From IMG/VR virus record IMGVR_UViG_3300033153_008361, positions 1-64,000 of that record: a stretch of 64,000 nt of DNA; one strand, given 5' to 3'. This DNA is from a virus. Below, piece after piece: positions 1 to 64,000 of this stretch. The notes under the pieces are model-generated. The model was not told where the DNA came from. It made no database searches and saw only the letters and a list, made by a program, of their open reading frames with translations. A program made the translations under genes and the position numbers. Position 1 is the stretch's first letter, and each line of letters opens with the position of its first letter.

Positions 1-3254
<3,254 letters not shown>

Positions 3255-3275
3255 GACTTATCCTATGTAACCAAA

Positions 3276-4340
3276 TTAAACGTGTGTAACAAAAACTCTT
3301 GGAAGCACCTTTTCTCCCCAATAGACATTCGTCCCATCGCTGTAAATGTAGTCAATGGAAACCCTGTTGTTTAGGTTATTGTAAGACCAGCCAGCGATGA
3401 CTGCCTCATATGTACCGACTTGCAAATCGCCTTCGTCGGTCCAGCCACCACCATCGTTGGAAATTAGGTGAATGTCTTCGCCTGTATCGATGTAGAAAAT
3501 GTAGCGGTTGGAACCGCTAAGTGCTGCATCCAATAATCCATGGTATTCGTCGCCTACCGTGTCTATAGTGTAATATCCTGCTCCAACATTATTTTCTTTA
3601 ATTTCCTCATCTGAGTAAGCCTCAAAATTCCGATAAACAGTCCCCCCTGATGTCGCTGTCACCTTGCCCAGATTACCTTGCACACCATAGAGACTTTCAG
3701 CCGTCCAAGATGAACCAGTCCAAGATTTATACGCCATCTCAAACGCGCCTACATCAAAATAATACCATGCTTCGATGTAGTCACTGTTTCTCATTGTAAT
3801 AAAGGGACAAACATACCTGTCCGTTTTCGTGCTTCGAGTGCCAATCTGCGTCGGACTTGCCCACGATGCTCCCGTCTTTTCAGTGTAATAAACATTATCT
3901 TGAGAAGAGCCGGTCTGTTTGACGTTATCAACAACTAGGATGTGTGGCTTGTCGTTGGAATCAATGGAAATAGCACAGCCAGGACTGGTTGGTGCATCTT
4001 CGCTGTAGTCGTAGGCTTCTTCATTTATGCCCCACGAAGGAGTCCCAAGAGGATCGGTTACTGTAGTATAAACGACATCATATGTAGCTTCCACAGTGCC
4101 GGAAAGAACGATATGGATTACGTCGTTACTGTCTATTGCAGCATGAAACCAGCCAATATCTCCGGCTCCTACATCAAAGAAAATAGCGGAAGTTCTTGCA
4201 ATAACTTGAACTGGAGTGGTGTCAAGATTCTTATATACGCGAAGGGTCGTAGCATCCGCCATGACAGCCAGTTTTGTTCCGTCAGATGCCTCGAACGTTG
4301 CACCTCCTATATCTAAATTTCCTGCTCGGATTGTAGTCAT
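3276..4340 (-). CDS. Asp-box (BNR-like) beta-propeller structural protein
   Basis: Start moved to ATG 4340 (MTTIRAGN), which has a GGAGG RBS and a TAATG overlap with the upstream stop. Blade-like repeats are present (AAIDSNDVIHIVL, ISIDSNDKPHILVV). Asp-box-like motifs are SNDGGGW, TGASW and TGSSW. Confidence 0.6.
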   Translation of the reverse strand: MTTIRAGNLDIGGATFEASDGTKLAVMADATTLRVYKNLDTTPVQVIARTSAIFFDVGAGDIGWFHAAIDSNDVIHIVLSGTVEATYDVVYTTVTDPLGTPSWGINEEAYDYSEDAPTSPGCAISIDSNDKPHILVVDNVKQTGSSQDNVYYTEKTGASWASPTQIGTRSTKTDRYVCPFITMRNSDYIEAWYYFDVGAFEMAYKSWTGSSWTAESLYGVQGNLGKVTATSGGTVYRNFEAYSDEEIKENNVGAGYYTIDTVGDEYHGLLDAALSGSNRYIFYIDTGEDIHLISNDGGGWTDEGDLQVGTYEAVIAGWSYNNLNNRVSIDYIYSDGTNVYWGEKVLPRVFVTHV

Positions 4341-4855
4341 TATTCCTCCACCCAGTAATGACTGCACTCGGGATGATCGGTTTCCCACTGGTCAAGGCTG
4401 GCTTGTGTTTCAAATTGAACTGGCCCTTCCGGATCACAGAACTTCTTGTACGCGCCATCGTCCTGTGTGCCAATCAGGGCGCATGGTCGGATGTTATTCG
4501 GATCGCCGTCGGTAGGCTCCAAGAAAGGGCACTCCAAGGAATAGCTTGATCCATTATTCTGTGGACTGGTGTCCTTACAGCAGCCTTCGCCCGTAATCCA
4601 GACGTATGGTTTTTTTCTGCCGCCTACGCGATAAAACCCTACACGATTTTCAGGGGCTACTCCAATCTCATCGCCAAGATTACCAAAACCGAACATACCC
4701 AACTGAGGACACAGCTCGTTGACCGCATCATCCAGCGACCAATGCCGAAGAGCTTCCGGCCAATTACGGGGAAATGGATTAGCCTGATTAGGGCTGCCAT
4801 CCGCGCCACAGCATTGCCCACATCGGTTGCAAGTTCCTTGCCGAATAAAAGCCAT
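4340..4855 (-). CDS. Cys-rich CxxCxxCC protein (YkgJ-like putative Zn/Fe-chelating domain)
   Basis: The N-terminal CNRCGQCC matches the C-x2-C-x2-C-C signature of the PF03692-type family. There are further Cys pairs. AGGA lies upstream of the ATG. Confidence 0.6.
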   Translation of the reverse strand: MAFIRQGTCNRCGQCCGADGSPNQANPFPRNWPEALRHWSLDDAVNELCPQLGMFGFGNLGDEIGVAPENRVGFYRVGGRKKPYVWITGEGCCKDTSPQNNGSSYSLECPFLEPTDGDPNNIRPCALIGTQDDGAYKKFCDPEGPVQFETQASLDQWETDHPECSHYWVEE

Positions 4856-4866
4856 GATTATTCCTA

Positions 4867-4906
4867 AGAAAAAGGCCGGACAGTCAGGTTGTACGACTGT
4901 CCAGCC
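4867..4906 (-). terminator. rho-independent terminator
   Basis: The minus strand reads GGCTGGACAGTC-gtacaacct-GACTGTCCGGCC followed by TTTTTC. The stem is 12 bp with one G-U pair. Confidence 0.75.
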
Positions 4907-4933
4907 TCATCACTCGATTTTAAGCGATGCCTG

Positions 4934-5290
4934 TTATTCAAGCAGAAAAACAGTCGCGCCAGAAACAGACAGCCAGAGAACAAGATTCGTAGGATCGGGT
5001 TCAACGAAGCCCACCAGCCAGGATAGGATGATGAGTGACGCTGCAGCCCACGGCGAGAAACATTTGTGACAGTTCAACAACTTAGAGAAGAAGCTGTCAC
5101 CATCTTCATATCCAATTAGCGTTTGGCTACCGGTTTCAATATTAGTCTCGAACTCCGGTGTTAGGCCGACCCATAGCCTTAATTTATGAAATGTGTCAAA
5201 CGGGCCCATAACCGGTTCGGTCATGTAAAACACCAAAAGATAATTGGCCGCTGTTAAGATAAGAACCTGGGCCAGGACATCAAACATCAA
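4934..5290 (-). CDS. small membrane protein (DUF1360-like, tentative)
   Basis: It has hydrophobic N- and C-terminal segments. LLNCHKCFSPWAAA resembles the CxxC..W core I associate with DUF1360. Confidence 0.55.
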   Translation of the reverse strand: MMFDVLAQVLILTAANYLLVFYMTEPVMGPFDTFHKLRLWVGLTPEFETNIETGSQTLIGYEDGDSFFSKLLNCHKCFSPWAAASLIILSWLVGFVEPDPTNLVLWLSVSGATVFLLE

Positions 5291-5579
5291 TAAATGCCTG
5301 CGGCCACTTATCCGTCATCTCTTGCCGATGAGCCTTTTCAATCTTCGCATTTCGGCCAACGATGATCAAGGCCCCTTGTTCCTTAGCAGGCGCTTTCCTG
5401 GAGCTTGCCACGATAATAACATCCTTACCGTTGATAGCTTGGGGAAGCCTGATAGGAAGGGCAAAGAACGGTTTTAAGCCCAACCGCACATGATCATTAG
5501 TCCCGTTAGCCGAATATTCTACGTTCGGTGTATTTGCTGACTTGGCCGTCCTTTTCTTTTTGTTGCAACCACAACCCAT
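5280..5579 (-). CDS. hypothetical protein
   Basis: Start moved to ATG 5579 (MGCGCNKKKR), which has a GAGG RBS just downstream of the capsid-gene hairpin. Confidence 0.55.
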   Translation of the reverse strand: MGCGCNKKKRTAKSANTPNVEYSANGTNDHVRLGLKPFFALPIRLPQAINGKDVIIVASSRKAPAKEQGALIIVGRNAKIEKAHRQEMTDKWPQAFIDV

Positions 5580-5595
5580 ATTAACCTCAACTAAA

Positions 5596-5617
5596 GGGGG
5601 TCGGAAAACCGACCCCC
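5596..5617 (-). terminator. terminator-like hairpin after the capsid gene
   Basis: GGGGGTCGG-aaaa-CCGACCCCC is a 9-bp stem. Only a short T tract (CTTTAG) follows on the minus strand. Confidence 0.5.
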
Positions 5618-5632
5618 TTACCAATTAATGGT

Positions 5633-7216
5633 CTAGTTTTCGGCTAACTTAACCACCGTCGCACCGACCATGCCACCGCCAGTATCACAATCCACGGCGA
5701 CAGCAAAGTCAAGGGTAAGTACATCAGTGCCGGTGTTATAACCAACCACCGTACCGATGAGGACAGTCACCCCATCTGAACCATAGACAGCGTAGGTATC
5801 ATCAGCGGCAACCGCGCCATAATCTTCCAGCGCGGCCACGGTCAGGTCCAGCGTATCCGCATCAACAACGCCGCAAACAGTAACCGCAACACCCTCATCA
5901 TGATAGACACGCTCGGGGACAAGCCCGTTACAGTCAACATAAGTGATGTCGAGCCACAGATGCCACGCGGAGAGGACTATTACACTCTCAGAGTTGATCC
6001 AGTAGTCGATACAGTTGCCGTTCTTCTGAACATTGATCGAGAAGGCCCGGACCGGGAAGGGATACTCATCATCAACCTCATCGGTTGGATAAAGAGTGTT
6101 CTCATCCGGTAACGCGCCACCCTCAGCGCCGTAGTACGGCATTTCACCGTTCAGAATCGCAACTTGCTCAGCCTGATCGCGGAAAACCCAAGCGATTGAA
6201 GGAGCGCCACCGATCAGTTTGGGGACCAAAATCATTCGGTCGCCTAGCTCGGGGCTAGTCCGTATCACAATGGGAATTTCGTCATAGGGGTAAAGCCAGA
6301 TGACTTTGTTCTTGCGGAAGCTGGCCGAACGATCCCGGATAAGGGGGTCACTCATCGGATTCACACAACCATCACAGGGCTGCATACAAGCGGCCAACTC
6401 TGCGATACAAGTTGTTTGGCCTCGGCCAACCCACAACTCAAACATGATGTCGGCATTGGAATATCCAGCCAAGTCATGCTCCATCAGACGTTCCATCCAA
6501 AGAACCAGGAAGTCAACCAAGTTCTTGCCTTCCAAGCCATCGAAATCCTCACCACGGATGGTAAGAATATCGTGCGCGGCATCAATGACCGCTTCTGGTG
6601 CGGTCGGGGTTGTGGCCCCTGCACCAGTCTGAACACCCCAATCCAACCGGACTGGCTCGTACAGTTCACAGCCATCGCCAGATGAAACAGGACCGGCGTC
6701 AAACTGAGTCAGGATACCGGCAAACGAATTTGCCCCTGCCTGAGTACCGTTCCATGCTTCGCTCCGAAGTTTCTGCATGTAACGTTTCCGCAGGTCCGCA
6801 AAGATATATTCCAGGAACTGATCGGAAAGCATTTCGCCTTCCCGGAATGACCCGTCTGAATTGAACAGAGTCGGGAACTTGAAAATTCGTTTGGCCTTGC
6901 AGAACTTGGTCAAGAACTGCATGTAATCAACATTGTCAACGCCAGCGGCGATCCGGTCCTGGTTGGGAATAACGATGGTGCATTCCAGGGTTTCACTGGA
7001 GAAAACAACGAAATCGCAAGCGCCTTCGGCAGCGGTCTCGCCATAGTTGTCTTCCAATAGAAGTTCCTGGGTATTGCCATCTTCCCAACGACCGAAGTAC
7101 CGGGGAATGTTACCGAGAACATCATCCCCAACATACGGCCGCAAGTCCATGATTGCCAACTCACAAGCGTCTGACCACTTGCCTGCGGGTAGCATGGTTT
7201 CAAATTCGAGTGTCAT
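5633..7216 (-). CDS. major capsid protein candidate
   Basis: This is a 527-aa ORF with a strong AAGGAG RBS. It sits immediately downstream of the prohead protease-scaffold gene and is followed by a hairpin. The call is positional; I recognised no family motif. Confidence 0.55.
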   Translation of the reverse strand: MTLEFETMLPAGKWSDACELAIMDLRPYVGDDVLGNIPRYFGRWEDGNTQELLLEDNYGETAAEGACDFVVFSSETLECTIVIPNQDRIAAGVDNVDYMQFLTKFCKAKRIFKFPTLFNSDGSFREGEMLSDQFLEYIFADLRKRYMQKLRSEAWNGTQAGANSFAGILTQFDAGPVSSGDGCELYEPVRLDWGVQTGAGATTPTAPEAVIDAAHDILTIRGEDFDGLEGKNLVDFLVLWMERLMEHDLAGYSNADIMFELWVGRGQTTCIAELAACMQPCDGCVNPMSDPLIRDRSASFRKNKVIWLYPYDEIPIVIRTSPELGDRMILVPKLIGGAPSIAWVFRDQAEQVAILNGEMPYYGAEGGALPDENTLYPTDEVDDEYPFPVRAFSINVQKNGNCIDYWINSESVIVLSAWHLWLDITYVDCNGLVPERVYHDEGVAVTVCGVVDADTLDLTVAALEDYGAVAADDTYAVYGSDGVTVLIGTVVGYNTGTDVLTLDFAVAVDCDTGGGMVGATVVKLAEN

Positions 7217-7265
7217 AACTTATCTCCTTAAAAAAGTAAGGTCTATTGACCGATAATCTGAACCG

Positions 7266-8462
7266 TTAGCTTTTGTTCTTACGATACATAGTCAAAAAAG
7301 GTGACTTCTTTTTTGGCTTAGCATTTGGCAAAGCTACGGGCGCGGCCTGCGCTACGGTCGGCCGATATGCCGATTTGACAGCCGGTCGAGCGGCCTGCGC
7401 TGGCTGGCTGACCTGTGATCGACCGCTACTCACGAATTTAATCGCGACGGGCAAAGCGGGCGCGGAAAGCAATTCGGCTGCCGGCGGAACCGACTGACCA
7501 TATGCCTCGGCCAATGCTTGCCCAAATCCCGAATGATTGATGAGGGCCATCGCCATGATGTGCATGGCTTCCTCATCCTCAGCCAGTGCAGAGGCAAGTT
7601 CGACAGCTGGGATCTCGATCACCTGCTCGATTTCTTCCTCAATTACTAGCTCATCCTGGACTTCCAATTCTACCGTCACATCAGCAACTTCTTCGGCTGC
7701 TTCAGCGGCAGTTGTTTCGACCTCTTCGGCCGGTGTGCTCTTGCTCATAACTACCTTCCTTTTCTTCTGAACTGGTACGGATACAGAACTACCGCTGTTG
7801 GCAGTTTTTAACATATGAGAGGGGACATAGAGAGCAGATCCAGAAACCGCAAAAGTTCCCGGCCCGCTGGCGATAGCTTCAGCCACATCGCGCCTCATGC
7901 CCTTATGGACCATCCGGTCTACCATTTCTTCGCGGCCGGATTCAGGATCTCCGGGCATGGTTACGATAGACCATTCCAGAACCTCAGAGGTCCCGGCTAC
8001 AATTTCATCTTCTTCCTCGATGATGTTTTCTTCATCCTCGGGGCGGAACATAACATGGACTGAAACCGCATTGTAAAAACCTTCTTGCCACATATCGGCC
8101 ACAACAGAGGTGTCAAACTCTCCTACGGCCGCGCCACCGCCAAAAAGTCCACCACTCATAGCAACAATGGGGATTGTCCTACGGTGGAACTCCAGGTCAT
8201 CCGTTGCCCACAACATGCCATCACGAATGTAGGTGTCGTTGCTTTTGGCAAGCGGAATATTGAAATCGTGCATCCACAGAACCAGGGGGTTTTTATAAAA
8301 ATATTTCAGCCGCATTCCATCGGGTACTAACCGGTATGGCTTTCCTGTCCACCAGTCCCGGTTTCTAGTTGTCTTTCCGCTGTTGATGAGTATCCGGCCA
8401 TCTTCCCGGACGGCCTCATCCATTTGGAAAGTCAGGTTAGGGCGAAAAGTTGGTTTAGGCAT
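7266..8462 (-). CDS. prohead protease (HK97 S78/U35-like) fused to an acidic, Ala-rich scaffold-like C-terminus
   Basis: NPLVLWMHDFNIPLAKS and EWSIVTMPGDPES resemble the conserved His and E-x-S-x-V-x-x-P blocks of HK97-type proteases. The C-terminal half is AEE/VEL-rich. Start placed at ATG 8462 (MPKPTF). Confidence 0.65.
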   Translation of the reverse strand: MPKPTFRPNLTFQMDEAVREDGRILINSGKTTRNRDWWTGKPYRLVPDGMRLKYFYKNPLVLWMHDFNIPLAKSNDTYIRDGMLWATDDLEFHRRTIPIVAMSGGLFGGGAAVGEFDTSVVADMWQEGFYNAVSVHVMFRPEDEENIIEEEDEIVAGTSEVLEWSIVTMPGDPESGREEMVDRMVHKGMRRDVAEAIASGPGTFAVSGSALYVPSHMLKTANSGSSVSVPVQKKRKVVMSKSTPAEEVETTAAEAAEEVADVTVELEVQDELVIEEEIEQVIEIPAVELASALAEDEEAMHIMAMALINHSGFGQALAEAYGQSVPPAAELLSAPALPVAIKFVSSGRSQVSQPAQAARPAVKSAYRPTVAQAAPVALPNAKPKKKSPFLTMYRKNKS

Positions 8463-8473
8463 ATTATCTCGCC

Positions 8474-8944
8474 TTATGCGAAGGTGATGGCTGGCGAAAT
8501 GTAAACGCTGCCATCGCTCTGAACCACGTTCAAATACCAAGTGCCGGCACCGGCCTCACCAATATCGAAGTCGAGTTCCCCGTTTACATCTGTTAGCAAC
8601 TCGAAATAGATGTCGGCCGTATGCTCAATCAGGATGGTGCCTTTGGCGCTAATCGCCACATCACCGTCCGGGGCGGTTGTTGTTGGGGGATTCGGACCGC
8701 CGTTTCCATCAGCCAGCCACGCCACAAGATGTTTGACTTCCTCTAGCGGATTGCCCTCAGCGTCGAATACCTCTAATTCAACCAAGATTGAATCACCGCC
8801 CTCAGCGCCAACCGTGATGTCAATGGTCCAGCCAATTCCCAGCCCTTGCTGAATCTGGGCCAAATTTAACTCGAAAAGAGCATCAATGATGCCCTCTCCG
8901 CCACAATTTCTGATTTCATACTCAGTTGTACTTTGACAGGCCAT
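8474..8944 (-). CDS. hypothetical protein (beta-rich, possible Ig-like or decoration protein)
   Basis: ORF track. GGAGTAGCAC precedes the ATG. It lies within the head module. Confidence 0.6.
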   Translation of the reverse strand: MACQSTTEYEIRNCGGEGIIDALFELNLAQIQQGLGIGWTIDITVGAEGGDSILVELEVFDAEGNPLEEVKHLVAWLADGNGGPNPPTTTAPDGDVAISAKGTILIEHTADIYFELLTDVNGELDFDIGEAGAGTWYLNVVQSDGSVYISPAITFA

Positions 8945-8947
8945 GTG

Positions 8948-9226
8948 CTACTCCTTATCTTCAGATATATATTTTGTATGGATACTTTTCAATCTGGCCG
9001 GGCCAATGCCAGAAACTGCTAACAGTTCCTCATCGGTCGCTTCTGAAACCTGTTGTGGTGTTTTGAAACCACCTTCGGCCAGGACTTGGGCCACATCTTC
9101 ACCATAAACATCTTGGAGCGTCAGGGCCTGCTCGATGGTCGTGACTTCATTCAGCCCCAACCGCGTTTCAAGTTTTTCCACCCGTTTTACTAACTGTGCA
9201 TACTCTTTCGTGGTTACAAACGCCAT
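8948..9226 (-). CDS. small helix-hairpin-helix protein
   Basis: The C-terminal LLAVSGIGPARLKSI is a G-I-G HhH-type motif. It has an AAGGAG RBS. Confidence 0.6.
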   Translation of the reverse strand: MAFVTTKEYAQLVKRVEKLETRLGLNEVTTIEQALTLQDVYGEDVAQVLAEGGFKTPQQVSEATDEELLAVSGIGPARLKSIHTKYISEDKE

Positions 9227-9240
9227 AGACTTCTCCTTAA

Positions 9241-9269
9241 AACAAAAAACGCCACCTAATGGTGGCGCT
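9241..9269 (-). terminator. rho-independent terminator
   Basis: The minus strand reads GCGCCACC-atta-GGTGGCG followed by TTTTTTGTTTT. Confidence 0.8.
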
Positions 9270-9336
9270 CCAATTGACGCTCAAACTCTAATTCAATTGT
9301 GTCCAGTATAAACCGGCTATATTGCCTCTGTCAAAT

Positions 9337-9549
9337 CTATCCAATAAGTGAGGGGGGATCAACAGACATTATTCCCCGAGATGCTGGCCCGACAGACGCT
9401 TGCCGGGTCACTTGAAACCTTCCGTCAATGACTTTGCCCTGAACCAGCTTTTTACATTGGCGACATTGTAACTGGACCTCGCTACCTTCCGTTGCCTGAC
9501 CTCGGATGTGCTTGCAACCAGGACATCGACAATCAATATATATAGGCAT
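9337..9549 (-). CDS. zinc-ribbon protein (Mu Com-like, tentative)
   Basis: Two CxxC pairs, CPGC...CRQC, are spaced as in Com-type zinc ribbons. Confidence 0.5.
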   Translation of the reverse strand: MPIYIDCRCPGCKHIRGQATEGSEVQLQCRQCKKLVQGKVIDGRFQVTRQASVGPASRGIMSVDPPSLIG

Positions 9550-9557
9550 GGCAATCC

Positions 9558-9908
9558 CTATTTCTTTGTCCGTTTTACCGGTCCTGGCTTGGCTTCCATC
9601 AGACTTGCCGGGATCGGGGGACGATGACGCTGGAGTTCAACATCACCATCGCTACGAGCGACATAGGTAACGGTTTCGCTAATCTCTGGTTCGCCACTAA
9701 GGGCCTGAAGGCGACGATCCATCAGGTTCATGTAGACCAACCACTCCCCAACTGAATTTTGGAGCGTTGCTACAGTTCGTTTGAGTTCATCGATCTCGGC
9801 CTCAAGCTCGGGAATGCCCAACTCATCTCGCATCTCATCAACATCAAACGGGATCTCAATTTCCTGGGTCTGTTTAGAGTTCTTGGAAGTCATTTTCATC
9901 CTCAACAT
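9558..9908 (-). CDS. hypothetical coiled-coil protein
   Basis: ORF track. The start is ambiguous among ATGs at 9908, 9899 and 9893, all preceded by GGGGGAG or GAGG. Confidence 0.5.
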   Translation of the reverse strand: MLRMKMTSKNSKQTQEIEIPFDVDEMRDELGIPELEAEIDELKRTVATLQNSVGEWLVYMNLMDRRLQALSGEPEISETVTYVARSDGDVELQRHRPPIPASLMEAKPGPVKRTKK

Positions 9909-10134
9909 TAACTCCCCCGATACTGACAATAGCGAAGGAGTTCTTGAGCCGTCTCACCGGCTTGGGTTTATGGACACGTTTCTTTGCAATCTTCCGGGCA
10001 ACACTTCTCATGATGCGCCCTTCTCTTTCAACCCTCTTTTTGTCAGCCATCATTTGACTAATACGGTGTACCCGAACAAGCCGATCTATGCGCTCTTGTT
10101 CCTTCTCGGCCTTAGATGGCGTCTGCTTGTTCAT
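9874..10134 (-). CDS. hypothetical basic protein
   Basis: ORF track. It is Lys/Arg-rich and overlaps its neighbours as in a coupled operon. Confidence 0.5.
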   Translation of the reverse strand: MNKQTPSKAEKEQERIDRLVRVHRISQMMADKKRVEREGRIMRSVARKIAKKRVHKPKPVRRLKNSFAIVSIGGVNVEDENDFQEL

Positions 10135-10972
10135 AGCACTCCATGTTAATATGATCGCCAGTGTCTTTCTCGAAGATTACCCGTGGACAGGACGCCCGTT
10201 CGATGCAAGTAGGGCAAGACTCCATAGCGGTCCTTATCCATTTGCATTCTATAGTATCCTCAGTCCGCATATATGACCAGTAACACCGGCATTTCATCAA
10301 GCACTCACTGGTAAAGTCCCCTGGATGCCGGGTTAAATTCAAGTTCTCATGTTGGGCCTTCATACGGCCCTGCTCGAAGTTGCTTAGGGCCGTATCAAAG
10401 TATAAGCCGGTCTCCCATGCGATCCACGCCTCTGAGAGGTCGCCTGTCGCAATATTGTCTGCAAAGTCTGAGAGAAAACCGTATTGCCCCAAAAGATAGC
10501 CGTTCAAAAAGTTCCAATCAGCACTAGCCATCCTGTCGAACCCGCCCCGGCCGAAGGTGTATTGAATCACGGCCGAGTCCTGGATAGCCGACCTCATCCG
10601 AGTCTCAAAGATGGTTAGGGTAATGAATCCAAGAAGAAGCAGCGCCAGGATATTAGTCCCCTCATCTTCTTTGGGTTTTTCTTCTTCTTCCAACGGCCAC
10701 GCGGCAAAGTAATCGACCTGCCAATCTGAAATCTGATCCCGCAGCGCGATCATTTCTTCCTCATTCATTTCTTCGCCGGTCTCATCGCGCCGGTAAACCT
10801 TGTCCTCATCGTCCCACCACCAGCCCATAAGGAGATGGCGGATCCCGAGTCGGTCTATGAGATTTTCATACTCTGGTCGTGTTGGCAAAGGGTTTTCAAA
10901 GGGCGGAGAAACCAGTTCCGGGGAAACCGCACCCCCAATCCGGTATTTTCTCGGATCTCGGCCGTGGCTCAT
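10112..10972 (-). CDS. head morphogenesis protein (SPP1 gp7 / Mu F-like, tentative)
   Basis: It sits just after the portal candidate. The C-terminal RHPGDFTSECLMKCRCYW resembles the hPnCRC block of that family. Confidence 0.45.
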   Translation of the reverse strand: MSHGRDPRKYRIGGAVSPELVSPPFENPLPTRPEYENLIDRLGIRHLLMGWWWDDEDKVYRRDETGEEMNEEEMIALRDQISDWQVDYFAAWPLEEEEKPKEDEGTNILALLLLGFITLTIFETRMRSAIQDSAVIQYTFGRGGFDRMASADWNFLNGYLLGQYGFLSDFADNIATGDLSEAWIAWETGLYFDTALSNFEQGRMKAQHENLNLTRHPGDFTSECLMKCRCYWSYMRTEDTIECKWIRTAMESCPTCIERASCPRVIFEKDTGDHINMECYEQADAI

Positions 10973-11257
10973 TTATTCCACCGGGTAATCATCAGGCAAT
11001 CTTTCGACAGACTCCCAGGTAAGACCGTCCCAAGATTGCATACGAAATACAGCAACAATGGTGTCATCGTGTTTCCGAAAATGTACTATTTTTTCTTGTG
11101 GACCACAAGAAGAATGAAAGTGAAGGCGTACATTAATTGGACAATCTAAACTGCCAAGACGCTCCATGTCCACCGGCTCGAAATCCTGCTCAGGAGTCGG
11201 CCGGTAAAATATTTTTGCGTTTTCCCTCTTAATCGTCACCCGGTTCGTCTTCGGCAT
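10973..11257 (-). CDS. hypothetical protein
   Basis: ORF track. Its stop abuts the next start (TAA then ATG). Confidence 0.55.
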   Translation of the reverse strand: MPKTNRVTIKRENAKIFYRPTPEQDFEPVDMERLGSLDCPINVRLHFHSSCGPQEKIVHFRKHDDTIVAVFRMQSWDGLTWESVERLPDDYPVE

Positions 11258-13406
11258 CGAGCAGATCCTTTTTGTCCTCGGGCGCTATGTCCTGCCAAGT
11301 GTCACGGGCCTCAGACTCAGCGCCATCAGCATCTAAATCAACTTCTTCTACACGGGGGAGCGGGTCGCCATCCACCTCGACCCCAAACGGCCGAAGCGTA
11401 TTAGCATCCATCTGTCTCGGGTCAATGTGCGGGCCATCCCAATCAAATTTTATAAGAGCCATGGTCCCGGCAAATCCCACGATAGTCACAGGCGTCCCCT
11501 CAGCGGTCTTAGCCCTGTCTCCAACCTTAAAAGTGCCATGCCAAACGATTGTGCTACCCTCAATATCATAGGCGTAATGAATCCCATCAATGGGGTCTCC
11601 GGCAAACACATCAGGATTAACAAGTTCGCCCGGATCTTGTTTTATCATCAAGCACAGGCGAGACCCAGGTACAAGCATGGTATATTTGTTCTCGGTATGC
11701 ACCCATACCCAATCGTTGTTGCCGCTCCAATGAAGGATTGTGCCCATTTCACCAGAGTCAAGGAACATAACATAGTTGCCAACTTTGTATATGCTTTCAA
11801 GGTTAGCGTCTAGTTCAAGGTCTGTTAAGGCCCGCCCGTTATACATCGGCCAATAAGTTTCCTCGACATCTTCCCCGGTCTTGGAATCCGGTTCGATGTC
11901 GTCATATGTTTCAGTTTCGGGGATCTCGATCCCAATATACCCTTCAAGCAACGCCCGAATTTCCTCTCTGGAGAAAACGGGATTGCCGGGGACCATCTGA
12001 TTAGGCGCTTGGTTCATTCCGTTAAGGCGGGCGATAGCCTGTGACAGCTTGTCGGCCGAGTCGATTTGGTAGCGCCGGGTTCGGTCAGTTTTCCATATAA
12101 CTTGAACTAACACCCGTGGCGGGGCCATGTAATTCCAAACCATTTCAATTTGTGACCGCATGGCAGCTACGGCCGTCTCCGCCTCGATGCTGCTGGCGAT
12201 GTCGCTTTGAGTCATCGCGCCTTCACCGAGCCGAACCTCAAGGTGGGTGACATTAAGGTGGAAGGCCGCGGCCAGCGCGTCAACCCATTCTTTCCGCCAA
12301 CCCTCGGCCGTATACCCGGCCGGCGGTTCGCCCCACGGAAGCATAGCGATCTTGCTGTTTTCCCCACGGGATCCGCCAAAGAAAACGCCAGGATAGAAAT
12401 ACATCTCCTGACCTTCACGTTCTTCCTCATAGGCTTCTAGCTGATCCCTGAACTGAGTCGGATAGTCCAAGCCAGAGATCCAGACAACGCCGCGCATGGG
12501 CTGATTGATCAAATGTTCCCAATCTTGGCGCTCGATAGCCATATACTTGATCATGTAGGGCGAAAAGCGCCATGCCCCTGATTGGCCGAAGCCAGGATAC
12601 ATATCGTTACGGCCACCGGCCTGATTCAGGACCTGGAAACCATAATCACGGTGGATGAGCACCCACACAGCTTCTTTAAGGTCGCTGCTATATTTGCTTA
12701 TCCAGTAAGGATATTCGGAATTGCCGGTAGGATAGCAGGTAAGGCCGTCCAGCATCCACAGCCCCTGATTTTCCCGGAAAGCCTCTTGCTCGGTTCTTAG
12801 AACAAACATGCGCTTTCCAGACTTATCAAGACCTGGGATCTGCTCGGCTTCCATCCCATATTGATCCCAATTGTCGAAAGGGATCTCTCCAATCGGCAAC
12901 TGAGCACCTATAGCACCTCGGTTGTCAACCATCAGCGCACCCATATATAGCTGTACGAATTTAGACGCTCCGAATTGGCTGTCCTGAGCACGAGCCATGA
13001 GGTCCAAAGTCTTTTTCACCGGAGAGGTCCGGCCGCGTACAGTTGAAATCCAAGTGCCGACCATAGCTTGGACCTTGGTAACGATTGTACTTAGTAGGGT
13101 ATTTACAATTGGGGATGTGCCGGAATTCGCCATGTAGCCCTCGACGAGGGCTCTTGATAGCATGTCATCCATGCCACAGGCATAGGCCGGCCAAAAAGCA
13201 ATACCCGTTTCCTCATCATGAGCCAATACTGTGCCAACTCCTGGCACATGGCTAACGACGCCTTGGGCTTTAACAAACCCTTTATTCACAGCATCGAAAG
13301 GATGAGGCAACATCTTACCAGGACCATAACTTGCTGTCGGTACGTAGATACCTAGTGAGGGATCTAGTACAAATCCAGGAACATTAGGGTCACTTGTTAG
13401 AGCCAT
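11229..13406 (-). CDS. portal protein candidate
   Basis: This is a 725-aa ORF between the terminase and head-maturation genes. Start placed at ATG 13406 (MALTSDP), directly after a terminator. The call rests on size and position only. Confidence 0.55.
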   Translation of the reverse strand: MALTSDPNVPGFVLDPSLGIYVPTASYGPGKMLPHPFDAVNKGFVKAQGVVSHVPGVGTVLAHDEETGIAFWPAYACGMDDMLSRALVEGYMANSGTSPIVNTLLSTIVTKVQAMVGTWISTVRGRTSPVKKTLDLMARAQDSQFGASKFVQLYMGALMVDNRGAIGAQLPIGEIPFDNWDQYGMEAEQIPGLDKSGKRMFVLRTEQEAFRENQGLWMLDGLTCYPTGNSEYPYWISKYSSDLKEAVWVLIHRDYGFQVLNQAGGRNDMYPGFGQSGAWRFSPYMIKYMAIERQDWEHLINQPMRGVVWISGLDYPTQFRDQLEAYEEEREGQEMYFYPGVFFGGSRGENSKIAMLPWGEPPAGYTAEGWRKEWVDALAAAFHLNVTHLEVRLGEGAMTQSDIASSIEAETAVAAMRSQIEMVWNYMAPPRVLVQVIWKTDRTRRYQIDSADKLSQAIARLNGMNQAPNQMVPGNPVFSREEIRALLEGYIGIEIPETETYDDIEPDSKTGEDVEETYWPMYNGRALTDLELDANLESIYKVGNYVMFLDSGEMGTILHWSGNNDWVWVHTENKYTMLVPGSRLCLMIKQDPGELVNPDVFAGDPIDGIHYAYDIEGSTIVWHGTFKVGDRAKTAEGTPVTIVGFAGTMALIKFDWDGPHIDPRQMDANTLRPFGVEVDGDPLPRVEEVDLDADGAESEARDTWQDIAPEDKKDLLDAEDEPGDD

Positions 13407-13422
13407 GCGGACAGTGTACCAC

Positions 13423-13459
13423 AAAAAAACCCGCGCCGTAAAGTGTTACGACGCGGGTT
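13423..13459 (-). terminator. rho-independent terminator
   Basis: The minus strand reads CCCGCGTCGTAAC-act-TTACGGCGCGGG followed by TTTTTTT. Confidence 0.8.
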
Positions 13460-13500
13460 GGAAAGAGAAGTAGGCATGAACTACCCACTATTTAATCATT

Positions 13501-13698
13501 TTACGGCGATTCCCGAATGACCGCAACAACGAAATGGCGGCTGCAATAAGTGACTTCTCCAGTTTCCTTGGTCTTTGCCTTACACTCAGGACACAACACT
13601 ATTTTGCCCCGCGGAAGACCCTGATAACCCGGTGGCTGAGAACCACATATAGCGTACATCTTTTGAAGTTCCCCAAGTGCAATTGATTTACTTTCCAT
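13501..13698 (-). CDS. hypothetical small Cys-containing protein
   Basis: ORF track. It contains CPEC and a further Cys/His. Confidence 0.45.
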   Translation of the reverse strand: MESKSIALGELQKMYAICGSQPPGYQGLPRGKIVLCPECKAKTKETGEVTYCSRHFVVAVIRESP

Positions 13699-14233
13699 TA
13701 TTCCGCTTTCCCCTGGCCGCAGCCAGCACCAGCACGATCACCATTATCGAAATGATACCGGCAAGAAGAAACCACACAGCCAGGGTTATATCATCACTCT
13801 CGGCCGTGAAGCTGGTCAAAGTAATCGCGGTTGGCACAAGCGGGGTACACCATGTAATGTGGGAGATACCTTTACCATCAGACTGTATGAGGATCGGCTC
13901 GGCCGGGGTCTGAGGTGTCTTGGGCGGCTCATAAATGAAAAGCTGGTCTCCTTCTATGCCCGCTTTCATGAACGCGGCCGAGATGGGCACATCGAAATTA
14001 TCTAGTTGAACAAACCATGTCACCATCCAAACCTCTTGATCGTCATTCCAGTTCATACCGCCAATGTCAATGTACTCCGCTCCATACTCGAAACCAACCT
14101 CAAAATCCTGTCCATCGTAGGCCGCGGGATCGTACTTGGCTACCTCTCCCATGCCGTTCGGACAATCCATAGGTGCAAGCGGCTCCGGATCCTGCAAAAA
14201 TAAAAAGGCTAACAAAATCAATAATAGTTTCAT
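13688..14233 (-). CDS. exported, C-terminally membrane-anchored protein
   Basis: The N-terminal MKLLLILLAFLFL is signal-peptide-like. The C-terminal hydrophobic helix is followed by RGKRNNGK. It has an AAGGAG RBS. Confidence 0.65.
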   Translation of the reverse strand: MKLLLILLAFLFLQDPEPLAPMDCPNGMGEVAKYDPAAYDGQDFEVGFEYGAEYIDIGGMNWNDDQEVWMVTWFVQLDNFDVPISAAFMKAGIEGDQLFIYEPPKTPQTPAEPILIQSDGKGISHITWCTPLVPTAITLTSFTAESDDITLAVWFLLAGIISIMVIVLVLAAARGKRNNGK

Positions 14234-14245
14234 GTCACTTCTCCT

Positions 14246-15229
14246 TTATTCGCACATTCCTCTCATATCACAAGATAGGGTATCGTCATCGTCTAACCGA
14301 TGAAACAACTCATACTGTCGAGCACCCCAAGCGGTTTTGGACCATGCAACAATATCCCGGATTGTTGCTACATTCATCTTTTCGCCATCGGCCGTAGTTA
14401 TTTCTTTAGTCCGCCATCGCTCGGGCACTGTTTTCCTGGCAAACATAGACGAAAACATATTAGAATTATCGCTAAAATAGCCTTCCTTTGACTCAATGAA
14501 GTCAATACGCTCAGGCCGGTAATGAGCAATCGCCCTGATTTCCCGTTTGGATGAATTGATGCAAGGAAAACACCCAACTCTCCTAGCCCCCATATCATAC
14601 AGCGGGTTTCTTGGCACACCGGTTGTCCTAACCCTTTGGATTAACTCTAAACGGGTCGTTAATGGGACACCCTCATCATCCTTTATTATTTCAACAACGT
14701 CCTCAACATCCAAGTATTTACGGTGCGCTTCCCAAATATCATCTAAGGACCATTCATAAATTGGCAAAAACTTGTCACACCCGTAGGTGTCATCATAATG
14801 AAATTGGTCCAAGTCTCCCCGGTCATTTGCACTATGCCCCTCTGCTTTACGAATACCGCTAAGAGCCAGGACTTTCCCTTTTTCTTTTAGTTCTTCAATA
14901 TGTTTCATGGACGGAATAACTTTCAATATCTGAGTGCAAAACCGTGCTCTCCTTGAAGGAAACCGTTTTTTCTTTCGGGCCAGTTCATAAAAGCCAATAC
15001 CTGGATCAATTGTCTGGATCGGGAATACACGCTCTGAGAGCATCGCCAGATAATTGTATGTCAACACATCCTCATTATCGGTGTCACAGAAAGTGGCGAC
15101 TATTCTTGAAGTAGGCCACCCACTTTCATAAATGAGCCATAACAAGGTCGCTGTGCTATCTTTTCCCCCACTGATCCCGATATGATAGACATCGTAGTCT
15201 AGGGGATCAAATTCTTCGGGTCTAATCAT
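14246..15229 (-). CDS. PAPS reductase-like PP-loop enzyme (DndC/CysH superfamily)
   Basis: It carries the PP-loop motif ISGGKDST near the N-terminus and C-terminal Cys residues. Start is ATG 15229, in an ATGA overlap with the terminase stop. Confidence 0.75.
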   Translation of the reverse strand: MIRPEEFDPLDYDVYHIGISGGKDSTATLLWLIYESGWPTSRIVATFCDTDNEDVLTYNYLAMLSERVFPIQTIDPGIGFYELARKKKRFPSRRARFCTQILKVIPSMKHIEELKEKGKVLALSGIRKAEGHSANDRGDLDQFHYDDTYGCDKFLPIYEWSLDDIWEAHRKYLDVEDVVEIIKDDEGVPLTTRLELIQRVRTTGVPRNPLYDMGARRVGCFPCINSSKREIRAIAHYRPERIDFIESKEGYFSDNSNMFSSMFARKTVPERWRTKEITTADGEKMNVATIRDIVAWSKTAWGARQYELFHRLDDDDTLSCDMRGMCE

Positions 15230-16908
15230 GCCTTTTTCCTTATTCCGCCCATCCAAGTGTTTTCCAAGGCGTATGATAACATGAGGGCTTCCATCTCATC
15301 GGGCGAAAAGGTCAGGCGCTTTCTCATGATCTGTTTGGTAGTAACCCGTATCAGATTTTTTCCCGTAATTTCATAATCAACCGCCTTCAATGAATCGTGT
15401 AGGCGTCTACAGGCTTCGTTGTAGGTTTCTGGCGGGATGGCTATTTCACCCTTCCTGAAAACAGTTCTTAACGTCCAATATGACTCATCTCGAAGCTGGA
15501 AGAACTCAGCATAATCCGCTTCAACGCCGGCGGTCCCGCGGGCTGACTCGGCCACCATCACCCGGACAGCAACGATCCGCTTCCGGGGCGTCTGTCTCCG
15601 TCCCCACTTGACCATATTGCCGGGGGTGCCGGCCCCAACGCCTGTTGCATCAACCTTACACATCTTGGCATCACGCCTAATATACATCCTAGCTGCTTTA
15701 TCGGCCGCATCTGATGGGTCTGAGTCTTTCCAAAGTTCAGGAACATCAACCCACATGCCATACCGGAAGCAAGCAGAGTGATGGTCAGGACCGAAGTCGG
15801 CCACATCCAGCCCCATAGTTGGCTGAATCCCGGCCGGCGGGGTGACAATACCATCATGGGCCGCTCTCATCAGTTCCCATTTAGACACGGCCATATCTAT
15901 CCACTCATCCCATATCAGCCGATCCACTCCGCCAGGGGGGTATTGGCCGAGGACCTTATACCAAAACTGGTTGTCAATAACGACTCGTATACCTGGGAGA
16001 AGCGGCGGGATTATTGTCCCATCATTCATTTTCCCGGTGACACCATAAAGAAACTCGGGTATTTCCCAACAAGTGCTATTAACGTCCATGTCCAGGGGCT
16101 TCGGTTCGGTCCATAGATGGATACGTTCAACCGTTTTGGCCCTAGTGACCGCGCCGGGGATTATATCTTCCCCTGTCAGCACATTCGGATGGTCCAGGGC
16201 GCTCATTTCGATGACTAAGGCCCGCCCCTCTTTTTCCCGGCGATATATTTCACCGGATTTTTTCTTGGGGTTGTAGCAAATAATTTGTCTTGCCATCCCG
16301 CCCGACATGCACCCGTCCATACCTTTATAAACTGGGTCCGGGATTCCGTCTCCTTCATCGGCTTCAAACACGATTACAGGAGCATGTTTACCTGACCATT
16401 TGGTTTCTATATCCTCATCACTACTGGAAACGGGTATCGTAACTCCAGTTATGAACTCTTTTGGATGCCGGGTAATGAACATCGAAGCCCGGATGTCATC
16501 ATCGGCAAACAATTCGGGGAATTCTTTTGTTAGGGAATAAATCTCAGCCCATAACAGGCGTTTCAAGTTGGCTTCTGGCGGGGCTGTGGTTGTGTAAACC
16601 TGAGAGCCGGGGTAAGCCTTATATATCCATATAGCTAACTGAGCCAGCCCGAAAGTTTTGCCTACACCCGTAGCCGATCTTATATGCACGATCTCAGTAT
16701 CCCGGACCGCTTCGAGCATTTCCACCTGCTTAGACCACAGGGTAGCGCCTAAAACCTCACTGACAAAGCCAACCGGGTCATCCTGGTAAATCTCATAGTT
16801 CCCGGCCGCATCAGGATCGAGCCCCTGGACAATCCCATCCCTGAAAAGATCGCCTATGGAAGGCTTCTTAGCTTCTTGTTTTAGCCTTTCTAGCTCATTC
16901 TGTTTCAT
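15226..16908 (-). CDS. terL: terminase large subunit
   Basis: Walker A is ATGVGKT and Walker B-like is VIVFEADEGD. The C-terminal RNase H-like part contains GLDVADFG. Size is 560 aa. Confidence 0.85.
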   Translation of the reverse strand: MKQNELERLKQEAKKPSIGDLFRDGIVQGLDPDAAGNYEIYQDDPVGFVSEVLGATLWSKQVEMLEAVRDTEIVHIRSATGVGKTFGLAQLAIWIYKAYPGSQVYTTTAPPEANLKRLLWAEIYSLTKEFPELFADDDIRASMFITRHPKEFITGVTIPVSSSDEDIETKWSGKHAPVIVFEADEGDGIPDPVYKGMDGCMSGGMARQIICYNPKKKSGEIYRREKEGRALVIEMSALDHPNVLTGEDIIPGAVTRAKTVERIHLWTEPKPLDMDVNSTCWEIPEFLYGVTGKMNDGTIIPPLLPGIRVVIDNQFWYKVLGQYPPGGVDRLIWDEWIDMAVSKWELMRAAHDGIVTPPAGIQPTMGLDVADFGPDHHSACFRYGMWVDVPELWKDSDPSDAADKAARMYIRRDAKMCKVDATGVGAGTPGNMVKWGRRQTPRKRIVAVRVMVAESARGTAGVEADYAEFFQLRDESYWTLRTVFRKGEIAIPPETYNEACRRLHDSLKAVDYEITGKNLIRVTTKQIMRKRLTFSPDEMEALMLSYALENTWMGGIRKKA

Positions 16909-16936
16909 GAAATAGTGTGTCCACTTCTATCCGCAA

Positions 16937-17134
16937 TCATAGTAATGCCCCTTCTGTCTTCGGCGCATCTGTAACATTGTTCCAGTTTTTAATCGCCCAT
17001 GCCTTGCTTGGTGACAATATGCCCGACTTACCACAGCGACACCTTACAAACCATTCTATCACGAAGAAATCTTCCTCAAGGGTTTTTATCTCTGGCATCT
17101 TGCCACAGGAGCAACATTTCATTTTAGGCATCAT
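16937..17134 (-). CDS. Lar-family restriction alleviation-like protein
   Basis: CCSCG...CRCG is followed by AWAIKNWNN. This matches the zinc ribbon plus A-x-x-x-WN pattern of the Lar family. Confidence 0.55.
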   Translation of the reverse strand: MMPKMKCCSCGKMPEIKTLEEDFFVIEWFVRCRCGKSGILSPSKAWAIKNWNNVTDAPKTEGALL

Positions 17135-17191
17135 AGCAGCGCCCCCTGTTGGTAAAACCCGAGCGCAAGGGGCGACTGGGTATTCAGCATG

Positions 17192-17317
17192 TCATTCACA
17201 ATCGCACGGATAGCACTCGCAACACGGGCAATAATAAACGACATAATACCGCGGGGGGTCATAGTATAAATAAAGATAAATCAGGACCGCGATCCAAAAA
17301 CCCATGCAAAGAAACAT
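17192..17317 (-). CDS. 41-aa Cys-rich membrane micropeptide
   Basis: Start moved to ATG 17317 (GGGGGA RBS). The product is MFLCMGFWIAVLIYLYLYYDPPRYYVVYYCPCCECYPCDCE. Confidence 0.4.
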   Translation of the reverse strand: MFLCMGFWIAVLIYLYLYYDPPRYYVVYYCPCCECYPCDCE

Positions 17318-17318
17318 T

Positions 17319-17567
17319 TTAGTCCCCCTTCTTACGCCCCTTCTCATATTCACGTAAATTCTTGGGCCACATACCCAACGCATACCACCGGCCGATAGCT
17401 TGGCTCATAGTCAACTCTGTATCTGGACCATCACCCGGCCACTGTTCGGCCGTCACCTCATGCTGTACCCGTATCAACACGAAGTAAACCAAGTCACGAG
17501 GCATTAACCCTGCCGTGGCCCGAAGCAACTTTACTACCATTTTCCTGTAAGCACTTTGATTACCCAT
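17319..17567 (-). CDS. hypothetical protein
   Basis: ORF track. It is tightly coupled to its neighbours. Confidence 0.5.
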   Translation of the reverse strand: MGNQSAYRKMVVKLLRATAGLMPRDLVYFVLIRVQHEVTAEQWPGDGPDTELTMSQAIGRWYALGMWPKNLREYEKGRKKGD

Positions 17568-18742
17568 TATTCTTCCTCATCCACAATATCGGCTTCAATC
17601 AACTTCGGACCTTTCTTACCTGCCATCTGGCCTTGCATCTCTCTAAGAAATTCATTCCTGATCCTGACAGGAGATGAGTTCTCTAGCTTGCCATTAAGAG
17701 CCAACGTCCAAATATAGTTAGCCGCGGCCGTGGCTGCATCCCGGATGCCAACCAACATCTCTTGCTGGAGCATATACATCTCCTGAACGGAGATGCTTTG
17801 CTGAGCATCAACAATGCGCTTACGCTCAGCGTCTGTCAGCCGTCCTATCCTGGTTGTTATCTTTCCAAACTCATCCCAACGCCGGTAATCGTCAATAGCT
17901 GAGCCCATGAGTTCTTTAATGTCTATGGTAGCCAAATGAATACGGGCGAAATTATCCTCAGCCAGGGCGCTTTCAATCTCTGCTACAGCCCGCCCCATTC
18001 CCGCGGCAATAACCATATAATCCGTATCACCCATCTGGCTCATCAGCTGGGCATTTCGAGCAGCCAGAGCCGCGATCTCAGGCGCTACGGATAGATAATT
18101 CTCATCTGTCACCGCCTCAATATACATTTCTCGAAGCTGACCGTTAAGCATCTCGCCGTATACTTTGAGCCGGCCGGAAGCCTTTTTCCCGTCTCGAAAT
18201 GCGCCAACAATATGCTTTCCACCATGAACCCCACATCGACCAGAGGCAATAGGAGTACGGTTGCAAAAGCGACGGGCAACGCCACATTTCGGACAATACA
18301 TAATCCCCGGTCCTGCATAAGGCGTCCGGCAATTCTCGCCGTCTATCGTGGCTCGACACTGTTTTATGAGTGACCCACACACTTTCTTGCCAGCCGGAGC
18401 AAACATCCCTTCATAGAACCCCATGATTTCCTGAGCAGCCAAATATTCATAATCCTTCAGGAAGCCGCGCATGTATTGAAAAAACCGTTTCATATCCGTC
18501 TTGAACGCTTGGGATTCTTCCAATAGGGGACGATGATACCGGGCCAGCGCCCGCTCCAGATTGTCTACCAATTCAAGGACATGCTCAGTGTCCAGGTCAA
18601 GTTCAAAAAGAGCCCATCTAAGCGCATCGGCCGCAGCATCAGGATCGTATCTTTCAAGCAATACCACGGCCTTGTCGAGCAAGTCCCAATCTTCTTCTGG
18701 CAGCTTCGCAGCTAACTCCGCAATTTCTTGTGAGGTACTCAT
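17567..18742 (-). CDS. hypothetical protein with internal zinc-ribbon cluster
   Basis: Start is ATG 18742 (MSTSQEIA), in an ATGA overlap with the upstream stop. It contains CPKCG...CNRT...CGVHGG. Confidence 0.6.
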   Translation of the reverse strand: MSTSQEIAELAAKLPEEDWDLLDKAVVLLERYDPDAAADALRWALFELDLDTEHVLELVDNLERALARYHRPLLEESQAFKTDMKRFFQYMRGFLKDYEYLAAQEIMGFYEGMFAPAGKKVCGSLIKQCRATIDGENCRTPYAGPGIMYCPKCGVARRFCNRTPIASGRCGVHGGKHIVGAFRDGKKASGRLKVYGEMLNGQLREMYIEAVTDENYLSVAPEIAALAARNAQLMSQMGDTDYMVIAAGMGRAVAEIESALAEDNFARIHLATIDIKELMGSAIDDYRRWDEFGKITTRIGRLTDAERKRIVDAQQSISVQEMYMLQQEMLVGIRDAATAAANYIWTLALNGKLENSSPVRIRNEFLREMQGQMAGKKGPKLIEADIVDEEE

Positions 18743-18984
18743 AATAATTCCAATGCCATCTGCTTTTGCCGCGGCTGTAGTGGCCAGAGCCACCCATTTT
18801 TAGTAAATATATCGAACATATAGAGTATCACGATTGGATGATCATTCTCCCAAATAGCATACATAGTATCCATATATTTGATGCCTTCATCCTCGGTATA
18901 TTTGAGAGCCTGATAGAAATCAGAAAATGTCGGATCGTCATCTTGGGGATAATCTACTGCACCTACTCGATACTTGTTTGCCAT
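18739..18984 (-). CDS. hypothetical protein
   Basis: Start moved to ATG 18984 (MANKYRV). It is preceded by GGGAGTATAGCGAAATG, a copy of the conserved initiation motif. Confidence 0.55.
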   Translation of the reverse strand: MANKYRVGAVDYPQDDDPTFSDFYQALKYTEDEGIKYMDTMYAIWENDHPIVILYMFDIFTKNGWLWPLQPRQKQMALELL

Positions 18985-18988
18985 TTCG

Positions 18989-19270
18989 CTATACTCCCAA
19001 TGCTTTGAATACTTCTTCTCGGGTTGGCACTTCCGGCCCATTGAACCGCTCATTAACAAAGTTAATTTGCGCCTCAGTTAGTTCCACTCGGCCGAGGTAC
19101 ACATGATCTTGCTTCCCGCCTCTGTTAGCCGCTAAGGGATTGCGACGGCGAAGCTGGCTATATGGACCGTGGGGCCGATCTTCCTTGCTTTTCCGGCAGG
19201 TCGGGCAATTCCCACAGTTTCGGTATGTTATTTGCTGAGTCCAATGTCCTAATCCTGCCATCATGGTCAA
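18989..19270 (-). CDS. hypothetical protein (CxxC..HGPY, DUF6788-like)
   Basis: CGNCPTCRKSKEDRPHGPY matches the pattern I associate with DUF6788. It has an ATGA overlap with the HNH gene. Confidence 0.5.
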   Translation of the reverse strand: MTMMAGLGHWTQQITYRNCGNCPTCRKSKEDRPHGPYSQLRRRNPLAANRGGKQDHVYLGRVELTEAQINFVNERFNGPEVPTREEVFKALGV

Positions 19271-19821
19271 TCCTTTATAAAGTTTTGTTCTGGATCAATG
19301 TAGTCCGCTTTTTTCCAGGTTGGAAAAGTTAAAGGCCCTTCGAGGGCCAGTAATTCGCTCATCCGTTCTACTACTTCCTGCCGGCTGAGAGATTCGCCAA
19401 GGTAACGATGAGCGTAAAACCCGGCCGCATAGGGCTTAAACCACTCCGAGTGTTCAAACATCGCCCACGGCCGGAACATATTCACCTTCGCTTGAATAAT
19501 GAGATGGCAAACCTGACACAAAGCCGTTAGATTCCACCATTGAAGATTCCACTTGTTACCGTCCAGGTGATGGACCGTAAGAACCCGCTGCTTTTGGCCG
19601 CTCACCCAATCTAGGCGAAGTTCCGCCGTCCCGTCCTCATTATCTATATGTTCTACACCCCGGATCTCAGGATGACGCACGAGGTCACATTTCATATCAC
19701 ACTTAATATGATGACCAGGGTTCTCATGAGGATGCTTGCAACGAATACAACGCCATCCGGCATCTTCTTTTACCTGGGTAGCAACGTCCTTCCAGTTAGG
19801 CGGATATTCTGCTTTGGGCAT
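19267..19821 (-). CDS. HNH endonuclease
   Basis: It has CIRCKH...VHHLDGNKWNLQWWNLTALCQVCH, the H-N-H core with flanking Cys pairs. Confidence 0.8.
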   Translation of the reverse strand: MPKAEYPPNWKDVATQVKEDAGWRCIRCKHPHENPGHHIKCDMKCDLVRHPEIRGVEHIDNEDGTAELRLDWVSGQKQRVLTVHHLDGNKWNLQWWNLTALCQVCHLIIQAKVNMFRPWAMFEHSEWFKPYAAGFYAHRYLGESLSRQEVVERMSELLALEGPLTFPTWKKADYIDPEQNFIKD

Positions 19822-20127
19822 CTACTTCTCCTTCTGGCTGTTGACGGGACCTAAATAAGACCCGCCCAAATCCCATTTCTGTTGCTGATAGATACCGAAC
19901 CTATGTTCTACATCGCCATTCGCCTTGATCTTGCCTGATTGGGCCAGGAATTGAAGGATACCAAAAATAGGCATGAAGCTATGTGCGCTGATCGGTCCTA
20001 CGAAATGAATAAAATTAACTTGATAAGTACCTTTTCCGCCGATCTGCTCTTGCTCTAAAAACCTGTATTCTGGTCTTTCATCCATAGGCTTAGCTGTTTT
20101 ATCAAACCACTGTTTGCGATCTTTCAT
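19822..20127 (-). CDS. hypothetical protein
   Basis: ORF track. It has an AAAGGAG RBS. Confidence 0.6.
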   Translation of the reverse strand: MKDRKQWFDKTAKPMDERPEYRFLEQEQIGGKGTYQVNFIHFVGPISAHSFMPIFGILQFLAQSGKIKANGDVEHRFGIYQQQKWDLGGSYLGPVNSQKEK

Positions 20128-20227
20128 AAATCTCCTTTAATAAATGGCCCGGCCGGGGTCTCCTGTGTGCTACACATGGGGGATGGATAAACCAACCGGG
20201 CCACATAAATACTATATCATACTATGG

Positions 20228-20842
20228 CTAGTCGCTGATATGAGGTAGCTCCTTGTCCGGCTGGATGAGGTCACTAATCTCTTCTTCCTCGGCCAGCTTC
20301 TCTTTCTCAATCCACGGGGGGGTATTCGCTAACGACATATCAAAAATCTCGCAGCCCTGTCTTAACACTGATGCCTTTTTTGCCAAGTCCCATGCAACCT
20401 GATACCGAACACCGGTATGCCGAAAATCTGGTTGGAAAAAGTCATCTGGCATTTCATACTCGACAGGGGCGACGACAACAAGGTTATGGACATATGACTC
20501 TATGACTTTATATCTTATTCCCGCATAATACTTTGGCGGTTGCCCGTGGGCTTCCAGGGCTAAATCGATCTCTGTCTGAACGGTCAGCTTTGCCCTGTCC
20601 AACAGATCATCCCGGACCGCATGAGGATCATAGAATCTAGTGGAAGCAATTGACCCATCGGGGTTTTGGGTAATCGTTTCCTGAGCAACGTACTCGACAT
20701 CCAATCGGACGTTACAATAATCCCCTACGCTGACCGTTTCACCGTACTTGACGGTGATCCTCTCAACGAGATCGGGTAAAGGCACAGCCAAAGGATTGTT
20801 AGTCGGACCTTGAACGCCAGTATCACCTTGAGGACTACTCAT
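20228..20842 (-). CDS. hypothetical protein
   Basis: ATG 20842 is preceded by AAGGA at 8 nt. The track start at 20845 is a GTG. Confidence 0.6.
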   Translation of the reverse strand: MSSPQGDTGVQGPTNNPLAVPLPDLVERITVKYGETVSVGDYCNVRLDVEYVAQETITQNPDGSIASTRFYDPHAVRDDLLDRAKLTVQTEIDLALEAHGQPPKYYAGIRYKVIESYVHNLVVVAPVEYEMPDDFFQPDFRHTGVRYQVAWDLAKKASVLRQGCEIFDMSLANTPPWIEKEKLAEEEEISDLIQPDKELPHISD

Positions 20843-20943
20843 CACACACGTCCTTTAGCCGCTTGACCACAATGGCTCGATGAGCCTGAGCGGTGCGAAC
20901 TCGATGCACGATCTCAATGCCCAAGATCGTGAACACGAGACAG

Positions 20944-21399
20944 CTAAACGCCACTGTCAATATTGTTGTTTGGTTCATGCCTTACTCCTTTGCCTCTTTC
21001 CGAGACCTCAAAAATTGGAAACAGTTTCCAATCAATATCACACTCAGCCGCTATATGAAAATAAATGGGTTCAATCTCAAATTCCAGTCGACTTATCTTG
21101 TTTACCCACGCCTCAGTTAGCCTTATATTCTTAATGGTACAAACCAATTCACCAGCATAGGGGTTGTCTAACAAGCCTATCGGAACGTGCCGGATCTCAA
21201 TATGGCCCTGGTCGATATTCTGCACCCACTCGAAGGCCGCAGAACTGCATCTGAAAATGACGTAAGGGGATTTCCCGCCACGCCACATGAGCCGGTGAAT
21301 GCCAAGCATATCCCACATGGGCTCTATTCTCTCATCAGGACGATGCCAGAAAACACACATATGGTTAGCCATCATGGGCTGTTCAATCGGTTTCATCAT
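20944..21399 (-). CDS. hypothetical protein
   Basis: ORF track. Confidence 0.5.
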   Translation of the reverse strand: MMKPIEQPMMANHMCVFWHRPDERIEPMWDMLGIHRLMWRGGKSPYVIFRCSSAAFEWVQNIDQGHIEIRHVPIGLLDNPYAGELVCTIKNIRLTEAWVNKISRLEFEIEPIYFHIAAECDIDWKLFPIFEVSERGKGVRHEPNNNIDSGV

Positions 21400-21670
21400 C
21401 TAATACCTCTTGTTCTAATTTTTCCGCTTCCGGTAACGGAGTCTCCATCATCTCGATCAGGTCCACAACAACACCGGCCGGTGTCCCGTTCGCCAACAGT
21501 CGCTTAACCTTATCCAGGATGTGATAAGACCGAAGCAACGACTCATGAAGTTTCATGCTCTGTATTTTAGATAGCATGATAAGATCAATCTCAAATGGAT
21601 TACACTTACCCATGTACTCAACCGGCCGTAATACAGTTTTCATACCCCGGATCTCATCAAAATCATTCAT
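21383..21670 (-). CDS. hypothetical protein
   Basis: ORF track. It has a GGAAAAG RBS. Confidence 0.5.
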   Translation of the reverse strand: MNDFDEIRGMKTVLRPVEYMGKCNPFEIDLIMLSKIQSMKLHESLLRSYHILDKVKRLLANGTPAGVVVDLIEMMETPLPEAEKLEQEVLDDETD

Positions 21671-21860
21671 CGCACTTTTCCTTTAGGTGTTGCTCTATTT
21701 TCCTGGTTGTCGCAAAAAACGCTTTTGTGTCATTTGCTCTAGTGTAATAACCAAGATCGTGAATTAAATCGGAGAGATCAGGATCGCTAGTTGTAAACAA
21801 CCTGGAAACATAAAAATATGCAAGTGCCTTAGCTTCTAAAATCTCTATGCTTTCCGACAT
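21663..21860 (-). CDS. hypothetical protein
   Basis: ORF track. It has an AGGAGAAGG RBS. Confidence 0.5.
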   Translation of the reverse strand: MSESIEILEAKALAYFYVSRLFTTSDPDLSDLIHDLGYYTRANDTKAFFATTRKIEQHLKEKCDE

Positions 21861-21869
21861 AGCCTTCTC

Positions 21870-22568
21870 CTAGTATTCGCTGGAAGCCAAGAAACCCTTC
21901 CCGTTGACCTCGGTCCATTTCTTCGCCGTCAAATCTACAAGCCAGATGCCCGCAGACTCATCATGTTCGCCATTTTTAATGATTTCCTCGGGCAACTCTT
22001 TGAGACTTGGCGGCCAATCATCTTCATACCAGAAGATGGCGAACTTTTCATCACCGCCCATCCGAGACCACCCATCATATTTCTGACCCTCGTAGTAATC
22101 CTCACGCTTCTCTCCAAGGCGCTTTACCCACAACTCGGTTGCTTCCTGCCAGGACTCAGCCACGTAATGGTCAGTCTCATCCTTCCACACATACAATTCG
22201 GCCGGCGCAAAAAACCCGATTGTGTCCCAAACCTCGTAATAATTGCGCCATATCTCGACCTGGGTAGGGGGACGGTAGCCGCGGCCGGTTATCTGAGCCA
22301 TTGTCCTGACATGGGCGTCCGGGATCTCATCCTCTTTCTGAAACTGCAACAGGGTCTCTCTCTGAGCAGGCCCCAAGTACCGTCCCAAGATCCGTTCATC
22401 TGTCAAATTTTCATCTCGATCCATAACTCTCTCCTTCGCGCTCCAAGACCATAAATTATTTTGTTTCTCAAACAACGCCGCTCTCCAAACAGCGATCTTA
22501 ATAGACTCCATAATAATCGGAAAAGCCTTCGCCACGGCCGACAGGCCGTAAGCTGACCTATTTTTCAT
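21870..22568 (-). CDS. hypothetical protein
   Basis: ORF track. It is 232 aa and Trp/Glu-rich. Confidence 0.55.
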   Translation of the reverse strand: MKNRSAYGLSAVAKAFPIIMESIKIAVWRAALFEKQNNLWSWSAKERVMDRDENLTDERILGRYLGPAQRETLLQFQKEDEIPDAHVRTMAQITGRGYRPPTQVEIWRNYYEVWDTIGFFAPAELYVWKDETDHYVAESWQEATELWVKRLGEKREDYYEGQKYDGWSRMGGDEKFAIFWYEDDWPPSLKELPEEIIKNGEHDESAGIWLVDLTAKKWTEVNGKGFLASSEY

Positions 22569-23001
22569 CGGCTCTCTTAGCTATTTCCTTTCGCAGGGCG
22601 ACAGCATAATCCTTGGCATATTGGCCGATGTCATTCATGGAAGACCGATGTTCATCATGCCACTCCAGCCAAAACACTGCAGCTTCTTTTCCGGTCTTTC
22701 CCTGAGCAGCCGCTAGATAGTCTTTCCGGCCCTGTGGTCCACCGATTACAATACTATCCAGACATACGGGCAATTCCCCCCGGCCGCTCTGGAAAAGTTC
22801 TTCCAGGGTGATGCCAAATGTATCCTTAACCCATTTGTCAACATAACCGTCTAATACAAAAATGGGAACATAGCCCTTTCCGCCTACTTCTTTCAAGGCA
22901 TAATTACCCCGCCCGAGAAGCAAACAGGCACAAGCAGCAACCTGGAAATCATCGGCCTTGATGGTATATTGGTCACTCATAGTTGTTAGTTCATATAACA
23001 T
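22558..23001 (-). CDS. hypothetical protein
   Basis: ORF track. AAGGAGTAAATATG forms the initiation region. Confidence 0.6.
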   Translation of the reverse strand: MLYELTTMSDQYTIKADDFQVAACACLLLGRGNYALKEVGGKGYVPIFVLDGYVDKWVKDTFGITLEELFQSGRGELPVCLDSIVIGGPQGRKDYLAAAQGKTGKEAAVFWLEWHDEHRSSMNDIGQYAKDYAVALRKEIAKRADEK

Positions 23002-23003
23002 AT

Positions 23004-23468
23004 TTACTCCTTATCTTTCCAATCGTCGGCCAGGGTGTACCGGGTACTATTCCAGTGAACGTGTTCCCCTGGCGCTTCCACTAAAACGCCCTTTCTTCGC
23101 AACGCATGAAGTGTGGCGTTTGAAGGTCCGCGGCTGTGTGTTAGTAGCCATGCACCCCGATAGTTCCATGAAAAATCGGTATAAGCCTCAATCCCGTGCT
23201 GCATGAAGATATAACACCGGTTATGGTTCATGAAGCGGACCAACCCTTGTTGATGGTCGCTCAAAGTCTCAATATCAGCTTTCATATTATGCCCCTTGAA
23301 GTATCTACGCGGATTGCGCCCATATCCGTACACACTTCCGCGCTTTCTCATGCGCCGTAGGACGAAACTAGCCCAAGATTCTGATATACCGGACATAGCT
23401 GCCAACTCATTTGTGGTATGCCCTGGGTGTTTTTCAACTATACCCTTTAACTCCCTGTCGGTGTTCAT
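23004..23468 (-). CDS. HTH-containing protein
   Basis: The N-terminal TTNELAAMSGISESWASFVLRRMRKRG looks like a winged-helix or HTH domain. Confidence 0.5.
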   Translation of the reverse strand: MNTDRELKGIVEKHPGHTTNELAAMSGISESWASFVLRRMRKRGSVYGYGRNPRRYFKGHNMKADIETLSDHQQGLVRFMNHNRCYIFMQHGIEAYTDFSWNYRGAWLLTHSRGPSNATLHALRRKGVLVEAPGEHVHWNSTRYTLADDWKDKE

Positions 23469-23782
23469 TCTTCTTCCGAGCCATCTTCTAGTTCAAGGGC
23501 GCTTGGATCAATCCAAATGTCTTGAACCACATCGCCCTCAACAACCATGATAACCGGGAAAGTCGCCGTACAACCTGTGCAAACTAACATGGGCTTATCG
23601 GTATCCTCATCGACCAGGAACATCTTTTTCATAGGATGACGACAGTCGCCCACAGGCTGACTCATCAACTCGGCCGTTTCCACAGTGACGGTAGCGGTTC
23701 GTATTTCCTTTTCGGCCGGCAGCTGGGGATCTGGCTGAGCCTCGGGCTGGGGTTTCTTTCTCTTGCCTTTTCTAAAAGCCAT
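23465..23782 (-). CDS. hypothetical protein
   Basis: ORF track. It has a TAATG junction. Confidence 0.5.
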   Translation of the reverse strand: MAFRKGKRKKPQPEAQPDPQLPAEKEIRTATVTVETAELMSQPVGDCRHPMKKMFLVDEDTDKPMLVCTGCTATFPVIMVVEGDVVQDIWIDPSALELEDGSEEE

Positions 23783-24042
23783 TAGTACGGAGACTCCTTA
23801 CCTAAAAGGTCTGTAAGATGACACTCTCCAATCGTATCCATAATCAGTTTTGGCATACTTCCAACGTGGATCCGGGGAATTAAGACCCACCAAACACTAC
23901 CGTCTGATGTCGCTGGATAAAGAGCCATCATTGGAACACCCAACGGCTCATACCAATACCAGCGGCCGGGCTCGATTTCGAGATCCCCATCCAGCCCAAC
24001 CGGGCCAAAGGTCTTAACAATTTTAGTTTCTTCTTCTTCCAT
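23782..24042 (-). CDS. hypothetical protein
   Basis: ORF track. It has an AAGGAGCGATATG start region. Confidence 0.55.
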   Translation of the reverse strand: MEEEETKIVKTFGPVGLDGDLEIEPGRWYWYEPLGVPMMALYPATSDGSVWWVLIPRIHVGSMPKLIMDTIGECHLTDLLGKESPY

Positions 24043-24051
24043 ATCGCTCCT

Positions 24052-24351
24052 TTAGACAAACACCGAGAAAACCAAAATGATGAAAGCCACAATTATGAGG
24101 ATGAGGATCGCACGGTTCATTGTGCGCTGCCTGTCATAGCGGTCCCTCAGCTTGTCATACTGCTCAGCATAAATGAGTTCTCGGAAGGTCTCACCGCCGT
24201 CCTCGCTGGCCGCAAACTGACCGTCCTCAGTACGGATCATGACAATGAGATTGTCATCCTCGATAAACATCTTCATATCGACAAGATCCTCACCCGCATC
24301 ACCTACGGTTACTTCTGCCCATCCATCAGGCGGGTTAGAACGGGATTTCAT
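24052..24351 (-). CDS. small protein with C-terminal transmembrane helix
   Basis: The C-terminus is AILILIIVAFIILVFSVFV. Confidence 0.5.
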   Translation of the reverse strand: MKSRSNPPDGWAEVTVGDAGEDLVDMKMFIEDDNLIVMIRTEDGQFAASEDGGETFRELIYAEQYDKLRDRYDRQRTMNRAILILIIVAFIILVFSVFV

Positions 24352-24748
24352 CTTCTTCCTCTGGATGCTGCTGGCCCTGGCTTTGCGTCCTTTCGCCGGC
24401 GTCTCCGCCAGAAACGAATCGCCATTCAGTGACAGTGATCTCGTAAGAAGCTGCCATTACCCCGTCTTTCCGCTCGTAGACACGGGGATTACCAGTCTGT
24501 GGATCGGGTTTTAACCGTCCCTCGACATAAATGGCCTGTCCCTTGATGAAGTGCTCATTGATCACTTCGGCCGACTTGTTCCATGCTGAGCACCGAACCC
24601 AAACGGTCTCTTTCATCTGTTCGCCCTCAGCATTTTTCCAGGTCCGGTTTGTCGCCACGCTGAAATTGGTGACGGCCGTACCGTCCGCCATGTAGCTCAT
24701 GGTCGGATCTTGTCCTAGATTTCCTAACAGAATTACTTTGTTGTGCAT
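24335..24748 (-). CDS. ssb: single-stranded DNA-binding protein
   Basis: The OB-fold N-terminus is NKVILLGNLGQDP..VTNFSVATN. The acidic tail ends in EEEDEIPF. Confidence 0.9.
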   Translation of the reverse strand: MHNKVILLGNLGQDPTMSYMADGTAVTNFSVATNRTWKNAEGEQMKETVWVRCSAWNKSAEVINEHFIKGQAIYVEGRLKPDPQTGNPRVYERKDGVMAASYEITVTEWRFVSGGDAGERTQSQGQQHPEEEDEIPF

Positions 24749-24756
24749 GATTTCTC

Positions 24757-24912
24757 CTAACTTGTTCGATATGATTTTTTGTGGCGAGTCCCTACGTGCT
24801 TCCAGGTCTCGGTAAACCCCTTTCGCTTGTTGCCCTTGACCGTTATTTTAATCTCTGCCCGCTGATGGCAAATCGGGCATTGTCTGATAACCACTTCGCT
24901 TTTTGCGCCCAT
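24757..24912 (-). CDS. 51-aa hypothetical protein (below the ORF-track cutoff)
   Basis: Hand translation gives MGAKSEVVIRQCPICHQRAEIKITVKGNKRKGFTETWKHVGTRHKKSYRTS. GGAG lies upstream. It fills the gap before ssb. Confidence 0.35.
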   Translation of the reverse strand: MGAKSEVVIRQCPICHQRAEIKITVKGNKRKGFTETWKHVGTRHKKSYRTS

Positions 24913-24913
24913 G

Positions 24914-25156
24914 CTACTCCTTCGGCTCAATAACTAATAAGCCGGACCAAGCAACGAGACCCGCTTGTACTTCACCTTCCATATTGATAGTCCAGCACTG
25001 AGCCAGGTCATCACTATATTCATGGACGAACACACACCGCCCGGCCGCCTTTTCCCAAAACCAACCGATGTCCTTATCTTCTTCCTGGACTTCCGGGACT
25101 TGCCGATTACCGCACCAAACACAATCTAACCGGCGAACTAAATTAAATTCATCCAT
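24914..25156 (-). CDS. hypothetical protein
   Basis: ORF track. It has a TAATG junction. Confidence 0.5.
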   Translation of the reverse strand: MDEFNLVRRLDCVWCGNRQVPEVQEEDKDIGWFWEKAAGRCVFVHEYSDDLAQCWTINMEGEVQAGLVAWSGLLVIEPKE

Positions 25157-25563
25157 TATTTGTTCAGAACGTTTCCGCCCTTCTCCTGAGACTTCCGATA
25201 ACCCGATAGCTCCTGTGGGTCCATGGTCTCATCAATCGGTTGGGCTAACCCACGTCCCCCAAAAAGCCGCTTCCGATGAGCGGCCCGCTTCATAACTTCC
25301 TGGTAAACCCGTTCTCCCTTTTCCCGGTCCGCCCCGTTGGGGAAGAAAACACCCTCGGGATCGTCTCGATAATCAATGACGCCTATACCAGTGGCCTCAC
25401 CGGTCGCATCATCGATCTCGACATACATAGCAAGACCTACAAGGTGCAGAACTTGGCGGTTGACTTCTTGAAGATAACCAATGTCCCTGAATTCTTCCAG
25501 AGACAATTCCTTTAAGGTTTCTTCTGTTTTTTCACTCTTAATAACTAATTTTCTTTTTGCCAT
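25156..25563 (-). CDS. hypothetical protein
   Basis: ORF track. It has an AGGAAGGAAAT RBS. Confidence 0.55.
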   Translation of the reverse strand: MAKRKLVIKSEKTEETLKELSLEEFRDIGYLQEVNRQVLHLVGLAMYVEIDDATGEATGIGVIDYRDDPEGVFFPNGADREKGERVYQEVMKRAAHRKRLFGGRGLAQPIDETMDPQELSGYRKSQEKGGNVLNK

Positions 25564-25921
25564 ATTTCCTTCCTTTTTCTACAGTAAGTTTTAGACGCCA
25601 GAGAGTCATGATTCGGCCGGATTTGGTTTCCTCGTTGCCCTCTGGCTGGAAGCCCATAGCCTTAAACCAAAGATTGGCTGGAAGATCCGCCGGCACCTTT
25701 GCAAAGATGCTCGTTGGCTGAGGCCCTGGATTTGCCCGAGCCCTAGCCTTAACAATATTCAGCATGGTCGTGGCCTTGCTTTGGCGCTGGTACTTGGGAA
25801 GCACGATTATCTCATGAATCGTGACCTGACCGTCCTTCCGTTTATGGAAATGGCACAGGCCGCCAAGCGTAAGGATTAATTCATCTTTTTGGGCGCTGGC
25901 CCACAGCGGTTCAAATATCAT
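25538..25921 (-). CDS. GNAT-like acetyltransferase (tentative)
   Basis: The size and the IIVLPKYQRQSKATTML segment fit GNAT motif A loosely. Confidence 0.4.
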   Translation of the reverse strand: MIFEPLWASAQKDELILTLGGLCHFHKRKDGQVTIHEIIVLPKYQRQSKATTMLNIVKARARANPGPQPTSIFAKVPADLPANLWFKAMGFQPEGNEETKSGRIMTLWRLKLTVEKGRKYGKKKISY

Positions 25922-26253
25922 TCTTTTTCTCCGTCATGTATTTCCCGTGTCCTGACCTCAGCATCAGGCCAGATGTCCTTAGCAATCTCCCCTGGGATAA
26001 TCGGCGATTGGCCGACCCGAAAGAATTTTGGCTGGCCCGGCTGGTCTGTAGCCACTCGAAGGTGAAATGAGCTCGGCGGCTGGCTTTTTAGACCGATCTG
26101 CGGGGAATAATGTGTCAACATCACACCCCATGACAGAACCTTCGCCACAATAAAATAAACTCCATGATAACATGGGTCTAAATCAGAGAATGGGTTGATC
26201 TGAACAACATCCCCTAGTTTTACTTCTTCTGGATCTACTATTTCTTTATTCAC
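25918..26253 (-). CDS. hypothetical protein
   Basis: ORF track. It has a GTG start with an AAGGAG RBS. Confidence 0.5.
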   Translation of the reverse strand: MNKEIVDPEEVKLGDVVQINPFSDLDPCYHGVYFIVAKVLSWGVMLTHYSPQIGLKSQPPSSFHLRVATDQPGQPKFFRVGQSPIIPGEIAKDIWPDAEVRTREIHDGEKE

Positions 26254-26671
26254 TTGTTTCTCCTTGAATTAACATCTTTTTATCAACAAATACCCCAACC
26301 TCAACCTCGGAAGTAACCCGGCCGTCAGGTAACATCAAATAGGCAAAGAACGCGGTCCGCGCCCCTAACACCTTGGACGAAACGCACCGGCTTTTTACAT
26401 CGTGATACAACATAGTAGCCGCTTGCCTTCGAGCAGCTACGATGTCACCAGTCTTGGACTCCAGAACCGGCCACACAACCCGGAAGAAATCATCTCCGAT
26501 CTTAAAGCCCAACATGCACCTAGCTTCGCCGGTCTCGGGGTGTTTCCCGACAGACTGGATGAGAACAGACCCGCCAACTTCCTCGATCAGCTTCTCAGAC
26601 CGATCAAACCATGTGCTATGGCCTGATTTGCTGGTTTTCCAATAATTTATGTCCTCAGCGTAAATGGTCAT
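26246..26671 (-). CDS. hypothetical protein
   Basis: Start moved to ATG 26671 (MTIYAEDI), in an ATGA overlap with the upstream stop. Confidence 0.55.
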   Translation of the reverse strand: MTIYAEDINYWKTSKSGHSTWFDRSEKLIEEVGGSVLIQSVGKHPETGEARCMLGFKIGDDFFRVVWPVLESKTGDIVAARRQAATMLYHDVKSRCVSSKVLGARTAFFAYLMLPDGRVTSEVEVGVFVDKKMLIQGETSE

Positions 26672-26967
26672 TCTATACCCTTCCACTCGTAATGAGATCC
26701 TTTATGGTCAATCACTGTCTCATATCTAACAAGGCCGTAAGTAGCAAGTATGGACAGTAACGAGCTAGTGTTTCTCCGGCTAATATGCAACTTGGCCGCT
26801 ACTTCCACACAGCGCATTGGCCCATTAGCATTAATTAAAGTTACGGCTTGTTTTTGCCTTTCACCGAGGCCGTGCAGAAGCAAGCCATAAAGCGCATCTG
26901 TTGTCTCAGGATGCCCGTTTTTTTTGGACAATTTATACATATAAGCGATTTCAGCTACTTTTATCAT
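26668..26967 (-). CDS. winged-helix (MarR-like) DNA-binding protein
   Basis: The segment MRCVEVAAKLHISRRNTSSLLSILATYGLV is wHTH-like. Confidence 0.55.
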   Translation of the reverse strand: MIKVAEIAYMYKLSKKNGHPETTDALYGLLLHGLGERQKQAVTLINANGPMRCVEVAAKLHISRRNTSSLLSILATYGLVRYETVIDHKGSHYEWKGIE

Positions 26968-27287
26968 TCGGGCTCATCCTCATAGGGCGTATCTACGTAT
27001 ATCCCGTACACTATCGAACCCTTTGGCTTGGCCGGTTGCCGATGAATTGATAACCGAATCTTATCCTTCATCTCAAATGACATAAAATAATAATTCCAAG
27101 CAAGTCCCGGTAGCATCTTTAACAAGCCAAGACCTGGGTAATAATCCCGATGCTTACTTTGTTTCCCGGACGCATACCGCATCACCCGCGTCACTCGTAC
27201 CCTGATTCCCATTTTGTCGAAAGCCTTCTCACGCCAGGGCTCATCATATAGCGCCACGGAGATCGAGTGAACCGGCCATTTAGTCAT
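26964..27287 (-). CDS. hypothetical protein
   Basis: ORF track. The start is ambiguous. I prefer ATG 27287 (8-nt overlap) over 27332 (53-nt overlap). Confidence 0.45.
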   Translation of the reverse strand: MTKWPVHSISVALYDEPWREKAFDKMGIRVRVTRVMRYASGKQSKHRDYYPGLGLLKMLPGLAWNYYFMSFEMKDKIRLSIHRQPAKPKGSIVYGIYVDTPYEDEPE

Positions 27288-27669
27288 CTTTTTCCGTAAA
27301 TGCCTGAATGATGCGGCATATGGCCGAAGCATCTACCCCGTATTCGGCCGCTAATTCTGCCTGTGTGACATCTCCAACCGCATACCGCTTTGGTATCTCA
27401 AAAAGCTGTGCTGGAGTTAGCTTTTTTCTGGTGCGCCTGAGTTCCACAATGTAGCCGTCTGCATCCCTGAGTTCGCCTTCCTGTCCTTCTTGTAATTGTT
27501 CCAGGGCTAACTCGCTGGCCCGACCAAAGGGAAGTCGGCCGTCACCATCTGTGTGCCATACATAGGCATAGTCCTTGACAGCCCTTTGTAGGGCTACAGC
27601 CGGACTTTTTCCTGCCTTTAAGTGACTATCTAGGGCCGTGAAGAAGTATTCTCGTTTTTGTTTATCCAT
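27280..27669 (-). CDS. HTH protein
   Basis: The C-terminal VTQAELAAEYGVDASAICRIIQ is an HTH. Confidence 0.55.
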   Translation of the reverse strand: MDKQKREYFFTALDSHLKAGKSPAVALQRAVKDYAYVWHTDGDGRLPFGRASELALEQLQEGQEGELRDADGYIVELRRTRKKLTPAQLFEIPKRYAVGDVTQAELAAEYGVDASAICRIIQAFTEKDD

Positions 27670-27901
27670 CTTCCCACTCTGCTACTGTTGTAACCGCTAA
27701 GAAAATCATTCCACCAAGGTTCAATGGCGTGATGGCTACTTGTTTTATAGTTACACTTGACGAATATTCGGCATACATCATTTTCATGGCATCTGAAACG
27801 GCCTTATCAATTCGAGCACATACCTCTTGGGCCGTACTAGACCAAGTTCCTTCCGGGGTAACAACCCCCTGAGTCATAACAGTTCTTGTGGCCGTGTTCA
27901 T
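27662..27901 (-). CDS. hypothetical protein
   Basis: ORF track. It has an ATGA junction. Confidence 0.5.
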   Translation of the reverse strand: MNTATRTVMTQGVVTPEGTWSSTAQEVCARIDKAVSDAMKMMYAEYSSSVTIKQVAITPLNLGGMIFLAVTTVAEWEDG

Positions 27902-28386
27902 CCCTGTCTCCGTTTTTTGCGAACAATCATAGAGATCGCAGCCTGAGAAACCCCGTAATATTGAGCCAATCGAACCTGGGTGATATTGCCGGTCTCGTAC
28001 TTTTCCACAATGGCCGCCACTTCCTCGGGATCTAGCTTGTGCATGTACCCAACCTTCCCTTTCTCCAGCCGGCCGAAATACTCCGTAGCCGCGTCAATCA
28101 CATGCTCAGGGCCACCCATCATGTCAGTGAAGCGATGAGTCATAGCCCCGCCATCGAGCATCTTGTCTCGAAGCCGTACACAGGCATCCGACAGCCCCTG
28201 GTTTTCCTGCTCAGCAAGTTCCAGCTTTGCCAGGAGAGCAACGGCTTCGCCAACGATGCAATAACCATCATGTTCGATCTCATCTACCTCTGCTCCCCGA
28301 CTTTCGCACATCGAACATTCATACCCGGCCGATGTATGAGGTCCGATCATTACTTCTTCAATGTAATCACCAATTATGGAAGCCAT
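27898..28386 (-). CDS. HTH protein
   Basis: The C-terminal ITQVRLAQYYGVSQAAISMIVRKK is an HTH. It has an AGGAG RBS. Confidence 0.55.
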   Translation of the reverse strand: MASIIGDYIEEVMIGPHTSAGYECSMCESRGAEVDEIEHDGYCIVGEAVALLAKLELAEQENQGLSDACVRLRDKMLDGGAMTHRFTDMMGGPEHVIDAATEYFGRLEKGKVGYMHKLDPEEVAAIVEKYETGNITQVRLAQYYGVSQAAISMIVRKKRRQG

Positions 28387-28387
28387 G

Positions 28388-28639
28388 CTATTTATCTCCT
28401 GCTACAGGTGAGTTGAATATGTCAACTAGCTCATGCAAATCCCAGCTGGCACCGGAACTCTCCATAAGGTTCGCCTGTAGAATATGCTTTATACACGTTT
28501 CTTTTTGCCCGGTGAGGATTTCTTCGACATCAACGCCCATCATTTCAAGCATGGTCGCCAATGCCAATGCCCGAAGATGCCAATGGTCTTTGTCATGAAA
28601 AACTTTATTGACTAATGAATCAGGAACCACTATCCGCAT
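28388..28639 (-). CDS. hypothetical protein
   Basis: ORF track. It has a GGGGGAAAC RBS. Confidence 0.5.
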   Translation of the reverse strand: MRIVVPDSLVNKVFHDKDHWHLRALALATMLEMMGVDVEEILTGQKETCIKHILQANLMESSGASWDLHELVDIFNSPVAGDK

Positions 28640-29118
28640 ATTTGTTTCCCCCTTCGATGAAGCTGCCTGTTAATTTCTTTTTCAATCTCATCCGGGACCT
28701 GCCAAAGGCTTAAATGCCCGCGGGCCGGGATTGGTTCATCCAATTTAATCACATCCTCGAATACCCACCCATAAGGCCCAAAGAACCATTTGTCATGACT
28801 CTCAATGACAACCCTGGCTATAACGGCCGTGGCAACAATCTTGCCCAACGGCACAGGAACTACATGGACCTCACGCTTGCTTATTCGCAAGATGCTTTCG
28901 GCCGAGAAGTGATCCATCCCCAAGCTGGCATGTAGCGCGATCCGCTGGCCGAGTGCATCGAATCTAAGATTGTTGACTAGCATTTGCAAGGGCGTAGCAT
29001 AGCCAGATAAATAATCATGATAATCCCCTCTTTGGGCATCCTTGATGATCCGCTCATTGATCCCGGCCGCTTTCAGGGCATCAACTAACTTCTTAATCGT
29101 CGGCCAGTCGTCTGACAT
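28630..29118 (-). CDS. ASCH (PUA-like) domain protein (tentative)
   Basis: The C-terminal half, VVPVPLGKIVATAVIARVV...PARGHLSLWQVP, resembles phage ASCH domains. Confidence 0.45.
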   Translation of the reverse strand: MSDDWPTIKKLVDALKAAGINERIIKDAQRGDYHDYLSGYATPLQMLVNNLRFDALGQRIALHASLGMDHFSAESILRISKREVHVVPVPLGKIVATAVIARVVIESHDKWFFGPYGWVFEDVIKLDEPIPARGHLSLWQVPDEIEKEINRQLHRRGKQICG

Positions 29119-29507
29119 TATTCCCCCTTGTCCGCTTGGTCAGGACTTACGTCCGGCCGATCAGGGCTCTTATCTGGCTTGTCCGGGCTTTCGCTCGGTG
29201 GCTCGGACCATATCGGGATGGTAAAGACCGAATTGAATAACTCAGCCGACATGATGATGTTCTTGCTGAAAAACTCCTGTTGTTCCTTCAATTCCTTGCT
29301 CTGGTTGATGAGCAATAATAGTAGGGGTTCTGTGTCTACCGTAGTTTTTCCATAGTCCGGTATATCTATATCCGTGCCTTTCTCTCTGCCCCGACGAACA
29401 GCATTTATTATCTTGTCCAGGGCTTTCACCCTGGTATCAATAGTTGCCAATTGTCCCAGTACAACATTCACCCTCGATATAGCCGTGTCCCTTTTTTGGT
29501 TATTCAT
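29118..29507 (-). CDS. hypothetical protein with Pro/Asp/Ser-rich tail
   Basis: ATG 29507 follows the upstream stop (TAACCATG). The tail is SEPPSESPDKPDKSPDRPDVSPD. Confidence 0.5.
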   Translation of the reverse strand: MNNQKRDTAISRVNVVLGQLATIDTRVKALDKIINAVRRGREKGTDIDIPDYGKTTVDTEPLLLLLINQSKELKEQQEFFSKNIIMSAELFNSVFTIPIWSEPPSESPDKPDKSPDRPDVSPDQADKGE

Positions 29508-29509
29508 GG

Positions 29510-30085
29510 TTAATCCCAATCCTGGTCATGAAATTGACCGCCTTCCTGAATTTTGCGGAAGCGATCATAATCATGTAAATAAATGAAGTCCTGAACGTCC
29601 GCATCCTTAACCGTCGGCCGAGTTTGCCCAACCATATACTTGTCCAGGGCCTCGCACTCAGCTTCTGGACGATCTCCAACCCTCACCAGAAGAAGATCCC
29701 CCAACTGGTAAACATCGACATTGTTGAACCCTTCAACCCATACCCTTTCAATAGTGTCCCGGCCGATCGTGGATGACATCATTGATTTGCAATAGGTGGG
29801 CTCTAACGCTCCATCAATATTGTGCCAGGAAGTCACCCCTTTATTATCGACTACCTGGACCTCGACTGTCCATGCTTTAGAAGCTATCGGGTACGAATGG
29901 TCAAAGAATGAGTCTACCTTTGCTGTTGCTTTCACGGCCGCTTCATCTCGGTTATCAGCGTAGACCTTCTCTATTACATAGAAGGTCTGGTCTACCTTTA
30001 CCCTGGCCCTGAAAACCGGGGGACATTGATGACTGTCGGCCGGACCAAACTTCCCGCAAATTCCACATCTTTTATAATTGCTCAT
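29510..30085 (-). CDS. hypothetical protein
   Basis: ORF track. The N-terminus contains CGICG..HQC. Confidence 0.55.
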   Translation of the reverse strand: MSNYKRCGICGKFGPADSHQCPPVFRARVKVDQTFYVIEKVYADNRDEAAVKATAKVDSFFDHSYPIASKAWTVEVQVVDNKGVTSWHNIDGALEPTYCKSMMSSTIGRDTIERVWVEGFNNVDVYQLGDLLLVRVGDRPEAECEALDKYMVGQTRPTVKDADVQDFIYLHDYDRFRKIQEGGQFHDQDWD

Positions 30086-30330
30086 GCTAACCCCCTTATC
30101 TCCGCTTCGATCTCCTGGATTTGTCGTTTGAGACCGCGGGCCTCAAATTCGATTAATTCCAGTTCTTCTTTCATATCTGGTAGTTTTTTACGAAGTTCGG
30201 CCAGTTTTTCAGCATTTTCGGCCTTTTTTCGGTCGTTTTTCAGCACTTCCACAGCTTCATCAGAACCGAAATGAAGCCGCGTCATAGCGGAACAAAAATC
30301 AATTGTTTCGTCGGTCTGATGTTTAGCCAT
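30082..30330 (-). CDS. hypothetical coiled-coil protein
   Basis: ORF track. It has a GGGGGGATA RBS. Confidence 0.5.
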   Translation of the reverse strand: MAKHQTDETIDFCSAMTRLHFGSDEAVEVLKNDRKKAENAEKLAELRKKLPDMKEELELIEFEARGLKRQIQEIEAEIRGLA

Positions 30331-30628
30331 TATCCCCCCGCCGTTTTACCTCTCCATAGGTCTTTTGCTCCCACTCCTGGAAAGTGGCAATGGTTGTTGG
30401 GGTGACTTCCAGCGCACCGCCAGGAAGCCGATCCAGCACTCCGCGCCGGCCGAGTCTACGCAAACACCTTCGAGCGCCATTGTCAATGTTGTCCCGGTGC
30501 GGGAAGGCGGTCGTGGGCACTACCCGGTCCCCCACATAGTAAAACTTGTCGAAAAGCCTCTCTAAGGCTCTCCCCTGTGCGGCCGTGATCTCGATTTTTG
30601 TAAGCTGCTCCGCTTCATCTCTGTCCAT
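30323..30628 (-). CDS. first gene of the leftward operon, hypothetical
   Basis: Start moved to ATG 30628 (MDRDEAEQ). It is preceded by GGAAGGAGTAGCGAAATG, a copy of the conserved initiation motif. Confidence 0.55.
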   Translation of the reverse strand: MDRDEAEQLTKIEITAAQGRALERLFDKFYYVGDRVVPTTAFPHRDNIDNGARRCLRRLGRRGVLDRLPGGALEVTPTTIATFQEWEQKTYGEVKRRGDNG

Positions 30629-30648
30629 TTCGCTACTCCTTCCTAATA

Positions 30649-30970
30649 CCCCCATATGTGGCCCTGGCTGAGCCTAAACCCGCGTTTTGGGCCGGCCGTG
30701 TCTACATATGGGGGGTCTGGTGCGGCTTGTAGTAACTACAATAGCATCGTCCAACCTTCAAGTTACTACCCGTTGCCCGGATTCCACAGGTCGTCCACCG
30801 TCACCTTGTACCGTGTCTTGCGGCTCAGCTATTAGCCGATTAAAAGCCGTGTCCTGCGGCCGGCCGGTGTTCCGCGTCTCCTTCTCCTACCTTGTTAAAG
30901 CAGGTCCGGCCGTTCCCCCGCGCCCTAAGCACAAGGACTACCGGACCTGCGAGGTTTAACCTACCGCACC
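30649..30970 (-). ncRNA. candidate structured RNA / long structured 5' leader of the leftward operon
   Basis: Nested perfect stems are present. They are 30649-59/30704-14 (11 bp), 30719-25/30964-70 (7 bp, closing), 30729-37/30761-69 (9 bp) and 30900-09/30941-50 (10 bp). A direct repeat CCGTGTCYTGCGG lies near 30821 and 30848. There is no credible ORF. The strand is inferred from the promoter at 31124-31152. Confidence 0.45.
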
Positions 30971-31022
30971 GTAAAGGGCTGTTTTATATGGTCGTCACGC
31001 TTCGACCTATACTTTTGTTAAA

Positions 31023-31114
31023 GAATCGCCCTGGACAATAATTCTACTTATCCCTGATTGCTCATCAACGTGCGGGTCAATTCGCAATACCTTATATATG
31101 GTGCCAGGGCGATT
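31023..31114. promoter_or_regulatory. 11-bp inverted repeat pair flanking 70 nt
   Basis: AATCGCCCTGG (31023-33) pairs with CCAGGGCGATT (31104-14). It lies immediately downstream of the predicted leftward transcription start. Confidence 0.5.
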
Positions 31115-31123
31115 ACGCTTTCT

Positions 31124-31152
31124 ATAATATCAGATGTTATAGTGTTGGTCAA
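31124..31152 (-). promoter_or_regulatory. sigma70-like leftward promoter
   Basis: The minus strand reads TTGACC (31152-47), a 17-nt spacer, then TATTAT (31129-24). Confidence 0.5.
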
Positions 31153-31607
31153 GGGCAAAGCTGCACAGGCTTGAGCTATATGGCTCAGCTGGGGGGGCTT
31201 GGGATCTCGTCACCCATTTTAGGCTATCGAATCCGGCCGTTGAATCCTACCATGATCGATTATGATAACCTAGATTGTAATAATCGATCAGGCGGTCCGC
31301 CTGATGACAGGCAGAAGCAGCGGAGATCGAGCGGTCCGCCTGTCTCCCTGATGACACAGAAGCAGAAGCGGAGATCGCCTGAGCGGACCGCGGTTTTTTT
31401 CTGTTTGTTTTTTTCTGTCTGCTTAGATAATGTTTTTCTGTGTCTGTGTCGCTGTCTCCCTGTCTGCCTGATGAGACACAGAAGCGGACCGCCTGATCGG
31501 TCTGTGTGTGTGTTTGATGAGACAGAAGCGGACCGCCTGATCGGTCTGTGTGTCTCCCTGTGTGGCGATCTCTGTGTGTGTCTGCTTCTGTGTCCGCTTC
31601 TGTGTCT

Positions 31608-31631
31608 CCGCCTAATACAGGCGGGTTTTTT
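31608..31631 (+). terminator. terminator-like hairpin
   Basis: CCGCCT-aatac-AGGCGG is followed by GTTTTTT. Confidence 0.55.
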
Positions 31632-31747
31632 CTGTCTGTGTGTCGAGATCAGGCGGAGATCGGACCGCTCAGGCGATCTCTGCTTCTGTGTCGCATTCTA
31701 AGCGGAGACAGGCGGAGATCAGGCGGTCCGCTTTCTATATAGTACAG

Positions 31748-31772
31748 ACCGCCTATTTTTGTGGCGGTTTTT
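31748..31772 (+). terminator. terminator-like hairpin
   Basis: ACCGCC-tatttttgt-GGCGGT is followed by TTTT. It sits just upstream of the rightward promoter. Confidence 0.5.
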
Positions 31773-31786
31773 CCCTGTGATCTCAC

Positions 31787-31816
31787 TTGACAATAATTGA
31801 CATTATAGGTTATGAT
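31787..31816 (+). promoter_or_regulatory. sigma70-like rightward promoter
   Basis: TTGACA (31787-92), an 18-nt spacer, then TATGAT (31811-16). It is followed by the hairpin GGTCCGCGG-aaaaa-CCGCGGACC. Confidence 0.45.
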
Positions 31817-31882
31817 TTAGGTCCGCGGAAAAACCGCGGACCGCTCAGGCAGACACAAGAACACACAAGGAGTAAAGCGATA

Positions 31883-32356
31883 ATGACAGGCATTACAGAG
31901 AATACAGGAAAAACCGATCTAATTATTAGAGATCACAGACTCACAGAAGCGGACCGCCTGTATAAAAAATCATTCGATCTACACTTGAAAGCGGAGACAC
32001 AACTCGCACTATCTGAGATCATACGAGATCAGGCGGTCCGCTTAAAACTACAGGCGGAGAAAGCAGAAGCAGAAGCGGAGACAGGCGATCATTATATGGT
32101 TTTTCATTTTACTTGTGATCTAGTCATAGGGCACAATTTTACAGGGAGTGAAGTTATATTTTCCGCTATAGATGAGATCGAGATCATAAGACACACAGAA
32201 GCGGACCGCAAAAAATACGATCAATTAATTGTCCGCTTCTGCTTAGAAAAAAATCCGCTATTCCATATTGATACATTGTATTTTACTCTGAGCGATATAT
32301 CACATATTGACGATCACACAGGCGGACAATATAAACTCACAGAGATCACAATATAA
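31883..32356 (+). CDS. small TEADR-motif protein, paralog family member
   Basis: ATG 31883 follows AAGGAGTAAAGCGATA. The track start at 31787 is the promoter TTGACA. The protein has TEADRL, AEAEAE, DHYMVF and EIEI blocks shared with 32596-32913. Confidence 0.65.
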   Translation: MTGITENTGKTDLIIRDHRLTEADRLYKKSFDLHLKAETQLALSEIIRDQAVRLKLQAEKAEAEAETGDHYMVFHFTCDLVIGHNFTGSEVIFSAIDEIEIIRHTEADRKKYDQLIVRFCLEKNPLFHIDTLYFTLSDISHIDDHTGGQYKLTEITI

Positions 32357-32411
32357 CGGACCGCGGACCGCTCAGGCGGTCCGCCTGTACTTTACAAGGA
32401 GTAAAGCGATT
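32357..32411 (+). repeat. intercistronic hairpin-plus-RBS cassette, copy 1
   Basis: CGGACC-GCGGACCGC-TCAG-GCGGTCCGC-CTGTACTTTAC-AAGGAGTAAAGCGATT, then ATG. Confidence 0.85.
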
Positions 32412-32537
32412 ATGATCAAAGTATGGTTTTTTTGTGTTCTTGTTAGCATTCTGCTTTTGTACTACACAGAAGCGATCACAGCGGTTTTTTTTCTGATCGC
32501 TGTGGTTTTATATGAAACATGGAAGACGATCAATTAA
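32412..32537 (+). CDS. 41-aa membrane micropeptide
   Basis: The ATG follows the conserved cassette. The product is MIKVWFFCVLVSILLLYYTEAITAVFFLIAVVLYETWKTIN. Confidence 0.5.
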   Translation: MIKVWFFCVLVSILLLYYTEAITAVFFLIAVVLYETWKTIN

Positions 32538-32595
32538 TATCAGACCGCGGACCGCTCAGGCGGTCCGCCTGTACTTTACAAGGAGTAAAGCGATA
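32538..32595 (+). repeat. intercistronic hairpin-plus-RBS cassette, copy 2
   Basis: The stem is 32547-55/32560-68 (9 bp, perfect) with loop TCAG. CTGTACTTTACAAGGAGTAAAGCGATA follows. Confidence 0.85.
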
Positions 32596-32913
32596 ATGAA
32601 CGATCACATATTGACAGAAGCAGCGGAGACAGAAGCGGACCGCCTAAGCATAGAAGCGGAGATCAAGCGATCTCACACTCGACACAGAGAGACTCACCAC
32701 AGCGATCATTTTATGGTTTTTTCTGTCTGTGGTGATTTTACCCATTATGATCACCTGATCGCTTCTGTCTCCCTGATGGCAGACACAGAGATCGAGATCG
32801 ATTATATTGGCGAGCACACTATGATCGGTCTGATTATTTTGCCAAATGCTACAGAAGCGGAGATCACAGAAGCGGACCGCCTGTATAGTGAATTACAAGG
32901 AGTAAAGCGATAA
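32596..32913 (+). CDS. small TEADR-motif protein, paralog family member
   Basis: ATG 32596 (MNDHILTEAAETEADRL). DHFMVF and EIEI blocks are shared with 31883-32356. The ORF ends inside the next initiation motif (TAATG). Confidence 0.65.
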   Translation: MNDHILTEAAETEADRLSIEAEIKRSHTRHRETHHSDHFMVFSVCGDFTHYDHLIASVSLMADTEIEIDYIGEHTMIGLIILPNATEAEITEADRLYSELQGVKR

Positions 32914-33410
32914 TGACACACAACAATTGTGGTTTTAACAGACCACAGAGATCGAGCGGTCCGCGGTCCGCTTCTGTACTTTCTCCGCCTGAGTGTGAGA
33001 ACACATGGCGATCAGAGATAAAAAACCGCCACACATGCAAAGTAAAAAATACACAGGGAGACTCCGATCTCACTCTGATCTCTGACACACAGGAGATCGA
33101 TCACATTGGCGATTATTTAGGCATTAATCGCCTGAGTGAGGATTATGGTTGTCTGTTTGTCGAGATCGCTGATGGCGATTATGGTCATATATTGGGCTGT
33201 GAGTCTAATATTCCATACTTAGAAAAAATATTATATGACATAGATTATTATGAGGAAACATGGCGGTTTTTTCAGGAGATCGCAGAAAAACACAGCGAGA
33301 TCTATTGTCCTATGTGTGGCGGAGACTCCGCTCACTTGGGCACACTTGGCACACTTGATCATTATCGCTGTGTAATGTGTCATATGGAATTCTCACGATC
33401 TCAGGAGTAA
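32913..33410 (+). CDS. hypothetical protein with C-terminal zinc ribbon
   Basis: It follows the conserved initiation motif. It contains CPMCGG...HYRCVMC. Confidence 0.6.
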   Translation: MTHNNCGFNRPQRSSGPRSASVLSPPECENTWRSEIKNRHTCKVKNTQGDSDLTLISDTQEIDHIGDYLGINRLSEDYGCLFVEIADGDYGHILGCESNIPYLEKILYDIDYYEETWRFFQEIAEKHSEIYCPMCGGDSAHLGTLGTLDHYRCVMCHMEFSRSQE

Positions 33411-33420
33411 AGCGATAATA

Positions 33421-33476
33421 ACAGACCGCGGACCGCTCAGGCGGTCCGCCTACACTTTACAAGGAGTAAAGCGATA
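33421..33476 (+). repeat. intercistronic hairpin-plus-RBS cassette, copy 3
   Basis: It has the same unit with CTACACTTTAC. It is preceded at 33404 by a degenerate initiation motif lacking an ATG (GGAGTAAAGCGATAATA). Confidence 0.85.
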
Positions 33477-33791
33477 ATGAACGATCAAACAATAGCAGAG
33501 ATGGCATATACAGAAGCGGACCGCCTGAACACAGAAGCGGACCGCCTACAGGCAGAAGCGATCAAAATACAGGCAGAAGCGGACCGCCTGATCGAAAAAA
33601 TCACGAGCGGACCGCCTGATCTTGTGTATTACCAATACACAGGGAGATCGGATTTTTTCAATTATGAGAATTCGGGTGATCTCTGTTTTCACACTCCGCC
33701 ACAAGCGGAGAAAGCAGCGATCAATAATGGATTAATTACATGGCGAGTGATCATGGTCTGTGAGTATGTTGTCAAGACAGGGAAAGTATAA
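33477..33791 (+). CDS. small TEADR-motif protein, paralog family member
   Basis: MNDQTIAEMAYTEADRLNTEADRLQAEAIKIQAEADRL... Confidence 0.65.
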   Translation: MNDQTIAEMAYTEADRLNTEADRLQAEAIKIQAEADRLIEKITSGPPDLVYYQYTGRSDFFNYENSGDLCFHTPPQAEKAAINNGLITWRVIMVCEYVVKTGKV

Positions 33792-33792
33792 A

Positions 33793-34458
33793 ATGAACGA
33801 TCTAATACTGGCAGAAGCGGAAAAAAAGAAAGCAGAAGCGGACCGCCACAGAAAAACCGCGGACCGCCTGATCGCAGAAGCGGACCGCCTGTCAAACGTA
33901 TTTTATCTTAGAGATGAGATCGCAGAGAAAGCGGACCGCCTACAGGCAGAAGCGGACCGCCTGATCGCTTTCGCTGATCGCCTGATGGCAGAAGCGGAGA
34001 AAGCAGAAGCGGACCGCCTGATCGATAAAATCAGAAGCGGAGAAAAAATCAGAACATGGAAACATAAAACCGGCCTGTTTTTTATCGATCAGGAGATCAC
34101 AGAGATCGAGATCGAATTATGGCAGACAGGCAGAAGCAGAAGCGGAGACAGAGATCGCCTGTCTTATGTTTTAAGTGAGAATAGTGTGCCTGTATTTTAT
34201 GGTTTATCTGATCTAGGAATTCCGCCACACATGGCAATAGATAGCGATCTCTCTGTGTGTGCCTGTCTGTTTTTTCTCGCACTCAGGCAGGGAGACACAG
34301 ACAGTGATTATTTTGAAAACTACACAGACACACAATTACAATGGATACACTCACAGACCGCCACAGAGATCAGGGAGATCGTGAGCATATGTGAGGAAAA
34401 TGATCTCACACTCGATCAGGCGATCTCTGTTATGTTAGCATGGGAAACAGAAAAATAA
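33793..34458 (+). CDS. ADRL-repeat coiled-coil protein, paralog family member
   Basis: ATG 33793 (MNDLILAEAEKKKAEADRH). Seven ADR(L/H) repeats are present. It has a GGGAAAG RBS. Confidence 0.65.
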   Translation: MNDLILAEAEKKKAEADRHRKTADRLIAEADRLSNVFYLRDEIAEKADRLQAEADRLIAFADRLMAEAEKAEADRLIDKIRSGEKIRTWKHKTGLFFIDQEITEIEIELWQTGRSRSGDRDRLSYVLSENSVPVFYGLSDLGIPPHMAIDSDLSVCACLFFLALRQGDTDSDYFENYTDTQLQWIHSQTATEIREIVSICEENDLTLDQAISVMLAWETEK

Positions 34459-34516
34459 TATCAGACCGCGGACCGCTCAGGCGGTCCGCCTGTACTTTAC
34501 AAGGAGTAAAGCGATT
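34459..34516 (+). repeat. intercistronic hairpin-plus-RBS cassette, copy 4
   Basis: It is identical in core to copy 2. Confidence 0.85.
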
Positions 34517-34969
34517 ATGATCAGTTTAGAAGCAGCAAAAAATCTCACACATGGCGAGATCATTTATCACATAAGTCATAGGAATGCCGATCAGACTCCG
34601 CAGAGATGGCGCATTAATGGCAAAGTGAAAACATGGAGAACCAGACCACAGGAGATCAGTATACCTATAAAACACGGTTTATATGATTATGGTTATTTAA
34701 CACACAATGATCTTGATCTTGTGTGTCTGTCAGAAGCAGAAGCGGAGATCGTGACGAACTCAGGCACAGAGATCGGACATTATGATTATTTATATCGAAA
34801 CATAAAACACAGAGATTATATTTATGGCTGTGTGTTACCACAGGCGGACCGCCTACAGAGATCGATCATTGTAGGCGGAGATCGGACAATTGATGATCAG
34901 GGAGTGACAACAATTACAGGCGGAATCACCTATTATTTTCCTATAGGTGAGGAATCCGGCCTAAATTGA
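34517..34969 (+). CDS. hypothetical protein
   Basis: ORF track. It follows the conserved cassette. Confidence 0.6.
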   Translation: MISLEAAKNLTHGEIIYHISHRNADQTPQRWRINGKVKTWRTRPQEISIPIKHGLYDYGYLTHNDLDLVCLSEAEAEIVTNSGTEIGHYDYLYRNIKHRDYIYGCVLPQADRLQRSIIVGGDRTIDDQGVTTITGGITYYFPIGEESGLN

Positions 34970-34998
34970 CAGAAAAACCACAAACAGACCACAAACAG

Positions 34999-35036
34999 AC
35001 CACAGAGATCGATCAGGTGATCTCTGTGGTTTTTTC
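34999..35036 (+). terminator. rho-independent terminator
   Basis: ACCACAGAGATC-gatcaggt-GATCTCTGTGGT is followed by TTTTT. Confidence 0.8.
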
Positions 35037-35560
35037 TGTGTGTAGACCACAGAAGCAGCGGAGATCGGACCGCCTGAGCGGTCCGCCTGTCTGCCTGTCT
35101 GCTTCTGCGGTCTGTGTGCCTGTCTCCCTGTCACTTTGATCGAGATCGGACCGCTCAGGCGGTTTTTTTCCGATCAGGCGGTCCGCCTGTCTGCCTGTCT
35201 GCTTCTGCTTCTGTGGTCTGTGTCATCAGGCAGAAGCAGAAGCAGAGATCGCCTGAGCGGACAATACAGGCGATCTCTGTGTCTGCCTGTCTGCTTCTGC
35301 CTGTCTCCGCTGCTTCTGCTTCTGCTTCTGCGGTCTGTGTGTCTGTCTCCCTGTCACTTTGATCGAGATCGGACCGCTCAGGCGGAGATCGATCAGGCGG
35401 TCCGCCTGTCTGCTTCTGTTATCCCAGGACACAGACCGCCACAGAGATCAGGCGGACCGCGGACCGCTCAGGCGGAGATCGATCAGGCGGTCCGCCTGTC
35501 TTCCCAGCTGGGATCGGCCGACTGGCAGAAGCAGCGGAGATCAGGCGATCATGGTTCATT
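35037..35560. repeat. word-repeat island B (ORF-free)
   Basis: It uses the same vocabulary. A 62-bp direct repeat (35101-35162 and 35324-35385) has one mismatch. A long imperfect palindrome lies at 35224-35300. Confidence 0.85.
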
Positions 35561-35691
35561 CACACGCGCAAAAATGATCGGTGAGCAGAATTTTATAATG
35601 TTTTCGGCCGGGTCTTTTTGGTTTTTCTGGTTTTTTTTATTGGTTTACGGCCGGGTTTTTCCGGCGCGATTACACACAAGGAGTAAAGTAT

Positions 35692-36063
35692 ATGATCACA
35701 GCTATAGTTATGGGCGCATATGGTAAAAAAGATGAGTACAGAGTGGATCGACTTGCTAACCGTGGCGAGTGGTTCGGTAAAACTTGGTTCGTTGGGATCG
35801 GTTGCGGGTTCGATATACACCGCGTAGTAGTAGAAGCGGACAATGAGTCAGAGGTGATCGACGCCTTGACGGATTCGGCCGCTGGTCACTTGATAAAAGT
35901 TGATGAGGAATGCCCCCATCAAGATCCTGATCAATGGGATCAATGTAATTGCACATTTGCCGGTAATTTTTCTGATCGCGTCGATCTGGATGACATTCGA
36001 ATTCTGAAGCGTTGCAAAGTAAAATATTTTGAACCGGCCGATCGTTGGTTGGATATTAGCTAA
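35692..36063 (+). CDS. hypothetical protein
   Basis: ORF track. It has an AAGGAGTAAAGTAT start region. Confidence 0.6.
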   Translation: MITAIVMGAYGKKDEYRVDRLANRGEWFGKTWFVGIGCGFDIHRVVVEADNESEVIDALTDSAAGHLIKVDEECPHQDPDQWDQCNCTFAGNFSDRVDLDDIRILKRCKVKYFEPADRWLDIS

Positions 36064-36420
36064 ACAGACAGACACAGACCACAGGATCAGACAGGATCGG
36101 CCGGTTTTCGGCCGGTCCTGAGTGTGATCGCGTCTCTGTATGGTTTTACCTGTCTGCCTGTCTGCCTGTCTGCCTGAGCGGAGATCGGACCGCTTGATCG
36201 GTCTGCTTCTGCTTCTGTGTCTCCGCTTGTGCCTGTCTGCCTGTGTTCTCATTGGGCGGACCGCTCAGGCGATCTCTGTGTGTGTGTCCGCCTGTCTGCC
36301 TGTGTCCTCATCAGGCGGACCGCTCAGGCGATCTCTGTGTCTCCCTGTCTGCCTGTCTGCTTCTGTGTGTCTGCCTGTGTCCTCATCAGGCGGAGATCGG
36401 CCGGTTCTACCACAGGTAAA
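36064..36420. repeat. word-repeat island C (ORF-free)
   Basis: It has CTGTCTGCCTGTCTGCC runs. GCGGACCGCTCAGGCGATCTCTGTGT occurs twice, near 36256 and 36315. Confidence 0.85.
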
Positions 36421-36532
36421 ACGCGCCGGCGCGGAAAGTCTGAACGGCCGTTCGATCCTTGCCGGCCAACGGTCCGCGGCGAGTGTGGTCGAGCGGGCAG
36501 CGGGCGGACCGTGGGCGGGGGCGCTTCTACTA

Positions 36533-36640
36533 TATACACGCGGGATCGACATAGGCGAGCAGAATTTACACGCGCTAAGGGGTTCGGCCGCCTTAAAAAA
36601 TACACGCGGCCGGGGAGGTGCGAGCAGAATTTACACGCGG
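36533..36640. promoter_or_regulatory. tandem ~65-bp unit carrying a 20-bp perfect direct repeat (operator or iteron candidate)
   Basis: GCGAGCAGAATTTACACGCG occurs at 36555-74 and 36620-39. ATACACGCGG occurs at 36534 and 36600. A related copy (CACACGCGC...GAGCAGAATTT) lies at 35563-35594. Confidence 0.6.
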
Positions 36641-36697
36641 ATCGAAGGGGGGCGGGCTGGAGTTGGCAGCAAATCGGGCGGATCGGTTCTCATTTAC

Positions 36698-36725
36698 TTG
36701 ACAAGCAATTATAAGGTGTTATTAT
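36698..36725 (+). promoter_or_regulatory. sigma70-like promoter
   Basis: TTGACA (36698-703), a 16-nt spacer, then TATTAT (36720-25). Confidence 0.5.
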
Positions 36726-36781
36726 CTATCTATCCGACGCGGGCCGCGGGCGGTCCGCCTTAGTAATAAGGAGCAAGCGAA

Positions 36782-37549
36782 ATGATAAATGATCAGAATT
36801 TAGAGATCGGGCAATTGGTAAAGGTTAGCAGATCGCTCACCGTGGGCGATCTATATGGGGCGGGACATTCTCAGGCGGGGGAAGTGGTGATCGTGGCGGG
36901 GGAAGTCGGCCGGGTTATATCGCCTGTCATTGCAGAGGCGCGGGACGGGTCGAAGTTGGATCGGCCGTGGGTTGTGGTTCGCTTTTTCTTCACTTTGCCG
37001 GATCACTACCGGCGCGATCCAACCTGTGAACCGGTCCACAATATAAAGATCGGGCGGCTGGAAGCGGTGACAGAGGCGGAAGCGGTGATCCTGATTATGA
37101 TCGGGCGCTATGGTAAACCGTGGGCCAATACGAGACAGGATCGGGCGGCTATGGCCTCATATATGGATCAGCGGCCGTTATATGACGATCCCGGCGTTTT
37201 GGGTAACTGGAGATCAGCGGCTTCTATCTTGTCAGAAGTGGCGGAGCGGGTGAGCCTTGCTGCTTGGGGGGTTCATCCGGCCGGGGAGACGGATCTCACC
37301 GTATACATGGAAGCGGGCGATCCGGGTGAGCGGGTCAATTGTGAGGGGTTCGTTGTGGACGGGGACGGGGGGATCGTCTTTGATACTGTAGGCGGCGGGC
37401 CGTATCTCTGCGAAAGTTGCAACAAATCGATCCGGTTCTTGACATGCTCAGGGCGGGCGATCTGTGAGGCATGTCTGGACGCGGAGATCGCAGAGGCGGA
37501 AGCGGTGACAGGGGCGGGCTATATTACGCCTAATGAGGCGATCATATAA
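36782..37549 (+). CDS. hypothetical protein
   Basis: ORF track. It has an AAGGAGCAAGCGAA start region. The C-terminus contains CESC...CEAC. Confidence 0.65.
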   Translation: MINDQNLEIGQLVKVSRSLTVGDLYGAGHSQAGEVVIVAGEVGRVISPVIAEARDGSKLDRPWVVVRFFFTLPDHYRRDPTCEPVHNIKIGRLEAVTEAEAVILIMIGRYGKPWANTRQDRAAMASYMDQRPLYDDPGVLGNWRSAASILSEVAERVSLAAWGVHPAGETDLTVYMEAGDPGERVNCEGFVVDGDGGIVFDTVGGGPYLCESCNKSIRFLTCSGRAICEACLDAEIAEAEAVTGAGYITPNEAII

Positions 37550-37914
37550 TGGCTATACGAAACGGTATAAAGTGGGGTAACGGGCGGATCTGGCAAATGA
37601 TCGGGAAAGCAGCAAGGGAAGCGGAGCGGGCCGAGCAGATCGAGCGGGTGAAAGCAGAGACGGCCGCGGGGGGTTTTCCGCTGTGCCTCTGTGACATATG
37701 CCTATATTATGAAAACGATCCCGCGGACCGGGCCAAGTGGCGGATCATTATGCACAGGCGGCGATCACAACTGATCGCGCTTAGCCGTCACTATCTGCGA
37801 AACTTTCACGGCTTCACAGCGGCGGAGTGTGATCAGTTCGGTCCTGAGTGTGATCGGGTCATTCTGGCACATAATGACGCGGCGATCCGTTGTGGCGGTG
37901 ATCCTATTGTATAA
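37549..37914 (+). CDS. hypothetical protein
   Basis: ORF track. It has a TAATG junction. Confidence 0.6.
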   Translation: MAIRNGIKWGNGRIWQMIGKAAREAERAEQIERVKAETAAGGFPLCLCDICLYYENDPADRAKWRIIMHRRRSQLIALSRHYLRNFHGFTAAECDQFGPECDRVILAHNDAAIRCGGDPIV

Positions 37915-37961
37915 CCAACGCGGGCCGGGTTCGGCTTGCCTTAGCTAAGGAGTAAAGCGAA

Positions 37962-40900
37962 ATGATACAGATCCACGATAAACAGACAGAAGCGAACGCG
38001 GGCCAAGCGGAACGGGCGACACTTTACCACCGATCCGGGCTTGGCCTTGGTTATAACAAGCGGGAAGTAAAGCGGATCGAATGGGCGCGGGGTCAATATG
38101 CCCAATATGATCAGGCGGTCCGGCTACGCTGGAGAGAACCCCGGCAACGCAAAGATCGCCAAACATGGCTCACTTATAAGCCGGACGCGGTGATCGTGGC
38201 GGGCTGGAATAACCCCGATCCGCCGTCCTCATATAACACAACTAAGGACAAAGACGGAACGATCCAACGCGGGAAATATACCAGTTTCGATCCCCGCTTT
38301 ACTTCCGATTTTCGGTCATGGCTTGCGGACGCGGGCCTCACGGTGATCGCGGACTTTCACAAGGCGGAGACAGGCGATCAGGGGTCGATCTCCCTTACAG
38401 AGATCGCGGAGCGGGGGCGGGCTGAGCGAGAAGCAGAAGCGGAGAAAGCAACGCGGATCGCGTCTGTTATAACGGAAGCAGAACCGGCCGAACTGGAAGC
38501 AGAGACGGAAGCGGGCGATCTTGGGGCTTATGATACGGCGGATAATTGGATCAATCGTTGGGGTGACTTCTACAAAGACACACAACAACACAACGCGGAA
38601 GCGGCCAAACTGGAAACAGAACCCGATCCCCTTGCTGATTATTCTAACGGGGATCTACTTGGTGATTATTTGGATCTGTGTCCTCATTATGATCAATCTG
38701 ATGAGGATATAACGGAGATCAGGACCGTACTCACGGCGCGGGGCTTCTTATTTGTGGCTCAGGCGGACGGGGGCGGGCCAACAGAGGCGGAAGTCAAAAC
38801 CACGGCGGATCGGCTCATCAGGGAAGCAAAAACGGCGGACCGGGCCAACGGACGCGGGCCGGGGTTCGATATATGGACTAAGGCACAAGCAGCGGCCAAA
38901 GCAGAAGCGGCGGAAGCTGAGCAACACGCGGAGACAGAACCCGCGGACCGGGTAAAGATTGAACCGGCCGACGCGGATCGCTTTGAATATATCGAACCCG
39001 AACCCGATCCAGTTATGCCAGCGGGCGCGGCGGAGTCAATCACAGGTAAAGAAGTTGGAAAAATGATCCGGCCACGGTTGCGGGCTATCTTTCCCGGCGT
39101 CACGTTCTATGTAAGGACTGATCATAGTTCACTTGATATAAGCTGGATCGACGGGCCAACGGGGGCGGAAGTCAAAAAGATCGCGGGCCAATATGACGGC
39201 GGCGGCTTCGATGGCATGATCGATCTTGGTTATTGTATTTATCATTGGTTAATGCCAGATGGATCGACGCGGATCGCCTATTCCAGCGGTACAGCGGGAT
39301 CGGGGGGTTCTGTGTCCGCGTTTGGCGGTGACGGGTCAAAGCCTGATCCGGGGGCGCGGTTGGTTAGCTTCCACACGGAATATATAAACTGTAAACGGGC
39401 GCATTCGGCCGACTTCTTAAAGCGGGCGGGGGAGCAAATCAGCGGTGAGTATAATTGGCCTGTGCCAAAGATTGAAGCTAGTACAACATGGATCTCACAC
39501 TCCAAAACTATTGACGGCGCGTCATTTGTCCATGATCCGATCAACGCTCCAGCCCCCGCGGATCATTTTCGGGCGGGCGGGTCGCCTTATGTCCGATCTT
39601 TGGGCGGGGTTTTCGATCACGCGGCTCACGATATAAGCTATTATGAACCGCCAAAAGCAAAGCCGAAAGCTAAGCGGGCCGCGGGCGGGGCTTCTGTCGA
39701 TTATGATCCCGCGGAAGCGGTGATCACCTATAGTGAGCGGAACGGCGCGATCTGGACATGGATCGAAACGGTAAAACCCCCGGCCGATGTGAGGGACGGG
39801 CTAACGGGGATCGGCTTCTTTTGGTGGCGGAAGCGGGGCAAATGGGCCGCCAAGCAAGAGATCGCAGAGGACACGATCCGCGCTATACTGGAAGGGGGAT
39901 CGGGCGCTCAGGGAGACGGGGACGGGGGCGGAGAAGCTGATCCGCCGTCCTCATCCCCAAGCAAGCCAAAGACTAAGGCCGAACCGGGGACAGAACCCGA
40001 TCAAGCTAAGGCGGAGAAGCTGATCGCCTTGGCGGACTCCTTCGACAAACAGATCCAAAAGAAGCGGGACACGTTCAAAGGGGCTAACCTCACTCACAGG
40101 CGGGCGGAGTTCATAGCGTCCGCAAACTATGACGCGGATCGAATGCAAGAAGCACAAATGATCCTGATCGCCTTGGCGGACCTGTGGACAGTTGGAAGCG
40201 TCCCGGCGCAATTTAGGAAAATGGGAACTAAAAAAACGGCGCTGGAGTTGACTCACAATATCCGGGCGCGGGCTAAGTATGGGGATAAGTACCCATCAGA
40301 CTATAATGATCGTGTTTGGGGGTCATGGGGCGATTATAACGCGGCTCACGCATGGGCGGACCGGGTGATCTCAGGGGTCGATAACACTGAGCGAGACGCG
40401 GAGCGAAAGATCGCCGGGCTGGAGCAAAACGCCAAATTTGCCAAGATCCGCGGGTTTTTCCCCACTCCGCGGGCCGTGGCGGATCTTATGCTGGAGCATG
40501 TGAACCTCACAGAGGGGGATCTTGTTTTAGAACCCTCAGCGGGATCGGGCGCTCTATGCGATATGATCGCGGAATACTTCCCACGCGCCACGCTTCACGC
40601 GGTCGAAGTGTCTCACATGCTCAGGGAGATCCTCACCTTAAAGGGGCACGAGTTGATCGGCCGGGACATTTACGATCTCGATCCTGTGGATAGCATCGGA
40701 AAATATGACGCGATCATAATGAATCCCCCATTTGAAAAAATGCAAGACGCCGATCACGTTCGCTTTTGTTATGCGATGTTAAAAAGCGGCGGAACGCTAG
40801 TGAGCGTTATGTCCCCGTCACCCTTCCACAATTCCACTCACGCGGCGGCGGATTTCCGATCATGGTTCGATACATTTGGCGGTGAGAAGTTCGATCTCCC

Positions 40901-40967
40901 CGTTGGCAGCTTCAAAAAGTCCGGGACGGGCGTAAGTTCTTGTTTTATTGTCATCAGCAAAGATTAG
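37962..40967 (+). CDS. large polyvalent-type protein with C-terminal gamma-class N6-adenine DNA methyltransferase domain
   Basis: The C-terminus has motif I (LEPSAGSGAL) followed by motif IV (IIMNPPF). The upstream 800 aa contain Ala/Glu-rich linkers and unassigned globular modules, for example FYVRTDHSSLDISWIDGP and GIGFFWWRKRGKW. Confidence 0.75.
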   Translation: MIQIHDKQTEANAGQAERATLYHRSGLGLGYNKREVKRIEWARGQYAQYDQAVRLRWREPRQRKDRQTWLTYKPDAVIVAGWNNPDPPSSYNTTKDKDGTIQRGKYTSFDPRFTSDFRSWLADAGLTVIADFHKAETGDQGSISLTEIAERGRAEREAEAEKATRIASVITEAEPAELEAETEAGDLGAYDTADNWINRWGDFYKDTQQHNAEAAKLETEPDPLADYSNGDLLGDYLDLCPHYDQSDEDITEIRTVLTARGFLFVAQADGGGPTEAEVKTTADRLIREAKTADRANGRGPGFDIWTKAQAAAKAEAAEAEQHAETEPADRVKIEPADADRFEYIEPEPDPVMPAGAAESITGKEVGKMIRPRLRAIFPGVTFYVRTDHSSLDISWIDGPTGAEVKKIAGQYDGGGFDGMIDLGYCIYHWLMPDGSTRIAYSSGTAGSGGSVSAFGGDGSKPDPGARLVSFHTEYINCKRAHSADFLKRAGEQISGEYNWPVPKIEASTTWISHSKTIDGASFVHDPINAPAPADHFRAGGSPYVRSLGGVFDHAAHDISYYEPPKAKPKAKRAAGGASVDYDPAEAVITYSERNGAIWTWIETVKPPADVRDGLTGIGFFWWRKRGKWAAKQEIAEDTIRAILEGGSGAQGDGDGGGEADPPSSSPSKPKTKAEPGTEPDQAKAEKLIALADSFDKQIQKKRDTFKGANLTHRRAEFIASANYDADRMQEAQMILIALADLWTVGSVPAQFRKMGTKKTALELTHNIRARAKYGDKYPSDYNDRVWGSWGDYNAAHAWADRVISGVDNTERDAERKIAGLEQNAKFAKIRGFFPTPRAVADLMLEHVNLTEGDLVLEPSAGSGALCDMIAEYFPRATLHAVEVSHMLREILTLKGHELIGRDIYDLDPVDSIGKYDAIIMNPPFEKMQDADHVRFCYAMLKSGGTLVSVMSPSPFHNSTHAAADFRSWFDTFGGEKFDLPVGSFKKSGTGVSSCFIVISKD

Positions 40968-40994
40968 GGCCGGGAACGGTCAAAGGATCGTATT

Positions 40995-41195
40995 ATGTAC
41001 TATGTATTTTCCTACTATACCAAAAGATACAACGCCAAAGGGGAGATCGTGACCGAGTACGCGCCACGGCTACACACGATCAAAAAGAATATTGAGACGG
41101 AAGCGGAAGCACAACAGGCGGTGAGGGATTATGACGCCACTCACAAACGCGGGCCGCTCGGCCGGGTTGCTGGATATGATGACCAAAGACGCTAA
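40995..41195 (+). CDS. hypothetical protein
   Basis: ORF track. It has an AAAGGA RBS. Confidence 0.5.
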   Translation: MYYVFSYYTKRYNAKGEIVTEYAPRLHTIKKNIETEAEAQQAVRDYDATHKRGPLGRVAGYDDQRR

Positions 41196-41208
41196 AGGAG
41201 ATCAACCA

Positions 41209-41622
41209 ATGAACGATCAAGAAAAAATACACGCGGACACGGAACACGCGCCAGAAGTCGATCCGGGCTTCTCGGGGCTTCACACGCGGGAAACGTGGGA
41301 GCAAATCTCACAGGCGCTATTCAAGATTGAACAGACGGCCGTAACGCTCCAGCGCCAAGCTAAGCGGGCGCAATACTACGCGGGCGCGGCTAGTTCGCTT
41401 CTTTTCTTGCTGGAGCAAGAACCCGAAACGCTAGAAAAAATGCTTGATTCTTTGGGGCTTCACATGGATGAGCACGATCAGCGGATCGATCTCCTTACAA
41501 GCAGTACGGCGGACTCTGATCAATGGGCCGTAGCATCGGCCGAAACTCTGATCGCGTTACATGAACTCAATCAACTTTGGGGTACATTAGATCCTTTAGT
41601 ACAAGAGTTAGGTATTAACTAA
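41209..41622 (+). CDS. hypothetical protein (MND N-terminus like the 32.6-34.5 kb paralogs)
   Basis: ATG 41209 follows AAAGGAG. It starts ATGAACGATCA, as do three upstream paralogs. Confidence 0.55.
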   Translation: MNDQEKIHADTEHAPEVDPGFSGLHTRETWEQISQALFKIEQTAVTLQRQAKRAQYYAGAASSLLFLLEQEPETLEKMLDSLGLHMDEHDQRIDLLTSSTADSDQWAVASAETLIALHELNQLWGTLDPLVQELGIN

Positions 41623-41672
41623 ATAAACACGCGCTAGAGCGATCCAGCGCCTTAAAATAAGGAGTAAGCGAA

Positions 41673-42350
41673 ATGAGTCACAATGTATTTATGACAGAGG
41701 ACGTTAACACATTCAGCACATTAATGTATCAATACGGCCACGGATCGAGCGGGCGCGGGCCTTGGCGGGTGATTGGCGGTGACGATCTCCGTTCTGAGGG
41801 GATCAAATTTGACGCCACTCCGCGCCACTGGTACATAACTAACACGCTCACAGGCGTTTCTAAGCGGATCGGACCGTCCACAGGCCGGGGCACTAATTAC
41901 TTTGATCGGGCGCGGTTATTGGCCGAGCAACGTAACCAAGACCACTGGAGCAAGAACCCGCCAACGCTGAACACACCTGATGAGATCGCGGACCTGTGGA
42001 TCGAGCGGGATCGGATCGTCCTGGAGTTTAACGGATCTGATAAGGTTGGGATCAGGGTACGCGGTTTTAATGCTGTGATCAATGCCTATTTTGAGAAGCT
42101 ACCCGGCCGGGGTTGGGTCGAAATTGGCGGACCGTTCCAAGGTTTTAACCGGGTACTTGGGCCGGGGTTCAATTGGTCCTCAGAGGGGCTACAGGTACAG
42201 ATCCGCGGCGGCCAATGGAAGCATAACAAGATCCAACCGGGCGAAATTAAGCGGCTGGAAGGGCTGATCGCGGGTTGGCTGGAGTCTCAACACCTACGCG
42301 ATCTGGAAGTCAAGGTAACACGCACTAGGGGCGGGGAGCGTCTGTACTAA
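41673..42350 (+). CDS. hypothetical protein
   Basis: ORF track. It has the conserved initiation motif. Confidence 0.6.
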   Translation: MSHNVFMTEDVNTFSTLMYQYGHGSSGRGPWRVIGGDDLRSEGIKFDATPRHWYITNTLTGVSKRIGPSTGRGTNYFDRARLLAEQRNQDHWSKNPPTLNTPDEIADLWIERDRIVLEFNGSDKVGIRVRGFNAVINAYFEKLPGRGWVEIGGPFQGFNRVLGPGFNWSSEGLQVQIRGGQWKHNKIQPGEIKRLEGLIAGWLESQHLRDLEVKVTRTRGGERLY

Positions 42351-42562
42351 TGGACAAAAACGCGCTCACGATCACAATAAACGGCCGTAATTGGCGGGGG
42401 TCACGCTTTGTAGATGAGGTTGATCTCGCCGTCCTGGAAAAAATGATCGCCATGTACCTGGAGCACAAACAGTACGCGATCTTTGAAACACGCCAAGCGC
42501 CGGATCATATTGTTTATGATTATACGGTCACGGTAACGCGCTCCAGCGGGGGATCGGCTTAA
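42350..42562 (+). CDS. hypothetical protein
   Basis: ORF track. It has a TAATG junction. Confidence 0.5.
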   Translation: MDKNALTITINGRNWRGSRFVDEVDLAVLEKMIAMYLEHKQYAIFETRQAPDHIVYDYTVTVTRSSGGSA

Positions 42563-42843
42563 TGTTCACTTTTGAGACTGATTGTACCTGTAGTACGGCG
42601 CGGTGGATCAACAATATGGTTGATCAGGCGCGTGAGGTTACTTATGAGACGCTAGTACGCCGGGTAGGGGTCGATCAATTGGCCTCTGTGTTTCCCTTCT
42701 ACGAGTGGGGGCGCGGGACGCGGGCGGGCCTCAGAATGAAAGATGACTATATGATCAGCTACTATCGGAGCAAATACCGCGGGCGGACCTGCTACTATGT
42801 TTGTCATTCATCTATTGAATATATTTTCACTGAGTCCGGCTAA
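42562..42843 (+). CDS. hypothetical protein
   Basis: ORF track. It has a TAATG junction. Confidence 0.5.
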   Translation: MFTFETDCTCSTARWINNMVDQAREVTYETLVRRVGVDQLASVFPFYEWGRGTRAGLRMKDDYMISYYRSKYRGRTCYYVCHSSIEYIFTESG

Positions 42844-42863
42844 GGCCGGGAAGGAAAAGCGAA

Positions 42864-43547
42864 ATGATAAAAGTAAACGCATCAGATATTAAAGTTAATT
42901 TGCTCCTGGATGATTGTCCCGATCTGTCATGGTTGGGGACGTTTGGAACTAAGCCGGAAACGGATCAGGCGATCAAGCACAACGGCGGGCGTAATACGCT
43001 CCCTTGGTTCAATCCTGGTAACGCGGGTGAGGATTATGAGGACGAATATTGCCAGCAAGATTATGAGCGGATCATGGGCTATGAAAATGGGGATTGGTAT
43101 ATGATGGGCGTCCGGGCCAAGATCACGCTCACGCTCCCTGAGTTCAAGGAAAACGCTTTACAACGGCTCGGCCGTCGGTTGGGCCTGTTAAAACGGGTTC
43201 ACAAGTCCTGGAGTCTACACGAATTCAATACGCCGGGGCTATGGGGGGTCGAATCTGACTCTGATTATTTCCTGGAAGTCTGGATTGAAGAGGTTTACTC
43301 ACTCGTTGCCCAACTCAGGCAGCTAAACATTAAGGTTAAGAATGATCACGCGGGCTTCTTAACGGTTGATCCCCCCTTCGATAGTGAGTCTGTTATCACC
43401 CTCAGTGATAGGCAACGGGCGGACCTGGATCGGGCGCTGGCCGCCGGTCCGTTTTGGGCGAAGCGTTTCGGGCGCTGGATCGTTCGGTTATTAGATAGTC
43501 GATACGCCAAAACTCAGGCGGAGATCGCAGTATTTAACGCGGCTTAG
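42864..43547 (+). CDS. hypothetical protein
   Basis: ORF track. It has a GGAAGGAAAAGCGAA start region. Confidence 0.6.
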   Translation: MIKVNASDIKVNLLLDDCPDLSWLGTFGTKPETDQAIKHNGGRNTLPWFNPGNAGEDYEDEYCQQDYERIMGYENGDWYMMGVRAKITLTLPEFKENALQRLGRRLGLLKRVHKSWSLHEFNTPGLWGVESDSDYFLEVWIEEVYSLVAQLRQLNIKVKNDHAGFLTVDPPFDSESVITLSDRQRADLDRALAAGPFWAKRFGRWIVRLLDSRYAKTQAEIAVFNAA

Positions 43548-43611
43548 GGCGTTTGGGGTATCACAGGTTATATCGGGCCACTTAGGGCCGTAAGGCCAAA
43601 GGATAAGCGAA

Positions 43612-44139
43612 ATGAAAGATACTAACGAGATCACAATAAAGAATCATAAACATGGAAAAACCTATTTTGGGAAGCGTAACGCGGCCATTATCACGAACCC
43701 GATAGGGGCAACATTTACAAGCGTCCGCTTCTATGAAAGTGAGGCCGATCTACAGGCCGGGGATCTGGCCTTGTCTTTTCGCAGGGACTTCCGAAACTGG
43801 ACGAAAATAAGCGGCCGGAAGCAAGCCGAGATCGCGGCCACTATTTGGGCCAATATGACGCGGGGTGTAACCGTTTGGGATAACGGCGGAGCAACGGCCG
43901 ATCGTTACCGGGTCATTATTAATACCTCTGTGTACTATATGAGCAAACGCGCCAACCAACCAAACGGGGTGTGCATGTATTCGGGCGAAACATTCAACAA
44001 CCATGAAAACACAGGAGATCCAAAGAAGCGGATCGCGCTCGGGGATCTTCCGCTCGGGGTTGCATCGCAGATCGGATACCTCATCTATGCTGAGCATGAA
44101 CACCTAGAATACTTAAAGGAGATCGGCCATGTTCAATAA
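43612..44139 (+). CDS. hypothetical protein
   Basis: ORF track. It has an AAAGGATAAGCGAA start region. Confidence 0.6.
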   Translation: MKDTNEITIKNHKHGKTYFGKRNAAIITNPIGATFTSVRFYESEADLQAGDLALSFRRDFRNWTKISGRKQAEIAATIWANMTRGVTVWDNGGATADRYRVIINTSVYYMSKRANQPNGVCMYSGETFNNHENTGDPKKRIALGDLPLGVASQIGYLIYAEHEHLEYLKEIGHVQ

Positions 44140-44971
44140 AAAACTGATCGTCAATGGAAATTTGGAGATCGCAGAGTCAGGAGGGGGCTTCACTCCCTGC
44201 TTGATCATGGTTGGGCCTAAACCGCTCGACACGCTGATCGCTGAGCATGTAGGAATCAAGAAGTCCGGCCGGGAACACGCGCTCCAGGATAACGCCAACC
44301 ATTATTTGGGGCATGTTCAGATCACTATTGAACCGGTCTATATCGTTTGCCCTGGGTGTGGTGATTCTAACCTGAATTATGATCATAATGACGATATACG
44401 CGGGCGCTTCTTGTATGATTGCTTGGCCTGTGGTATCAGCTTCGATGAGGACGGCGCAAAGAATACGCGCTGGCTCACCGTGGCGGACGTTCAGGACCGT
44501 TGTAATTTTATCTCTATGACTAATAAGCCCCTTCTCCGTTTTTGGGCGCAGTATTTAGAGATGAATGTTGGGGTCAAGTTTGGAAACGGGGGGATCTATA
44601 GCCGTTGGGATCTGGATCTAGGGGGCTACGCGGAAATTTACCTCACAGAATCAGACGCGCCACGCGCCAGGGATAGGGTTTTTCCTTATTTAATCGTGGT
44701 TGATCGAACCGATCAGAATGATGAACCTGTACCGGCCGATCTCGTTATCATGCCTACCCATGATAAGCTGGACGTGGGGGACTTTCTTAACCTGCTCTTT
44801 TTTGTCCCCTGGTATGAGTGTGAGGGAGTGCTGCTAGTCTCAGGCGCGGAGATCAACAACGTGACAACACTCCAACCGGCCGACGCGGGGATCGATATTG
44901 TGGCAAGTCAGATATTTAAGATAGATGAGTCCCTGAAAAACTTCGATAATCATGGTGGGTTCAGCATTTAA
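44129..44971 (+). CDS. hypothetical protein
   Basis: ORF track. It has an AAGGAG RBS and an internal CPGCG...CLAC pair. Confidence 0.6.
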   Translation: MFNKKLIVNGNLEIAESGGGFTPCLIMVGPKPLDTLIAEHVGIKKSGREHALQDNANHYLGHVQITIEPVYIVCPGCGDSNLNYDHNDDIRGRFLYDCLACGISFDEDGAKNTRWLTVADVQDRCNFISMTNKPLLRFWAQYLEMNVGVKFGNGGIYSRWDLDLGGYAEIYLTESDAPRARDRVFPYLIVVDRTDQNDEPVPADLVIMPTHDKLDVGDFLNLLFFVPWYECEGVLLVSGAEINNVTTLQPADAGIDIVASQIFKIDESLKNFDNHGGFSI

Positions 44972-44987
44972 TAAGGAGTAAAGCGAA

Positions 44988-45317
44988 ATGAAGAAAAACA
45001 AATCATTCAAATGGAAAGTTACGCTTCTGACAGACTCGGGCAACTTCAAAGGATCTCCCTTCTCTAGTAGCCGATTTGACGCGGAAGGGTTCAGGATCGG
45101 GGACATAATCGTAACGCAAATCAAGGCCGACGCGGTAACAATCGGGCGGAACTATGTCCAACGAAAACCGCCCTATGATAAGCGTAAGGCTATCATCCAA
45201 CGCCGTTGGGGAGCGATCAAGCCGTCTCAGGTTCTTTATTCCCAAGGCATGATAATCGAAAAGAATCAGGCTCACCATATCGATCCGGCTTCGCCAACCG
45301 GCTATAGCGTTATATAA
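44988..45317 (+). CDS. hypothetical protein
   Basis: ORF track. It has the conserved initiation motif. Confidence 0.55.
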   Translation: MKKNKSFKWKVTLLTDSGNFKGSPFSSSRFDAEGFRIGDIIVTQIKADAVTIGRNYVQRKPPYDKRKAIIQRRWGAIKPSQVLYSQGMIIEKNQAHHIDPASPTGYSVI

Positions 45318-45334
45318 CGCAAAGGAGATCAATT

Positions 45335-46213
45335 ATGTCACATATGGAAGCACAAGCAGACCTCGGAAATTGGATCGAGTTTGAAGATCCCTTAGAAGGG
45401 CGGCGGGTTGTTGAAGCTGAGTGGGAAGACGATCAGGACATAGTAACCGGGCCGGTAACTGATAAATGGGTCAATGTTTGGTTTTCCCGGCTTAGTGCTC
45501 CAGGTTATTTGGACTGTACTGCTTGGGAAGGGCCATATCACACTGAGGAAGGGGCGCTCTATGGCCTGTATGAAAGTCTCGGAAGCGATGATAGTGAGAC
45601 TTACTTCTCATTCATCGGGGATGATAAGTGGATTATCCAGGGTTCGCTAAGGGTCACAGGCCGGGAAAACCACTTATACGGCCGTCCCCTTGGCGAAAAA
45701 CCCCCGGTTGAAATTTGGTTAGCACAACTCGGAGATATTGACCTGGATGAGGAAACGGGCGAAACATTCCCCTATGATCCTAATGAGGACCATGATCTCC
45801 CCGAAGCGTATGAGTTCAGGCTGATCGATCCAAAGTCCAAGCGGGACATAAGGACCAAACGTTGGGGCTATCTGTCAGAAGCAGCGGCCGAACTCCTGGA
45901 TCGGCTGGAGTGCGCCAAGCGGGACTCAGAATGGTTCGTGAGTGTTGAGGTGTTCATCGGCTGGACCGATTATACCTGGACCACGCGCTACTCCGAGCAA
46001 CCGGCCGAAATCTCAGATAATGAGCGAACGGATCGGGCCATAGCCGAGATTTTACACGCGCTAGAACCCGATCCCAACGCGCCAACGCTTCCTATGGACT
46101 TACCCACCGTGGCGTTTACTGGCATCTATCATATGGGTATTGAAGAATTCGAGTGGTCTGAAATTGACACTCCTGGATATTATTCACGACAAGGAGATCA
46201 GAATGAAAAATGA
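45335..46213 (+). CDS. hypothetical protein
   Basis: ORF track. It has an AAAGGAG RBS. Confidence 0.6.
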   Translation: MSHMEAQADLGNWIEFEDPLEGRRVVEAEWEDDQDIVTGPVTDKWVNVWFSRLSAPGYLDCTAWEGPYHTEEGALYGLYESLGSDDSETYFSFIGDDKWIIQGSLRVTGRENHLYGRPLGEKPPVEIWLAQLGDIDLDEETGETFPYDPNEDHDLPEAYEFRLIDPKSKRDIRTKRWGYLSEAAAELLDRLECAKRDSEWFVSVEVFIGWTDYTWTTRYSEQPAEISDNERTDRAIAEILHALEPDPNAPTLPMDLPTVAFTGIYHMGIEEFEWSEIDTPGYYSRQGDQNEK

Positions 46214-46808
46214 AAATGAGATGACAGAGGGCGGACTTTTAACCAAGGGCCAAGCCCGAGACCTTGCGGACCATTTCGGATGTAAACAGGCCAACATTTA
46301 CAAGACGGGCATCATTATCGCCGTCAATGAAACTGAGGACCGTTTTGTACCTCATCCTCTTTGGCCTGATTTTATTCGCAGCCTGAAAGCGATCCGGTTC
46401 ATGGTTAAGGAGCGTTATGAGTGCCGGGTAATTGGCGCTCAGGATGATGGTCAACACGGCTGGCTTATAACCACCGTTACGGACCGGGACGGGCCGCCTA
46501 TGACACAAGAAAAGGCGCTACGGGCCGCGATCTACGCCGTTTGGCTTCAATATTCGGGTGACAATCCCCCGCTCCCTGTGGATGAAAAGATCACCACGGT
46601 CCGATCCACAGAGGGCCATGTTATGACCGTCAAAACCAACAAGTACGGGGTTGCAATTGGGGTCGAAGGATATGATCATTTCGTCAATGGGGAGATCGCC
46701 TACCTGGAGAATACAGACGGTGAATTAATCCTGTATGTTTGGGCGGACCATGACAACCAAGATCCTACCCATCGGATCGAGTTTTCCCCCACTCCAGAGG
46801 ATGAATAA
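46203..46808 (+). CDS. hypothetical protein
   Basis: Start moved to ATG 46203 (AAGGAGATCAGA upstream). Confidence 0.55.
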   Translation: MKNENEMTEGGLLTKGQARDLADHFGCKQANIYKTGIIIAVNETEDRFVPHPLWPDFIRSLKAIRFMVKERYECRVIGAQDDGQHGWLITTVTDRDGPPMTQEKALRAAIYAVWLQYSGDNPPLPVDEKITTVRSTEGHVMTVKTNKYGVAIGVEGYDHFVNGEIAYLENTDGELILYVWADHDNQDPTHRIEFSPTPEDE

Positions 46809-46814
46809 AAAGAT

Positions 46815-46841
46815 AAGCCCCGGCTGATAAGACCGGGGCTT
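46815..46841 (+). terminator. terminator-like hairpin
   Basis: AAGCCCCGG-ctgataaga-CCGGGGCTT. The T tract is weak. Confidence 0.5.
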
Positions 46842-46868
46842 GGCATACCCCTTGCGGAGTAAAGCGAA

Positions 46869-46904
46869 ATGTATACACATTCTAACACAAGGAGATCGAA
46901 ATGA
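46869..46904 (+). CDS. 11-codon upstream mini-ORF coupled to the next gene
   Basis: GGAGTAAAGCGAA then ATG TAT ACA CAT TCT AAC ACA AGG AGA TCG AAA TGA. Its stop overlaps the ATG of 46901, and its codons 8-9 form that gene's AAGGAG. Confidence 0.35.
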   Translation: MYTHSNTRRSK

Positions 46905-47155
46905 GCAAGAATCAATCGGTTACGAGTAAGGCGGAGCAGAAGCGCCTAGAAGCCCGCCAACGCGCTCGGGCCTGTGCTGATGACTTTATCAGGACCGGCC
47001 GTGTCTGTTTTGGGTGCGCCTATTACGCGCTATGCGGGATTGGGGATAGGGACGCGGCTAACCTGAGCAGCTTCTTACGGGCCGTCGATCCTGATGGGAA
47101 AAACATTACTGTTATCGGACTCGGGCCACTAGCCCCTAGTAAGGAGTCACGATGA
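46901..47155 (+). CDS. hypothetical protein
   Basis: ORF track. It has an AAGGAG RBS. Confidence 0.55.
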   Translation: MSKNQSVTSKAEQKRLEARQRARACADDFIRTGRVCFGCAYYALCGIGDRDAANLSSFLRAVDPDGKNITVIGLGPLAPSKESR

Positions 47156-47424
47156 AAAAAATACGGCTAGAACCCAAGATCAAGAAGGATAAGCCCTGGA
47201 CGGCCGTCGCCACCAAGGGAACATTCACCCATAAGGGCGCAAAGTACGCGCTCCAGGGCTTCAATAGCAACGATGAGCGGGTGATCGACACCAAGATCCA
47301 GGGGCAACTTACAATGCTTCCCTATGGGTCAAAGAGTATCGCGGTCGGTGGCTGTGTCCAGGTTCTTAACGGCTCAGGCCGGAATAACTTCCGCACCCTC
47401 ATCCTAGCCCCCAGCTCGAATTAA
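47152..47424 (+). CDS. hypothetical protein
   Basis: ORF track. It has an ATGA junction and an AAGGAG RBS. Confidence 0.55.
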   Translation: MKKIRLEPKIKKDKPWTAVATKGTFTHKGAKYALQGFNSNDERVIDTKIQGQLTMLPYGSKSIAVGGCVQVLNGSGRNNFRTLILAPSSN

Positions 47425-47435
47425 AGGAGTTTGCC

Positions 47436-47642
47436 ATGGATCCACTTAAAGATAAACGTTTTTTGAAGTACCTCATCATGTTCGGAGTCTTGGTCATGTC
47501 CTGTTGGATCGTTTTCAGCGGTTGGATACTGCCAATGCTCCCTAACACGCCCTTAAAGGGCGGGCTGGCAACGCTCGGGGGCGGGGTCATCCTGGTTGTG
47601 TGTGCTCTGCTAGTAATACGCGCCTACGAAGCCGGGGAGTAG
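47436..47642 (+). CDS. small membrane protein (2 predicted TM helices)
   Basis: The product is MDPLKDKRFLKYLIMFGVLVMSCWIVFSGWILPML...GGGVILVVCALLVIRAY. It has an AAAGGAG RBS. Confidence 0.55.
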   Translation: MDPLKDKRFLKYLIMFGVLVMSCWIVFSGWILPMLPNTPLKGGLATLGGGVILVVCALLVIRAYEAGE

Positions 47643-47650
47643 AACCCGTG

Positions 47651-47678
47651 TTGTAAAAGGTATGGGTTATGATATACT
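47651..47678 (+). promoter_or_regulatory. possible sigma70-like promoter
   Basis: TTGTAA, a 16-nt spacer, then TATACT. Confidence 0.3.
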
Positions 47679-47721
47679 ATTTTTCACCGGCTGAGATACG
47701 GTCGGTAAAGGAGTAAACGAA

Positions 47722-48726
47722 ATGGATAGAATAAAAGCTACACTTAATTTATCTTTTGATTTTCCGGCCGATTGGGGAGATGATCAGATTATAGACCATA
47801 TAAAGGATGAGGTATTGGGGTTCGGCCGCCGTCATGAACTGGAGCAATACATCGAGATCCTTAACCCGAAAATAAACCCGGCCGACTTCCTGTATGCGGT
47901 TCGACATGAGTCCGCTTTTGGACCTGTCCCCGGCGCGTATATGGGTAAGTTTCACAAGCAGGGAGCGTATGATGGGGTAGATATACTCTGCTCCTGTAAA
48001 GATTGCCGAGCAGCACACGCCTTGGCGAACCTCACGCCTGATAGCCCTCTGAACCAAGCCGACATTGTTGAGACTCCAGACGGGGAGATCGGCAACGTTT
48101 ATCAGACCAACCCGGAAGACACGCGGGTTCAGGTTATTCGGCCGTTGCAGACGCTCGTACTAAAATACCCGACCTCAAAAATATTTTTGATGGGGATCGA
48201 TCCTAATATGGCTTGCCCTAATTGTAAACAGGAGCATCAGGCTTGCCCTTGTGGAAACCCGACCTATTGCCCGCCTGATGAACCGGGCGAACCCTTCACA
48301 CGCTGTAATGAGTGCGACGAAGCCATAAAAGCGGCCGAAGTGTTGGGGATTGCTCGGCCGGAGTTGATCATTTTAACCAAAGACGTGACCCATGTCGGGC
48401 GGGACGCCTCTTTGATCGACGTGCCAAGCGGAACTCGGTGCGCTGTAAGAACGCATCTCACTAATGGTCCGGCCGTCTCTCCCCTGAATGTCCCGGTCCA
48501 GGTTCGACAGCTTGTCAAGGGTGAAAGCTACAGAACCAAGGGCGACCACGGGGAAGTCTACATCTACCAGGGGTTCAACATCAAAACCAACCGCCATGAA
48601 TTTATGCCAGAAAAACCAAGCCGTTTTGACGGGGGTGTGGGGGTTCACGAGACCAAGATCCCGACCACGCTCCAGCATCATTTCAAAATACAACTTGACC
48701 ATAGTCAATACAGACCTGCAATTTAA
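47722..48726 (+). CDS. hypothetical Cys-rich protein
   Basis: ORF track. It has the conserved initiation motif and contains CPNCKQEHQACPCG...CNEC. Confidence 0.6.
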   Translation: MDRIKATLNLSFDFPADWGDDQIIDHIKDEVLGFGRRHELEQYIEILNPKINPADFLYAVRHESAFGPVPGAYMGKFHKQGAYDGVDILCSCKDCRAAHALANLTPDSPLNQADIVETPDGEIGNVYQTNPEDTRVQVIRPLQTLVLKYPTSKIFLMGIDPNMACPNCKQEHQACPCGNPTYCPPDEPGEPFTRCNECDEAIKAAEVLGIARPELIILTKDVTHVGRDASLIDVPSGTRCAVRTHLTNGPAVSPLNVPVQVRQLVKGESYRTKGDHGEVYIYQGFNIKTNRHEFMPEKPSRFDGGVGVHETKIPTTLQHHFKIQLDHSQYRPAI

Positions 48727-48741
48727 TAAGGAGTAAAGCAA

Positions 48742-49689
48742 ATGAATGAATTAATACAGGTAAACGGCGGGCTACAAGTCCTGGTCGATCTCGTTACCAA
48801 TGGGAAATCGACCAACACAAAACGGGCCTATGGACGGGCCATCAATGATTATGCTGAGTTTGTCCAAGCTGCCAGCTTCAACGCAAAAATGAGCATGGGC
48901 GGTTTCACACGGTCAATGGTCATGTTCTATGTCAACCACTTACAAAATGAGGGGTATTCTCCGGCCTCAATTAACCAGCGATTGGCCGCGCTCCGCTCCT
49001 TAGCCAGGGAATTAAGGTACACAGGCGCTCTAAAGGACGATATAGCCAGGGGGATCGGGGAAATTGAGAACGTCCCGGACCGGGGTTCGCATGTCGGCCA
49101 CTGGCTCACCCAGGACGAAGCCAGAGACCTATTAGACGCGCCGGAGCGTGATACGCTCCAGGGGCGACAGGAGCGGCTATTACTGGCTCTCTTGCTTGGG
49201 GTTGGTCTCAGGCGGAGTGAGGCCGCGGATCTCGATTGGGCTCACATTAAGGAGCACGGCGGTAACTTTTTCGTTACCAACATCGTAGGCAAGCACAACC
49301 GGAAGCGGACAATCCCGATCCCCCCGTGGGTTGTGAAGATCCTACTCGACTGGAAGGACGAAACGGCCGCGGCCGGCCTCATTTTGCGGGCTGTAAGCAA
49401 AAGTGACAAACTCGCCGGTCATGTCCGTACCAAAGGTGGGGGAATGACTAACGGCGGGCTATCGGCTCAGGCCGTCTATAAAAAGGTGAAGCTGCTGGCC
49501 GCAAGAGCGCATATCACCGACCTCGGGCCGCATAGCCTACGCCGTACCTACGCCCAACGCCTTTACAAGCAGGGGTGTCCGCTCGATCAGATCAGCCTAT
49601 TCCTTGGTCACAAGAACCTAGAGACCACGGAACTCTATCTCGGGCTGAAAAATGTGGACCTGGAAGATCCCTTTTTCGTGGAATACTAG
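48742..49689 (+). CDS. int: tyrosine recombinase / phage integrase (XerC/D-like)
   Basis: The catalytic blocks are GLRRSEAADL, HSLRRTYA and LGHKNLETTELYLG (R...H-x-x-R...H...Y). Confidence 0.85.
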   Translation: MNELIQVNGGLQVLVDLVTNGKSTNTKRAYGRAINDYAEFVQAASFNAKMSMGGFTRSMVMFYVNHLQNEGYSPASINQRLAALRSLARELRYTGALKDDIARGIGEIENVPDRGSHVGHWLTQDEARDLLDAPERDTLQGRQERLLLALLLGVGLRRSEAADLDWAHIKEHGGNFFVTNIVGKHNRKRTIPIPPWVVKILLDWKDETAAAGLILRAVSKSDKLAGHVRTKGGGMTNGGLSAQAVYKKVKLLAARAHITDLGPHSLRRTYAQRLYKQGCPLDQISLFLGHKNLETTELYLGLKNVDLEDPFFVEY

Positions 49690-49701
49690 AAGGAGCATAT
49701 C

Positions 49702-50268
49702 ATGAATGAATCAGTAATTATGGACCATTGGCTCAAAACTATCCTGGAGTTCTCACAACTCACGCTTGATCACCGCTTCAAAAAGTGGGCCAAGTACATC
49801 ACGGATTGTGACATGGACCGGGATGATGGGTATATGTTTGAAGGGGAATGGATTGGGCCGGGAACAGTCCAAGTACCTACCGGACATCACCGTATTATTT
49901 TAACCTGTGCGATCTCCGGCTCGAATAAGTACCATTATCGACACTTCCGGGTATTGATCATGAAACCTGATACAACCCTGGAGTTTACAGACATATTCAC
50001 CGATGATCATGACAAGGGTTGGGCGCTCCGCCTGAAACCTGTGATTTGCACCCTTCTGGAAACCCTGGAGCAACGCGATCAAGGCATCCTCACGCCGCGG
50101 GACAGGGTTCATTTGGCCGCTGAAAGTTTTTCTTCCGTTGTGAGCCAGCTACCAGAGGATGAACAAATCAAATGGTTTTCGTGGCTTCTCCAGGGCAAAG
50201 ACGATCAATTCCTGCCAAAGGTCGGGGAGATGCTGGTGAAACTCAACAGAGAGGTTAATAATGTTTAG
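49702..50268 (+). CDS. hypothetical protein
   Basis: ORF track. It has an AAGGAG RBS. Confidence 0.6.
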   Translation: MNESVIMDHWLKTILEFSQLTLDHRFKKWAKYITDCDMDRDDGYMFEGEWIGPGTVQVPTGHHRIILTCAISGSNKYHYRHFRVLIMKPDTTLEFTDIFTDDHDKGWALRLKPVICTLLETLEQRDQGILTPRDRVHLAAESFSSVVSQLPEDEQIKWFSWLLQGKDDQFLPKVGEMLVKLNREVNNV

Positions 50269-50518
50269 AATAATGAGCAAGGGAAGACAGTCCGGCCAAT
50301 TAGCATCGTTGGCAACGCTGATCAAAGACGAGTCCGATGTCCAGATACTTGTTGATGAGTTCAATACCAAGCATGGATCTTGGCTGGAGTTCTCATATCA
50401 GGACGCGGCCGATCCTGTCCCCGATGGGGTCATGGAAATTGGCACTGAATTCGCCGTTGAAAAAACCGCCTTGGAAACGGTTTATATAGATCCGGTTTAC
50501 TCGGATGAGGAAGAATAA
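50261..50518 (+). CDS. hypothetical protein
   Basis: ORF track. Confidence 0.5.
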   Translation: MFRIMSKGRQSGQLASLATLIKDESDVQILVDEFNTKHGSWLEFSYQDAADPVPDGVMEIGTEFAVEKTALETVYIDPVYSDEEE

Positions 50519-50519
50519 C

Positions 50520-51182
50520 ATGGTTAAAATGGATGTTTATAACACTCGATTGGAAGTAGCGGCCGCAAGAAAGAATATGTGGTTGCACCTGCTACTTTTT
50601 GTGACCGTCCTGTTTGCCTTCTTTGTGGTAGCAAAGCCCTTTGCCAACACGGGGTCACGCTTAGAGACCTTTTACCAGAGTCCCTACTTCATGTCAGTGA
50701 CGGCCGACGGCGGGGTGGAAGTCACCTTACCAACTGACCTGGGTATGCCCAATATTCCCAGCTGCAAAGACCTTGACCCTGAGCTATGTTCTTGGGACTC
50801 CAGGATGAGATCCACCTATGCGGACGGCGAAGAAACCATAGTAATAGAGACTAGCCTAGAAGTGGACGGGGAAGTAATTGGTCAGGGCATGTTGATGAGG
50901 GTTAGAACAACCACCTTCGAGCAGCTTCTACCGCTGGCTGAGAAGGGCATAGAGTACGGTTGGGTCTCTCATATCATGGTTGATAAGGGGATGAGAGGTC
51001 AGGGACTCGGCCGACTTCTATGGCAAGCATCAGATGTGATGCTCAAATCTGTTGTTGGCAGCGGCCGGGGTATTCATGTATTTGTTGATCAGGCAGGTTG
51101 GGGACAGGCCATCATGGGGCGGGTCCCGGTTAATGATGTCATCTTCCACCTGAATGACCTTTGGGCTTACATAGTAAGATAA
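50520..51182 (+). CDS. membrane-anchored GNAT-like acetyltransferase (tentative)
   Basis: ATG 50520 follows GAGGAAG. It has an N-terminal TM helix. The C-terminal IMVDKGMRGQGLGRLLW fits GNAT motif A (R-x-x-G-x-G). Confidence 0.5.
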   Translation: MVKMDVYNTRLEVAAARKNMWLHLLLFVTVLFAFFVVAKPFANTGSRLETFYQSPYFMSVTADGGVEVTLPTDLGMPNIPSCKDLDPELCSWDSRMRSTYADGEETIVIETSLEVDGEVIGQGMLMRVRTTTFEQLLPLAEKGIEYGWVSHIMVDKGMRGQGLGRLLWQASDVMLKSVVGSGRGIHVFVDQAGWGQAIMGRVPVNDVIFHLNDLWAYIVR

Positions 51183-51191
51183 GGAGCGATT

Positions 51192-51722
51192 ATGACTACA
51201 CATGACAGTGGCATCGGTGAGATGACCAGGAAAGCAAGGTACTTTGTCTCTCAGCAACGCATTATGGAAAAAATAAATGGCTTGCTGGACGCCAACAACC
51301 GGGAATTCCGGGTTGTCTCGGGGACAAAAGAGAAGCCTAGTCGATGGCGGAAAAGCCAAGAGCCAAAAGACTCGCGCAAATGGCAGCGCCAATTGCCCTT
51401 GGCTGGTTCGGGGGCTGTAATTATCCAGGAGCGGGGACATCTGGCAACTAAGGTAAAAGTAATTCTATCAGGCAGCGACACGGCCGATCAGATTGTATTC
51501 AAAAGTGCGAACGGCGAAAGAACCGACATCTTTCTTATGGGTCATTGGGTGTGGGCCTTGCAAGAGGAATATAACGCTCAGGCCCATCGAAACCTGAACC
51601 CGGAAATTCTGGAGTATGAAAATACCTTTATGCCATTATGGGATTGGCCCGGAGTCAATGACCCACACGAAACCTTTGATCCGTATCATAAATTCATGTT
51701 GGATCATCCCCCGCCTGAATAA
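51192..51722 (+). CDS. hypothetical protein
   Basis: ORF track. It has an AAGGAGCGATT start region. Confidence 0.6.
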   Translation: MTTHDSGIGEMTRKARYFVSQQRIMEKINGLLDANNREFRVVSGTKEKPSRWRKSQEPKDSRKWQRQLPLAGSGAVIIQERGHLATKVKVILSGSDTADQIVFKSANGERTDIFLMGHWVWALQEEYNAQAHRNLNPEILEYENTFMPLWDWPGVNDPHETFDPYHKFMLDHPPPE

Positions 51723-51754
51723 TCCCCCAACAAATATGATGCGGCTCTAAAAGT

Positions 51755-51782
51755 GAAAGCCCGGTCCTGTGACCGGGCTTTC
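51755..51782. terminator. bidirectional terminator hairpin between convergent genes
   Basis: GAAAGCCCGGTC-ctgt-GACCGGGCTTTC is a 12-bp stem. Confidence 0.7.
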
Positions 51783-51828
51783 TGCTCACCCAACATGGAT
51801 CAGGATGAGTGTTTGGCGCATTATCAGC

Positions 51829-53046
51829 TTACAATAATTCTTCCTCGGGCACAAGTGCCTTTGGCTTAGTAAGCCAATCATACATTTCCTGAGCCGTAGT
51901 CCCCTTTAGCTTCTGGTCCATAATAATCTTGAATTTCCCGGCCTCAATAACCGCTTGCTGGCTATCAGTGAAGGGGTATTCCTTTAGTCTGAGCAGGTAG
52001 TCAACGACACTGGTCAAGTCATCTTTGACCGTGGCTGCAGCATAAACCACTTTGCCGATGGTGGCATCAGGGGTGTTAAGTCCGGCCCGTAAAGTGTCCT
52101 TATCCAGGTCAGTTTCATACGCGGGTTCAGTGTCCTCGACCTGAATTTCCGCTGCCGGCTGCTCCTGTGGGGCCGACGCCGGCGAATTTTTGTCCTCTGT
52201 TTTGTCCTCTGTTTTGTCCTTTACTAGATCATCGACATGCTGAACCCACGCGATCCACATTTCCGGCTTAGTTTCAGGGCTCACAACATCCTTAACGCGC
52301 TCATACTCTGACTCGGCTTCTTCTGGCAGCAAGCCAAGGCTCTTAGCGCCCCACTTAATCGCTTCGTCCCTGGAATGGAATGAGGAATAGATTAGGCGCT
52401 CCAGCCGCTCGGCCCCACCTGCCCAATAATTGCCGGGTTCATCATAGAGCGTAAAACCGGTGTTGGCAGGTCGGCCACCAAAATCACGCGCCTCGACTAC
52501 CGTTATTCCAAAACGATCCTTCTTACGAAAGAACTCCAAAGACACATTTATGGAAGTTGCAAGGCGGGCCATTTCCACGCCCGAGATCATGTCCCGGACC
52601 TCAGAGTTTCCCATCCCGTCTATCCCATGTGTCCTGTGGTAACAGTAAAAAATGTCTGTTCCAAATACAGCTATATCCCTGGCCACTGACATAGCATTTG
52701 CCTTGTCGATATGTTCACTGGCTTTGTTCTTTGACCTTCCGGCCCTGGCCCGCATGTAGCCAATACGCGCATGAACAGAATACAGCTTCGTCAAAGAATC
52801 AAAGACAACCGTCTTGGCCTCTTTTTCTACTACCAATACCATCAATTCCTCAACCAGGGTCAGGGGATCGATGAACTGTTTTGGATAGATAATTTCGCCG
52901 TCTGCTAATGGCGCAACCGCTCCAAAGCGGCCGTCAGTATCGACTACAATAGCTGGCCGCCGCACATTAGACCCGAGGAAGGTAGACTTTCCCGCACCCG
53001 CTCCGTCACTAAATAACGCCCAATGCCTACGCTTTAATTTGTTCAT
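51829..53046 (-). CDS. AAA_24 / Sak4-like phage ATPase with C-terminal extension
   Basis: Walker A is GAGAGKST. It continues ...IVVDTDG...VVFDSLTKL. ATG 53046 follows AGGAGAAG. Confidence 0.65.
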   Translation of the reverse strand: MNKLKRRHWALFSDGAGAGKSTFLGSNVRRPAIVVDTDGRFGAVAPLADGEIIYPKQFIDPLTLVEELMVLVVEKEAKTVVFDSLTKLYSVHARIGYMRARAGRSKNKASEHIDKANAMSVARDIAVFGTDIFYCYHRTHGIDGMGNSEVRDMISGVEMARLATSINVSLEFFRKKDRFGITVVEARDFGGRPANTGFTLYDEPGNYWAGGAERLERLIYSSFHSRDEAIKWGAKSLGLLPEEAESEYERVKDVVSPETKPEMWIAWVQHVDDLVKDKTEDKTEDKNSPASAPQEQPAAEIQVEDTEPAYETDLDKDTLRAGLNTPDATIGKVVYAAATVKDDLTSVVDYLLRLKEYPFTDSQQAVIEAGKFKIIMDQKLKGTTAQEMYDWLTKPKALVPEEELL

Positions 53047-53374
53047 CCACTTCTCCTGTATCCATACGGGATTCAAATAATAGCCCCTGGCGATACAAAC
53101 TATCGTCGTCGTAATACTGGATAGCTTGCATTTCTTCCATCAATTTATCTTCATCTATAAACCACGCCATAAGCTGCATCTTCTTAACGATCCAACGTAA
53201 CGCGATTTCCTCACCCGCTTCCTTAACTTTGTGCAACTCCTTAACCGCGATCCTAATATCTACAAGACCTGGGGTATCCTTTTCCCACTTTTCTACTAGC
53301 GCCTTGATCAAGCCGATGTCAGGGTCTTGGCTCAGCATCCATAATAGGGTTGTGACTTGCAGTTCAGATTTCAT
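53027..53374 (-). CDS. hypothetical protein, probably leaderless
   Basis: ATG 53374 (MKSELQV) lies 6 nt downstream of a TACAAT -10 box. The longer track ORF would run through the promoter. Confidence 0.45.
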   Translation of the reverse strand: MKSELQVTTLLWMLSQDPDIGLIKALVEKWEKDTPGLVDIRIAVKELHKVKEAGEEIALRWIVKKMQLMAWFIDEDKLMEEMQAIQYYDDDSLYRQGLLFESRMDTGEVDEQIKA

Positions 53375-53380
53375 GACCAG

Positions 53381-53409
53381 ATTGTAGCAAAACCATGTCC
53401 CATAAGCAA
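53381..53409 (-). promoter_or_regulatory. sigma70-like promoter (leftward)
   Basis: The minus strand reads TTGCTT (53409-04), a 17-nt spacer, then TACAAT (53386-81). Confidence 0.5.
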
Positions 53410-53416
53410 CCCTGAC

Positions 53417-53445
53417 TTGACAGCAAGTCCCTGTACCGCTAATAT
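53417..53445 (+). promoter_or_regulatory. sigma70-like promoter (rightward)
   Basis: TTGACA (53417-22), a 17-nt spacer, then TAATAT (53440-45). The ATG at 53454 begins 8 nt after the -10 box. Confidence 0.55.
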
Positions 53446-53453
53446 TGTGCCTT

Positions 53454-53834
53454 ATGATTGTAAAATACAAGAAGCCAATAAGAAATACTCGCGTATCAAC
53501 GAGAATACCGGACGGGCTACTCACACGCATCTATAAATTGGGGGATAAACACTTACCAAAACCGTTCAAAAATGTGTTCATGGAATACATCATGGAATTG
53601 GGGCTCTCTGCCTATAAAGACGGAAAAATACTCAAACGCAAATATGTGTTCAAAGGGGTGCAGCAACAATTAAACCACGATATGCAAAAGCATATTGTCC
53701 AAGAATTTAAGAAACTATCAGAGGAACATCGTCCCCAAGTAACGCGCCAAGAATTTTTAGCCTTCATCTTGGGCCTCGGAGTCCAGTCCTACGAAAAAAT
53801 CTATAACGAATATGGGTTCAAGAAGGAAAATTGA
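53454..53834 (+). CDS. ribbon-helix-helix-like DNA-binding protein (tentative)
   Basis: The N-terminal KKPIRNTRVSTRIPDGLLTRI resembles the beta-strand region of CopG/Arc-type RHH proteins. Start placed at ATG 53454. Confidence 0.5.
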   Translation: MIVKYKKPIRNTRVSTRIPDGLLTRIYKLGDKHLPKPFKNVFMEYIMELGLSAYKDGKILKRKYVFKGVQQQLNHDMQKHIVQEFKKLSEEHRPQVTRQEFLAFILGLGVQSYEKIYNEYGFKKEN

Positions 53835-54058
53835 TGGATTATCCAATTGTTGATTTGACCGCAGACATAGCTGCTCAACATGCCCATCGTTGGCGGGATA
53901 AAGATGATGATTACTGGTTGAAACGGATGGTGCAGGAAGTGGGAGAGTTGGCATCTGTTTTGGCTAATGATCATGATGATACGGTCGAACATGAACTATT
54001 TCAGATTGCTAGTATTACTATCAATTGGCTGGATAAAAGGATGAATAATGAAGATTGA
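53834..54058 (+). CDS. MazG-like nucleotide pyrophosphohydrolase (small all-alpha type, tentative)
   Basis: QEVGELASVL...EHELFQIASITINWL fits the E-x-x-E-L pattern of phage MazG-like proteins. Confidence 0.45.
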   Translation: MDYPIVDLTADIAAQHAHRWRDKDDDYWLKRMVQEVGELASVLANDHDDTVEHELFQIASITINWLDKRMNNED

Positions 54059-54130
54059 TTTGACGCGCTAATAGAAAAGGATTAAGATAATTTTAGGTCG
54101 GTGCCATAATTAACAATCAGGTTCAAGCAG

Positions 54131-54238
54131 AAAACGCCTGCTATGTTCTGTCAGGGGCGGCTTCGGAGACCCCCGACCTCTCCGTTACGCTCCTTGAACC
54201 GGCTTACGCCGCCCCTGACAGAGGGTATCAGGCGTTTT
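54131..54238. promoter_or_regulatory. 108-bp compound inverted repeat with T tracts on both strands
   Basis: The arms are AAAACGCCTG + CTGTCAGGGGCGGC and GCCGCCCCTGACAG + CAGGCGTTTT. They are 10 and 14 bp and are split by a 7/7 internal loop. The apical region contains GGAGA/TCTCC. Confidence 0.6.
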
Positions 54239-54255
54239 TGTATCAGGAGACCACA

Positions 54256-55194
54256 ATGAGCATTCAAATGATGACCTTGGTCTACCAGTCGGGATTAGGA
54301 AAAAGTCAGAAGTCCGTTGCCCTGGCTTATGCTGACCACGCGGACGATGAGGGGCGAAACATTTATCCATCTGTAGAATACATGGCTTGGAAAACAGGCT
54401 ACTCAGAAAGACAGATACAACGAGTTACCAAAGAACTCCTGGCCGACAGAATTTTAATCAGAGAAGGAGTCGGCCAACACGGAACAAATAAATTCCGCCT
54501 CTCAGCCGACAGACTTCCCAAAAGACCCCCATTCAGACCCGAAACCGAAAACCCATATATGGGGGGTGACAAAATGTCACCCCCGACATTTACGACACCA
54601 AAAATGTCGTCAATGTCACCCGATCCATCAGTTAATCTTTATAAAGAAAAGGAAACTAACTTTAACTGGATGGAAATACCGGTAGATATGGATTTGCTTG
54701 ATGATGGGGCCGAACTTCTTCAACAAATGACTTCTGAGATTGCTGGCACTTGCAAGGGGCATTGTAATCCCTTTGATGAGCGCGATCCTATGGTTAGGGC
54801 AGCGGCAACCCTCGTTATGCACAGTCGAACGCCTGAGCAGGTTCATAGCTTCCGGGACTGGTGGAAGGAAAACGGTCACTATGAAGGAAAGCCAGCCGTT
54901 AAATCTCTGCTCGATGAGTTAGAGAATTGTATTGACGAGATCCAGATTGACAGGAGCAATCGGCCGGACCAAGAAACAAATCAGGCTTGGGCCGAAATGT
55001 TAGAGTGGCGGGGCAAAAAAAGGAACGCCGTGGATTTCACCTCACCTGTAACGCAAAACGTGATAGGGCGTATGGGTGAAAGCAGATTCAGAAACATGGG
55101 GAAGCACAATGAGAAAACGATAGAAAGAGAGTTCAAACAACTATTCACAGCACTAAGGAGTGAGCGAAATGAGTCAAGGATCACCACAGGATGA
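54256..55194 (+). CDS. replication initiation / helicase-loader-like HTH protein
   Basis: ATG 54256 follows AGGAG. The N-terminal winged-helix region (SVEYMAWKTGYSERQIQRVTKELLADRIL) resembles HTH_36-type phage replication proteins. It sits immediately upstream of dnaB. Confidence 0.55.
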   Translation: MSIQMMTLVYQSGLGKSQKSVALAYADHADDEGRNIYPSVEYMAWKTGYSERQIQRVTKELLADRILIREGVGQHGTNKFRLSADRLPKRPPFRPETENPYMGGDKMSPPTFTTPKMSSMSPDPSVNLYKEKETNFNWMEIPVDMDLLDDGAELLQQMTSEIAGTCKGHCNPFDERDPMVRAAATLVMHSRTPEQVHSFRDWWKENGHYEGKPAVKSLLDELENCIDEIQIDRSNRPDQETNQAWAEMLEWRGKKRNAVDFTSPVTQNVIGRMGESRFRNMGKHNEKTIEREFKQLFTALRSERNESRITTG

Positions 55195-56527
55195 GGATGT
55201 TTTTGCAGTACCTTCGGAGATAGAAGCGGAAGAAGCGGCTCTTGGCAGCTTGTTAATTGATCCAGAGGCCATCCATGATGTTTCATATTTTCTAAAAGCA
55301 GATCATTTTTATAGAATTACCAACGGCTGGATATTTGAAGCCATCCTTGAACTTTCAGAAACGGGGACGCCGGTTGATCTTGTCACACTGTCATCGAACC
55401 TAACTGCAAAGGAACAACTAAAAGAAATAGGCGGGGAAGCCTATATTGTCGGCCTCATCAACGCCGTACCAACATCCATCAATATTGAAGCCTATGCAAA
55501 GCTAATTACTAACGCGGCCAAAAAGCGGGCACTCATCAATGCCGCGAGGGAGATAACTACCCTGGCATTTGATGGCGAAATCAGCGCCAGCGATGCGATT
55601 GCCCAAAGCGAAGAAGCCCTCTTTGATGTCGCCCTGGCCGAACGTGACGGGAAAGCTACCCGTCACATAGGGGACGTAGCCCGTGAGCACATAGACAAAA
55701 TGGAGCGGCTGAGCCAGGAAGGTGTATCAGATATGATCCCCACTGGCTTTATGGATCTTGACAAACTATTAGGCGGGGGGTTCGAGCAGGGCGCTCTGGT
55801 ATTAGTTGCTGCCGATACCAGCATGGGTAAGTCAAGTTTTGTCCGGCAAATTATGTTCAACGCGGCCAAAGAAGGGCATAGCGGGGCGATGTTTACGCTC
55901 GAAATGCCAGCCATTCAATATTTTCAGAGACAGGTTGCCTCAGATACGCGGATCCCGGTTTCCAGAATGAAGGCCGGGGGAATGGCGGACTCTGAATGGC
56001 CTACGTACTATCAGCATGTAGGGGAGTTATCGACCCTGCCAATGGACCTGGACGATACACGGCTAACAACCTCACAACTGCTCAGCAAGTGCCGGAGAAT
56101 AAAAATGAAACGCGGCCTGAAAATAGCCGCTGTGGATTTGATGCACCAAATGGACGTTGAAGAACCGTACCATAACGAGACTCAGCGGCTGGCGGTTCTT
56201 TCTCGGCGCTGCAAGCAGATCGCTATGGAATTAAAGATCGTCCTCATTATTGTCTTGCAACTGAACACCAAGCAGATCGCACAAAGGCAGGATAACCGAC
56301 CCACAATTGCCGATGTCCGAAACAGTAGCGACCCTAATGGGGACTCCGATACCATTATCCTCATCTATCGAGATGAATATTACAACCCCGATACCAGTGA
56401 ACGGCCGAATATCGCTGAGATAACCGTAGCCAAGAACCGTGACCAGACTACAGGCACAGCGGATCTCTATTGGCACGGGCAACTAATGTCGTTCAGAAAC
56501 TTACAGCGTAGGGAGATTACACTATGA
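55169..56527 (+). CDS. dnaB: replicative DNA helicase DnaB
   Basis: The N-terminal block is SEIEAEEAALGSLLIDPEAI and Walker A is DTSMGKSSF. It also has IIVLQLN and the RD..Y C-terminal blocks. ATG 55169 follows AAGGAGTGAGCGAA. Confidence 0.9.
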   Translation: MSQGSPQDEDVFAVPSEIEAEEAALGSLLIDPEAIHDVSYFLKADHFYRITNGWIFEAILELSETGTPVDLVTLSSNLTAKEQLKEIGGEAYIVGLINAVPTSINIEAYAKLITNAAKKRALINAAREITTLAFDGEISASDAIAQSEEALFDVALAERDGKATRHIGDVAREHIDKMERLSQEGVSDMIPTGFMDLDKLLGGGFEQGALVLVAADTSMGKSSFVRQIMFNAAKEGHSGAMFTLEMPAIQYFQRQVASDTRIPVSRMKAGGMADSEWPTYYQHVGELSTLPMDLDDTRLTTSQLLSKCRRIKMKRGLKIAAVDLMHQMDVEEPYHNETQRLAVLSRRCKQIAMELKIVLIIVLQLNTKQIAQRQDNRPTIADVRNSSDPNGDSDTIILIYRDEYYNPDTSERPNIAEITVAKNRDQTTGTADLYWHGQLMSFRNLQRREITL

Positions 56528-56829
56528 TCGGTCCAGATTATGAACAGATACAGGCGAACCCCAACGACTTCATTGATTTTGAATTGGTAAAACGAAGCAA
56601 CGTACACAGAATTGCCAGGACCTTTGGTGTTCCCATGAGATACTGGCTCCAAGGCCATAAAAAATATATATTGTGTAGTGAGAAAGATTGTGGACACTTC
56701 GGTCAGCTTCGATGGGCGCTCGATGAGAAAGGCAACTTCATTCCTGACCCGGAACAGTGGGGCTATTATTGTGGTATGCACTATTTTGAAAAGGTAGAAG
56801 TATGGACCAAGAACAACCGTTCGGAATAA
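56524..56829 (+). CDS. hypothetical protein
   Basis: ORF track. It has an ATGA junction with dnaB. Confidence 0.5.
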   Translation: MIGPDYEQIQANPNDFIDFELVKRSNVHRIARTFGVPMRYWLQGHKKYILCSEKDCGHFGQLRWALDEKGNFIPDPEQWGYYCGMHYFEKVEVWTKNNRSE

Positions 56830-58511
56830 TTACGGCCGACGTTGGAGAAGTCGCTGCAGCATGGAAGGGGGAGAAGAAGTTTCACGCGGTCTTTTGTGAC
56901 CCGCCCTATGGCCTCGGATCAGTTAAGGACATACGCGGCCTATTGGAAGCATGGTTAGCCGATGCTGAATATGATACCGGGAAAGGGTTCATGAACGCTG
57001 AGTGGGATGTCATTCCCCCACCGTCTGTATGGCGGGACATCCGGGAAAACATGGTATATCCCGGCGCGGTTCTCTTTGCCTATGGCGGGACCCGCACTTC
57101 CGATCTCCTGTCGCTTTCTATCCGGCTCGGGGGTTGGGAAAAGTTCGATGAGATCCTGCATTGGTCCTACGGCTCAGGCTATCCAAAGGTGTATGACATT
57201 GGGAAAGCAATTGATAAGGCCGCGGGCGAAGTCCGGGAAATAATAGGTCAAGGGAAAGGGACTTCACTAAAAAAGAGAAATGAACTAAATGAAGAACTAG
57301 GCTATCGACCTGGGGACTATTACGAGGAAAATGACGGTAGCTTTGATATTACTGCTCCAGCTAGTGAAGATGCCAAAAGTTGGGATGGCTATGGCAATCT
57401 GTTGAAGCCCGCCCAAGAGCCCATATTGTGCTTTCGTGCGCCATATGATGGGACATACGTGGACAGGGCTCTCACTTATGGCACATCGGCACTAAACATT
57501 GGCGGGGGTAGGGTATCAGCAAAAGGGGAAACATGGGAAAGAGAACCGAATACTATTAAACCAAATGATAGCATTGGAACATTTAAGACTGGAGTTCGAT
57601 CAATGGTACAGAATGAGGGGGGGCGCTGGCCCGCTAATTTAGTCCTTACGCACCTTCCAGGATGTCGGCCGGCGGGGGCGAAGAAAGTCAGGGCTACCAA
57701 ACAGCGGGTACAGAAAGACACCAAAACATATGAGTCTAATTCCCGAGCTGGGGATTCGACTCCGCCAGCCGGCCTCGCCACGAGTGGGTATGCGGACGAC
57801 GATGGTTTAGAGACCGTTATCAATTGGGAATGTATGGATGGATGCCCGGTGAAAGAAATGGGCGAACAATCTGGAATATTGAAAAGTGGGAAGGGCTCGG
57901 TCAAGAAAGCAAGTGCGGCCGGGTATTCACCAAACGCCTATGGAAAAGAAAACAGGCCCATAGGGACCAAGATGGTCGAACACGCGGACGAAGGTACGGC
58001 CGCCCGGTATTTTCTGCAAAGCCATTGGGCGCACGAAATCCATGAGCGGATCGCCATGGCACCGGGCGCTTTCTATCAGGCCAAGGTATCGAAGGCTGAG
58101 CGCAACGCCGGGGTTACTGGCGATGGCGGAACAGTCAACGACGGCCGTAAAAAGGAGATCGACAATGCCTACCAACGCGGAAGCACCCGTAAGAAAAACA
58201 ATCACCCAACCTTAAAGCCCATCGCCTTAAATAAATGGCTGGCTACGCTGCTTCTTCCAGCCGAGTCGGTAGGCGAACGCCGTCTACTCATCCCTTATTC
58301 AGGCGCGGGAAGCGAAGCTATAGGAGCTATGTTGGCCGGTTGGGACGCCGGTCTAGGGCTTGAAGGCGGGAAAGATTACGCCAGGATAAGCCGGGAACGG
58401 TTAGAGTTTTGGTGGAACTACTATCGCCACGGCGGAGATGATGTCCGCAAGATTCTCGAAAATTGGAAACCAGAACCTGATGATGGGCCTAAGCAAGCAA
58501 GGATGTTCTAA
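56802..58511 (+). CDS. DNA methyltransferase, beta class (N4/N6, PF01555-like)
   Basis: Motif IV is FCDPPYGLGS near the N-terminus. HPTLKP and the motif I-like PYSGAGSE lie near the C-terminus. Confidence 0.8.
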   Translation: MDQEQPFGIITADVGEVAAAWKGEKKFHAVFCDPPYGLGSVKDIRGLLEAWLADAEYDTGKGFMNAEWDVIPPPSVWRDIRENMVYPGAVLFAYGGTRTSDLLSLSIRLGGWEKFDEILHWSYGSGYPKVYDIGKAIDKAAGEVREIIGQGKGTSLKKRNELNEELGYRPGDYYEENDGSFDITAPASEDAKSWDGYGNLLKPAQEPILCFRAPYDGTYVDRALTYGTSALNIGGGRVSAKGETWEREPNTIKPNDSIGTFKTGVRSMVQNEGGRWPANLVLTHLPGCRPAGAKKVRATKQRVQKDTKTYESNSRAGDSTPPAGLATSGYADDDGLETVINWECMDGCPVKEMGEQSGILKSGKGSVKKASAAGYSPNAYGKENRPIGTKMVEHADEGTAARYFLQSHWAHEIHERIAMAPGAFYQAKVSKAERNAGVTGDGGTVNDGRKKEIDNAYQRGSTRKKNNHPTLKPIALNKWLATLLLPAESVGERRLLIPYSGAGSEAIGAMLAGWDAGLGLEGGKDYARISRERLEFWWNYYRHGGDDVRKILENWKPEPDDGPKQARMF

Positions 58512-58708
58512 TGGATCTAGAAAAATCTAAAATATGGGACGCGCTGAAAGCCTCTGGTTGGAATTATGTCGCTGGAAAAGAAGGTGATTACGTTCGCTGC
58601 CATTTATGTAAGAAGGTTCTTCGGCCGGATCTACCCAGATTTGTTTCGCCGGACAAAAAGAAATCGTATCATCGGTATTGTATAGCTCATCAAAAGCGAA
58701 ACGAATGA
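58511..58708 (+). CDS. hypothetical small protein
   Basis: ORF track. It has a TAATG junction and contains CHLC...H..C. Confidence 0.45.
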   Translation: MDLEKSKIWDALKASGWNYVAGKEGDYVRCHLCKKVLRPDLPRFVSPDKKKSYHRYCIAHQKRNE

Positions 58709-60192
58709 TTCATCTGATTAACGGTGACTCCCTGAGCATCCCCCTGGCCGACGAAACGGTCCACTGTATCGCTTTCTCCCCGCCATATTATTCGCTCCGG
58801 GACTATGGGGTTGAAGGGCAACTCGGCCGAGAGCCGTTACACGATTGTCACGCTTGGGCCATCGGCCGGCCGCCATGTGGAAACTGCTACGTGTGCAATA
58901 TACGCACTGTCATGAAAGAAGTTTGGCGGGTACTACACCCAACCGGCACTGTCTGGATAAACTTGGCCGATAGTTGGGTGCGCGATCCCAAGAAGGGCAT
59001 TAAGTACGAGGCCGGGGCCGGCACCTACATGAATAATCGACAGGCTGTCGAGAAAAACGTGGGCGCTCCAGTCCCGCCCGGTTTGAAACCCAAGGATCTT
59101 TATGGCATCCCTTACCGTGTTGCCCTGGCCCTACAAACTGATGGTTGGTATTGGCGGAGCAAACCCCCGTGGATTAAAAAGAACGCCATGCCATCGTCGG
59201 CCAGCGATCGGCCGGGTACATATCATGAGGAAATACTGTTCTTCTCGAAGGCTGAGCGATACTTCTATGACCGGTACTCGGTCCTCAGACCCGCTACCCA
59301 AGCATCATTAGAGAGATCAAGGCGGGCCGTCCATGATGGGCACAAGAATATCAACGGCGCTCCGGGACAAGTCCCGCACTCGATGGCCCGCTCCCGGCCG
59401 AACGTCAACCGGCACAGCTTCTCGCGCCGTGCGAAGGCTGAGACCATCCACCCGGACCAACAATACAGCCAGCACCGGGACGGCCGAGAAAACGAGTTCT
59501 ATGGATTGGACTGGCGAAACTGGCGGACCTCTGACACCTTCTTTGACTCCCTGTCCTTGGTCATCGAGCAGCAAAGGGAATATCTCAGTCACCTAGAACA
59601 GGTCCTGGCCGCGGGCGGATATTTGGTGGATGAGGAAGGGATGCCATTGGCCTTCCAGGTTAATCCTACCGGCTACGGTGGCAATCATTATGCTGTTTGG
59701 CCGCGGGCCTTGGTCAAGGACATGCTGAAAGCATCCACTTCCAGACATGGGGCCTGCCCCAGCTGTGGAAACCAGTGGCAACGGGAAATTGAGAAGGGAG
59801 AACCGCAGGCCCGCCATGACAATCCCAACCCGGTCCTTCCATACTCAGCCGACAGCGGCATGAAACACGGCCAAGGGGGTAGCACCCTTCATAAGACAGT
59901 AGAAATTATGACCAAGGGCTGGACGCCTACTTGCGATTGCAACCGGCCGGATGTTATCCCGCCGGTCGTGCTGGATTGCTTTGTCGGATCCGGAACCACC
60001 ATGATAGAAGCCAGGACGCTCGGGCTAACCGGGATCGGGATAGACCTTAAATTTAATAATCTTCTGGTGGACTGTCGCCAGCGGTTGGACCTGGACAAAT
60101 TAGAAGCCTTTGAGCAGGGTAGGGGGGCTGTGGTCCGGCCGCCCAAGAAAGGCCGTAAGAAGCCTAGCCCTAATCAACCTAGTTTATTTTAG
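58705..60192 (+). CDS. DNA methyltransferase, beta class (N4/N6, PF01555-like)
   Basis: ATG 58705 is in an ATGA overlap. Motif IV is AFSPPYYSL and C-terminal motif I is LDCFVGSGTT. Confidence 0.8.
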   Translation: MIHLINGDSLSIPLADETVHCIAFSPPYYSLRDYGVEGQLGREPLHDCHAWAIGRPPCGNCYVCNIRTVMKEVWRVLHPTGTVWINLADSWVRDPKKGIKYEAGAGTYMNNRQAVEKNVGAPVPPGLKPKDLYGIPYRVALALQTDGWYWRSKPPWIKKNAMPSSASDRPGTYHEEILFFSKAERYFYDRYSVLRPATQASLERSRRAVHDGHKNINGAPGQVPHSMARSRPNVNRHSFSRRAKAETIHPDQQYSQHRDGRENEFYGLDWRNWRTSDTFFDSLSLVIEQQREYLSHLEQVLAAGGYLVDEEGMPLAFQVNPTGYGGNHYAVWPRALVKDMLKASTSRHGACPSCGNQWQREIEKGEPQARHDNPNPVLPYSADSGMKHGQGGSTLHKTVEIMTKGWTPTCDCNRPDVIPPVVLDCFVGSGTTMIEARTLGLTGIGIDLKFNNLLVDCRQRLDLDKLEAFEQGRGAVVRPPKKGRKKPSPNQPSLF

Positions 60193-60201
60193 GAGAAGTA
60201 C

Positions 60202-60570
60202 ATGAACAATCAGCTAGATTTATTTCCAGAAAGGGTATTAGACCCAATCCAGATTGTCAGTCACGACCCTGACTCGACCCTAGAAGAACGTTTTTATGAG
60301 TTCCACGCCGCTAACCCGCATGTCTACACGGTTATCGTCAAGAAAGCCCTGGCTCTGCGGGAACGGGGCATAACCCATTTTGGTATGAAAGCCATATTTG
60401 AAAGCCTTCGATATGACGCTGCTTTGCAAACCGGGGGAGACGAATACAGGCTGAACAATAATTATACCGCCTTCTACGCACGATTGATCATGCGAAACAC
60501 CGCCGTTTTGAAAGATTTCTTTGAAACGCGGGAACAATCGGCCGTAGAATCGCCCCCTGATGGGCCATAA
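60202..60570 (+). CDS. hypothetical protein
   Basis: ORF track. It has an AGGAGAAG RBS. Confidence 0.55.
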   Translation: MNNQLDLFPERVLDPIQIVSHDPDSTLEERFYEFHAANPHVYTVIVKKALALRERGITHFGMKAIFESLRYDAALQTGGDEYRLNNNYTAFYARLIMRNTAVLKDFFETREQSAVESPPDGP

Positions 60571-60578
60571 CATATGTT

Positions 60579-60977
60579 ATGAACAAAATAAACGGGATTC
60601 AAGTACCAACTACGGCGGACAGTGCGGAATTACGCGCCTTCGTCCAATCTGTATACAAAAGCTGTGGCTGTAATTACACCCAAGCCGCGGCCCTTATTGG
60701 CGTCCACGGTGACACGGTTCGGAAATTGCTTCTCGATTTCCAGCAAGACTCCCAAGTCATCCGGGACCGGTTGGATATTAAGAAAACCAAAACCCGGCCG
60801 CGGGTATGGATGCCAACCAACAATTGTGATGCCGCTATGGAGAAGCTGCTCACCCATTATGAGAGACAAATTGTTTTTGACGCGCTAGTTCTGGCGCTTG
60901 GAAGGAAGGGGATACTGATCTCCGTGAATGAGACTATCCACCCTAAACGATATTATGAAAACAGGAGAGAGAAATGA
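60579..60977 (+). CDS. HTH protein
   Basis: YTQAAALIGVHGDTVRKLL is an HTH. Confidence 0.5.
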   Translation: MNKINGIQVPTTADSAELRAFVQSVYKSCGCNYTQAAALIGVHGDTVRKLLLDFQQDSQVIRDRLDIKKTKTRPRVWMPTNNCDAAMEKLLTHYERQIVFDALVLALGRKGILISVNETIHPKRYYENRREK

Positions 60978-61204
60978 TTAGATATGGACTTGGTAAAATA
61001 ACCTTATTTCTATTACTTTTGCTTGCTTATTCAGTTGCCTACGCCCGCGGTTACAGAAAAGGCATGTTTGACCAATGGATGACATCTTCATTATTAAGCC
61101 ATGTTCTATGGAACGGGACCGGTGAGAACAGCCCTGATGCGGCCGGCGGGTTTGATGGCCTTCTCAAATTCATGGAAGAGAAAAATGACAACCCTGACAA
61201 CTAA
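60974..61204 (+). CDS. small membrane protein
   Basis: The N-terminal hydrophobic helix is KITLFLLLLLAYSVAYA. It has an ATGA junction. Confidence 0.5.
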   Translation: MIRYGLGKITLFLLLLLAYSVAYARGYRKGMFDQWMTSSLLSHVLWNGTGENSPDAAGGFDGLLKFMEEKNDNPDN

Positions 61205-61466
61205 AACTTTTAGTGCATTTCCTAATGATATGCTACGAGGATATTGGTTTTCATTTCAAAACGATGAATGGGTACACGACTGGTGTAGCAAATCACCAAA
61301 TCATCATCATGACTGGATAGAGCATAGCGAACCCCTTTATACTTCGGACCACATATACAGCCAGCCGATGTTCATCCGTGATAAGCATGGCAACCCGGTT
61401 GTATATGAACGGTGGAATTTGCGTTGTAAACACTGTGGGGCAAAGAAAAAATATCCGGCTGATTAA
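61185..61466 (+). CDS. hypothetical protein
   Basis: Start moved to ATG 61185 (GGAAGAG upstream). The C-terminus contains CKHCG. Confidence 0.45.
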   Translation: MTTLTTKTFSAFPNDMLRGYWFSFQNDEWVHDWCSKSPNHHHDWIEHSEPLYTSDHIYSQPMFIRDKHGNPVVYERWNLRCKHCGAKKKYPAD

Positions 61467-61802
61467 CTAGAACGGAGCAAACAACTGTTCTAGGGTGTTG
61501 AATAGTCGGCCGTCAATAATCATATCGGTCGTGAAACGATACACGCGCCAGCCTAATACGCCAGCCGCATTGTACTTCTCGCAATCTTCCTCAAAGTGTT
61601 TGCCCCTAGTATGTGCCCCGTCAATCCATGTTCCCCCCTCAGCTTCAAAGGCAATCATGTATTTCGGCCACGCAAAATCAAACCGCCACTTGCGCTCATC
61701 ATGAAACCGGTATTCCTTTTCAGGATCTTCCAGGTACGGCCGATCCTCTGTTAGTTGAAACTGCCGAATCACCCCTGCCATATTATCTTCTAATTCAGTC
61801 AT
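61467..61802 (-). CDS. PD-(D/E)xK endonuclease-like protein (DUF559/Vsr-like, tentative)
   Basis: RFDFAWPKYMIAFEAEGG...GWRVYRF matches the D...E-x-E/K core and the C-terminal GW-x-V-x-RF of that fold family. Confidence 0.5.
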   Translation of the reverse strand: MTELEDNMAGVIRQFQLTEDRPYLEDPEKEYRFHDERKWRFDFAWPKYMIAFEAEGGTWIDGAHTRGKHFEEDCEKYNAAGVLGWRVYRFTTDMIIDGRLFNTLEQLFAPF

Positions 61803-62326
61803 TGCGGTGGCTCCTGGCTAACTAATATGGATGACAAGCTCCAATCCCACACAAGTTCCATTGTTGGGTCAGGAGAAAAACGGTCTAATGGAATTACCCA
61901 CATGCCAAATTCTTCCTGGAAACGCGGAGTGCGGTAGTCAGGATCTCCAAACGAATCATTACAAACGTAATCACCAAATCCCGGCAAAGTAACAACATTT
62001 GTGTTGTGTGGGTATCTTCCTGTCCACCCGGTTATACATGCGGCTGATTGATTCATCCATTCTAAGCGGGTATGAATGCCATTTGAAAAATAACTACAGT
62101 CAGAATCACATTGCCCCCGCCAATTATTCATCATTACCCATTGGCCTCCAATCCATTCGTAGGGCCAATAATTGAACGCCAATATGGGCATTTCTTCTAT
62201 GGGGGGAGCGACTAATGGATTATATATGGACGGCACTTTTTCTAATAACGTAAGCCAATCAACCAAAGGGAGACAAACATCATCAGGTCCAATAATGCAA
62301 AACAATAAATAAATTACCAATTTCAT
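61799..62326 (-). CDS. secreted hypothetical protein
   Basis: The N-terminal MKLVIYLLFCIIG is signal-like. It has an AAGGAG RBS. Confidence 0.55.
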   Translation of the reverse strand: MKLVIYLLFCIIGPDDVCLPLVDWLTLLEKVPSIYNPLVAPPIEEMPILAFNYWPYEWIGGQWVMMNNWRGQCDSDCSYFSNGIHTRLEWMNQSAACITGWTGRYPHNTNVVTLPGFGDYVCNDSFGDPDYRTPRFQEEFGMWVIPLDRFSPDPTMELVWDWSLSSILVSQEPPQ

Positions 62327-62346
62327 GGGAACTCCTTAAATAAGGA

Positions 62347-62372
62347 GAGGCCGATCCAAATGGATCGGCCTC
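62347..62372 (-). terminator. terminator-like hairpin
   Basis: GAGGCCGATCCA-aa-TGGATCGGCCTC is a 12-bp stem. The T tract is weak. Confidence 0.5.
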
Positions 62373-62490
62373 AAATACCTAGCTCGGGCAACTAGGGGTG
62401 GAAAGGAGTAAAAACCGCTAGGGGAGCGGACGCGGACTCGGGTAGCCTACACATAATTACATTATCCACATTTTTTATTATGTGACAATG

Positions 62491-64000
62491 CTAACCCATA
62501 CAGTGGATCACCTCTCTTTGGAGTGGCGGCCGACCTGCCGGGATTTCACTTATCCAACTATGACCACCAGAATTGTTCATCCATTCGCAGTATGGGCCAA
62601 GGTTAGGCGGGATGAAATAACGCTCTAACCACGCGCCGTCCCGAGACCAAGCGAAAGACAATTCAACAACATTCTTTAAGGTAATGCCATTGGGCGAAGC
62701 GTTAGATGGTGGCGATGTCCAGACGGGATGGAGTTTATTAAACCTGAGCCAGCTTCCTACCAAATCGTTACTGATGGGATTGCAATTCTTGTCCATGACC
62801 CTAACAGTGGGGCTTCGATAAAACGCATCACCCACCGCCCAAACTTCGGGACACCAGCGGGACCACCCATAACCATCGTCTAGGATATACATGGTCCCAC
62901 CGCCCCGACTTGTGTCCTCACGGCGCTCAACGTATCCATTGTGAATACGCATGTGCTCATATTGATGATTTTTCACGACATAGATGCTTTCGCCCATGAC
63001 CTGGACCTGGATGTCCTCGGTCGGGCCGCTACCATGCTGGAGCACAAAGAAAGGCGCTACGCCAGCTTCCACAGGCCGGAAGTACGGCCGCATATTGACG
63101 CCTGTCGATGTCGGTGGCTTATAAATTGCTTCCAGATACGGGCCGGGATTAATAATGCACCACGGCCAATCCGGTAGACCTGGGCATCTACGCATCTCGA
63201 AATGGAGATGTGGGCCGGTCGAGTTGCCGGTATTACCACTGTATCCAATTATCTGACCCGCTTTAACATTTTGCCCAACCTTGACCGGGATATTAGAAGC
63301 CGCATGTCCATAAATGATGAGATTGTCTCCGGTCTGGATGCGAACATGCCAACCGTAACCATCCGAGTAGCTGACCTGGACAACTTGTCCACTTACGGCC
63401 GCATAAAACGCCGAACCCATAGGAGCGGCGATGTCCCAACCGTTGTGACCCTTTAGACAAACTCCATTCGAGTCACAATACTGTTTGTAATTATCAGGGT
63501 TTTCTCCAAACCGCTGAGTGATAATCCAGGTTTGCGCTGGCCACACTTCGAGTTTGAACCCCGGCGAAAGTTTATAGGGGTCTGTGAAGGACCGGATTGG
63601 TTTGCCCGGTTCATAGACAAATACTTCTCGGGGCTTAACATGCTCCAGGTCCTCTCCAGCTTGGACAACACGGGTAATGTCGCCAGGGAAACCGGCCGTG
63701 ATTTCACTTATTACCGGGATGAGCCCCTTGCCCTTGATTGCCTGTTCTAATCCCGCCTCATCATTTAAGCGGATCCCGCAAGTCTCTTGCTCGGTGACGG
63801 TAGCAGACCATAGAAACTTTTCTACCGTTTCTTCAACCGGTGGCTGTGTGTATTCCGGTGGCGTCCACGGGTCAGAGGGATTAGCTCGAAGATACGCGGC
63901 TATGGCGACCGATGAGTTTTCAATATTGACACCATGCCAGTTACCGTAGGTCCACCATGCCGCGCCAACAAGGAACTTTCTATTAACCCGAGTCCCTTGC
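62491..64000 (-). CDS. M23 peptidase domain protein (lysin or tail-associated lysin); 5' partial, open to the right edge
   Basis: The M23 motifs are HNGWDIAAP and GNTGNSTGPHLHFE. Hand translation upstream of the track GTG start (63546) stays open for about 151 more codons to 64000 with no in-frame ATG, GTG or TTG (...NWHGVNIENSSVAIAAYLRANP...). Confidence 0.75.
   Translation of the reverse strand, partial: QGTRVNRKFLVGAAWWTYGNWHGVNIENSSVAIAAYLRANPSDPWTPPEYTQPPVEETVEKFLWSATVTEQETCGIRLNDEAGLEQAIKGKGLIPVISEITAGFPGDITRVVQAGEDLEHVKPREVFVYEPGKPIRSFTDPYKLSPGFKLEVWPAQTWIITQRFGENPDNYKQYCDSNGVCLKGHNGWDIAAPMGSAFYAAVSGQVVQVSYSDGYGWHVRIQTGDNLIIYGHAASNIPVKVGQNVKAGQIIGYSGNTGNSTGPHLHFEMRRCPGLPDWPWCIINPGPYLEAIYKPPTSTGVNMRPYFRPVEAGVAPFFVLQHGSGPTEDIQVQVMGESIYVVKNHQYEHMRIHNGYVERREDTSRGGGTMYILDDGYGWSRWCPEVWAVGDAFYRSPTVRVMDKNCNPISNDLVGSWLRFNKLHPVWTSPPSNASPNGITLKNVVELSFAWSRDGAWLERYFIPPNLGPYCEWMNNSGGHSWISEIPAGRPPLQREVIHCMG

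Follow-up and report, generated by a model that had tools for sequence, protein, structure and literature searches.

A candidate lineage-specific structured leader upstream of the leftward genes in an uncultivated phage

The described systems closest to the locus reported here are the early leaders of the phages HK022, lambda and T7, the leaders of rRNA operons, and 5′-terminal hairpins of the ompA type. The put element of HK022 is ~70 nt in length, comprises two tandem stem-loops and is found on both early arms, whereas the early leader of T7 carries the RNase III site R0.3 and transcripts of the ompA type possess stabilising hairpins at their 5′ termini. Phage leaders processed by RNase III, such as those of lambda N and T7 R0.3, carry an irregular hairpin of about two helical turns shortly before the ribosome-binding site, and rRNA operon leaders combine a boxB hairpin, boxA and boxC for the Nus factor complex. 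The N protein of lambda has its arginine-rich motif at the N terminus. In lambda, nutL is located about 200 nt upstream of N with structured RNA between them, and translation of N is repressed from nutL (PMC5725501). The boxA consensus GYTCTTTAANA is gamma-proteobacterial (PMC5725501), and its first 8 nt are read base-specifically by NusB (PMC3177189).

Here, a leader of ~490 bases is compared with these systems. It comes from an uncultivated phage of about 90 kb that has almost no relatives, and it lies outside the RNA family databases. The window, that is, the whole stretch of DNA that was analysed, comprises 64,000 nt, and the coordinates below refer to it. In our reading, the leader is most likely a lineage-specific structured 5′ UTR that acts on its own mRNA and belongs to no described RNA family, a reading to which a probability of roughly 0.45, slightly less than even odds, is assigned.

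Promoter, coding content and relatives of the leader region

On the minus strand, the leader is headed by a leftward promoter of the sigma-70 type with an extended −10 element (PL, 31152-31124), consisting of TTGACC, a 17-nt spacer and TG-n-TATTAT. This promoter, already recognised in the preliminary description, was recovered by the consensus scan with 10 of 12 consensus matches and the TG ahead of the −10 hexamer. We infer that the leader is transcribed and that its transcript starts near 31116-31118, and direct reading places the ATG of the first leftward gene at 30628-30626, as had been proposed. The promoter scan found no better or closer good promoter on the minus strand between 31124 and this ATG. 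Nor did a scan of 30629-31120 reveal any minus-strand hairpin followed by a U-tract, the sequence after the leader stems being CUUUAAC or UAUUAGG by direct reading. The layout of transcription attenuation or of a riboswitch, with a terminator and a competing antiterminator, is not found in this leader, which contains no internal intrinsic terminator.

The leader is also devoid of a credible ORF, in agreement with the preliminary description: the longest one on the minus strand does not exceed 36 aa, and throughout 30625-31150 neither strand has a dicodon coding score above 0. The matches of leader ORFs to Pfam are weak (E ≥ 0.02, under the curated cut-offs), and a tblastx search for a protein remnant against related loci gave only E ≥ 0.01. 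A missed small gene or a pseudogene was rejected on these ORF, Pfam, tblastx and dicodon results, and no tRNA or tmRNA was found. Apart from the repeat zone, the leader is the longest gene-free stretch of the window. The sign of the GC skew switches between about 31050 and 31150, on the promoter; G makes up 30.5% of the leader RNA and C 23%, 19 of the 21 windows of 78 nt slid along it have a C/G ratio under 1, and its bias of G over C and A over T is that of the leftward genes. The earlier interpretation stands in part: its proposal of a regulatory leader transcribed leftward agrees with the absence of ORFs and coding signal, the absence of terminators, the GC skew and the promoter, which is credible and has a similarly placed counterpart in a related locus, L122.

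Searches for relatives of the leader itself yielded little. The Rfam comparison that had been called for was run on the whole window (Rfam 15, which covers riboswitches, ribozymes, GOLLD/ROOL-type large RNAs and phage RNAs) and returned 0 matches at gathering thresholds, and the relaxed mode, applied to 30300-31900, gave four chance-level matches (E 3-8) to eukaryotic miRNA/lncRNA models and DnaX, of which DLEU2_4 (30947-31027, plus strand, chance level) is the sole one overlapping the leader. A nucleotide search with 30300-31900 against 50,697 phage records produced no match, and an exact 27-mer taken from the leader had no match in viral and metagenome collections. The leader is 100% identical in two other metagenome contigs (L120 and L233), and because these other copies show no sequence variation, no covariation signal is possible. 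Through the ASCH-like gene at 28630-29118, 112 related loci were gathered. Neither in these nor in ~1.1 Mb of related phage DNA did blastn, nhmmer, tblastx or a covariance model of the promoter-proximal module find a diverged leader homolog.

Several genes are shared among the 112 loci by only L121-125 and L134, and L122 is the only related locus that reaches its own divergent control region. In this lineage, whose large terminase is ~50% identical, a promoter (TTGCCCaac-17-TGcTATGCT) is located at the equivalent position, giving the common pattern TTGnCCAAC...TGnTAT, and a gene-free leader of ~345 nt lies behind it, the same layout as in the window. The L122 leader shows no significant structure (z = −1.2) and is unalignable with that of the window, and therefore a conserved structured RNA in the phage group is without support. 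An analogous 11-bp stem (2754-2764 / 2845-2855) does end 5 nt before the GGAG of L122, and it includes two G-U pairs, which are possible on the sense strand only. A search of viral contigs gave no relatives for the gene that comes first in L122.

The first leftward gene of the window (30323-30628, minus strand) encodes a 101-aa protein that belongs to a small family of phage proteins sharing the motif AFPxRDNxDNGxRRxLRxLAxxGxL. It looked like an ORFan by word-based protein search, as did a 191-aa gene, and a HMMER search found ten remote homologs of its product with 33-49% identity. Its arginine-rich stretch (residues 53-62) is located mid-domain and lies inside a conserved motif common to homologs of 80-101 aa. 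Histone H4, considered as a PDB relative, was not significant (E about 0.1), and an AlphaFold model built with no alignment had a mean pLDDT of 45, too low for use. No long leader was found upstream of the first-gene homologs in other phage contigs, and thus the leader goes along with being first on the arm and not with the gene family.

Predicted fold of the leader and its stem statistics

All five stems named in the preliminary description are present and perfect in the minus-strand reading, with mean pair probabilities of 0.95-0.99 for these helices by the partition function. The leader RNA would fold in three parts, namely, a 5′ three-way junction, a central multi-branch domain and a long irregular hairpin, and all coordinates given for them refer to the minus strand. 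The first domain (31024-31114) is predicted to form, near the 5′ end, a 91-nt three-way junction with a perfect 11-bp helix as its closing stem (AAUCGCCCUGG / CCAGGGCGAUU, 31114-31104 / 31034-31024, probability 0.97) and with inner hairpins that have pair probabilities of 0.58-0.86; its clamp begins 2-4 nt past the inferred 5′ end. This domain contains a hammerhead-like UGAUGAG, but ribozyme models did not match it even with the E limit relaxed to 10. Downstream lies a small 5-bp hairpin, GGUCG-AAGCGUGA-CGACC (30990-31007), with a pair probability of 1.00. The terminator/promoter scan flagged this hairpin on the plus strand as well.

The second domain (30719-30970) is closed by a helix of probability 0.99 that has 7 bp (30970-30964 / 30725-30719), extended to 8 bp in the fold (30970-30963 / 30726-30719), and encloses the hairpins 30950-30900 and 30769-30729 together with a branched middle. 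The former hairpin (30900-30950, stem 30950-30941 / 30909-30900, probability 0.99) is formed by 10 Watson-Crick pairs plus one G-U pair and accommodates in its loop a 10-bp G-U-rich helix (30937-30928 / 30924-30915, probability 0.92), while the latter (30729-30769) has a perfect 9-bp stem (GUAGUAACU / AGUUACUAC, arms 30769-30761 / 30737-30729, probability 0.99). A direct repeat, GCCGCARGACACGG, is read twice in this domain (30860-47 and 30824-11), 36 nt apart. The third domain (30649-30714) is a 66-nt irregular hairpin on a perfect 11-bp base (30714-30704 / 30659-30649, probability 0.95), whose 31-nt arms are 74% complementary and combine the 11 perfect base pairs with ~13 weaker ones (probabilities 0.1-0.7). 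No GNRA or UNCG tetraloop occurs in the predicted fold.

The 3′ arm of the third domain stops 4 nt ahead of the Shine-Dalgarno sequence. Direct reading gives the ribosome-binding site as AGGAAGGAG (30644-30636), followed by a 7-nt spacer and the ATG, so that the whole initiation region spans 30626-30644. An anti-Shine-Dalgarno-like GCCCUUU (30973-30979) is the predicted partner of 30642-30635 within this site, the CCUUU/GAAGG pairing having a probability of 0.96 and the Shine-Dalgarno core a predicted unpaired probability of 0.01-0.12; this pairing would bridge 340 nt and is a thermodynamic prediction only. Within the leader there is also a Shine-Dalgarno-like purine run, GGUAGGAGAAGGAGAC (30876-30891, unpaired fraction 0.80), which is similar to the true ribosome-binding region UAGGAAGGAGUAGC and has no start codon downstream.

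The excess of stems over chance is evident, its size depending on the reference. The leader contains 5 perfect Watson-Crick stems with 9 bp or more; its dinucleotide shuffles average 0.305 and in no case (0/2000) reach 5, and outside the repeat zone the window itself carries ~0.87 such stems per 492 nt (104 over ~58.6 kb); the excess is therefore ~6-fold by the window's own background and 16-fold by shuffles. The minimum free energy of 30629-31120 is −181.4 kcal/mol (z = −3.3) on the minus strand and −172.7 kcal/mol (z = −4.3) on the plus strand, and the local window 30900-31049 has a z of −3.7. The choice of boundaries matters: with 30656-31170, where the last stem loses an arm, z falls to only about −1.8 to −2.1. 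Because the window background is higher than that of shuffles and z depends on the boundaries, the structure signal is real but moderate.

The perfect stems do not discriminate the minus strand from the plus strand. G-U pairs in the whole folds of the two strands are about equal in number (19 vs 18), and for the hairpin beside the ribosome-binding site the plus strand gives the slightly better pairing. The G-U-rich 10-bp helix at 30937-30915 is possible in minus-strand RNA only and counts for a leftward leader.

Less likely readings: processive antitermination, DNA sites, spacer or separate RNA

The downstream region bears on whether the leader serves to carry polymerase past terminators. The count of at least four intrinsic terminators downstream given in the preliminary description was roughly right: the terminator scan found three strong intergenic ones (13459-13428, 9271-9246 and 4908-4872) and two weaker ones, at 19348-19334 (inside an ORF) and 8900-8872. 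Between 11 and 30.7 kb, terminator-like sites occur at chance level (20 vs 17.9). In the head-gene region, a promoter (9334-9305) is followed by the early terminator 9271-9246, a unit (9334-9246) that suggests, as read from sequence, that the head genes may have their own control. The argument from a single 27-kb transcript is weakened because the head genes have this promoter and early terminator of their own. A small zinc-ribbon ORF nearby (9337-9549) has no significant match in Pfam.

It is unlikely, in our estimate, that the leader is a cis-acting processive antitermination signal that modifies RNA polymerase for read-through of the downstream terminators, whether two hairpin-plus-CUUUAACAA modules would bring in host NusB/S10 and other Nus factors in the style of rRNA leaders and lambda nut, or the leader RNA would contact the polymerase directly in the style of put RNA. 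Some read-through does appear to be needed, because the strong terminators 13459-13428 and 4908-4872 lie directly before gene starts with no sigma-70 promoter between, and CTTTAACAA, the boxA core, occurs 4 times in 64 kb where 0.41 is expected. The only two of these copies in the local transcription sense are both in the leader, 123 nt apart. Copy A of CUUUAACAA (31015-31023, context GAUUCUUUAACAAAAG, predicted unpaired fraction 0.70 against a leader mean of 0.40) starts on the base that ends the domain 1 helix, 95 nt past the inferred 5′ end, and is followed after 7 nt by the small 5-bp hairpin, as in the lambda nut layout; copy B (30892-30900, context CCUGCUUUAACAAGG, predicted unpaired fraction 0.65) starts at the last base of the 30950-30900 stem, 218 nt past the inferred 5′ end. 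Both copies thus lie directly 3′ of a perfect stem in a 5′ leader behind a promoter and are mostly single-stranded by prediction, and in lambda, too, structured RNA separates nutL from N (PMC5725501). However, copy A (ATTCTTTAACA) has one mismatch to GYTCTTTAANA, at position 1 (G), and copy B (CTGCTTTAACA) has two, at positions 1 and 3, and boxA membership was downgraded on this comparison; the consensus of the host may differ from the gamma-proteobacterial one, so that the claim is lowered only. The deviating positions fall within the part of boxA read by NusB (PMC3177189). Near-matches of that quality are as frequent in the window as chance predicts (80 vs 84.9 expected), no site in the leader of L122 lies within 2 mismatches of the boxA consensus, and no GU-rich, boxC-like tract is present in the leader. 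The element is not repeated behind the rightward promoter, a covariance model of the promoter-proximal module (31118-30985) finds only itself within the window, and the promoter and early terminator of the head genes suggest separate late control. The arginine-rich stretch of the first-gene product, being mid-domain, is unlike the N-terminal motif of lambda N, and neither an element on both arms nor an N-like protein with such a motif was found. Likewise, the features of HK022 put, which was compared by description only, are not seen in the leader, and positive evidence for put-like processive antitermination, as raised in the preliminary description, was not obtained. That the leader is a new large (~450 nt) cis-acting RNA letting PL-started polymerase pass the strong terminators before the morphogenesis genes, alone or via degenerate boxA-type/Nus sites, is a doubtful proposition with a low chance of being correct. 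If it were, the leader would join nut and put as the third RNA-based type of processive antitermination. Recruitment of Nus factors by the hairpin-plus-CUUUAACAA modules, if real, would extend Nus-dependent control to a non-lambdoid phage with no N-like protein.

Other readings take the stems as something other than parts of a leader mRNA. The repeats might act as DNA within the 1.25-kb inter-arm control region, as protein sites, cruciforms or an origin/initiation site: the stems consist of unbroken Watson-Crick pairs whose folding on the plus strand is equal or superior, the leader adjoins the dense repeat zone (31285-31850) and a palindrome with 19-nt arms (31253-31290), short direct repeats (CTTTAACAA, ACCATATAWAA and GCCGCARGACACGG) occur in it, and the cumulative GC-skew minimum falls on it. 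Such a role is nonetheless improbable, given that the abundant 15-mer of the repeat zone, for which a scan of viral contigs gave single chance matches only, is absent from the leader, that a GC content of 0.55-0.60 is ill-suited to unwinding, and that neither arms 23-70 nt apart nor a nested closing helix would be expected of operators. The skew switch is no origin marker because it coincides with the change in transcription direction, and a replication origin was dropped, the region being GC-rich and free of DnaA-box matches. Also unlikely is a spacer with no sequence-specific function, its stems being decayed palindromes or by-products of a GC-rich foreign insert (30300-31000 has a GC of 0.55-0.60, its flanks about 0.47). 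The five perfect 9-11-bp stems found in 492 nt exceed the empirical rate of ~0.87, they nest coherently at probabilities of 0.95-0.99, the leader is, in the compact genome of a phage, the longest gene-free stretch apart from the repeat zone, and L122 keeps a long leader at the same place despite complete sequence turnover; on the side of the spacer are the limitation of conservation to identical copies, the lack of significant structure in the analogous L122 leader, a genomic background of perfect stems ~3x the shuffle expectation, the shift of z-scores with chosen boundaries, and a fold with no GNRA or UNCG tetraloops. A free-standing or processed trans-acting ncRNA of ~400-460 nt, either cut from the PL transcript near the hairpin beside the ribosome-binding site or made from the plus strand, would agree with the size and nested multi-domain fold of large structured RNAs, and the 66-nt irregular hairpin could, by its modelled shape, be a cleavage site. 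This is very improbable, since no minus-strand terminator sets a 3′ end, Rfam gives no match at gathering or relaxed thresholds, homologs are absent from ~1.1 Mb of related phage DNA, and GGA motifs are as frequent as base composition predicts; the plus-strand alternative raised in the preliminary description gained no support from the scan, which found no plus-strand promoter left of the region. A CsrA-type sponge was likewise discarded, as 12 GGA motifs were counted by eye against about 12 estimated from base composition.

Proposed cis action on the message and comparison with described leaders

The mechanism that we consider most likely is a cis effect of the leader on the mRNA that carries it, with the polymerase not being its target. 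For a structured 5′ UTR of this kind, we infer the functional steps as follows. The PL transcript would run unstopped through the leader into the first gene of 101 aa, the clamp at the 5′ end and the hairpin that adjoins the ribosome-binding site would set mRNA stability and may be processing sites of a double-strand RNase, and the pairing between the Shine-Dalgarno core and the upstream CCUUU would limit translation of the first gene. A G-rich and tight fold would, in addition, leave Rho no loading site across 490 untranslated nucleotides. If functional, the leader would place the first gene of one of the two divergent arms under the control of a long folded untranslated RNA. At present, it is one more candidate structured leader, and a synthesisable element of 490 nt is well suited to reporter and in vitro assays.

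Compared with HK022 put, the leader is similar in being, as proposed, a cis-acting RNA directly behind an early phage promoter, and differs in having a predicted 91-nt three-way junction within 490 nt and no second copy. With the leaders of rRNA operons it shares the order of hairpin and then CUUUAACAA, the predicted single-strandedness of CUUUAACAA, and an untranslated, G-rich, structured transcript that needs to escape Rho; in contrast to them, the first three boxA positions, which belong to the NusB-read part (PMC3177189), deviate, boxC is absent, the element is duplicated, and the context is that of a phage. The likeness to the PL-nutL-N region of lambda extends over an early sigma-70 promoter, a long untranslated leader, a boxA-like element with a small hairpin near the 5′ end, structured RNA before the ribosome-binding site, and a small first gene of ~100 aa. 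Nevertheless, the leader is about twice as long as its lambda counterpart, its boxA-like copies are off a consensus from which that of the host may differ, the element has no counterpart on the rightward arm, no sequence homology exists, and the first-gene product is unrelated to N, reading as a compact conserved domain where N is disordered. The T7 leader with R0.3 and the ompA type have no sequence relationship to it either, and pairing is predicted with low probability in the inner part of the hairpin 30714-30649; with them the leader shares several hundred untranslated nucleotides from an early promoter to the first gene, a long irregular hairpin just before the first ribosome-binding site, and a stem within a few nucleotides of the 5′ end.

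Fold and direction of transcription of the leader

The ~490-nt non-coding leader (30629-31120, minus strand) lies between the leftward promoter (31152-31124) and the ATG of the first leftward gene (30628), within a 1.25-kb gene-free region separating two arms, with genes on the minus strand left of ~31 kb and on the plus strand to the right. All five stems named in the preliminary description proved perfect and correctly placed when the minus strand was read directly, and the partition function gives them pair probabilities of 0.95-0.99. Five perfect stems of at least 9 bp compare with 0.305 expected, a count reached by none of 2000 dinucleotide shuffles; measured against the window background outside the repeat zone (~0.87 stems per 492 nt), the leader remains about six-fold enriched. 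Minus-strand RNA has a minimum free energy of −181.4 kcal/mol (z = −3.3) and plus-strand RNA one of −172.7 kcal/mol (z = −4.3); z weakens to about −2 if the region is truncated so that the last stem loses an arm.

The predicted minus-strand fold comprises three domains. Domain 1 (31114-31024) is a three-way junction, whose 11-bp clamp begins 2-4 nt past the inferred 5′ end; domain 2 (30970-30719) has an 8-bp closing helix and holds hairpins of 10 and 9 bp; domain 3 (30714-30649), an irregular hairpin of 66 nt, ends 4 nt upstream of the Shine-Dalgarno sequence. A predicted pairing (probability 0.96) joins the core of that sequence, GAAGG, to CCUUU at 30977-30973. Reading of the sequence also reveals a Shine-Dalgarno-like run at 30891-30876 with no start codon after it. 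The leader RNA is G-rich, with a C/G ratio below 1 almost throughout, and should therefore offer Rho little opportunity to load.

The promoter scan recovered the leftward promoter, which has an extended −10 and is among the best of the window, and the ribosome-binding site and ATG of the first leftward gene were confirmed by reading the sequence. The earlier view that the leader has no credible ORF agrees with the ORF scan; a dicodon score trained on the window's genes is at or below 0 on both strands across 30625-31150, compared with 0.3-0.7 in neighbouring genes. The GC skew changes sign at 31050-31150, the position of the promoter, and the leader is biased towards G over C and A over T, as the leftward genes are. 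On the minus strand, neither a terminator nor a closer promoter of comparable quality was found before the ATG, and no plus-strand promoter was found left of the leader. A G-U-rich 10-bp helix of the predicted fold (30937-30915) is possible only in minus-strand RNA; the perfect stems do not discriminate between strands, the hairpin adjoining the ribosome-binding site pairs marginally better as plus-strand RNA, and total G-U pairs are about equal (19 vs 18). Taken together, these sequence features indirectly favour a leftward RNA starting near 31117.

Relatives of the leader and of the first leftward gene

The leader, whose nested perfect stems were described initially as typical of a functional RNA, finds no counterpart in Rfam: the whole window gives 0 matches at gathering thresholds, and relaxed mode returns nothing credible. 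The region recurs in two metagenome contigs, L120 and L233, with the leader 100% identical in both; the few positions that differ are 28574, 31467, 31820 and 32207, together with a stretch of gaps and Ns at 29110-29151. Among 112 loci (~1.1 Mb) gathered via the ASCH-like gene (28630-29118) 1.5 kb away, only L121-L125 and L134 have several genes in common with the window, their terminase being ~50% identical. Searches of the 112 loci by blastn, nhmmer and tblastx found no leader-like sequence, nor did a covariance model built on the promoter-proximal module.

L122, the sole relative reaching its own divergent control region, has the same layout as the window: a dense short-repeat zone, a promoter (TTGCCCaac-17-TGcTATGCT, resembling TTGACCaac-17-TGaTATTAT of the window), ~345 nt without a gene, and an 11-bp G-rich stem (2754-2764/2845-2855) ending 5 nt upstream of GGAG and ATG. 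This stem includes two G-U pairs, which are possible on the sense strand only. Yet the L122 leader cannot be aligned with that of the window and has no significant structure (z = −1.2). Thus, a long leader with a stem abutting the ribosome-binding site appears, from sequence comparison, to be kept in this phage group, whereas the particular RNA fold appears not to be. Upstream of its leftward-equivalent promoter, L122 carries dense CAGGCC/GACC-type short repeats (1850-2380), which parallel the window's repeat zone but are unrelated in sequence, and three runs of 8-10 G (2300-2355).

Word-based search yielded no homologs of the first two leftward genes, but a full HMMER search places the 101-aa product of the first (30323-30628, minus strand) among a small group of uncharacterised phage proteins, 80-101 aa long, that share the motif AFPxRDNxDNGxRRxLRxLAxxGxL. 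Its homologs in six other phage contigs lie within rows of small genes and lack a long upstream gap, which ties the leader to the beginning of the transcription unit and not to the family of this gene; an ancient autoregulatory pairing of the protein with the leader RNA is unlikely. Residues 24-65 of histone H4 resemble the motif weakly, short of significance (E ~0.1). The gene itself is GC-rich (0.57-0.60) and scores low for dicodons relative to its neighbours.

Genome setting and repeats

The phage genome is very isolated, with no nucleotide match among 50,697 phage records and a best terminase match of 36% identity in the same collection. Recognisable genes include those for the large terminase (15226-16908, minus strand), a capsid-like protein (7266-8540), a DpdA/PAPS-reductase-like protein (14246-15256), SSB (24335-24748), DnaB (55160-56527) and several DNA methyltransferases.

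A near-perfect palindrome (31253-31290) stands between the leftward promoter and the dense repeats; its 19-nt arms (TGATCGATTATGATAACCT / AGATTGTAATAATCGATCA) adjoin without a spacer, and it is a candidate for an operator or an initiation site. With up to two mismatches allowed, 28 copies of the 15-mer GCGGACCGCCTGATC, whose core is the palindrome AGGCGGWCCGCCT, are present in 31286-40370 (0.08 expected), all within the first 9 kb of the rightward arm, with 0 copies in the leader and 0 in the leftward arm. Copies stand in both orientations, between genes and inside ORFs, where they encode EADRL-type peptides, and inverted pairs form GC-rich hairpins between early genes. Elsewhere, a 15-bp perfect stem (54147-54161/54208-54222) nested in a 10-bp stem lies in the gap (54131-54238) before the gene at 54238 (z about −4), and at 62.35 kb two convergent genes are separated by a strong hairpin (62347-62372, z −5 to −6), a probable bidirectional terminator. 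On the minus strand, 389-3121 holds a series of ORFs of ~104-148 aa, probably tandem paralogs, with a promoter-like TTGGCA-17-GATACT repeated at 703, 1129 and 2674 and the 11-mer ATCGCCCTGGA common to 195, 798, 2364 and 3081.

Possible roles of the leader

Tentatively, and with a probability of about 0.45, we regard the region as a lineage-specific structured 5′ leader acting on its own mRNA, where it would influence stability or processing, govern access to the ribosome-binding site and help to avoid Rho. That it is a spacer without specific function, a reading on which both the stem excess and the weakly structured L122 leader bear, is unlikely. Still less probable is a DNA-level role within the control region, to be read beside stems that are equally perfect on either strand. 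The free-standing ncRNA offered earlier as the alternative is the least probable, there being neither a plus-strand promoter to the left nor a minus-strand terminator ahead of the ATG.

Processive antitermination of the nut/boxA type, or of the put type proposed in the preliminary description, is doubtful. The window contains four copies of CTTTAACAA, the 3′ core of boxA (0.41 expected). Just two of them share the orientation of local transcription, and both lie in the leader (copy A, 31015-31023; copy B, 30892-30900); the first base of each is the final base of a perfect stem, and each is predicted to be mostly unpaired. Against the published consensus GYTCTTTAANA (PMC5725501), which is gamma-proteobacterial and may not be that of the host, copy A has one mismatch and copy B two, all at 5′ positions where recognition by NusB is base-specific (PMC3177189). 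Near-matches this close occur at chance frequency in the window, and the L122 leader contains none; on the rightward arm no copy of the element was found. We therefore take the similarity to boxA as a resemblance and not as membership. Downstream of copy A, after 7 nt, comes a 5-bp hairpin, which is also the order in lambda nut sites.

In favour of antitermination, some read-through appears to be required downstream. The several terminators reported earlier are roughly right, with strong ones at 13459, 9271 and 4908 and weaker ones at 19348 and 8900. Those at 13428-13459 and 4872-4908 (14- and 15-bp stems with T runs) stand right in front of gene starts, and no sigma-70 promoter was found in between; expression of the genes past them must then rely on read-through or start from another type of promoter. 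The premise of a single 27-kb transcript from 31.1 kb is nevertheless weakened by a unit ahead of the head genes, in which a minus-strand promoter (TTGACA-18-TATACT, 9334-9305, 11/12 matches) is followed ~25 nt past its inferred start by a strong terminator (9271-9246) and then directly by AAGGAG and the ATG at 9225. Just before this promoter is a small CxxC...CxxC ORF (9337-9549, minus strand) with no significant Pfam match. The promoter-terminator-gene unit (9225-9549) has the same layout as lambda PR′-tR′, and by this analogy the head genes are probably under their own, protein-based late control.

Follow-up and report, generated by a model that had tools for sequence, protein, structure and literature searches.

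The 5.6-kb stretch from position 31170 to 36780 of the window (the whole 64,000-nucleotide stretch of DNA that was analysed) is written in a tiny vocabulary of 7- to 17-base words, used in spacer DNA as well as inside small genes. The early genes of this uncultivated tailed phage, whose genome is about 90 kb, begin here. A distant relative shows the same layout in different words, which suggests that the word region is functional, as a control or plasticity region of a kind not yet explained in phages.

Word frequency and level of constraint

The 14-mer GGACCGCTCAGGCG, expected 0.03 times by chance, is present in 10 exact copies on the + strand (31662, 32365, 32549, 33430, 34470, 35148, 35371, 35461, 36258 and 36317), all at the positions listed in the initial annotation, and in one further exact copy on the - strand (35071-35084); two near-copies match at 13/14 (31838, +; 31376, -). 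The 17-mer CAGAAGCAGCGGAGATC (three exact copies, at 31312, 35050 and 35526, and one inverted copy that matches at 15/17, 35302-35318) and the rest of the word set were likewise found where claimed. When the 64-kb window was scanned, the words fell nearly all within 31-37 kb: this region holds 33 CAGAAGC (versus 0.18 at the rate of the rest of the window), 33 GGACCGC (versus 0.53) and 45 GAGATC (versus 1.8). It is, as had been stated, neither a CRISPR array nor a simple satellite.

The words exceed by a wide margin both of the controls that had been proposed, dinucleotide and codon-preserving shuffles. The 10-mers with at least 3 copies on either strand cover 54% of the bases in 31170-36780, versus 0.1% (maximum 1.1%) in 100 dinucleotide shuffles; for 8-mers with at least 5 copies the values are 61% versus 0.07%. 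In the seven small ORFs, repeated 10-mers amount to 299 occurrences, versus 18 ± 11 (maximum 58) in 300 synonymous-codon shuffles in which neither the protein sequences nor the pooled codon usage changed, and all 11 EADR motifs (11/11) use the identical codons GAA GCG GAC CGC. These two results support a constraint on the words that acts at the DNA (or RNA) level and not on the protein. Within ORFs, CAGAAGC/GCGGACCGC is nearly always in one frame, giving (T/A)EADRL. The view that the vocabulary is shared in frame with the small ORFs thus holds for part of it, but not for the island words CTGTCTGC (15 copies in islands), TCTGTGTG (9/10) and GCTTCTG (14/17).

The unusual composition runs on past 36780, where the region had been said to end. 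GATC enrichment begins at the word region, is about 5-fold up to ~47 kb and fades by ~47-50 kb. It is selected at the DNA level: the early-operon genes hold 174 GATC versus 100.8 ± 6.2 in synonymous shuffles, and the late genes 59 versus 65.

The three non-coding islands

Three A-poor islands, rich in hairpins and terminators, bracket the small-gene block and the gene that follows it:

31270..31786, + strand: island 1, non-coding, 16% A, words in both orientations, RNA fold z = -10.0; repeat families D1, D4, D8 and D14, inverted pairs I1 and I6.
35037..35560, + strand: island 2, non-coding, 15% A, RNA fold z = -9.6; families D10 and D15.
36064..36420, + strand: island 3, non-coding, 12% A, RNA fold z = -4.6; family D12.

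The fold scores, taken against shuffles, bear out the hairpin-forming character far beyond chance, and terminator-like sites number 20 versus 5.0 ± 2.3 expected (4-fold). T-run hairpins are located in island 1 at ~31380-31400, 31607-31631 (a terminator-like site at 31607) and 31745-31775. In island 2 are found the polar words CTGTCTGC and GCTTCTG, together with long hairpins and, at ~35150-35170, an internal T7 terminator. Its internal duplications are recent (65-nt copies 223 nt apart are 98% identical, and 42-nt copies 90 nt apart are 100% identical), and island 3 contains (CCTGTCTG)n and a 59-nt unit repeated about 3 times, each unit with the 14-mer (TRF); duplications of 98-100% identity, 59-nt tandem units and 8-nt arrays point to ongoing turnover. 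The islands had been described as having no credible ORF. Mechanical ORFs of 176-207 aa do cross them, one of which was called by JGI, but they have no Shine-Dalgarno (SD) sequence, their translation is Cys/Leu/Ser/Arg-rich junk, and the low A content of the + strand (12-16%) is the sole reason why they are open. The spacer totals ~1.4 kb, much more than a compact phage genome would have to spend on terminators or insulators.

The small-gene block and the main early operon

At ~31 kb the ORFs switch strand and the GC skew changes sign; the word region begins immediately to the right of this divergent early control region. Seven small genes lie downstream of a predicted promoter at 31787 and end at a predicted terminator:

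31101..31152, both directions: divergent promoter-like sites (consensus scan), rightward GTGCCA-16-TATAAT (31101-31128), leftward TTGACC-17-TATTAT (31152-31124).
31787..31816, + strand: predicted sigma70-type promoter of the block, TTGACA-18-TATGAT (11/12, consensus scan).
31883..32356, + strand: ORF, 157 aa, two TEADR words, strong SD (AAGGAGTAAAGCGATAATG).
32357..32411, + strand: stem-loop and SD cassette, copy 1 (stem 32363-32384, family D2).
32412-32537: hydrophobic ORF, 41 aa, directly after copy 1.
32541..32595, + strand: cassette copy 2 (stem 32547-32568).
32596..32913, + strand: ORF, 105 aa, N-terminus MND..L.EA..EADRL.
32913..33410, + strand: ORF, 165 aa, C-terminal CxxC...CxxC motif.
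33422..33476, + strand: cassette copy 3 (stem 33428-33449; 2 substitutions).
33477..33791, + strand: ORF, 104 aa; 21-nt tandem word repeat at 33511-33589 (3.8 copies) encoding heptads.
33793..34458, + strand: ORF, 221 aa; N-terminal helical hairpin from EADRL words, C-terminal widespread uncharacterised phage domain.
34462..34516, + strand: cassette copy 4 (stem 34468-34489).
34517..34969, + strand: ORF, 150 aa, last of the block; exact protein in 4 JGI contigs.
34997..35038, + strand: predicted strong intrinsic terminator, 15-pair stem, then TTTTTT.

The four 55-nt cassettes between genes are near-identical with divergent flanks, and each has a 9-bp GC stem-loop followed by an SD sequence; in copy 1 the stem GCGGACCGC-TCAG-GCGGTCCGC is followed by CTGTACTTTACAAGGAGTAAAGCGAT. 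The segment GDHYMVF of ORF 31883 resembles, in the alignment, SDHFMVF of ORF 32596. ORF 32913 has weak matches to DUF6839, zf-BED and phrog_21991, and its inverted words (GGTCCGCGGTCCGCTTCTG) translate to SGPRSAS. Gene 33793 encodes a real protein: its C-terminal domain type is found in 55 viral loci, the AF2 model has a pLDDT of 92.4, and no PDB match was found by sequence or fold. Its 655 representative homologs align only to residues ~103-205, so that the N-terminal hairpin, for which 21-nt word repeats code, was apparently added within this lineage.

The features from there into the main early operon, and the GATC-rich domain that spans the whole, are:

35569..35593, + strand: first copy of ACACGCG-N13/14-GAGCAGAATTT, upstream of gene 35692.
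35692..36063, + strand: ORF, 123 aa, between islands 2 and 3; ordinary vocabulary, low word coverage, same SD type.
36538..36725, + strand: two further copies of the ACACGCG repeat (36538, 36604), then the predicted main-early-operon promoter, TTGACA-16-TATTAT with TG (36698-36725).
37962..40967, + strand: polyvalent protein, LPD29 and NPPF methyltransferase.
31170..47000, strand not applicable: GATC-rich domain (~16 kb), 332 sites, 20-23/kb versus ~5/kb elsewhere.

Other assemblies and a distant relative

Over 32654-35653, a contig assembled from a different sample shows 1 mismatch in 3000, with none in island 2; for island 3, contigs from two other samples agree exactly over a 180-nt core. 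An assembly artefact is thereby excluded for 32,654-35,653 and the island 3 core; island 1 and all sequence left of 32654 are present in this assembly only. Two other contigs of the phage (L002, L003) and those of the relative (L004, L037) start inside the word region, as repeats would cause.

The relative, a sediment phage (L004), has only two genes in common with the phage studied here, the polyvalent methyltransferase gene and the neighbouring small ORF. Its order is islands, small-gene cassette, islands, operator-like repeat pair, strong promoter, polyvalent gene; both phages have a GATC-rich early domain. The islands are at the equivalent position with a different vocabulary, which also leaks into the cassette genes, and a different repeat pair and a strong promoter stand where the phage studied here has the ACACGCG copies and the 36698 promoter. 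Among loci carrying the 33793-type domain, L161 has hairpin and SD units 8 times, and in L167 the promoters of small genes are preceded by short word arrays.

Possible origin and functions

We tentatively favour a hyperplastic early accessory-gene locus, whose regulatory and linker repeats would evolve in concert and serve as transcription punctuation and recombination patches; the coherent unit formed by promoter, SD sites, ORFs and terminator argues for it, as do the excess of terminator-like hairpins, the near-identity of the four cassettes, the turnover within the islands, the constraint at the DNA level, the apparent addition to gene 33793, the layout of L004, the units in L161 and L167 and the contigs that start inside the word region. 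The initial annotation knew of no phage element described as having such an architecture, which overstates the case since partial precedents exist for its pieces. In T4-like phages, PeSLs are stem-loop and SD/promoter cassettes flanking ORFans (PMC2839356); in T5, large untranslated repeat regions, with direct and inverted repeats and palindromes, surround small pre-early genes and flank a poorly conserved coding stretch (bioRxiv 10.1101/866236). The cassettes described here differ from PeSLs by having no promoter, the element that defines them.

Several observations count against an accessory locus: the missing PeSL promoter, the amount of spacer, the GATC-rich 16-kb domain, which it does not explain, and, as regards plasticity, the fact that no structural variant was seen between the available assemblies of the phage. 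Some words are strictly strand-polar (CTGTCTGC, 15:0; GGAGATC, 20:0; in L004, GGCTCAGG with 36 on the + strand and its 7-mer core GCTCAGG, 37:0), a polarity that recombination patches would not need. In many cases word identity breaks off abruptly after 13-17 nt, the flanks being unrelated, a pattern more in keeping with selection on a motif than with ordinary gene-conversion tracts. These sharp edges, the palindromic cores (GATC, CGGWCCG) and the lineage-specific vocabulary make a binding-site array, or sponge, for a DNA-binding protein a serious rival as judged from sequence.

The other roles that had been put forward fared less well. Structured decoy or repeat-mimic RNAs found no support: searched at the curated gathering thresholds, Rfam gave no match, and a rescan of 31.0-36.9 kb at the permissive cut-off E<=1 returned chance-level hairpin matches only; among the 120 matches listed for the hairpin stem in one-genome-per-species contigs, all were singletons. 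Nothing points to a substrate of the 48742 recombinase, a generic XerC/D-like tyrosine recombinase 12 kb away (integron-integrase score 50 versus a cut-off of 265 bits), and neither att-like nor attC-like sites were seen. Replication or packaging control is unsupported by position, the large terminase (15226-16908) and DnaB/initiator genes (54-56.5 kb) being distant and no DnaA boxes being found in the region.

If the word region is an accessory-gene locus, concerted evolution acting on the DNA may have given rise to its vocabulary: short patches would be copied, inverted and tandemly duplicated among repeats and would spread into tolerant parts of genes, where 21-nt word repeats kept in one frame would give heptad (T/A)EADRL helices. 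The repeats may then attenuate or terminate read-through, insulate the small-gene cassette from the main early operon (promoter 36698) and make stable 3'/5' hairpins on early RNAs. They may also act as portable homology patches, through which the phage would acquire, lose and reshuffle small early genes, in the manner of the PeSLs of T4-like phages.

Organization of the lattice

The lattice (31170-36780), in which words of 7 to 17 bases are used in spacers as well as in small ORFs, contains the features listed below, except for the site at 31101, which lies just to its left; islands 1 to 3 are non-coding.

31101, + strand: rightward promoter-like site, upstream of island 1
31270-31786, + strand: island 1, with three T-run hairpins
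31787, + strand: promoter TTGACA-18-TATGAT, preceding the seven small ORFs
31883-34969, + strand: seven small ORFs, with the Shine-Dalgarno (SD) sequence AAGGAGTAAAGCGAT before each
32363, 32547, 33428 and 34468, + strand: stems of four near-identical 55-nt cassettes, GCGGACCGC-TCAG-GCGGTCCGC, then SD
34997-35038, + strand: predicted 15-pair terminator, at the end of the small-gene block
35037-35560, + strand: island 2, following the terminator
35569-35593, 36538-36568 and 36604-36634, + strand: ACACGCG-N13/14-GAGCAGAATTT elements, the first upstream of gene 35692 and the other two upstream of promoter 36698
35692-36063, + strand: gene between islands 2 and 3
36064-36420, + strand: island 3, after gene 35692
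36698, + strand: TG-extended promoter of the main early operon

The cassettes sit directly before ORFs 32412, 32596, 33477 and 34517. Each has a 9-bp stem (8/9 GC) with a 4-nt loop, followed by ACAAGGAGTAAAGCGATAATG, the whole forming a predicted stem-loop plus SD unit. The three ACACGCG-containing elements could, from their sequence, be operators or a non-sigma70 promoter. The islands are 357 to 524 bp long and have an A content of 12-16%; the long ORFs that can be drawn mechanically in them have no SD and give junk translation, and no complementarity to ribosome-binding sites was found in the islands. Altogether, the lattice holds 16 direct-repeat families and 10 inverted pairs. Pairs I1 and I3 connect islands 1, 2 and 3, and pairs I4, I5 and I8-I10 are island-ORF stretches of 30-38 nt with 71-84% complementarity. 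Marks of turnover are present in the islands, in the form of internal duplications 98-100% identical, a 59-nt tandem unit and 8-nt arrays; the tandem micro-arrays have periods of 6, 8, 12, 14, 21 and 59.

The initial annotation saw the same words in the islands and, in frame, in the neighbouring small ORFs. This stood for the string CAGAAGC-GGACCGC-CTG, which is found in the ORFs, mostly in one frame, where it encodes (T/A)EADRL, but not for CTGTCTGC, TCTGTGTG and GCTTCTG, which are strand-polar island words. The polarity is marked, with strand counts of 20:0 for GGAGATC and 15:0 for CTGTCTGC. Among palindromic words, CGGWCCG is present at 50 sites in the 5.6-kb lattice (8.9/kb) versus 17 across the remaining 58 kb, and GATC at 130 sites in the lattice.

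Reality of the lattice

The repeated words were found as first described. All ten copies of the 14-mer are exact, and one exact inverted copy and two 13/14 copies were added to them, where 0.03 is expected; the 17-mer is present at its three positions, its inverted copy scoring 15/17. The words are restricted to 31-37 kb, at 20- to 180-fold the rate in the rest of the window. Their enrichment was confirmed with both types of shuffles. Ten-mers occurring at least three times cover 54% of 31170-36780 versus 0.1% in dinucleotide shuffles and, when the proteins and codon usage of the seven small ORFs were kept, 299 repeated-10-mer occurrences were counted versus 18 ± 11 (maximum 58). All 11 EADR motifs, the word-encoded peptide, share one codon string, GAA GCG GAC CGC. 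The 61 copies of GAGATC have sharp edges with random, uninformative flanks. The hairpin-forming character of the islands was likewise borne out, with folding z-scores of -10.0, -9.6 and -4.6 for islands 1, 2 and 3, respectively, and terminator-like hairpins in the lattice are four-fold above expectation.

As to a possible assembly artefact, a contig of another sample differs from window 32654-35653 at only one of 3000 positions, and two samples other than that of the window contain an identical copy of a 180-nt core of island 3, but island 1 was replicated by no independent assembly. No match of at least 11 nt to the Illumina, Nextera, PacBio or ONT adapter and primer sequences tested was found in the lattice or in the islands of L004, a contig of a sediment phage relative (see below). 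The lattice is a real, reproducible and statistically extreme feature.

Some simple identities could be discarded. GGG/CCC is 3-fold depleted in the lattice, and the G-quadruplex reading was rejected on that ground; a HIP1-type palindrome was rejected because GCGATCGC is absent. The initial statement that the region is not a CRISPR array was confirmed: the repeats are unevenly spaced, and the 'spacers' consist of these words as well. Megablast of 31170-36780 against 50,697 phage records gave no nucleotide match to phage DNA. In IMG/VR, the search for relatives using the same vocabulary gave no match for a 21-mer and only chance singletons for the 15-mer CAGAAGCGGACCGCC; for the 15-mer GGCTCAGGGCTCAGG, mostly singletons were found, together with a few arrays at contig ends.

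Word-bearing ORFs

The small ORFs are genes. Gene 33793 (ORF 33793-34458, 221 aa) has 655 representative homologs (E ≤ 0.001), all aligning to residues ~103-205 only. An AlphaFold model derived from the homolog alignment (pLDDT 92.4) predicts an N-terminal helical hairpin, residues 2-81, then a domain with a four-strand sheet and helices. In spite of this confident model, no relative was found in Pfam, in PHROGs or, by sequence or fold, in the PDB. It is this predicted hairpin that the EADRL words encode; in the paralog 33477, these words include a 21-nt tandem array. In gene 33793, the word string GGCAGAAGCAGAAGCGGAGACAGAGATCGCCTG is also read in another frame, giving RSRSGDRDRL, at a place where the family alignment shows little conservation. 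Since the words are read in different frames, and in a poorly conserved stretch, they are primarily a DNA (or RNA) feature which the proteins accommodate.

The C-terminal ~100 aa of gene 33793 represent a large uncharacterised phage family (55 IMG/VR loci) with the consensus HAIDSD..LL.FLTLRPGDTDxEYFxxYTxxQLxW. Two other phages carrying this type of domain have repeats of their own: an intergenic unit made of a double hairpin and an SD, in 8 copies (L161:500-6050), and CCACCTGGCC / GGGCCGC arrays directly upstream of the TTGACA promoters of small genes (L167:1790-2900).

Genome context and the GATC-rich domain

The phage is tailed and uncultivated. Its lattice lies where GC skew and ORF orientation switch sign, at ~31 kb. 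The minus-strand arm, from about 3 to 30 kb, contains a major-head-like gene (7266-8540) and the large terminase gene (15226-16908); a PAPS-reductase-like gene (14246-15256) adjoins the latter. Rightward, the lattice is followed by the early operon with a 1001-aa polyvalent protein (LPD29 and NPPF methyltransferase domains) and, beyond it, by genes for a XerC/D-like recombinase, an HTH initiator-like protein, DnaB and two further methyltransferase-like proteins. The three DNA-methyltransferase-like genes of the window are the polyvalent gene (37962-40967), a weak adenine-MTase-like gene (56802-58511) and an N6_N4 MTase gene (58678-60192). The sole other highly repetitive stretch of the window, at 1-3200 (- strand), encodes long collagen-like Gly-X-Y repeats (GDTGxxG...) and is most likely a tail-fibre gene. 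Most window genes have no Pfam or PHROG match, and no tRNA or tmRNA was found. Several JGI samples contain exact copies of proteins of the phage, the longest of the contigs concerned measuring 90,081 bp; a search for a prophage or host with the polyvalent protein gave no match in 185,579 species genomes.

Three codon dialects coexist in the genome. The late genes (3.3-23.5 kb) favour GCC/GCT. In the small ORFs (31.9-35.0 kb), 74% of Thr codons are ACA and 89% of Lys codons are AAA, and GCC makes up 5% of the codons for Ala. In the early operon (36.8-46.2 kb), 51% of Ala codons are GCG, half (50%) of the Arg codons are CGG and 63% of Ile codons are ATC.

A GATC-rich domain begins at the lattice and fades by ~47-50 kb. 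Between 31.2 and ~47 kb there are 332 sites, i.e. 20-23/kb versus ~5/kb elsewhere, with a median spacing of 38 bp and no gap above 345 bp. This domain is selected at the DNA level. When early-operon genes were shuffled synonymously, GATC was found in excess (174 versus 100.8 ± 6.2) and GATG in deficit (17 versus 43 ± 3.7); the late genes showed neither in such shuffles. Helical phasing of the sites was limited to a weak 10.5-bp signal, beside the 3-nt coding period. Within the domain, CGATCG, GGATCC and AGATCT are close to zero (expected, 12-21 for the first two and 7-9 for AGATCT) and TGATCA is tolerated. Given the sensitivities of restriction enzymes, this NGATCN pattern is the expected outcome of Dam-type methylated GATC. 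The window as a whole lacks about 20 other palindromic hexamers, among them AAGCTT, AGCGCT, AGTACT, CCCGGG, CTCGAG, GATATC, GCATGC, GGCGCC and TGTACA. Together, the missing palindromes and the NGATCN pattern suggest a host rich in R-M systems, with N6-methylated GATC.

A lattice written in other words in a relative

A single clear relative of the polyvalent protein was found, with 49% identity; it comes from marine-sediment metagenomes and is encoded on contig L004. The two phages have in common the polyvalent gene and the next small ORF (66-80 aa), and no others. Upstream of its polyvalent gene, L004 has the following word islands.

L004:1-340: word island, upstream of the polyvalent gene
L004:1390-2390: word island, upstream of the polyvalent gene

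Between them are a promoter and two small genes, and before the polyvalent gene lies a pair of 25-nt repeats starting with CACGCGC, followed by a strong promoter; by sequence, the arrangement mirrors that of the window. The vocabulary differs, being composed of GGCTCAGG, GGCTGCC, CCACCTGG and GGATCCGGCTCCTGG, of which at least GGCTCAGG/GCTCAGG is almost wholly on the transcribed strand, and the words are also found within the cassette genes of L004. The core GCTCAGG is common to both lattices. Each has its own W-centred palindromes: CGGWCCG in the window, CCWGG (19.6/kb) and GCWGC (22/kb) in L004. The first 6.5 kb of L004 show the same GATC enrichment. Judging from gene coordinates, L004 and L037, a second assembly of the same phage, differ by ~207 nt in the lattice between a 247-aa gene and the polyvalent operon; this is either a real length polymorphism or an assembler disagreement in repeats.

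No lattice was found at the 17 loci of more distant LPD29 phages, which have ordinary promoter repeats only, nor in contig L001; on that basis, the idea that a lattice generally accompanies LPD29 polyvalent genes was rejected. Unrelated IMG/VR contigs (L232:1-180, L250:13500-13588 and L267:1-165) carry terminal tandem heptamers, (GGGCTCA)n or (CCTGAGC)n, adjoining iterons and further arrays of short words. The GCTCAGG core of both lattices is contained in the heptamer and, in L267, the array lies ~440 nt upstream of an ORF which by eye resembles a small terminase subunit. Such arrays at contig ends could be physical termini or assembly break points.

Comparison with known repeat systems

The nearest likeness is with the PeSLs of T4-type phages, which are repeated intergenic cassettes made of a GC-rich stem-loop, an SD and a start codon, which flank small early ORFans within a hyperplastic region (Arbiol et al. 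2010, PMC2839356; Comeau et al. 2014, PMC4122927). The roles proposed for them are transcription attenuation or termination and provision of homology for modular shuffling (PMC2839356; PMC4122927). Similarly, the window cassettes present a stem-loop, then the SD and start of a downstream ORFan, with terminator activity predicted from sequence. They differ in that the four 55-nt units have no -35/-10 pair, promoter-like sites being present only at 31787, 36698 and 31101. Moreover, the window vocabulary enters coding sequence and builds three non-coding islands of 360-530 bp, and PeSLs do neither. PeSLs are further characterised by recombination between units, with mini-circles and with genes gained or lost between close relatives; the assemblies of this phage that were compared are near-identical.

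A second likeness is with the first-step-transfer region of T5, in which several large repeat regions are untranslated and contain palindromes as well as direct and inverted repeats (10.1101/866236). There, an inverted-repeat pair flanks a poorly conserved small-gene block, and anti-restriction functions are early (10.1101/866236). The T5 regions R1-R3 and the islands are both untranslated repeats amid small early genes, with inverted repeats around a poorly conserved coding block. However, T5-like phages have the sequence and order of the T5 repeats in common, and these repeats lie in the terminal repeat, with paired DnaA boxes (10.1101/866236), whereas the window locus is internal to a 90-kb contig, without evident terminus, and the vocabulary of its relative differs. 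The five DnaA boxes (TTWTNCACA) of the window are at chance level, and none is within 31-37 kb.

Other systems are more distant. Cluster K mycobacteriophages reportedly carry SAS/ESAS, short conserved words just upstream of many starts, of which ESAS have inverted repeats. Stoperators are repeats of an asymmetric 12-13-bp site to which the phage repressor binds and which follows the direction of transcription; those of Cluster A are said to be one-orientation words spread across genes and spacers, acting as repressor roadblocks with an immunity-specific sequence. Several lattice words are strongly polar, but the lattice has many word types and palindromic cores. With respect to both SAS and stoperators, its density is of the order of tenfold higher (dozens of words per kb), with several types, both orientations and islands. 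REP/BIME and Rickettsia palindromic elements (RPEs) are mosaics of palindromic units in alternating orientation, forming hairpins in transcripts, and RPEs insert in frame into genes. They are, however, genome-wide host elements with units of 35-150 bp, and the lattice words are of 7-17 nt, at one 5.6-kb phage locus; no RAYT-like transposase was found among the window ORFs scanned against Pfam or PHROGs. A host REP or CRISPR origin of the cassette stem was rejected: GCGGACCGC-N4-GCGGTCCGC was found, across many high-GC genomes, only as singletons among the 120 matches listed from one-genome-per-species contigs. The decoy or repeat-mimic RNA initially envisaged found no support in these singletons, nor in the Rfam 15 scan, which gave no match at gathering score in the window and only chance miRNA-type hairpins at E < 1. 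The same scan led us to reject the CUGAUGA motifs as hammerheads.

Nothing points to the lattice as a substrate for the recombinase at 48742: this enzyme is ordinary and XerC/D-like (50 bits versus a 265-bit integron-integrase cut-off). An integron-like array was rejected for that reason; no attC-type core site was seen by eye at the intergenic hairpin, which precedes an SD. A role in replication or packaging control, also considered initially, is argued against by the position of the lattice.

Interpretation of the lattice

The best-supported reading is that the lattice is a hyperplastic early accessory-gene locus, PeSL-like, which also resembles the T5 pre-early repeat regions. The repeats would act as transcription/RNA punctuation and as homology patches, as proposed for PeSLs (PMC2839356), with regulatory and linker repeats evolving in concert. 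This reading accounts for the cassettes and terminators, for the duplications and contig breaks, and for the differing gene content between equivalent islands of the two phages. It explains poorly why there is so much spacer, why the words are sharp-edged and strand-polar, and why there is a GATC domain, which keeps the models based on binding or modification arrays and on structured RNAs in contention. The mechanistic steps beyond anatomy and statistics are those that we infer.

Among the alternatives, a tentative one is that the short words are functional units of dense arrays of DNA binding or recognition sites for a putative phage or host binder, with GATC and CGGWCCG as palindromic cores in the window and CCWGG/GCWGC in the relative. 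The arrays might serve a phage repressor or roadblock (stoperator-like), be a coating or loading platform, e.g. for the polyvalent methyltransferase, or act as a sponge or decoy for a host protein (R-M or defence factor). As copy number would matter, the arrays would turn over and the vocabulary would co-evolve with the binder. The sharp edges and random flanks of GAGATC, the identical codons of every EADR motif, the concentration of CGGWCCG and GATC in the lattice and the presence of words inside a variable loop of a conserved domain all favour such arrays. So do the recurrence of a lattice at the same position in L004, in another vocabulary with the common GCTCAGG core, the selection for GATC in early genes beyond codon usage and the purge of ~20 palindromic hexamers from the genome. 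On the other hand, the binder is hypothetical, the two lattice phages share the polyvalent protein and the 66-80-aa ORF only, the 17 more distant LPD29 phages have no lattice and the helical phasing of GATC is not clear. Island words such as CTGTCTGC, non-palindromic and strand-polar, fit an RNA role too.

It is doubtful, though arguable from the sequence, that the islands would give rise to abundant non-coding early RNAs. These would be structured and A-poor, with many hairpins, resistant to nucleases and bounded by terminators, and would be trans sponges or decoys for an RNA-binding host factor, or antisense to the cassette mRNAs carrying complementary words. The folding z-scores, the A-poor composition, the predicted intrinsic terminators inside and beside the islands and the polarity of island words relative to transcription, likewise in L004, are consistent with this. 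The island-ORF complementarity points in the same direction, but it follows automatically from the use of words in both orientations, and the ribosome-binding sites have no complementarity. Rfam families gave no match, island 2 follows a strong terminator and has no evident promoter, and both the 98-100% identical internal duplications and the unrelated vocabulary of L004 oppose a conserved fold.

Improbable as well is a purely non-adaptive origin by cryptic simplicity, which is said to produce scrambled, interspersed short motifs by slippage-like processes reaching into coding sequence. Slippage, hairpin-mediated template switching and unequal exchange would fill weakly constrained DNA, and the small ORFs would tolerate the repeats. 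The tandem micro-arrays, the recent duplications, the lineage-specific vocabulary and the comparable simple arrays with which unrelated viral contigs end are what would be expected. However, cryptic simplicity is a process, not a function, and does not predict a conserved position in a relative, sharp 13-17-nt words or polarity. Nor would ~1.4 kb of useless spacer be expected in a tightly packed genome, or the same layout and position in a phage sharing just two genes; many words are dispersed, not tandem, with exact sequence and sharp edges, and the parts covered have an identical sequence in three samples.

A staged DNA-entry signal of the T5 injection-stop type, with the islands pausing entry of a first-entering pre-early segment until early proteins are made, would be suggested by analogy and is quite unlikely. 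The overall likeness to the T5 first-step-transfer region (10.1101/866236), the inverted pairs I1 and I3 joining the three islands and the separate oligonucleotide regime of the early domain argue for it. Against it are the absence of paired DnaA boxes, of an evident terminus or of an evident terminal repeat, and the location of the lattice, which is internal, at a divergent control region some 14 kb away from the terminase gene.

Also very improbable are polar anti-nuclease or methylation-related arrays, which would be Chi-like sites taming RecBCD/AddAB or clusters of methylated sites blunting restriction. GAAGCGG and AGCGG equal the Chi sequences of S. aureus and B. subtilis, respectively, from which that of the host may differ. 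The strand ratio of GAAGCGG is 23:3 within the lattice; in the early operon it is 14:1, and GCGG reaches 187:31 there; the NGATCN pattern and the three methyltransferase-like genes would also fit. However, GAAGCGG on the + strand faces an enzyme coming from the right, the wrong direction for entry from the left of the lattice or from the control region, the words of L004 differ, and the orientation of (GGGCTCA)n at contig ends is mixed.

Finally, an assembly or library artefact (adapter concatemers or mis-assembled low-complexity reads), suggested by a superficial likeness of the words to pieces of Illumina P5/P7 and Nextera adapters and by the tendency of contig breaks to fall in the lattice, is close to refuted by the same sequence being obtained from three samples (32,654-35,653 and the island 3 core), free of adapter, and by in-frame words within a real gene having 655 homologs and a confident fold.

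Biological implications

Parts of the lattice resemble known phage regulatory repeats, but the whole matches no described element that we found: a vocabulary common to spacers and codons, a turnover of words at a conserved position and an attached GATC-rich domain selected at the DNA level. Phage early regions concentrate host-takeover and anti-defence functions and are where genes emerge fastest. In this one, a DNA-level vocabulary overrides synonymous codon choice, fills 1.4 kb of spacer and recurs, spelled differently, at the same position of a phage sharing only two genes. The vocabulary also builds protein segments, since 21-nt words give helices of heptads that are joined to a conserved domain. 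If the repeats serve plasticity and punctuation, the PeSL idea reaches far outside the T4-like phages, and the locus would illustrate how new coding sequence can be seeded by repeats. If they are binding or modification arrays, then, with the selected 16-kb GATC domain, they would represent a new viral means to protect or program first-expressed DNA. The locus supplies concrete, clonable sequences for termination, binding and methylation assays.

To conclude, we put forward as a speculative possibility that this first-expressed region is 'word-coded'. Fast-evolving arrays of R-M-type palindromes in spacers and codons, as dense as GATC every ~45 bp over 16 kb and CGGWCCG at 9/kb in the window, or CCWGG/GCWGC and GATC in L004, would form a cis platform, perhaps for loading of, or methylation by, the early polyvalent methyltransferase, or else a sponge, decoy or roadblock for a DNA-binding protein of host or phage, which would protect or program the incoming genome. 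If this is true, defence evasion or regulation would be held in oligonucleotide usage, not in a gene.

Follow-up and report, generated by a model that had tools for sequence, protein, structure and literature searches.

A 15-nt motif repeated in frame in early phage genes and its GCGGWCCGC core, a putative double-stranded DNA recognition site

Motif-bearing genes and their non-coding surroundings

In the window, by which we mean the whole analysed stretch of 64,000 nt of phage DNA, the 15-mer CAGAAGCGGACCGCC occurs in 12 exact copies, 12 on the plus and 0 on the minus strand (Table 1). Dinucleotide shuffles averaged 0.11 matches, with 2 at most, when up to two mismatches were allowed. Ten copies are spread over four small early genes, each time in the frame xCA-GAA-GCG-GAC-CGC-C, and give the peptides TEADRL (five), AEADRL (four) and AEADRH (one), all of the type xEADR(L/H). 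The other two of the 12 belong to the ORF-free island A. A first-pass annotation had claimed 12 exact copies, ten of them in four small ORFs with these peptides and two in island A, plus a 14/15 copy at 32197. Our search recovered the same genes, frame and peptides, the non-coding island copies at 31479 and 31523 and the 14/15 copy at 32196 on the plus strand, and the claimed starts were off by at most 3 nt. Inverted partial copies claimed near 31590, 32233 and 32960 correspond to TCCGCTTCT remnants at 31593 and 32232 and to a 14/15 match on the minus strand at 32962-32976. Sister words show the plus strand bias as well (GCGGAGATC, 17 vs 0; CTGTCTGC, 15 vs 1).

The four motif-bearing ORFs are real genes, because JGI gene calls on other assemblies match them exactly, a strong AAGGAG ribosome-binding site precedes each of them, and the protein encoded at 33793-34458 has a C-terminal domain with 655 homologues and an AlphaFold model with a mean pLDDT of 92. 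Copies 9-12 and both core-only copies of this gene are predicted to fall within an N-terminal helical hairpin (residues 2-81). Copy 5 is located immediately 3' of the sister word ACAGAAGCGGAGATC (TEAEI), and in the third unit of the array starting at 33511 the sequence GCGATC replaces GCGGACCGCC.

Table 1. Positions of motif copies and associated features in the window
Feature	Position	Strand	Remarks
Island A	31170..31786		ORF-free; folding z = -10.2
Exact copy 1	31479..31493	+	non-coding, island A; in 35-nt unit recurring at 31523
Exact copy 2	31523..31537	+	non-coding, island A
Best sigma-70-like promoter, early operon	31787..31816	+	TTGACA-18-TATGAT, 11/12
Genes with exact 15-mers	31883-32356, 32596-32913, 33477-33791, 33793-34458		10 copies in total
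Exact copy 3	31944..31958	+	TEADRL, gene 31883-32356
14/15 copy CAGAAGCGGACCGCA	32196..32210	+	TEADRK, gene 31883-32356; 252 nt past copy 3
Intergenic module	32357..32414	+	hairpin, then leader CTGTACTTTACAAGGAGTAAAGCGAT, then ATG
Exact copy 4	32630..32644	+	TEADRL, gene 32596-32913
Exact copy 5	32867..32881	+	TEADRL, near C-terminus of gene 32596-32913
Inverted: two overlapping T-form cores GCGGTCCGCGGTCCGC + TTCTG	32956..32976	-	SSGPRSAS, gene 32913-33410
Exact copies 6-8 (33511, 33532, 33574)	33511..33588	+	21-nt heptad tandem array, gene 33477-33791
13/15 copy, core intact, + CTGATC	33602..33616	+	other frame, ITSGPPDL
Exact copies 9-12 (33833, 33875, 33947, 34004)	33833..34018	+	gene 33793-34458
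Core-only copies	33859 (KTADRL), 33931 (EKADRL)	+	gene 33793-34458
13/15 copy CACAGGCGGACCGCC	34839..34853	+	PQADRL, gene 34517-34969
Strong terminator-like hairpin	34997..35032	+	15 pairs + T-run; closes motif-bearing operon
Island B	35035..35690		3' of early-operon terminator; folding z = -13.3
Island C	36064..36697		59-nt tandem units with GCGGACCGCTCAGGCGATCTC; folding z = -5.7
Second sigma-70-like promoter	36698-36725

Island A contains the words GCGGWCCGC, CAGAAGC, GGAGATC and CTGTCTCC in both orientations, together with a full 19-bp palindrome, ATCAGGCGGTCCGCCTGAT (31287-31305). Island B has GATCAGGCGGTCCGCCTG three times, and this word embeds, as an exact reverse complement, the GCGGACCGCCTGATC of the coding copies. 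The hairpin of the intergenic module at 32363-32384 reads GCGGACCGC-TCAG-GCGGTCCGC; further copies of this module are located at 32541-32598, 33422-33479 and 34462-34519, with a variant at 31826-31885. The leader AAGGAGTAAAGCGA has eight exact occurrences next to inverted repeats, and no promoter hexamers were detectable in the modules.

A family of palindromic cores under constraint as nucleic acid

The 15-mer is only one form in which a larger family presents itself, that of the palindrome GCGGWCCGC. This 9-bp word occurs in 42 copies, all of them perfect palindromes, within 5.5 kb of the early-gene region (31.3-36.8 kb). Of these, 18 are coding, including three read in other frames, and 24 are non-coding, with 12 in the A form and 12 in the T form and both strands represented. 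Three reading contexts of the core were found, SGPP at 33607 and, for the inverted cores at 32956/32963, SGPRSAS among them. Therefore, the claim that the motif is always read in the same frame is correct for the 15-mer but not for the core, which uses other frames at these places and is non-coding in 24 of 42 cases. Where two non-coding cores are neighbours, an A form nearly always precedes a T form, and the pair thus constitutes a true hairpin, which for these copies favours a single-strand structure. We found no helical phasing of the core sites. The core contains the RsrII-type site CGGWCCG (7 bp, W centre), and genes at 36.8-44 kb have this 7-mer again but not the G and C around it.

When the early genes were shuffled by synonymous codons, keeping the proteins and the codon usage, the 15-mer was expected 0.1 times but observed 10 times, the core 1.0 against 18 times and GATC 45 against 85 times. 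Outside the motif, an Asp in front of a codon starting with C is written GAT in 37 of 37 cases in these genes, creating GATC, and the sole exceptions to this rule are the 14 occurrences of GAC-CGC, exclusively within the core; Glu-Ile is written GAGATC in 22 of 23 cases. Leu directly behind the motif is encoded by either CTG (eight times) or CTA (four), whereas the three synonymous sites within the core are invariant, and the core also stays unchanged behind the different upstream codons ACC, AAA and CAG. All 15-mer copies are 100% identical, their 15-nt flanks only about 40%, which gives the motif box-like boundaries (the exact tract common to copies has a median of 17.5 nt). Recent duplication can therefore not account for the identity of the 15-mers. 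As the first-pass annotation had argued, it is the nucleic acid, and not solely the protein, that is under constraint, a view to which the shuffles, the GAC-CGC exception, the invariant core and the non-coding copies all lead.

GGACCGC and GAGATC replace each other at equivalent positions within the heptad arrays (33553-33567), and hairpins show the same swap in their 3' arms (GCGGTCCGC vs GCGATCTC at 31661, 36257 and 36316). In the whole genome 26 of the 64 palindromic hexamers are absent, while CGGCCG is observed 144 times (16 expected), TGATCA 44 times and the likewise enriched CCGCGG 43 times. GATC is enriched 4-6-fold over 31-48 kb, and CGGWCCG is found 67 times against about 8 expected, an approximately eight-fold excess overall and a far higher one locally. 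With so many hexamers missing and a few short palindromes enriched, the genome selects those palindromes specifically. One clear DNA methyltransferase gene (N6_N4_Mtase) was found at 58678-60192, and two weaker candidates are an MTase-domain polyvalent protein at 37962-40967 and the product of 56802-58511.

A relative, other assemblies and rival explanations

The comparison with relatives covers one syntenic relative, L202, which is short (930 bp). L202 has neither the 15-mer nor the corresponding peptide, and the motif is lineage specific; at homologous places, for instance that of copy 5, L202 carries GAAGCGGAGATC, read EAEI, so that the GGACCGC/GAGATC swap is also seen between the window and this relative. 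The same peptide written with free codons in relatives would argue against constraint on the nucleic acid, but L202 lacks the peptide altogether, and the claim stands. In L202 the 32913-like and 33793-like genes are fused, and the homology of the 33793-34458 protein to P0012 of the relative starts at the very next codon past the last motif copy. Four other assemblies of the same phage, made from different samples, run collinear with the window. A few SNPs and one 4-bp indel set them apart, and all of these spare the exact 15-mer copies; one SNP (C to A at 32207, in another assembly) lies inside the 14/15 copy. No deletion, duplication or inversion was seen in these four independent assemblies.

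This collinearity bears on the idea that the copies are substrates of homologous, short-homology or site-specific recombination, which would delete, duplicate or swap segments within or between paralogous early genes. Copies flank a conserved central domain in two paralogues with in-frame spacings (31944/32196, 252 nt; 32630/32867, 237 nt), the contigs of other samples break within the motif region, a tyrosine recombinase gene is present at 48742-49689, and there is a precedent in the PeSL cassettes of T4-type phages (PMC2839356). The gene fusion in L202 and its homology edge would fit too, but that the one architectural difference from L202 abuts the last copy is near-automatic, because the whole lineage-specific segment consists of motif-bearing heptads. 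Moreover, the copies are nearly all direct repeats, efficient homologous exchange usually needs more than 15 nt, the 4-nt hairpin spacer differs from the core sites of tyrosine recombinases, and recombination alone would not keep 15 nt perfect with flanks drifting to about 40% identity. We consider this explanation unlikely, and the cassette-shuffling hotspot proposed in the first-pass annotation was not borne out, given the four collinear assemblies, the direct repeats and the distance of 15 kb to the only recombinase found. Equally improbable is a motif with no function of its own, arising as a by-product of recent 21-nt heptad slippage, gene duplication and concerted evolution. The 21-nt tandem array at 33511-33589, paralogous 5' regions 86% identical over 126 nt, copy pairs sharing 22-32 nt and the lineage-specific N-terminal heptad segment all agree with such an origin. 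However, it fits neither the sharp boundaries and dissimilar flanks nor a core that is invariant next to a synonymously varying Leu codon and behind different upstream codons, is as abundant in non-coding DNA in both orientations, and overrides an otherwise absolute GAT-C rule.

A better, though still doubtful, candidate is single-strand pairing, as RNA, ssDNA or cruciform, in which the A form GCGGACCGCCUGAUC in early mRNAs would pair with the T form GAUCAGGCGGUCCGC. T forms lie in the intergenic hairpins beside each ribosome-binding site, with 3-5 copies in the putative transcripts of islands A and B, and the pairing would exert antisense or 'sponge' control over processing, stability or translation of early messages. 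The exclusive plus strand location of the 15-mer and the complementary A and T forms of neighbouring non-coding cores point in this direction, as does GATCAGGCGGTCCGC, a perfect reverse complement of the coding GCGGACCGCCTGATC with six copies on the same strand, most of them in islands. In four cases an intergenic hairpin with a 9-bp stem occupies precisely the gap from a stop codon to the following ribosome-binding site, coding copies are complementary in 16 of 19 positions to the hairpin 3' arm plus leader, and islands A and B fold strongly (z = -10 and -13). Yet the coding copies show no consistent local structure, the difference between plus and minus strand folding of the islands falls inside the control range, the promoter search gave none that would serve an island RNA, a search of Rfam gave no family match, and pairing leaves the GGACCGC/GAGATC alternation and the enrichment of several unrelated palindromes unexplained. 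Least probable appears a Chi-like role of the 5' half GAAGCGG, which contains the AGCGG of Bacillus subtilis, in shielding entering or replicating linear DNA from host exonuclease. Plus strand copies of GAAGCGG number 42 and minus strand copies 16, with about 4 expected on each; they cluster at 32-40 kb and are found outside the 15-mer too. The early genes have 20 copies, where synonymous shuffles gave 4.3. This heptamer is the reported AddAB 'Chi' of Staphylococcus aureus (bioRxiv 10.1101/2021.07.08.451572). A Chi function leaves the invariant 3' half ACCGCC and a palindromic core in both orientations unexplained, and GAA-GCG-G is also no more than Glu-Ala-Gly/Asp/Glu in locally preferred codons.

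Known systems and a putative recognition site

Stoperators of Cluster A mycobacteriophages (L5, Bxb1) are repressor sites of about 13 bp with more than 20 copies per genome (PMC6550527, PMC9283540). Like the 15-mer they are short, near-invariant, present in many copies and mainly in one orientation to transcription (12:0 for the 15-mer), but they are asymmetric, genome-wide and mostly intergenic, unlike a palindromic core within 5.5 kb of which 18 of 42 copies are fixed codons. The PeSL (promoter-early stem-loop) cassettes of T4-type phages (PMC2839356, PMC4122927) resemble the intergenic modules as repeated stem-loop units between small, poorly conserved early ORFs and proposed shuffling joints. 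The modules, however, combine the hairpin with a conserved ribosome-binding leader in which promoter hexamers were undetected, the phage is not T4-like, and PeSLs are intergenic whereas the 15-mer lies in genes and in frame. Subcluster B3 mycobacteriophages have an unexplained, about four-fold over-representation of GATC/GGATCC, and thus of a palindromic tetramer of methylation type (PMC4841201). That excess is genome-wide, whereas ours is regional (31-48 kb) and comes with a second palindrome, which is longer. Start-associated sequences (SAS/ESAS) were reportedly described by Pope et al. 2011 in Cluster K mycobacteriophages; a conserved leader with a ribosome-binding site just 5' of many start codons and inverted repeats are common to both, a likeness limited to the intergenic module and not extending to the in-gene 15-mer, and the sequences are unrelated. 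Phage P1 pac, about 160 bp, has seven TGATC(A/G) hexamers within the pacA coding sequence, and Dam methylation controls its cleavage. There, too, a coding sequence accommodates a repeated palindromic methylation site, and the motif flank CTGATC(G/A) has the form of the P1 hexamer, but in the window excess GATC extends over about 17 kb and the GCGGWCCGC family over 5.5 kb. CGGWCCG is an RsrII-type site of Type II restriction-modification. Phages normally have few restriction sites, whereas this phage is enriched in one with the same W centre, and its conserved unit is 9-10 bp.

We tentatively prefer, as the best fit to the data, the alternative of the first-pass annotation, a protein-binding or methylation site which the coding sequence accommodates. 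The motif may be a positively selected double-stranded DNA recognition site of a methylase- or regulator-type protein, placed on the Ala-Asp-Arg codons of lineage-specific coiled-coil heptads. The 15-mer is the shape which a dispersed DNA element with the core GCGGWCCGC takes in coding sequence. About 42 copies of the core are kept in the first 5.5 kb of the rightward (early) region, and a symmetric, dimeric sequence-specific protein would recognise them as double-stranded DNA. The likeliest candidate reader would be a modification-type enzyme, such as a methyltransferase of the phage, followed by a regulator. In genes, GCG-GAC-CGC (Ala-Asp-Arg) carries the site at a fixed position of the seven-residue coiled-coil repeats xEADRLx, and these repeats make up helices of small early proteins that are lineage-specific and either N-terminal or flanking. 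In its 5' half, CAGAAGCGGA, the 15-mer has the standard 'helix word' of the phage, which elsewhere and in the relative runs on as GATC (CAGAAGCGGAGATC, read xEAEI); as this word ends either in the core or in GATC, every heptad comes with GATC, CGGWCCG or both.

Local RNA folding at the coding copies gives weak hairpins (-1.4 to -4.4 kcal/mol) with no consistent pattern, in line with a reading as double-stranded DNA. The fixed 9-bp palindrome exceeds the 7-bp RsrII site, which speaks against this reading, as does the lack of helical phasing, and for a symmetric site the 12 vs 0 strand bias and that of the sister words are unexpected and hint at a transcript- or direction-linked constraint.

Since phages usually avoid restriction-type sites, the advantage of a dense array is conjecture. 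If a protein reads the site in double-stranded DNA, as we infer, the array may mark, protect or silence the early region.

The 15-mer and its palindromic core

The window has 12 exact copies of the 15-mer CAGAAGCGGACCGCC where 0.11 would be expected, and every one is on the + strand. Ten of them lie in four ORFs, always read as xCA-GAA-GCG-GAC-CGC-C and giving TEADRL, AEADRL or AEADRH, and the two copies outside ORFs both belong to island A, one of three ORF-free, repeat-rich stretches. This agrees with the first-pass annotation, which had reported the repeat and its fixed frame; its 14/15 copy, located at 32196, and its inverted partial copies are real as well. The motif-bearing ORFs are genuine genes. 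The JGI gene calls for the four are identical on other assemblies, a conserved AAGGAG leader precedes each of them, and the C-terminal domain of the protein encoded at 33793-34458 belongs to a family with 655 representatives. According to the AlphaFold model of this protein (mean pLDDT 92), its residues 2-34 and 41-81 are two long helices made of the EADRL heptads. The repeat has the 7-residue periodicity of a coiled-coil heptad, the spacing of the copies being 21 nt. Searches of Pfam, PHROGs and PDB sequences and a fold search returned no function for the early proteins. At 33590-33616 (ITSGPPDL) and 34020-34050 (IRSGEKI) the words are read off the usual frame and are flanked by A runs (GAAAAAATC, GATAAAATC...GAGAAAAAATC); these could be old frameshifts or slippery sites.

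The 15-mer is the coding form of an element with an invariant 9-bp core, the palindrome GCGGWCCGC, which contains the RsrII-type CGGWCCG. The core is present 43 times in the window, 42 of these within 31292-36750, and it is independent of frame and of coding: 18 copies are coding and 24 non-coding, in three reading contexts. Among the coding copies 15 read Ala-Asp/Val-Arg and three are in other frames, while the non-coding ones, 12 with A and 12 with T at the W position, sit in islands A, B and C and in the module ahead of each early gene. The flanks fall into few classes (CCGCCTGATC, CCGCTTCTG, CCGCTCAGG, CCGCCTGTCT), and the extended form GCGGACCGCCTGATC has seven copies on the + strand and six on the -. 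CAGAAGCGGA, the 5' half, is a word in its own right, and about half of its occurrences run on as GAGATC, GAGAC or GAGAA (xEAEI/xEAEK), not as CCGCC. Furthermore, the 7-mer CGGWCCG recurs in the middle genes in two frames, as GCG-GAC-CGG or with GGA-CCG in another frame. Helical phasing of the sites is absent.

From the lack of synonymous variation the first-pass annotation had argued for a constraint at the DNA or RNA level. This central inference is correct, as seen from codon shuffles, the choice between GAT and GAC, the invariance of the core and the divergence of its flanks. When synonymous codons were shuffled in eight early genes (n=500, every protein and the pooled codon usage preserved), the 15-mer arose 0.1 times on average and twice at most, compared to 10 observed, and the core 1.0 times compared to 18. 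Outside the core the early genes encode Asp by GAT 62 times and by GAC 13 times, and CGC is a minority codon for Arg. Before a codon starting with C, Asp is GAT in 37 of 37 cases, each making a GATC; the sole exceptions are 14 GAC-CGC, all within GCGGACCGC. A heptad kept as a protein-level repeat only was therefore rejected, since the codon choice departs from the usage of the genes both in the shuffles and in the use of GAC (14 of 14 within the motif versus 0 of 37). Glu-Ile is written GAGATC in 22 of 23 instances. The Leu codon just 3' of the core varies (CTG 8, CTA 4), and the core stays invariant also after the codons ACC, AAA and CAG. Identity among the copies is 100% over the motif and falls to ~40% over the 15 nt on either side, and the exact tract shared between copies has a median of 17.5 nt; therefore neither recent duplication nor long-tract gene conversion explains the copies. 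The feature is real and statistically overwhelming.

Other palindromes of this genome are also unevenly used. The avoidance is extreme: with ~15-16 copies of each expected, the 64 kb contain no copy of 26 of the 64 palindromic hexamers and a single copy of 8 others, compared to 42 absent among 4032 non-palindromic hexamers. Strongly enriched are CGGCCG (144 copies, nine-fold, in three reading frames and genome-wide), CCGCGG (43) and TGATCA (44). Thus, the genome favours a few palindromes and shuns the remainder, a pattern which, from composition, would be the signature of recognition by restriction-modification-type proteins. GATC is enriched 4-6-fold only at ~31-48 kb, within the early genes and the middle genes (130 sites over 5.5 kb, 210 over 11.3 kb), and the late and right-hand genes have no excess. 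Against synonymous shuffles the early genes hold 85 GATC versus 45 and the middle genes 182 versus 105, again with no excess in the right-hand genes. The GATC sites have no extended sequence context. In two relatives, the contigs L202 and L200, the density is 23.7 per kb (richer than the window) and 15.9 per kb, respectively. Therefore the loading with GATC is a trait of the lineage and the GGACCGC palindrome is this phage's own addition.

Operon setting, leaders and islands

The source phage has a genome of ~90 kb, of which the window is a part, and has been seen solely in JGI metagenome assemblies. BLAST against GenBank phages gave no match at the DNA or protein level, and no close relative was found among GenBank phages or in the IMG/VR searches. 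Late and structural genes run leftward from ~30.65 kb. Rightward from ~31.8 kb follow small early genes, a polyvalent protein, a recombinase, an HTH_36 protein, DnaB and further methyltransferases, and the motif sits in the first operon of this direction. Given the polyvalent protein and the recombinase, this may be a temperate phage or a phage-plasmid.

Features of the window and their positions
Feature	Position	Remark
Major head protein	7266-8540	weak match; leftward block
Large terminase subunit	15226-16908	leftward block
Island A	31170-31786	
Full 19-bp palindrome ATCAGGCGGTCCGCCTGAT	31287-31305	single instance
Best sigma-70-like promoter	31787-31816	operon start
Start-associated leader AAGGAGTAAAGCGA	31867-31880, 32396-32409, 32580-32593, 32897-32910, 33461-33474, 34501-34514, 37947-37960, 44973-44986	exact, x8
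Off-frame cores	32956 and 32963	SGPRSAS
Off-frame core	33607	SGPP
Strong terminator-like hairpin	34997-35032	operon end
Island B	35035-35690	
Island C	36064-36697	
Polyvalent protein, 1001 aa	37962-40967	LPD29 and N6-methyltransferase-like domain; rightward
Tyrosine recombinase	48742-49689	XerC/D-like; rightward
HTH_36 protein and DnaB	54.2-56.5 kb	rightward

The spacer of ~500 nt between the divergent operons (30660-31170) has neither an ORF nor the word vocabulary of the islands; it has no Rfam match, and its folding z is only about -1.9 on either strand. A reading of the repeats as the iterons of a replication origin was set aside, as the possible initiator (the HTH_36 protein) is encoded at 54-56 kb together with the DnaB module, and the GC skew at 31 kb switches where the gene orientation does. 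At the other end of the window (1-3030), a frame of more than 1009 aa on the - strand is open and runs off the window. Almost all of it is GDTG(x)(Q/G) repeats, its product probably serves as a fibre or decoration protein, and the high copy numbers of the 11-mers CCAGTGTCACC and CCCTGGATGCC are due to this frame. No tRNAs were found in the window.

The module ahead of the genes is a hairpin, GCGGACCGC-TCAG-GCGGTCCGC, followed by CTGTACTTTACAAGGAGTAAAGCGAT-ATG, and this combination of hairpin and ribosome-binding leader exists in 4-5 copies. Within the modules there are no sigma-70-like hexamers, the only strong promoters being at 31787 and 36698. In addition to its exact copies the leader AAGGAGTAAAGCGA has three near-exact ones. 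In the early modules CUUUAC-AAGGA-GUAAAG can fold as a small hairpin that exposes the Shine-Dalgarno sequence in its loop, and UACAAGGA is similar to the CsrA binding consensus.

The three islands are written in a tiny vocabulary (CAGAAGC, GGAGATC, CTGTCTGC, GCGGWCCGC, TCAGGCG), and the JGI gene callers place spurious ORFs in them. Some words are strand-specific, GCGGAGATC by 17 to 0 and CTGTCTGC by 15 to 1. The folds are long-range and very stable, with z of -10.2 (A), -13.3 (B) and -5.7 (C); the asymmetry of folding between the + and - strand of the islands is within controls. No match to Rfam was obtained at gathering or permissive thresholds. In their arrangement the islands are similar to the 'injection stop' region of T5, which is rich in repeats.

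Other assemblies of the phage and its relatives

The same phage has been assembled in at least four other samples. The contigs L196-L199 are collinear with the window and differ from it by few SNPs and one 4-bp indel (31467), L199 also by a 28-bp gap at an N run near 29.1 kb, and none of these differences touches an exact 15-mer copy. A true syntenic relative is the Logan contig L202 (930 bp, protein identity ~40-45%). It contains the end of a gene like 32596-32913, a fusion of genes like 32913-33410 and 33793-34458 (protein P0012, L202 192-839) and the start of a gene like 34517-34969. Missing from it are a zinc-ribbon tail, the entire gene 33477-33791, one intergenic module and the EADRL helical hairpin, and its fusion junction lies at the word GCGGAGATCGAT.

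Whether the peptide repeat persists in relatives with other codons had been proposed as a check on the nucleic-acid constraint; L202 has neither the EADRL peptide nor GCGGWCCGC. At 32867 the window reads GAAGCGGACCGCCTG (EADRL) and L202 GAAGCGGAGATCGCA (EAEIA), and at 34009 GCGGACCGCCTGATCGAT stands against GCGGAGATCGAT. The difference is an insertion or deletion of 6 nt (CCGCCT) or a patch replacement. The homology to P0012 begins with the codon that follows the last copy of the motif, and therefore the helical hairpin with the motif is specific to the lineage. Two frames are used for AAGCGGAGATC in L202. In the second relative, L200, the polyvalent protein is 49% identical and only ~550 bp upstream of its gene are visible. 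The contigs L072 and L073, related by their large terminase subunit (TerL), do not reach the early region.

Pattern searches yielded no further relative. The 15-mer occurs in 71 IMG/VR contigs with one copy each, which is chance background, and a two-copy pattern had one chance match in the GTDB genomes, in a MAG of 69% GC without similarity to the window. The hairpin pattern GCGGACCGCNNNNGCGGTCCGC found single GC-rich hairpins among the metagenome matches listed, the pattern being too generic. Patterns of the leader and of pairs of GCGGAGATC retrieved nothing related from IMG/VR, L211 being an unrelated tandem array of 18 nt. Many of the IMG/VR loci which share the C-terminal domain (L217-L271) carry 11-mers of their own near the domain gene (5-17 copies, at most 10 kb away), for instance CCGCCGTGGCC (x17 in L221) and CTCCTCATGCC (x11 in L218), and several show a GATC excess of 2-3.8-fold. 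In L247, which is a syntenic but distant relative, another conserved leader, TTCCATAAAGGAGA, is present five times. Thus, repeated regulatory words are common around such accessory genes. The letter-perfect in-frame palindrome was seen in no other sequence examined here.

Possible readers of the site and its biological meaning

The reading that we rank first, and hold tentatively, is that the core would be a double-stranded DNA recognition site (duplex form GATCAGGCGGWCCGCCTGATC) for a symmetric protein of the modification or regulator type. The putative site would be embedded as Ala-Asp-Arg in the heptads, the neighbouring codons supplying GATC. This would account for the palindrome, for its independence of frame and coding, for the override of the GATC rule, for the interchange of GGACCGC and GAGATC, for the genome-wide palindrome pattern and for the lineage specificity. 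Candidate readers would be the methyltransferases that the phage encodes, the zinc-ribbon protein at 32913-33410 and the HTH matches, all weak, at 27898-28386, 23004-23468 and 54238-55194. Such a site does not explain the strict + bias of the 15-mer and of GCGGAGATC, nor the fact that adjacent non-coding A and T cores are complementary and form hairpins. Precisely these features suit a pairing of the copies as RNA or single strands, which is rather unlikely overall: the neighbouring cores are real hairpins, islands A and B fold extraordinarily well, and GATCAGGCGGTCCGC, present in the islands, is exactly complementary to the coding GCGGACCGCCTGATC. At the coding copies, however, no consistent local structure forms, and the mRNA hairpins there are weak.

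Recombination joints, the mechanism favoured by the first-pass annotation, are improbable and the proposal finds no support, as the four assemblies are collinear and no variant or rearrangement was observed. One fusion or indel relative to L202, a single relative, does end at the last motif copy, a coincidence that is to be expected. A system of the shufflon or invertase type was rejected, since nearly all copies are in direct orientation, 15 kb separate them from the recombinase and the assemblies are collinear. Neutral amplification deserves equally little credence and is contradicted by the sharp boundaries of the motif. A role of GAAGCGG similar to Chi is very improbable. This heptamer is found 42 times on the + and 16 times on the - strand and is identical to the Chi reported for S. 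aureus, but neither the invariant 3' half ACCGCC nor the palindromic core in both orientations would be explained. A more far-reaching idea, which we regard as doubtful, is that sites are deliberately packed into the early and middle region (GATC ~1 per 42 bp, GCGGWCCGC ~1 per 130 bp). Selection would write palindromic modification or binding sites into the codons, the helical extensions would have evolved as carriers, and the first-expressed DNA would serve as an epigenetic timer, e.g. by sequestration of hemimethylated early genes after replication, or as a decoy for host nucleases or a shield from them.

Judged by likeness, the element would be closest to dispersed recognition-site arrays such as the stoperators of Cluster A mycobacteriophages, the GATC hexamers of P1 pac inside pacA and operator sets of the KorB or ParB type, although it shares the full set of defining features with no such family. 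Stoperators are asymmetric, 12-14 bp long and spread over the genome in at least 20 copies, whereas here a palindrome has 42 of 43 copies within 31292-36750; they are mainly in one orientation, and here the 15-mer is 12 to 0 on the + strand and GCGGACCGCCTGATC seven to six. Stoperators are bound by a cognate repressor, for which the weak HTH matches would be the only candidates here. The intergenic modules resemble PeSLs and start-associated sequences. However, PeSLs combine an early promoter and a stem-loop between small ORFs, and here hairpin and leader come without a promoter.

Dispersed short phage sites, i.e. stoperators, PeSLs, Chi and pac repeats, are already known. In this phage an exact site of 9-15 nt has demonstrably been forced on the codons, contrary to the synonymous preference of the genes themselves, and protein segments seem to be built around it, in the same genome that has purged 26 of 64 palindromic hexamers and in which four palindromes are strongly enriched. 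Should the site be read by a methyltransferase or a silencing protein, the early genes would be a clear instance, found in nature, of 'site loading' with an epigenetic or protective role, and a useful example of DNA-level signals shaping new protein sequence.
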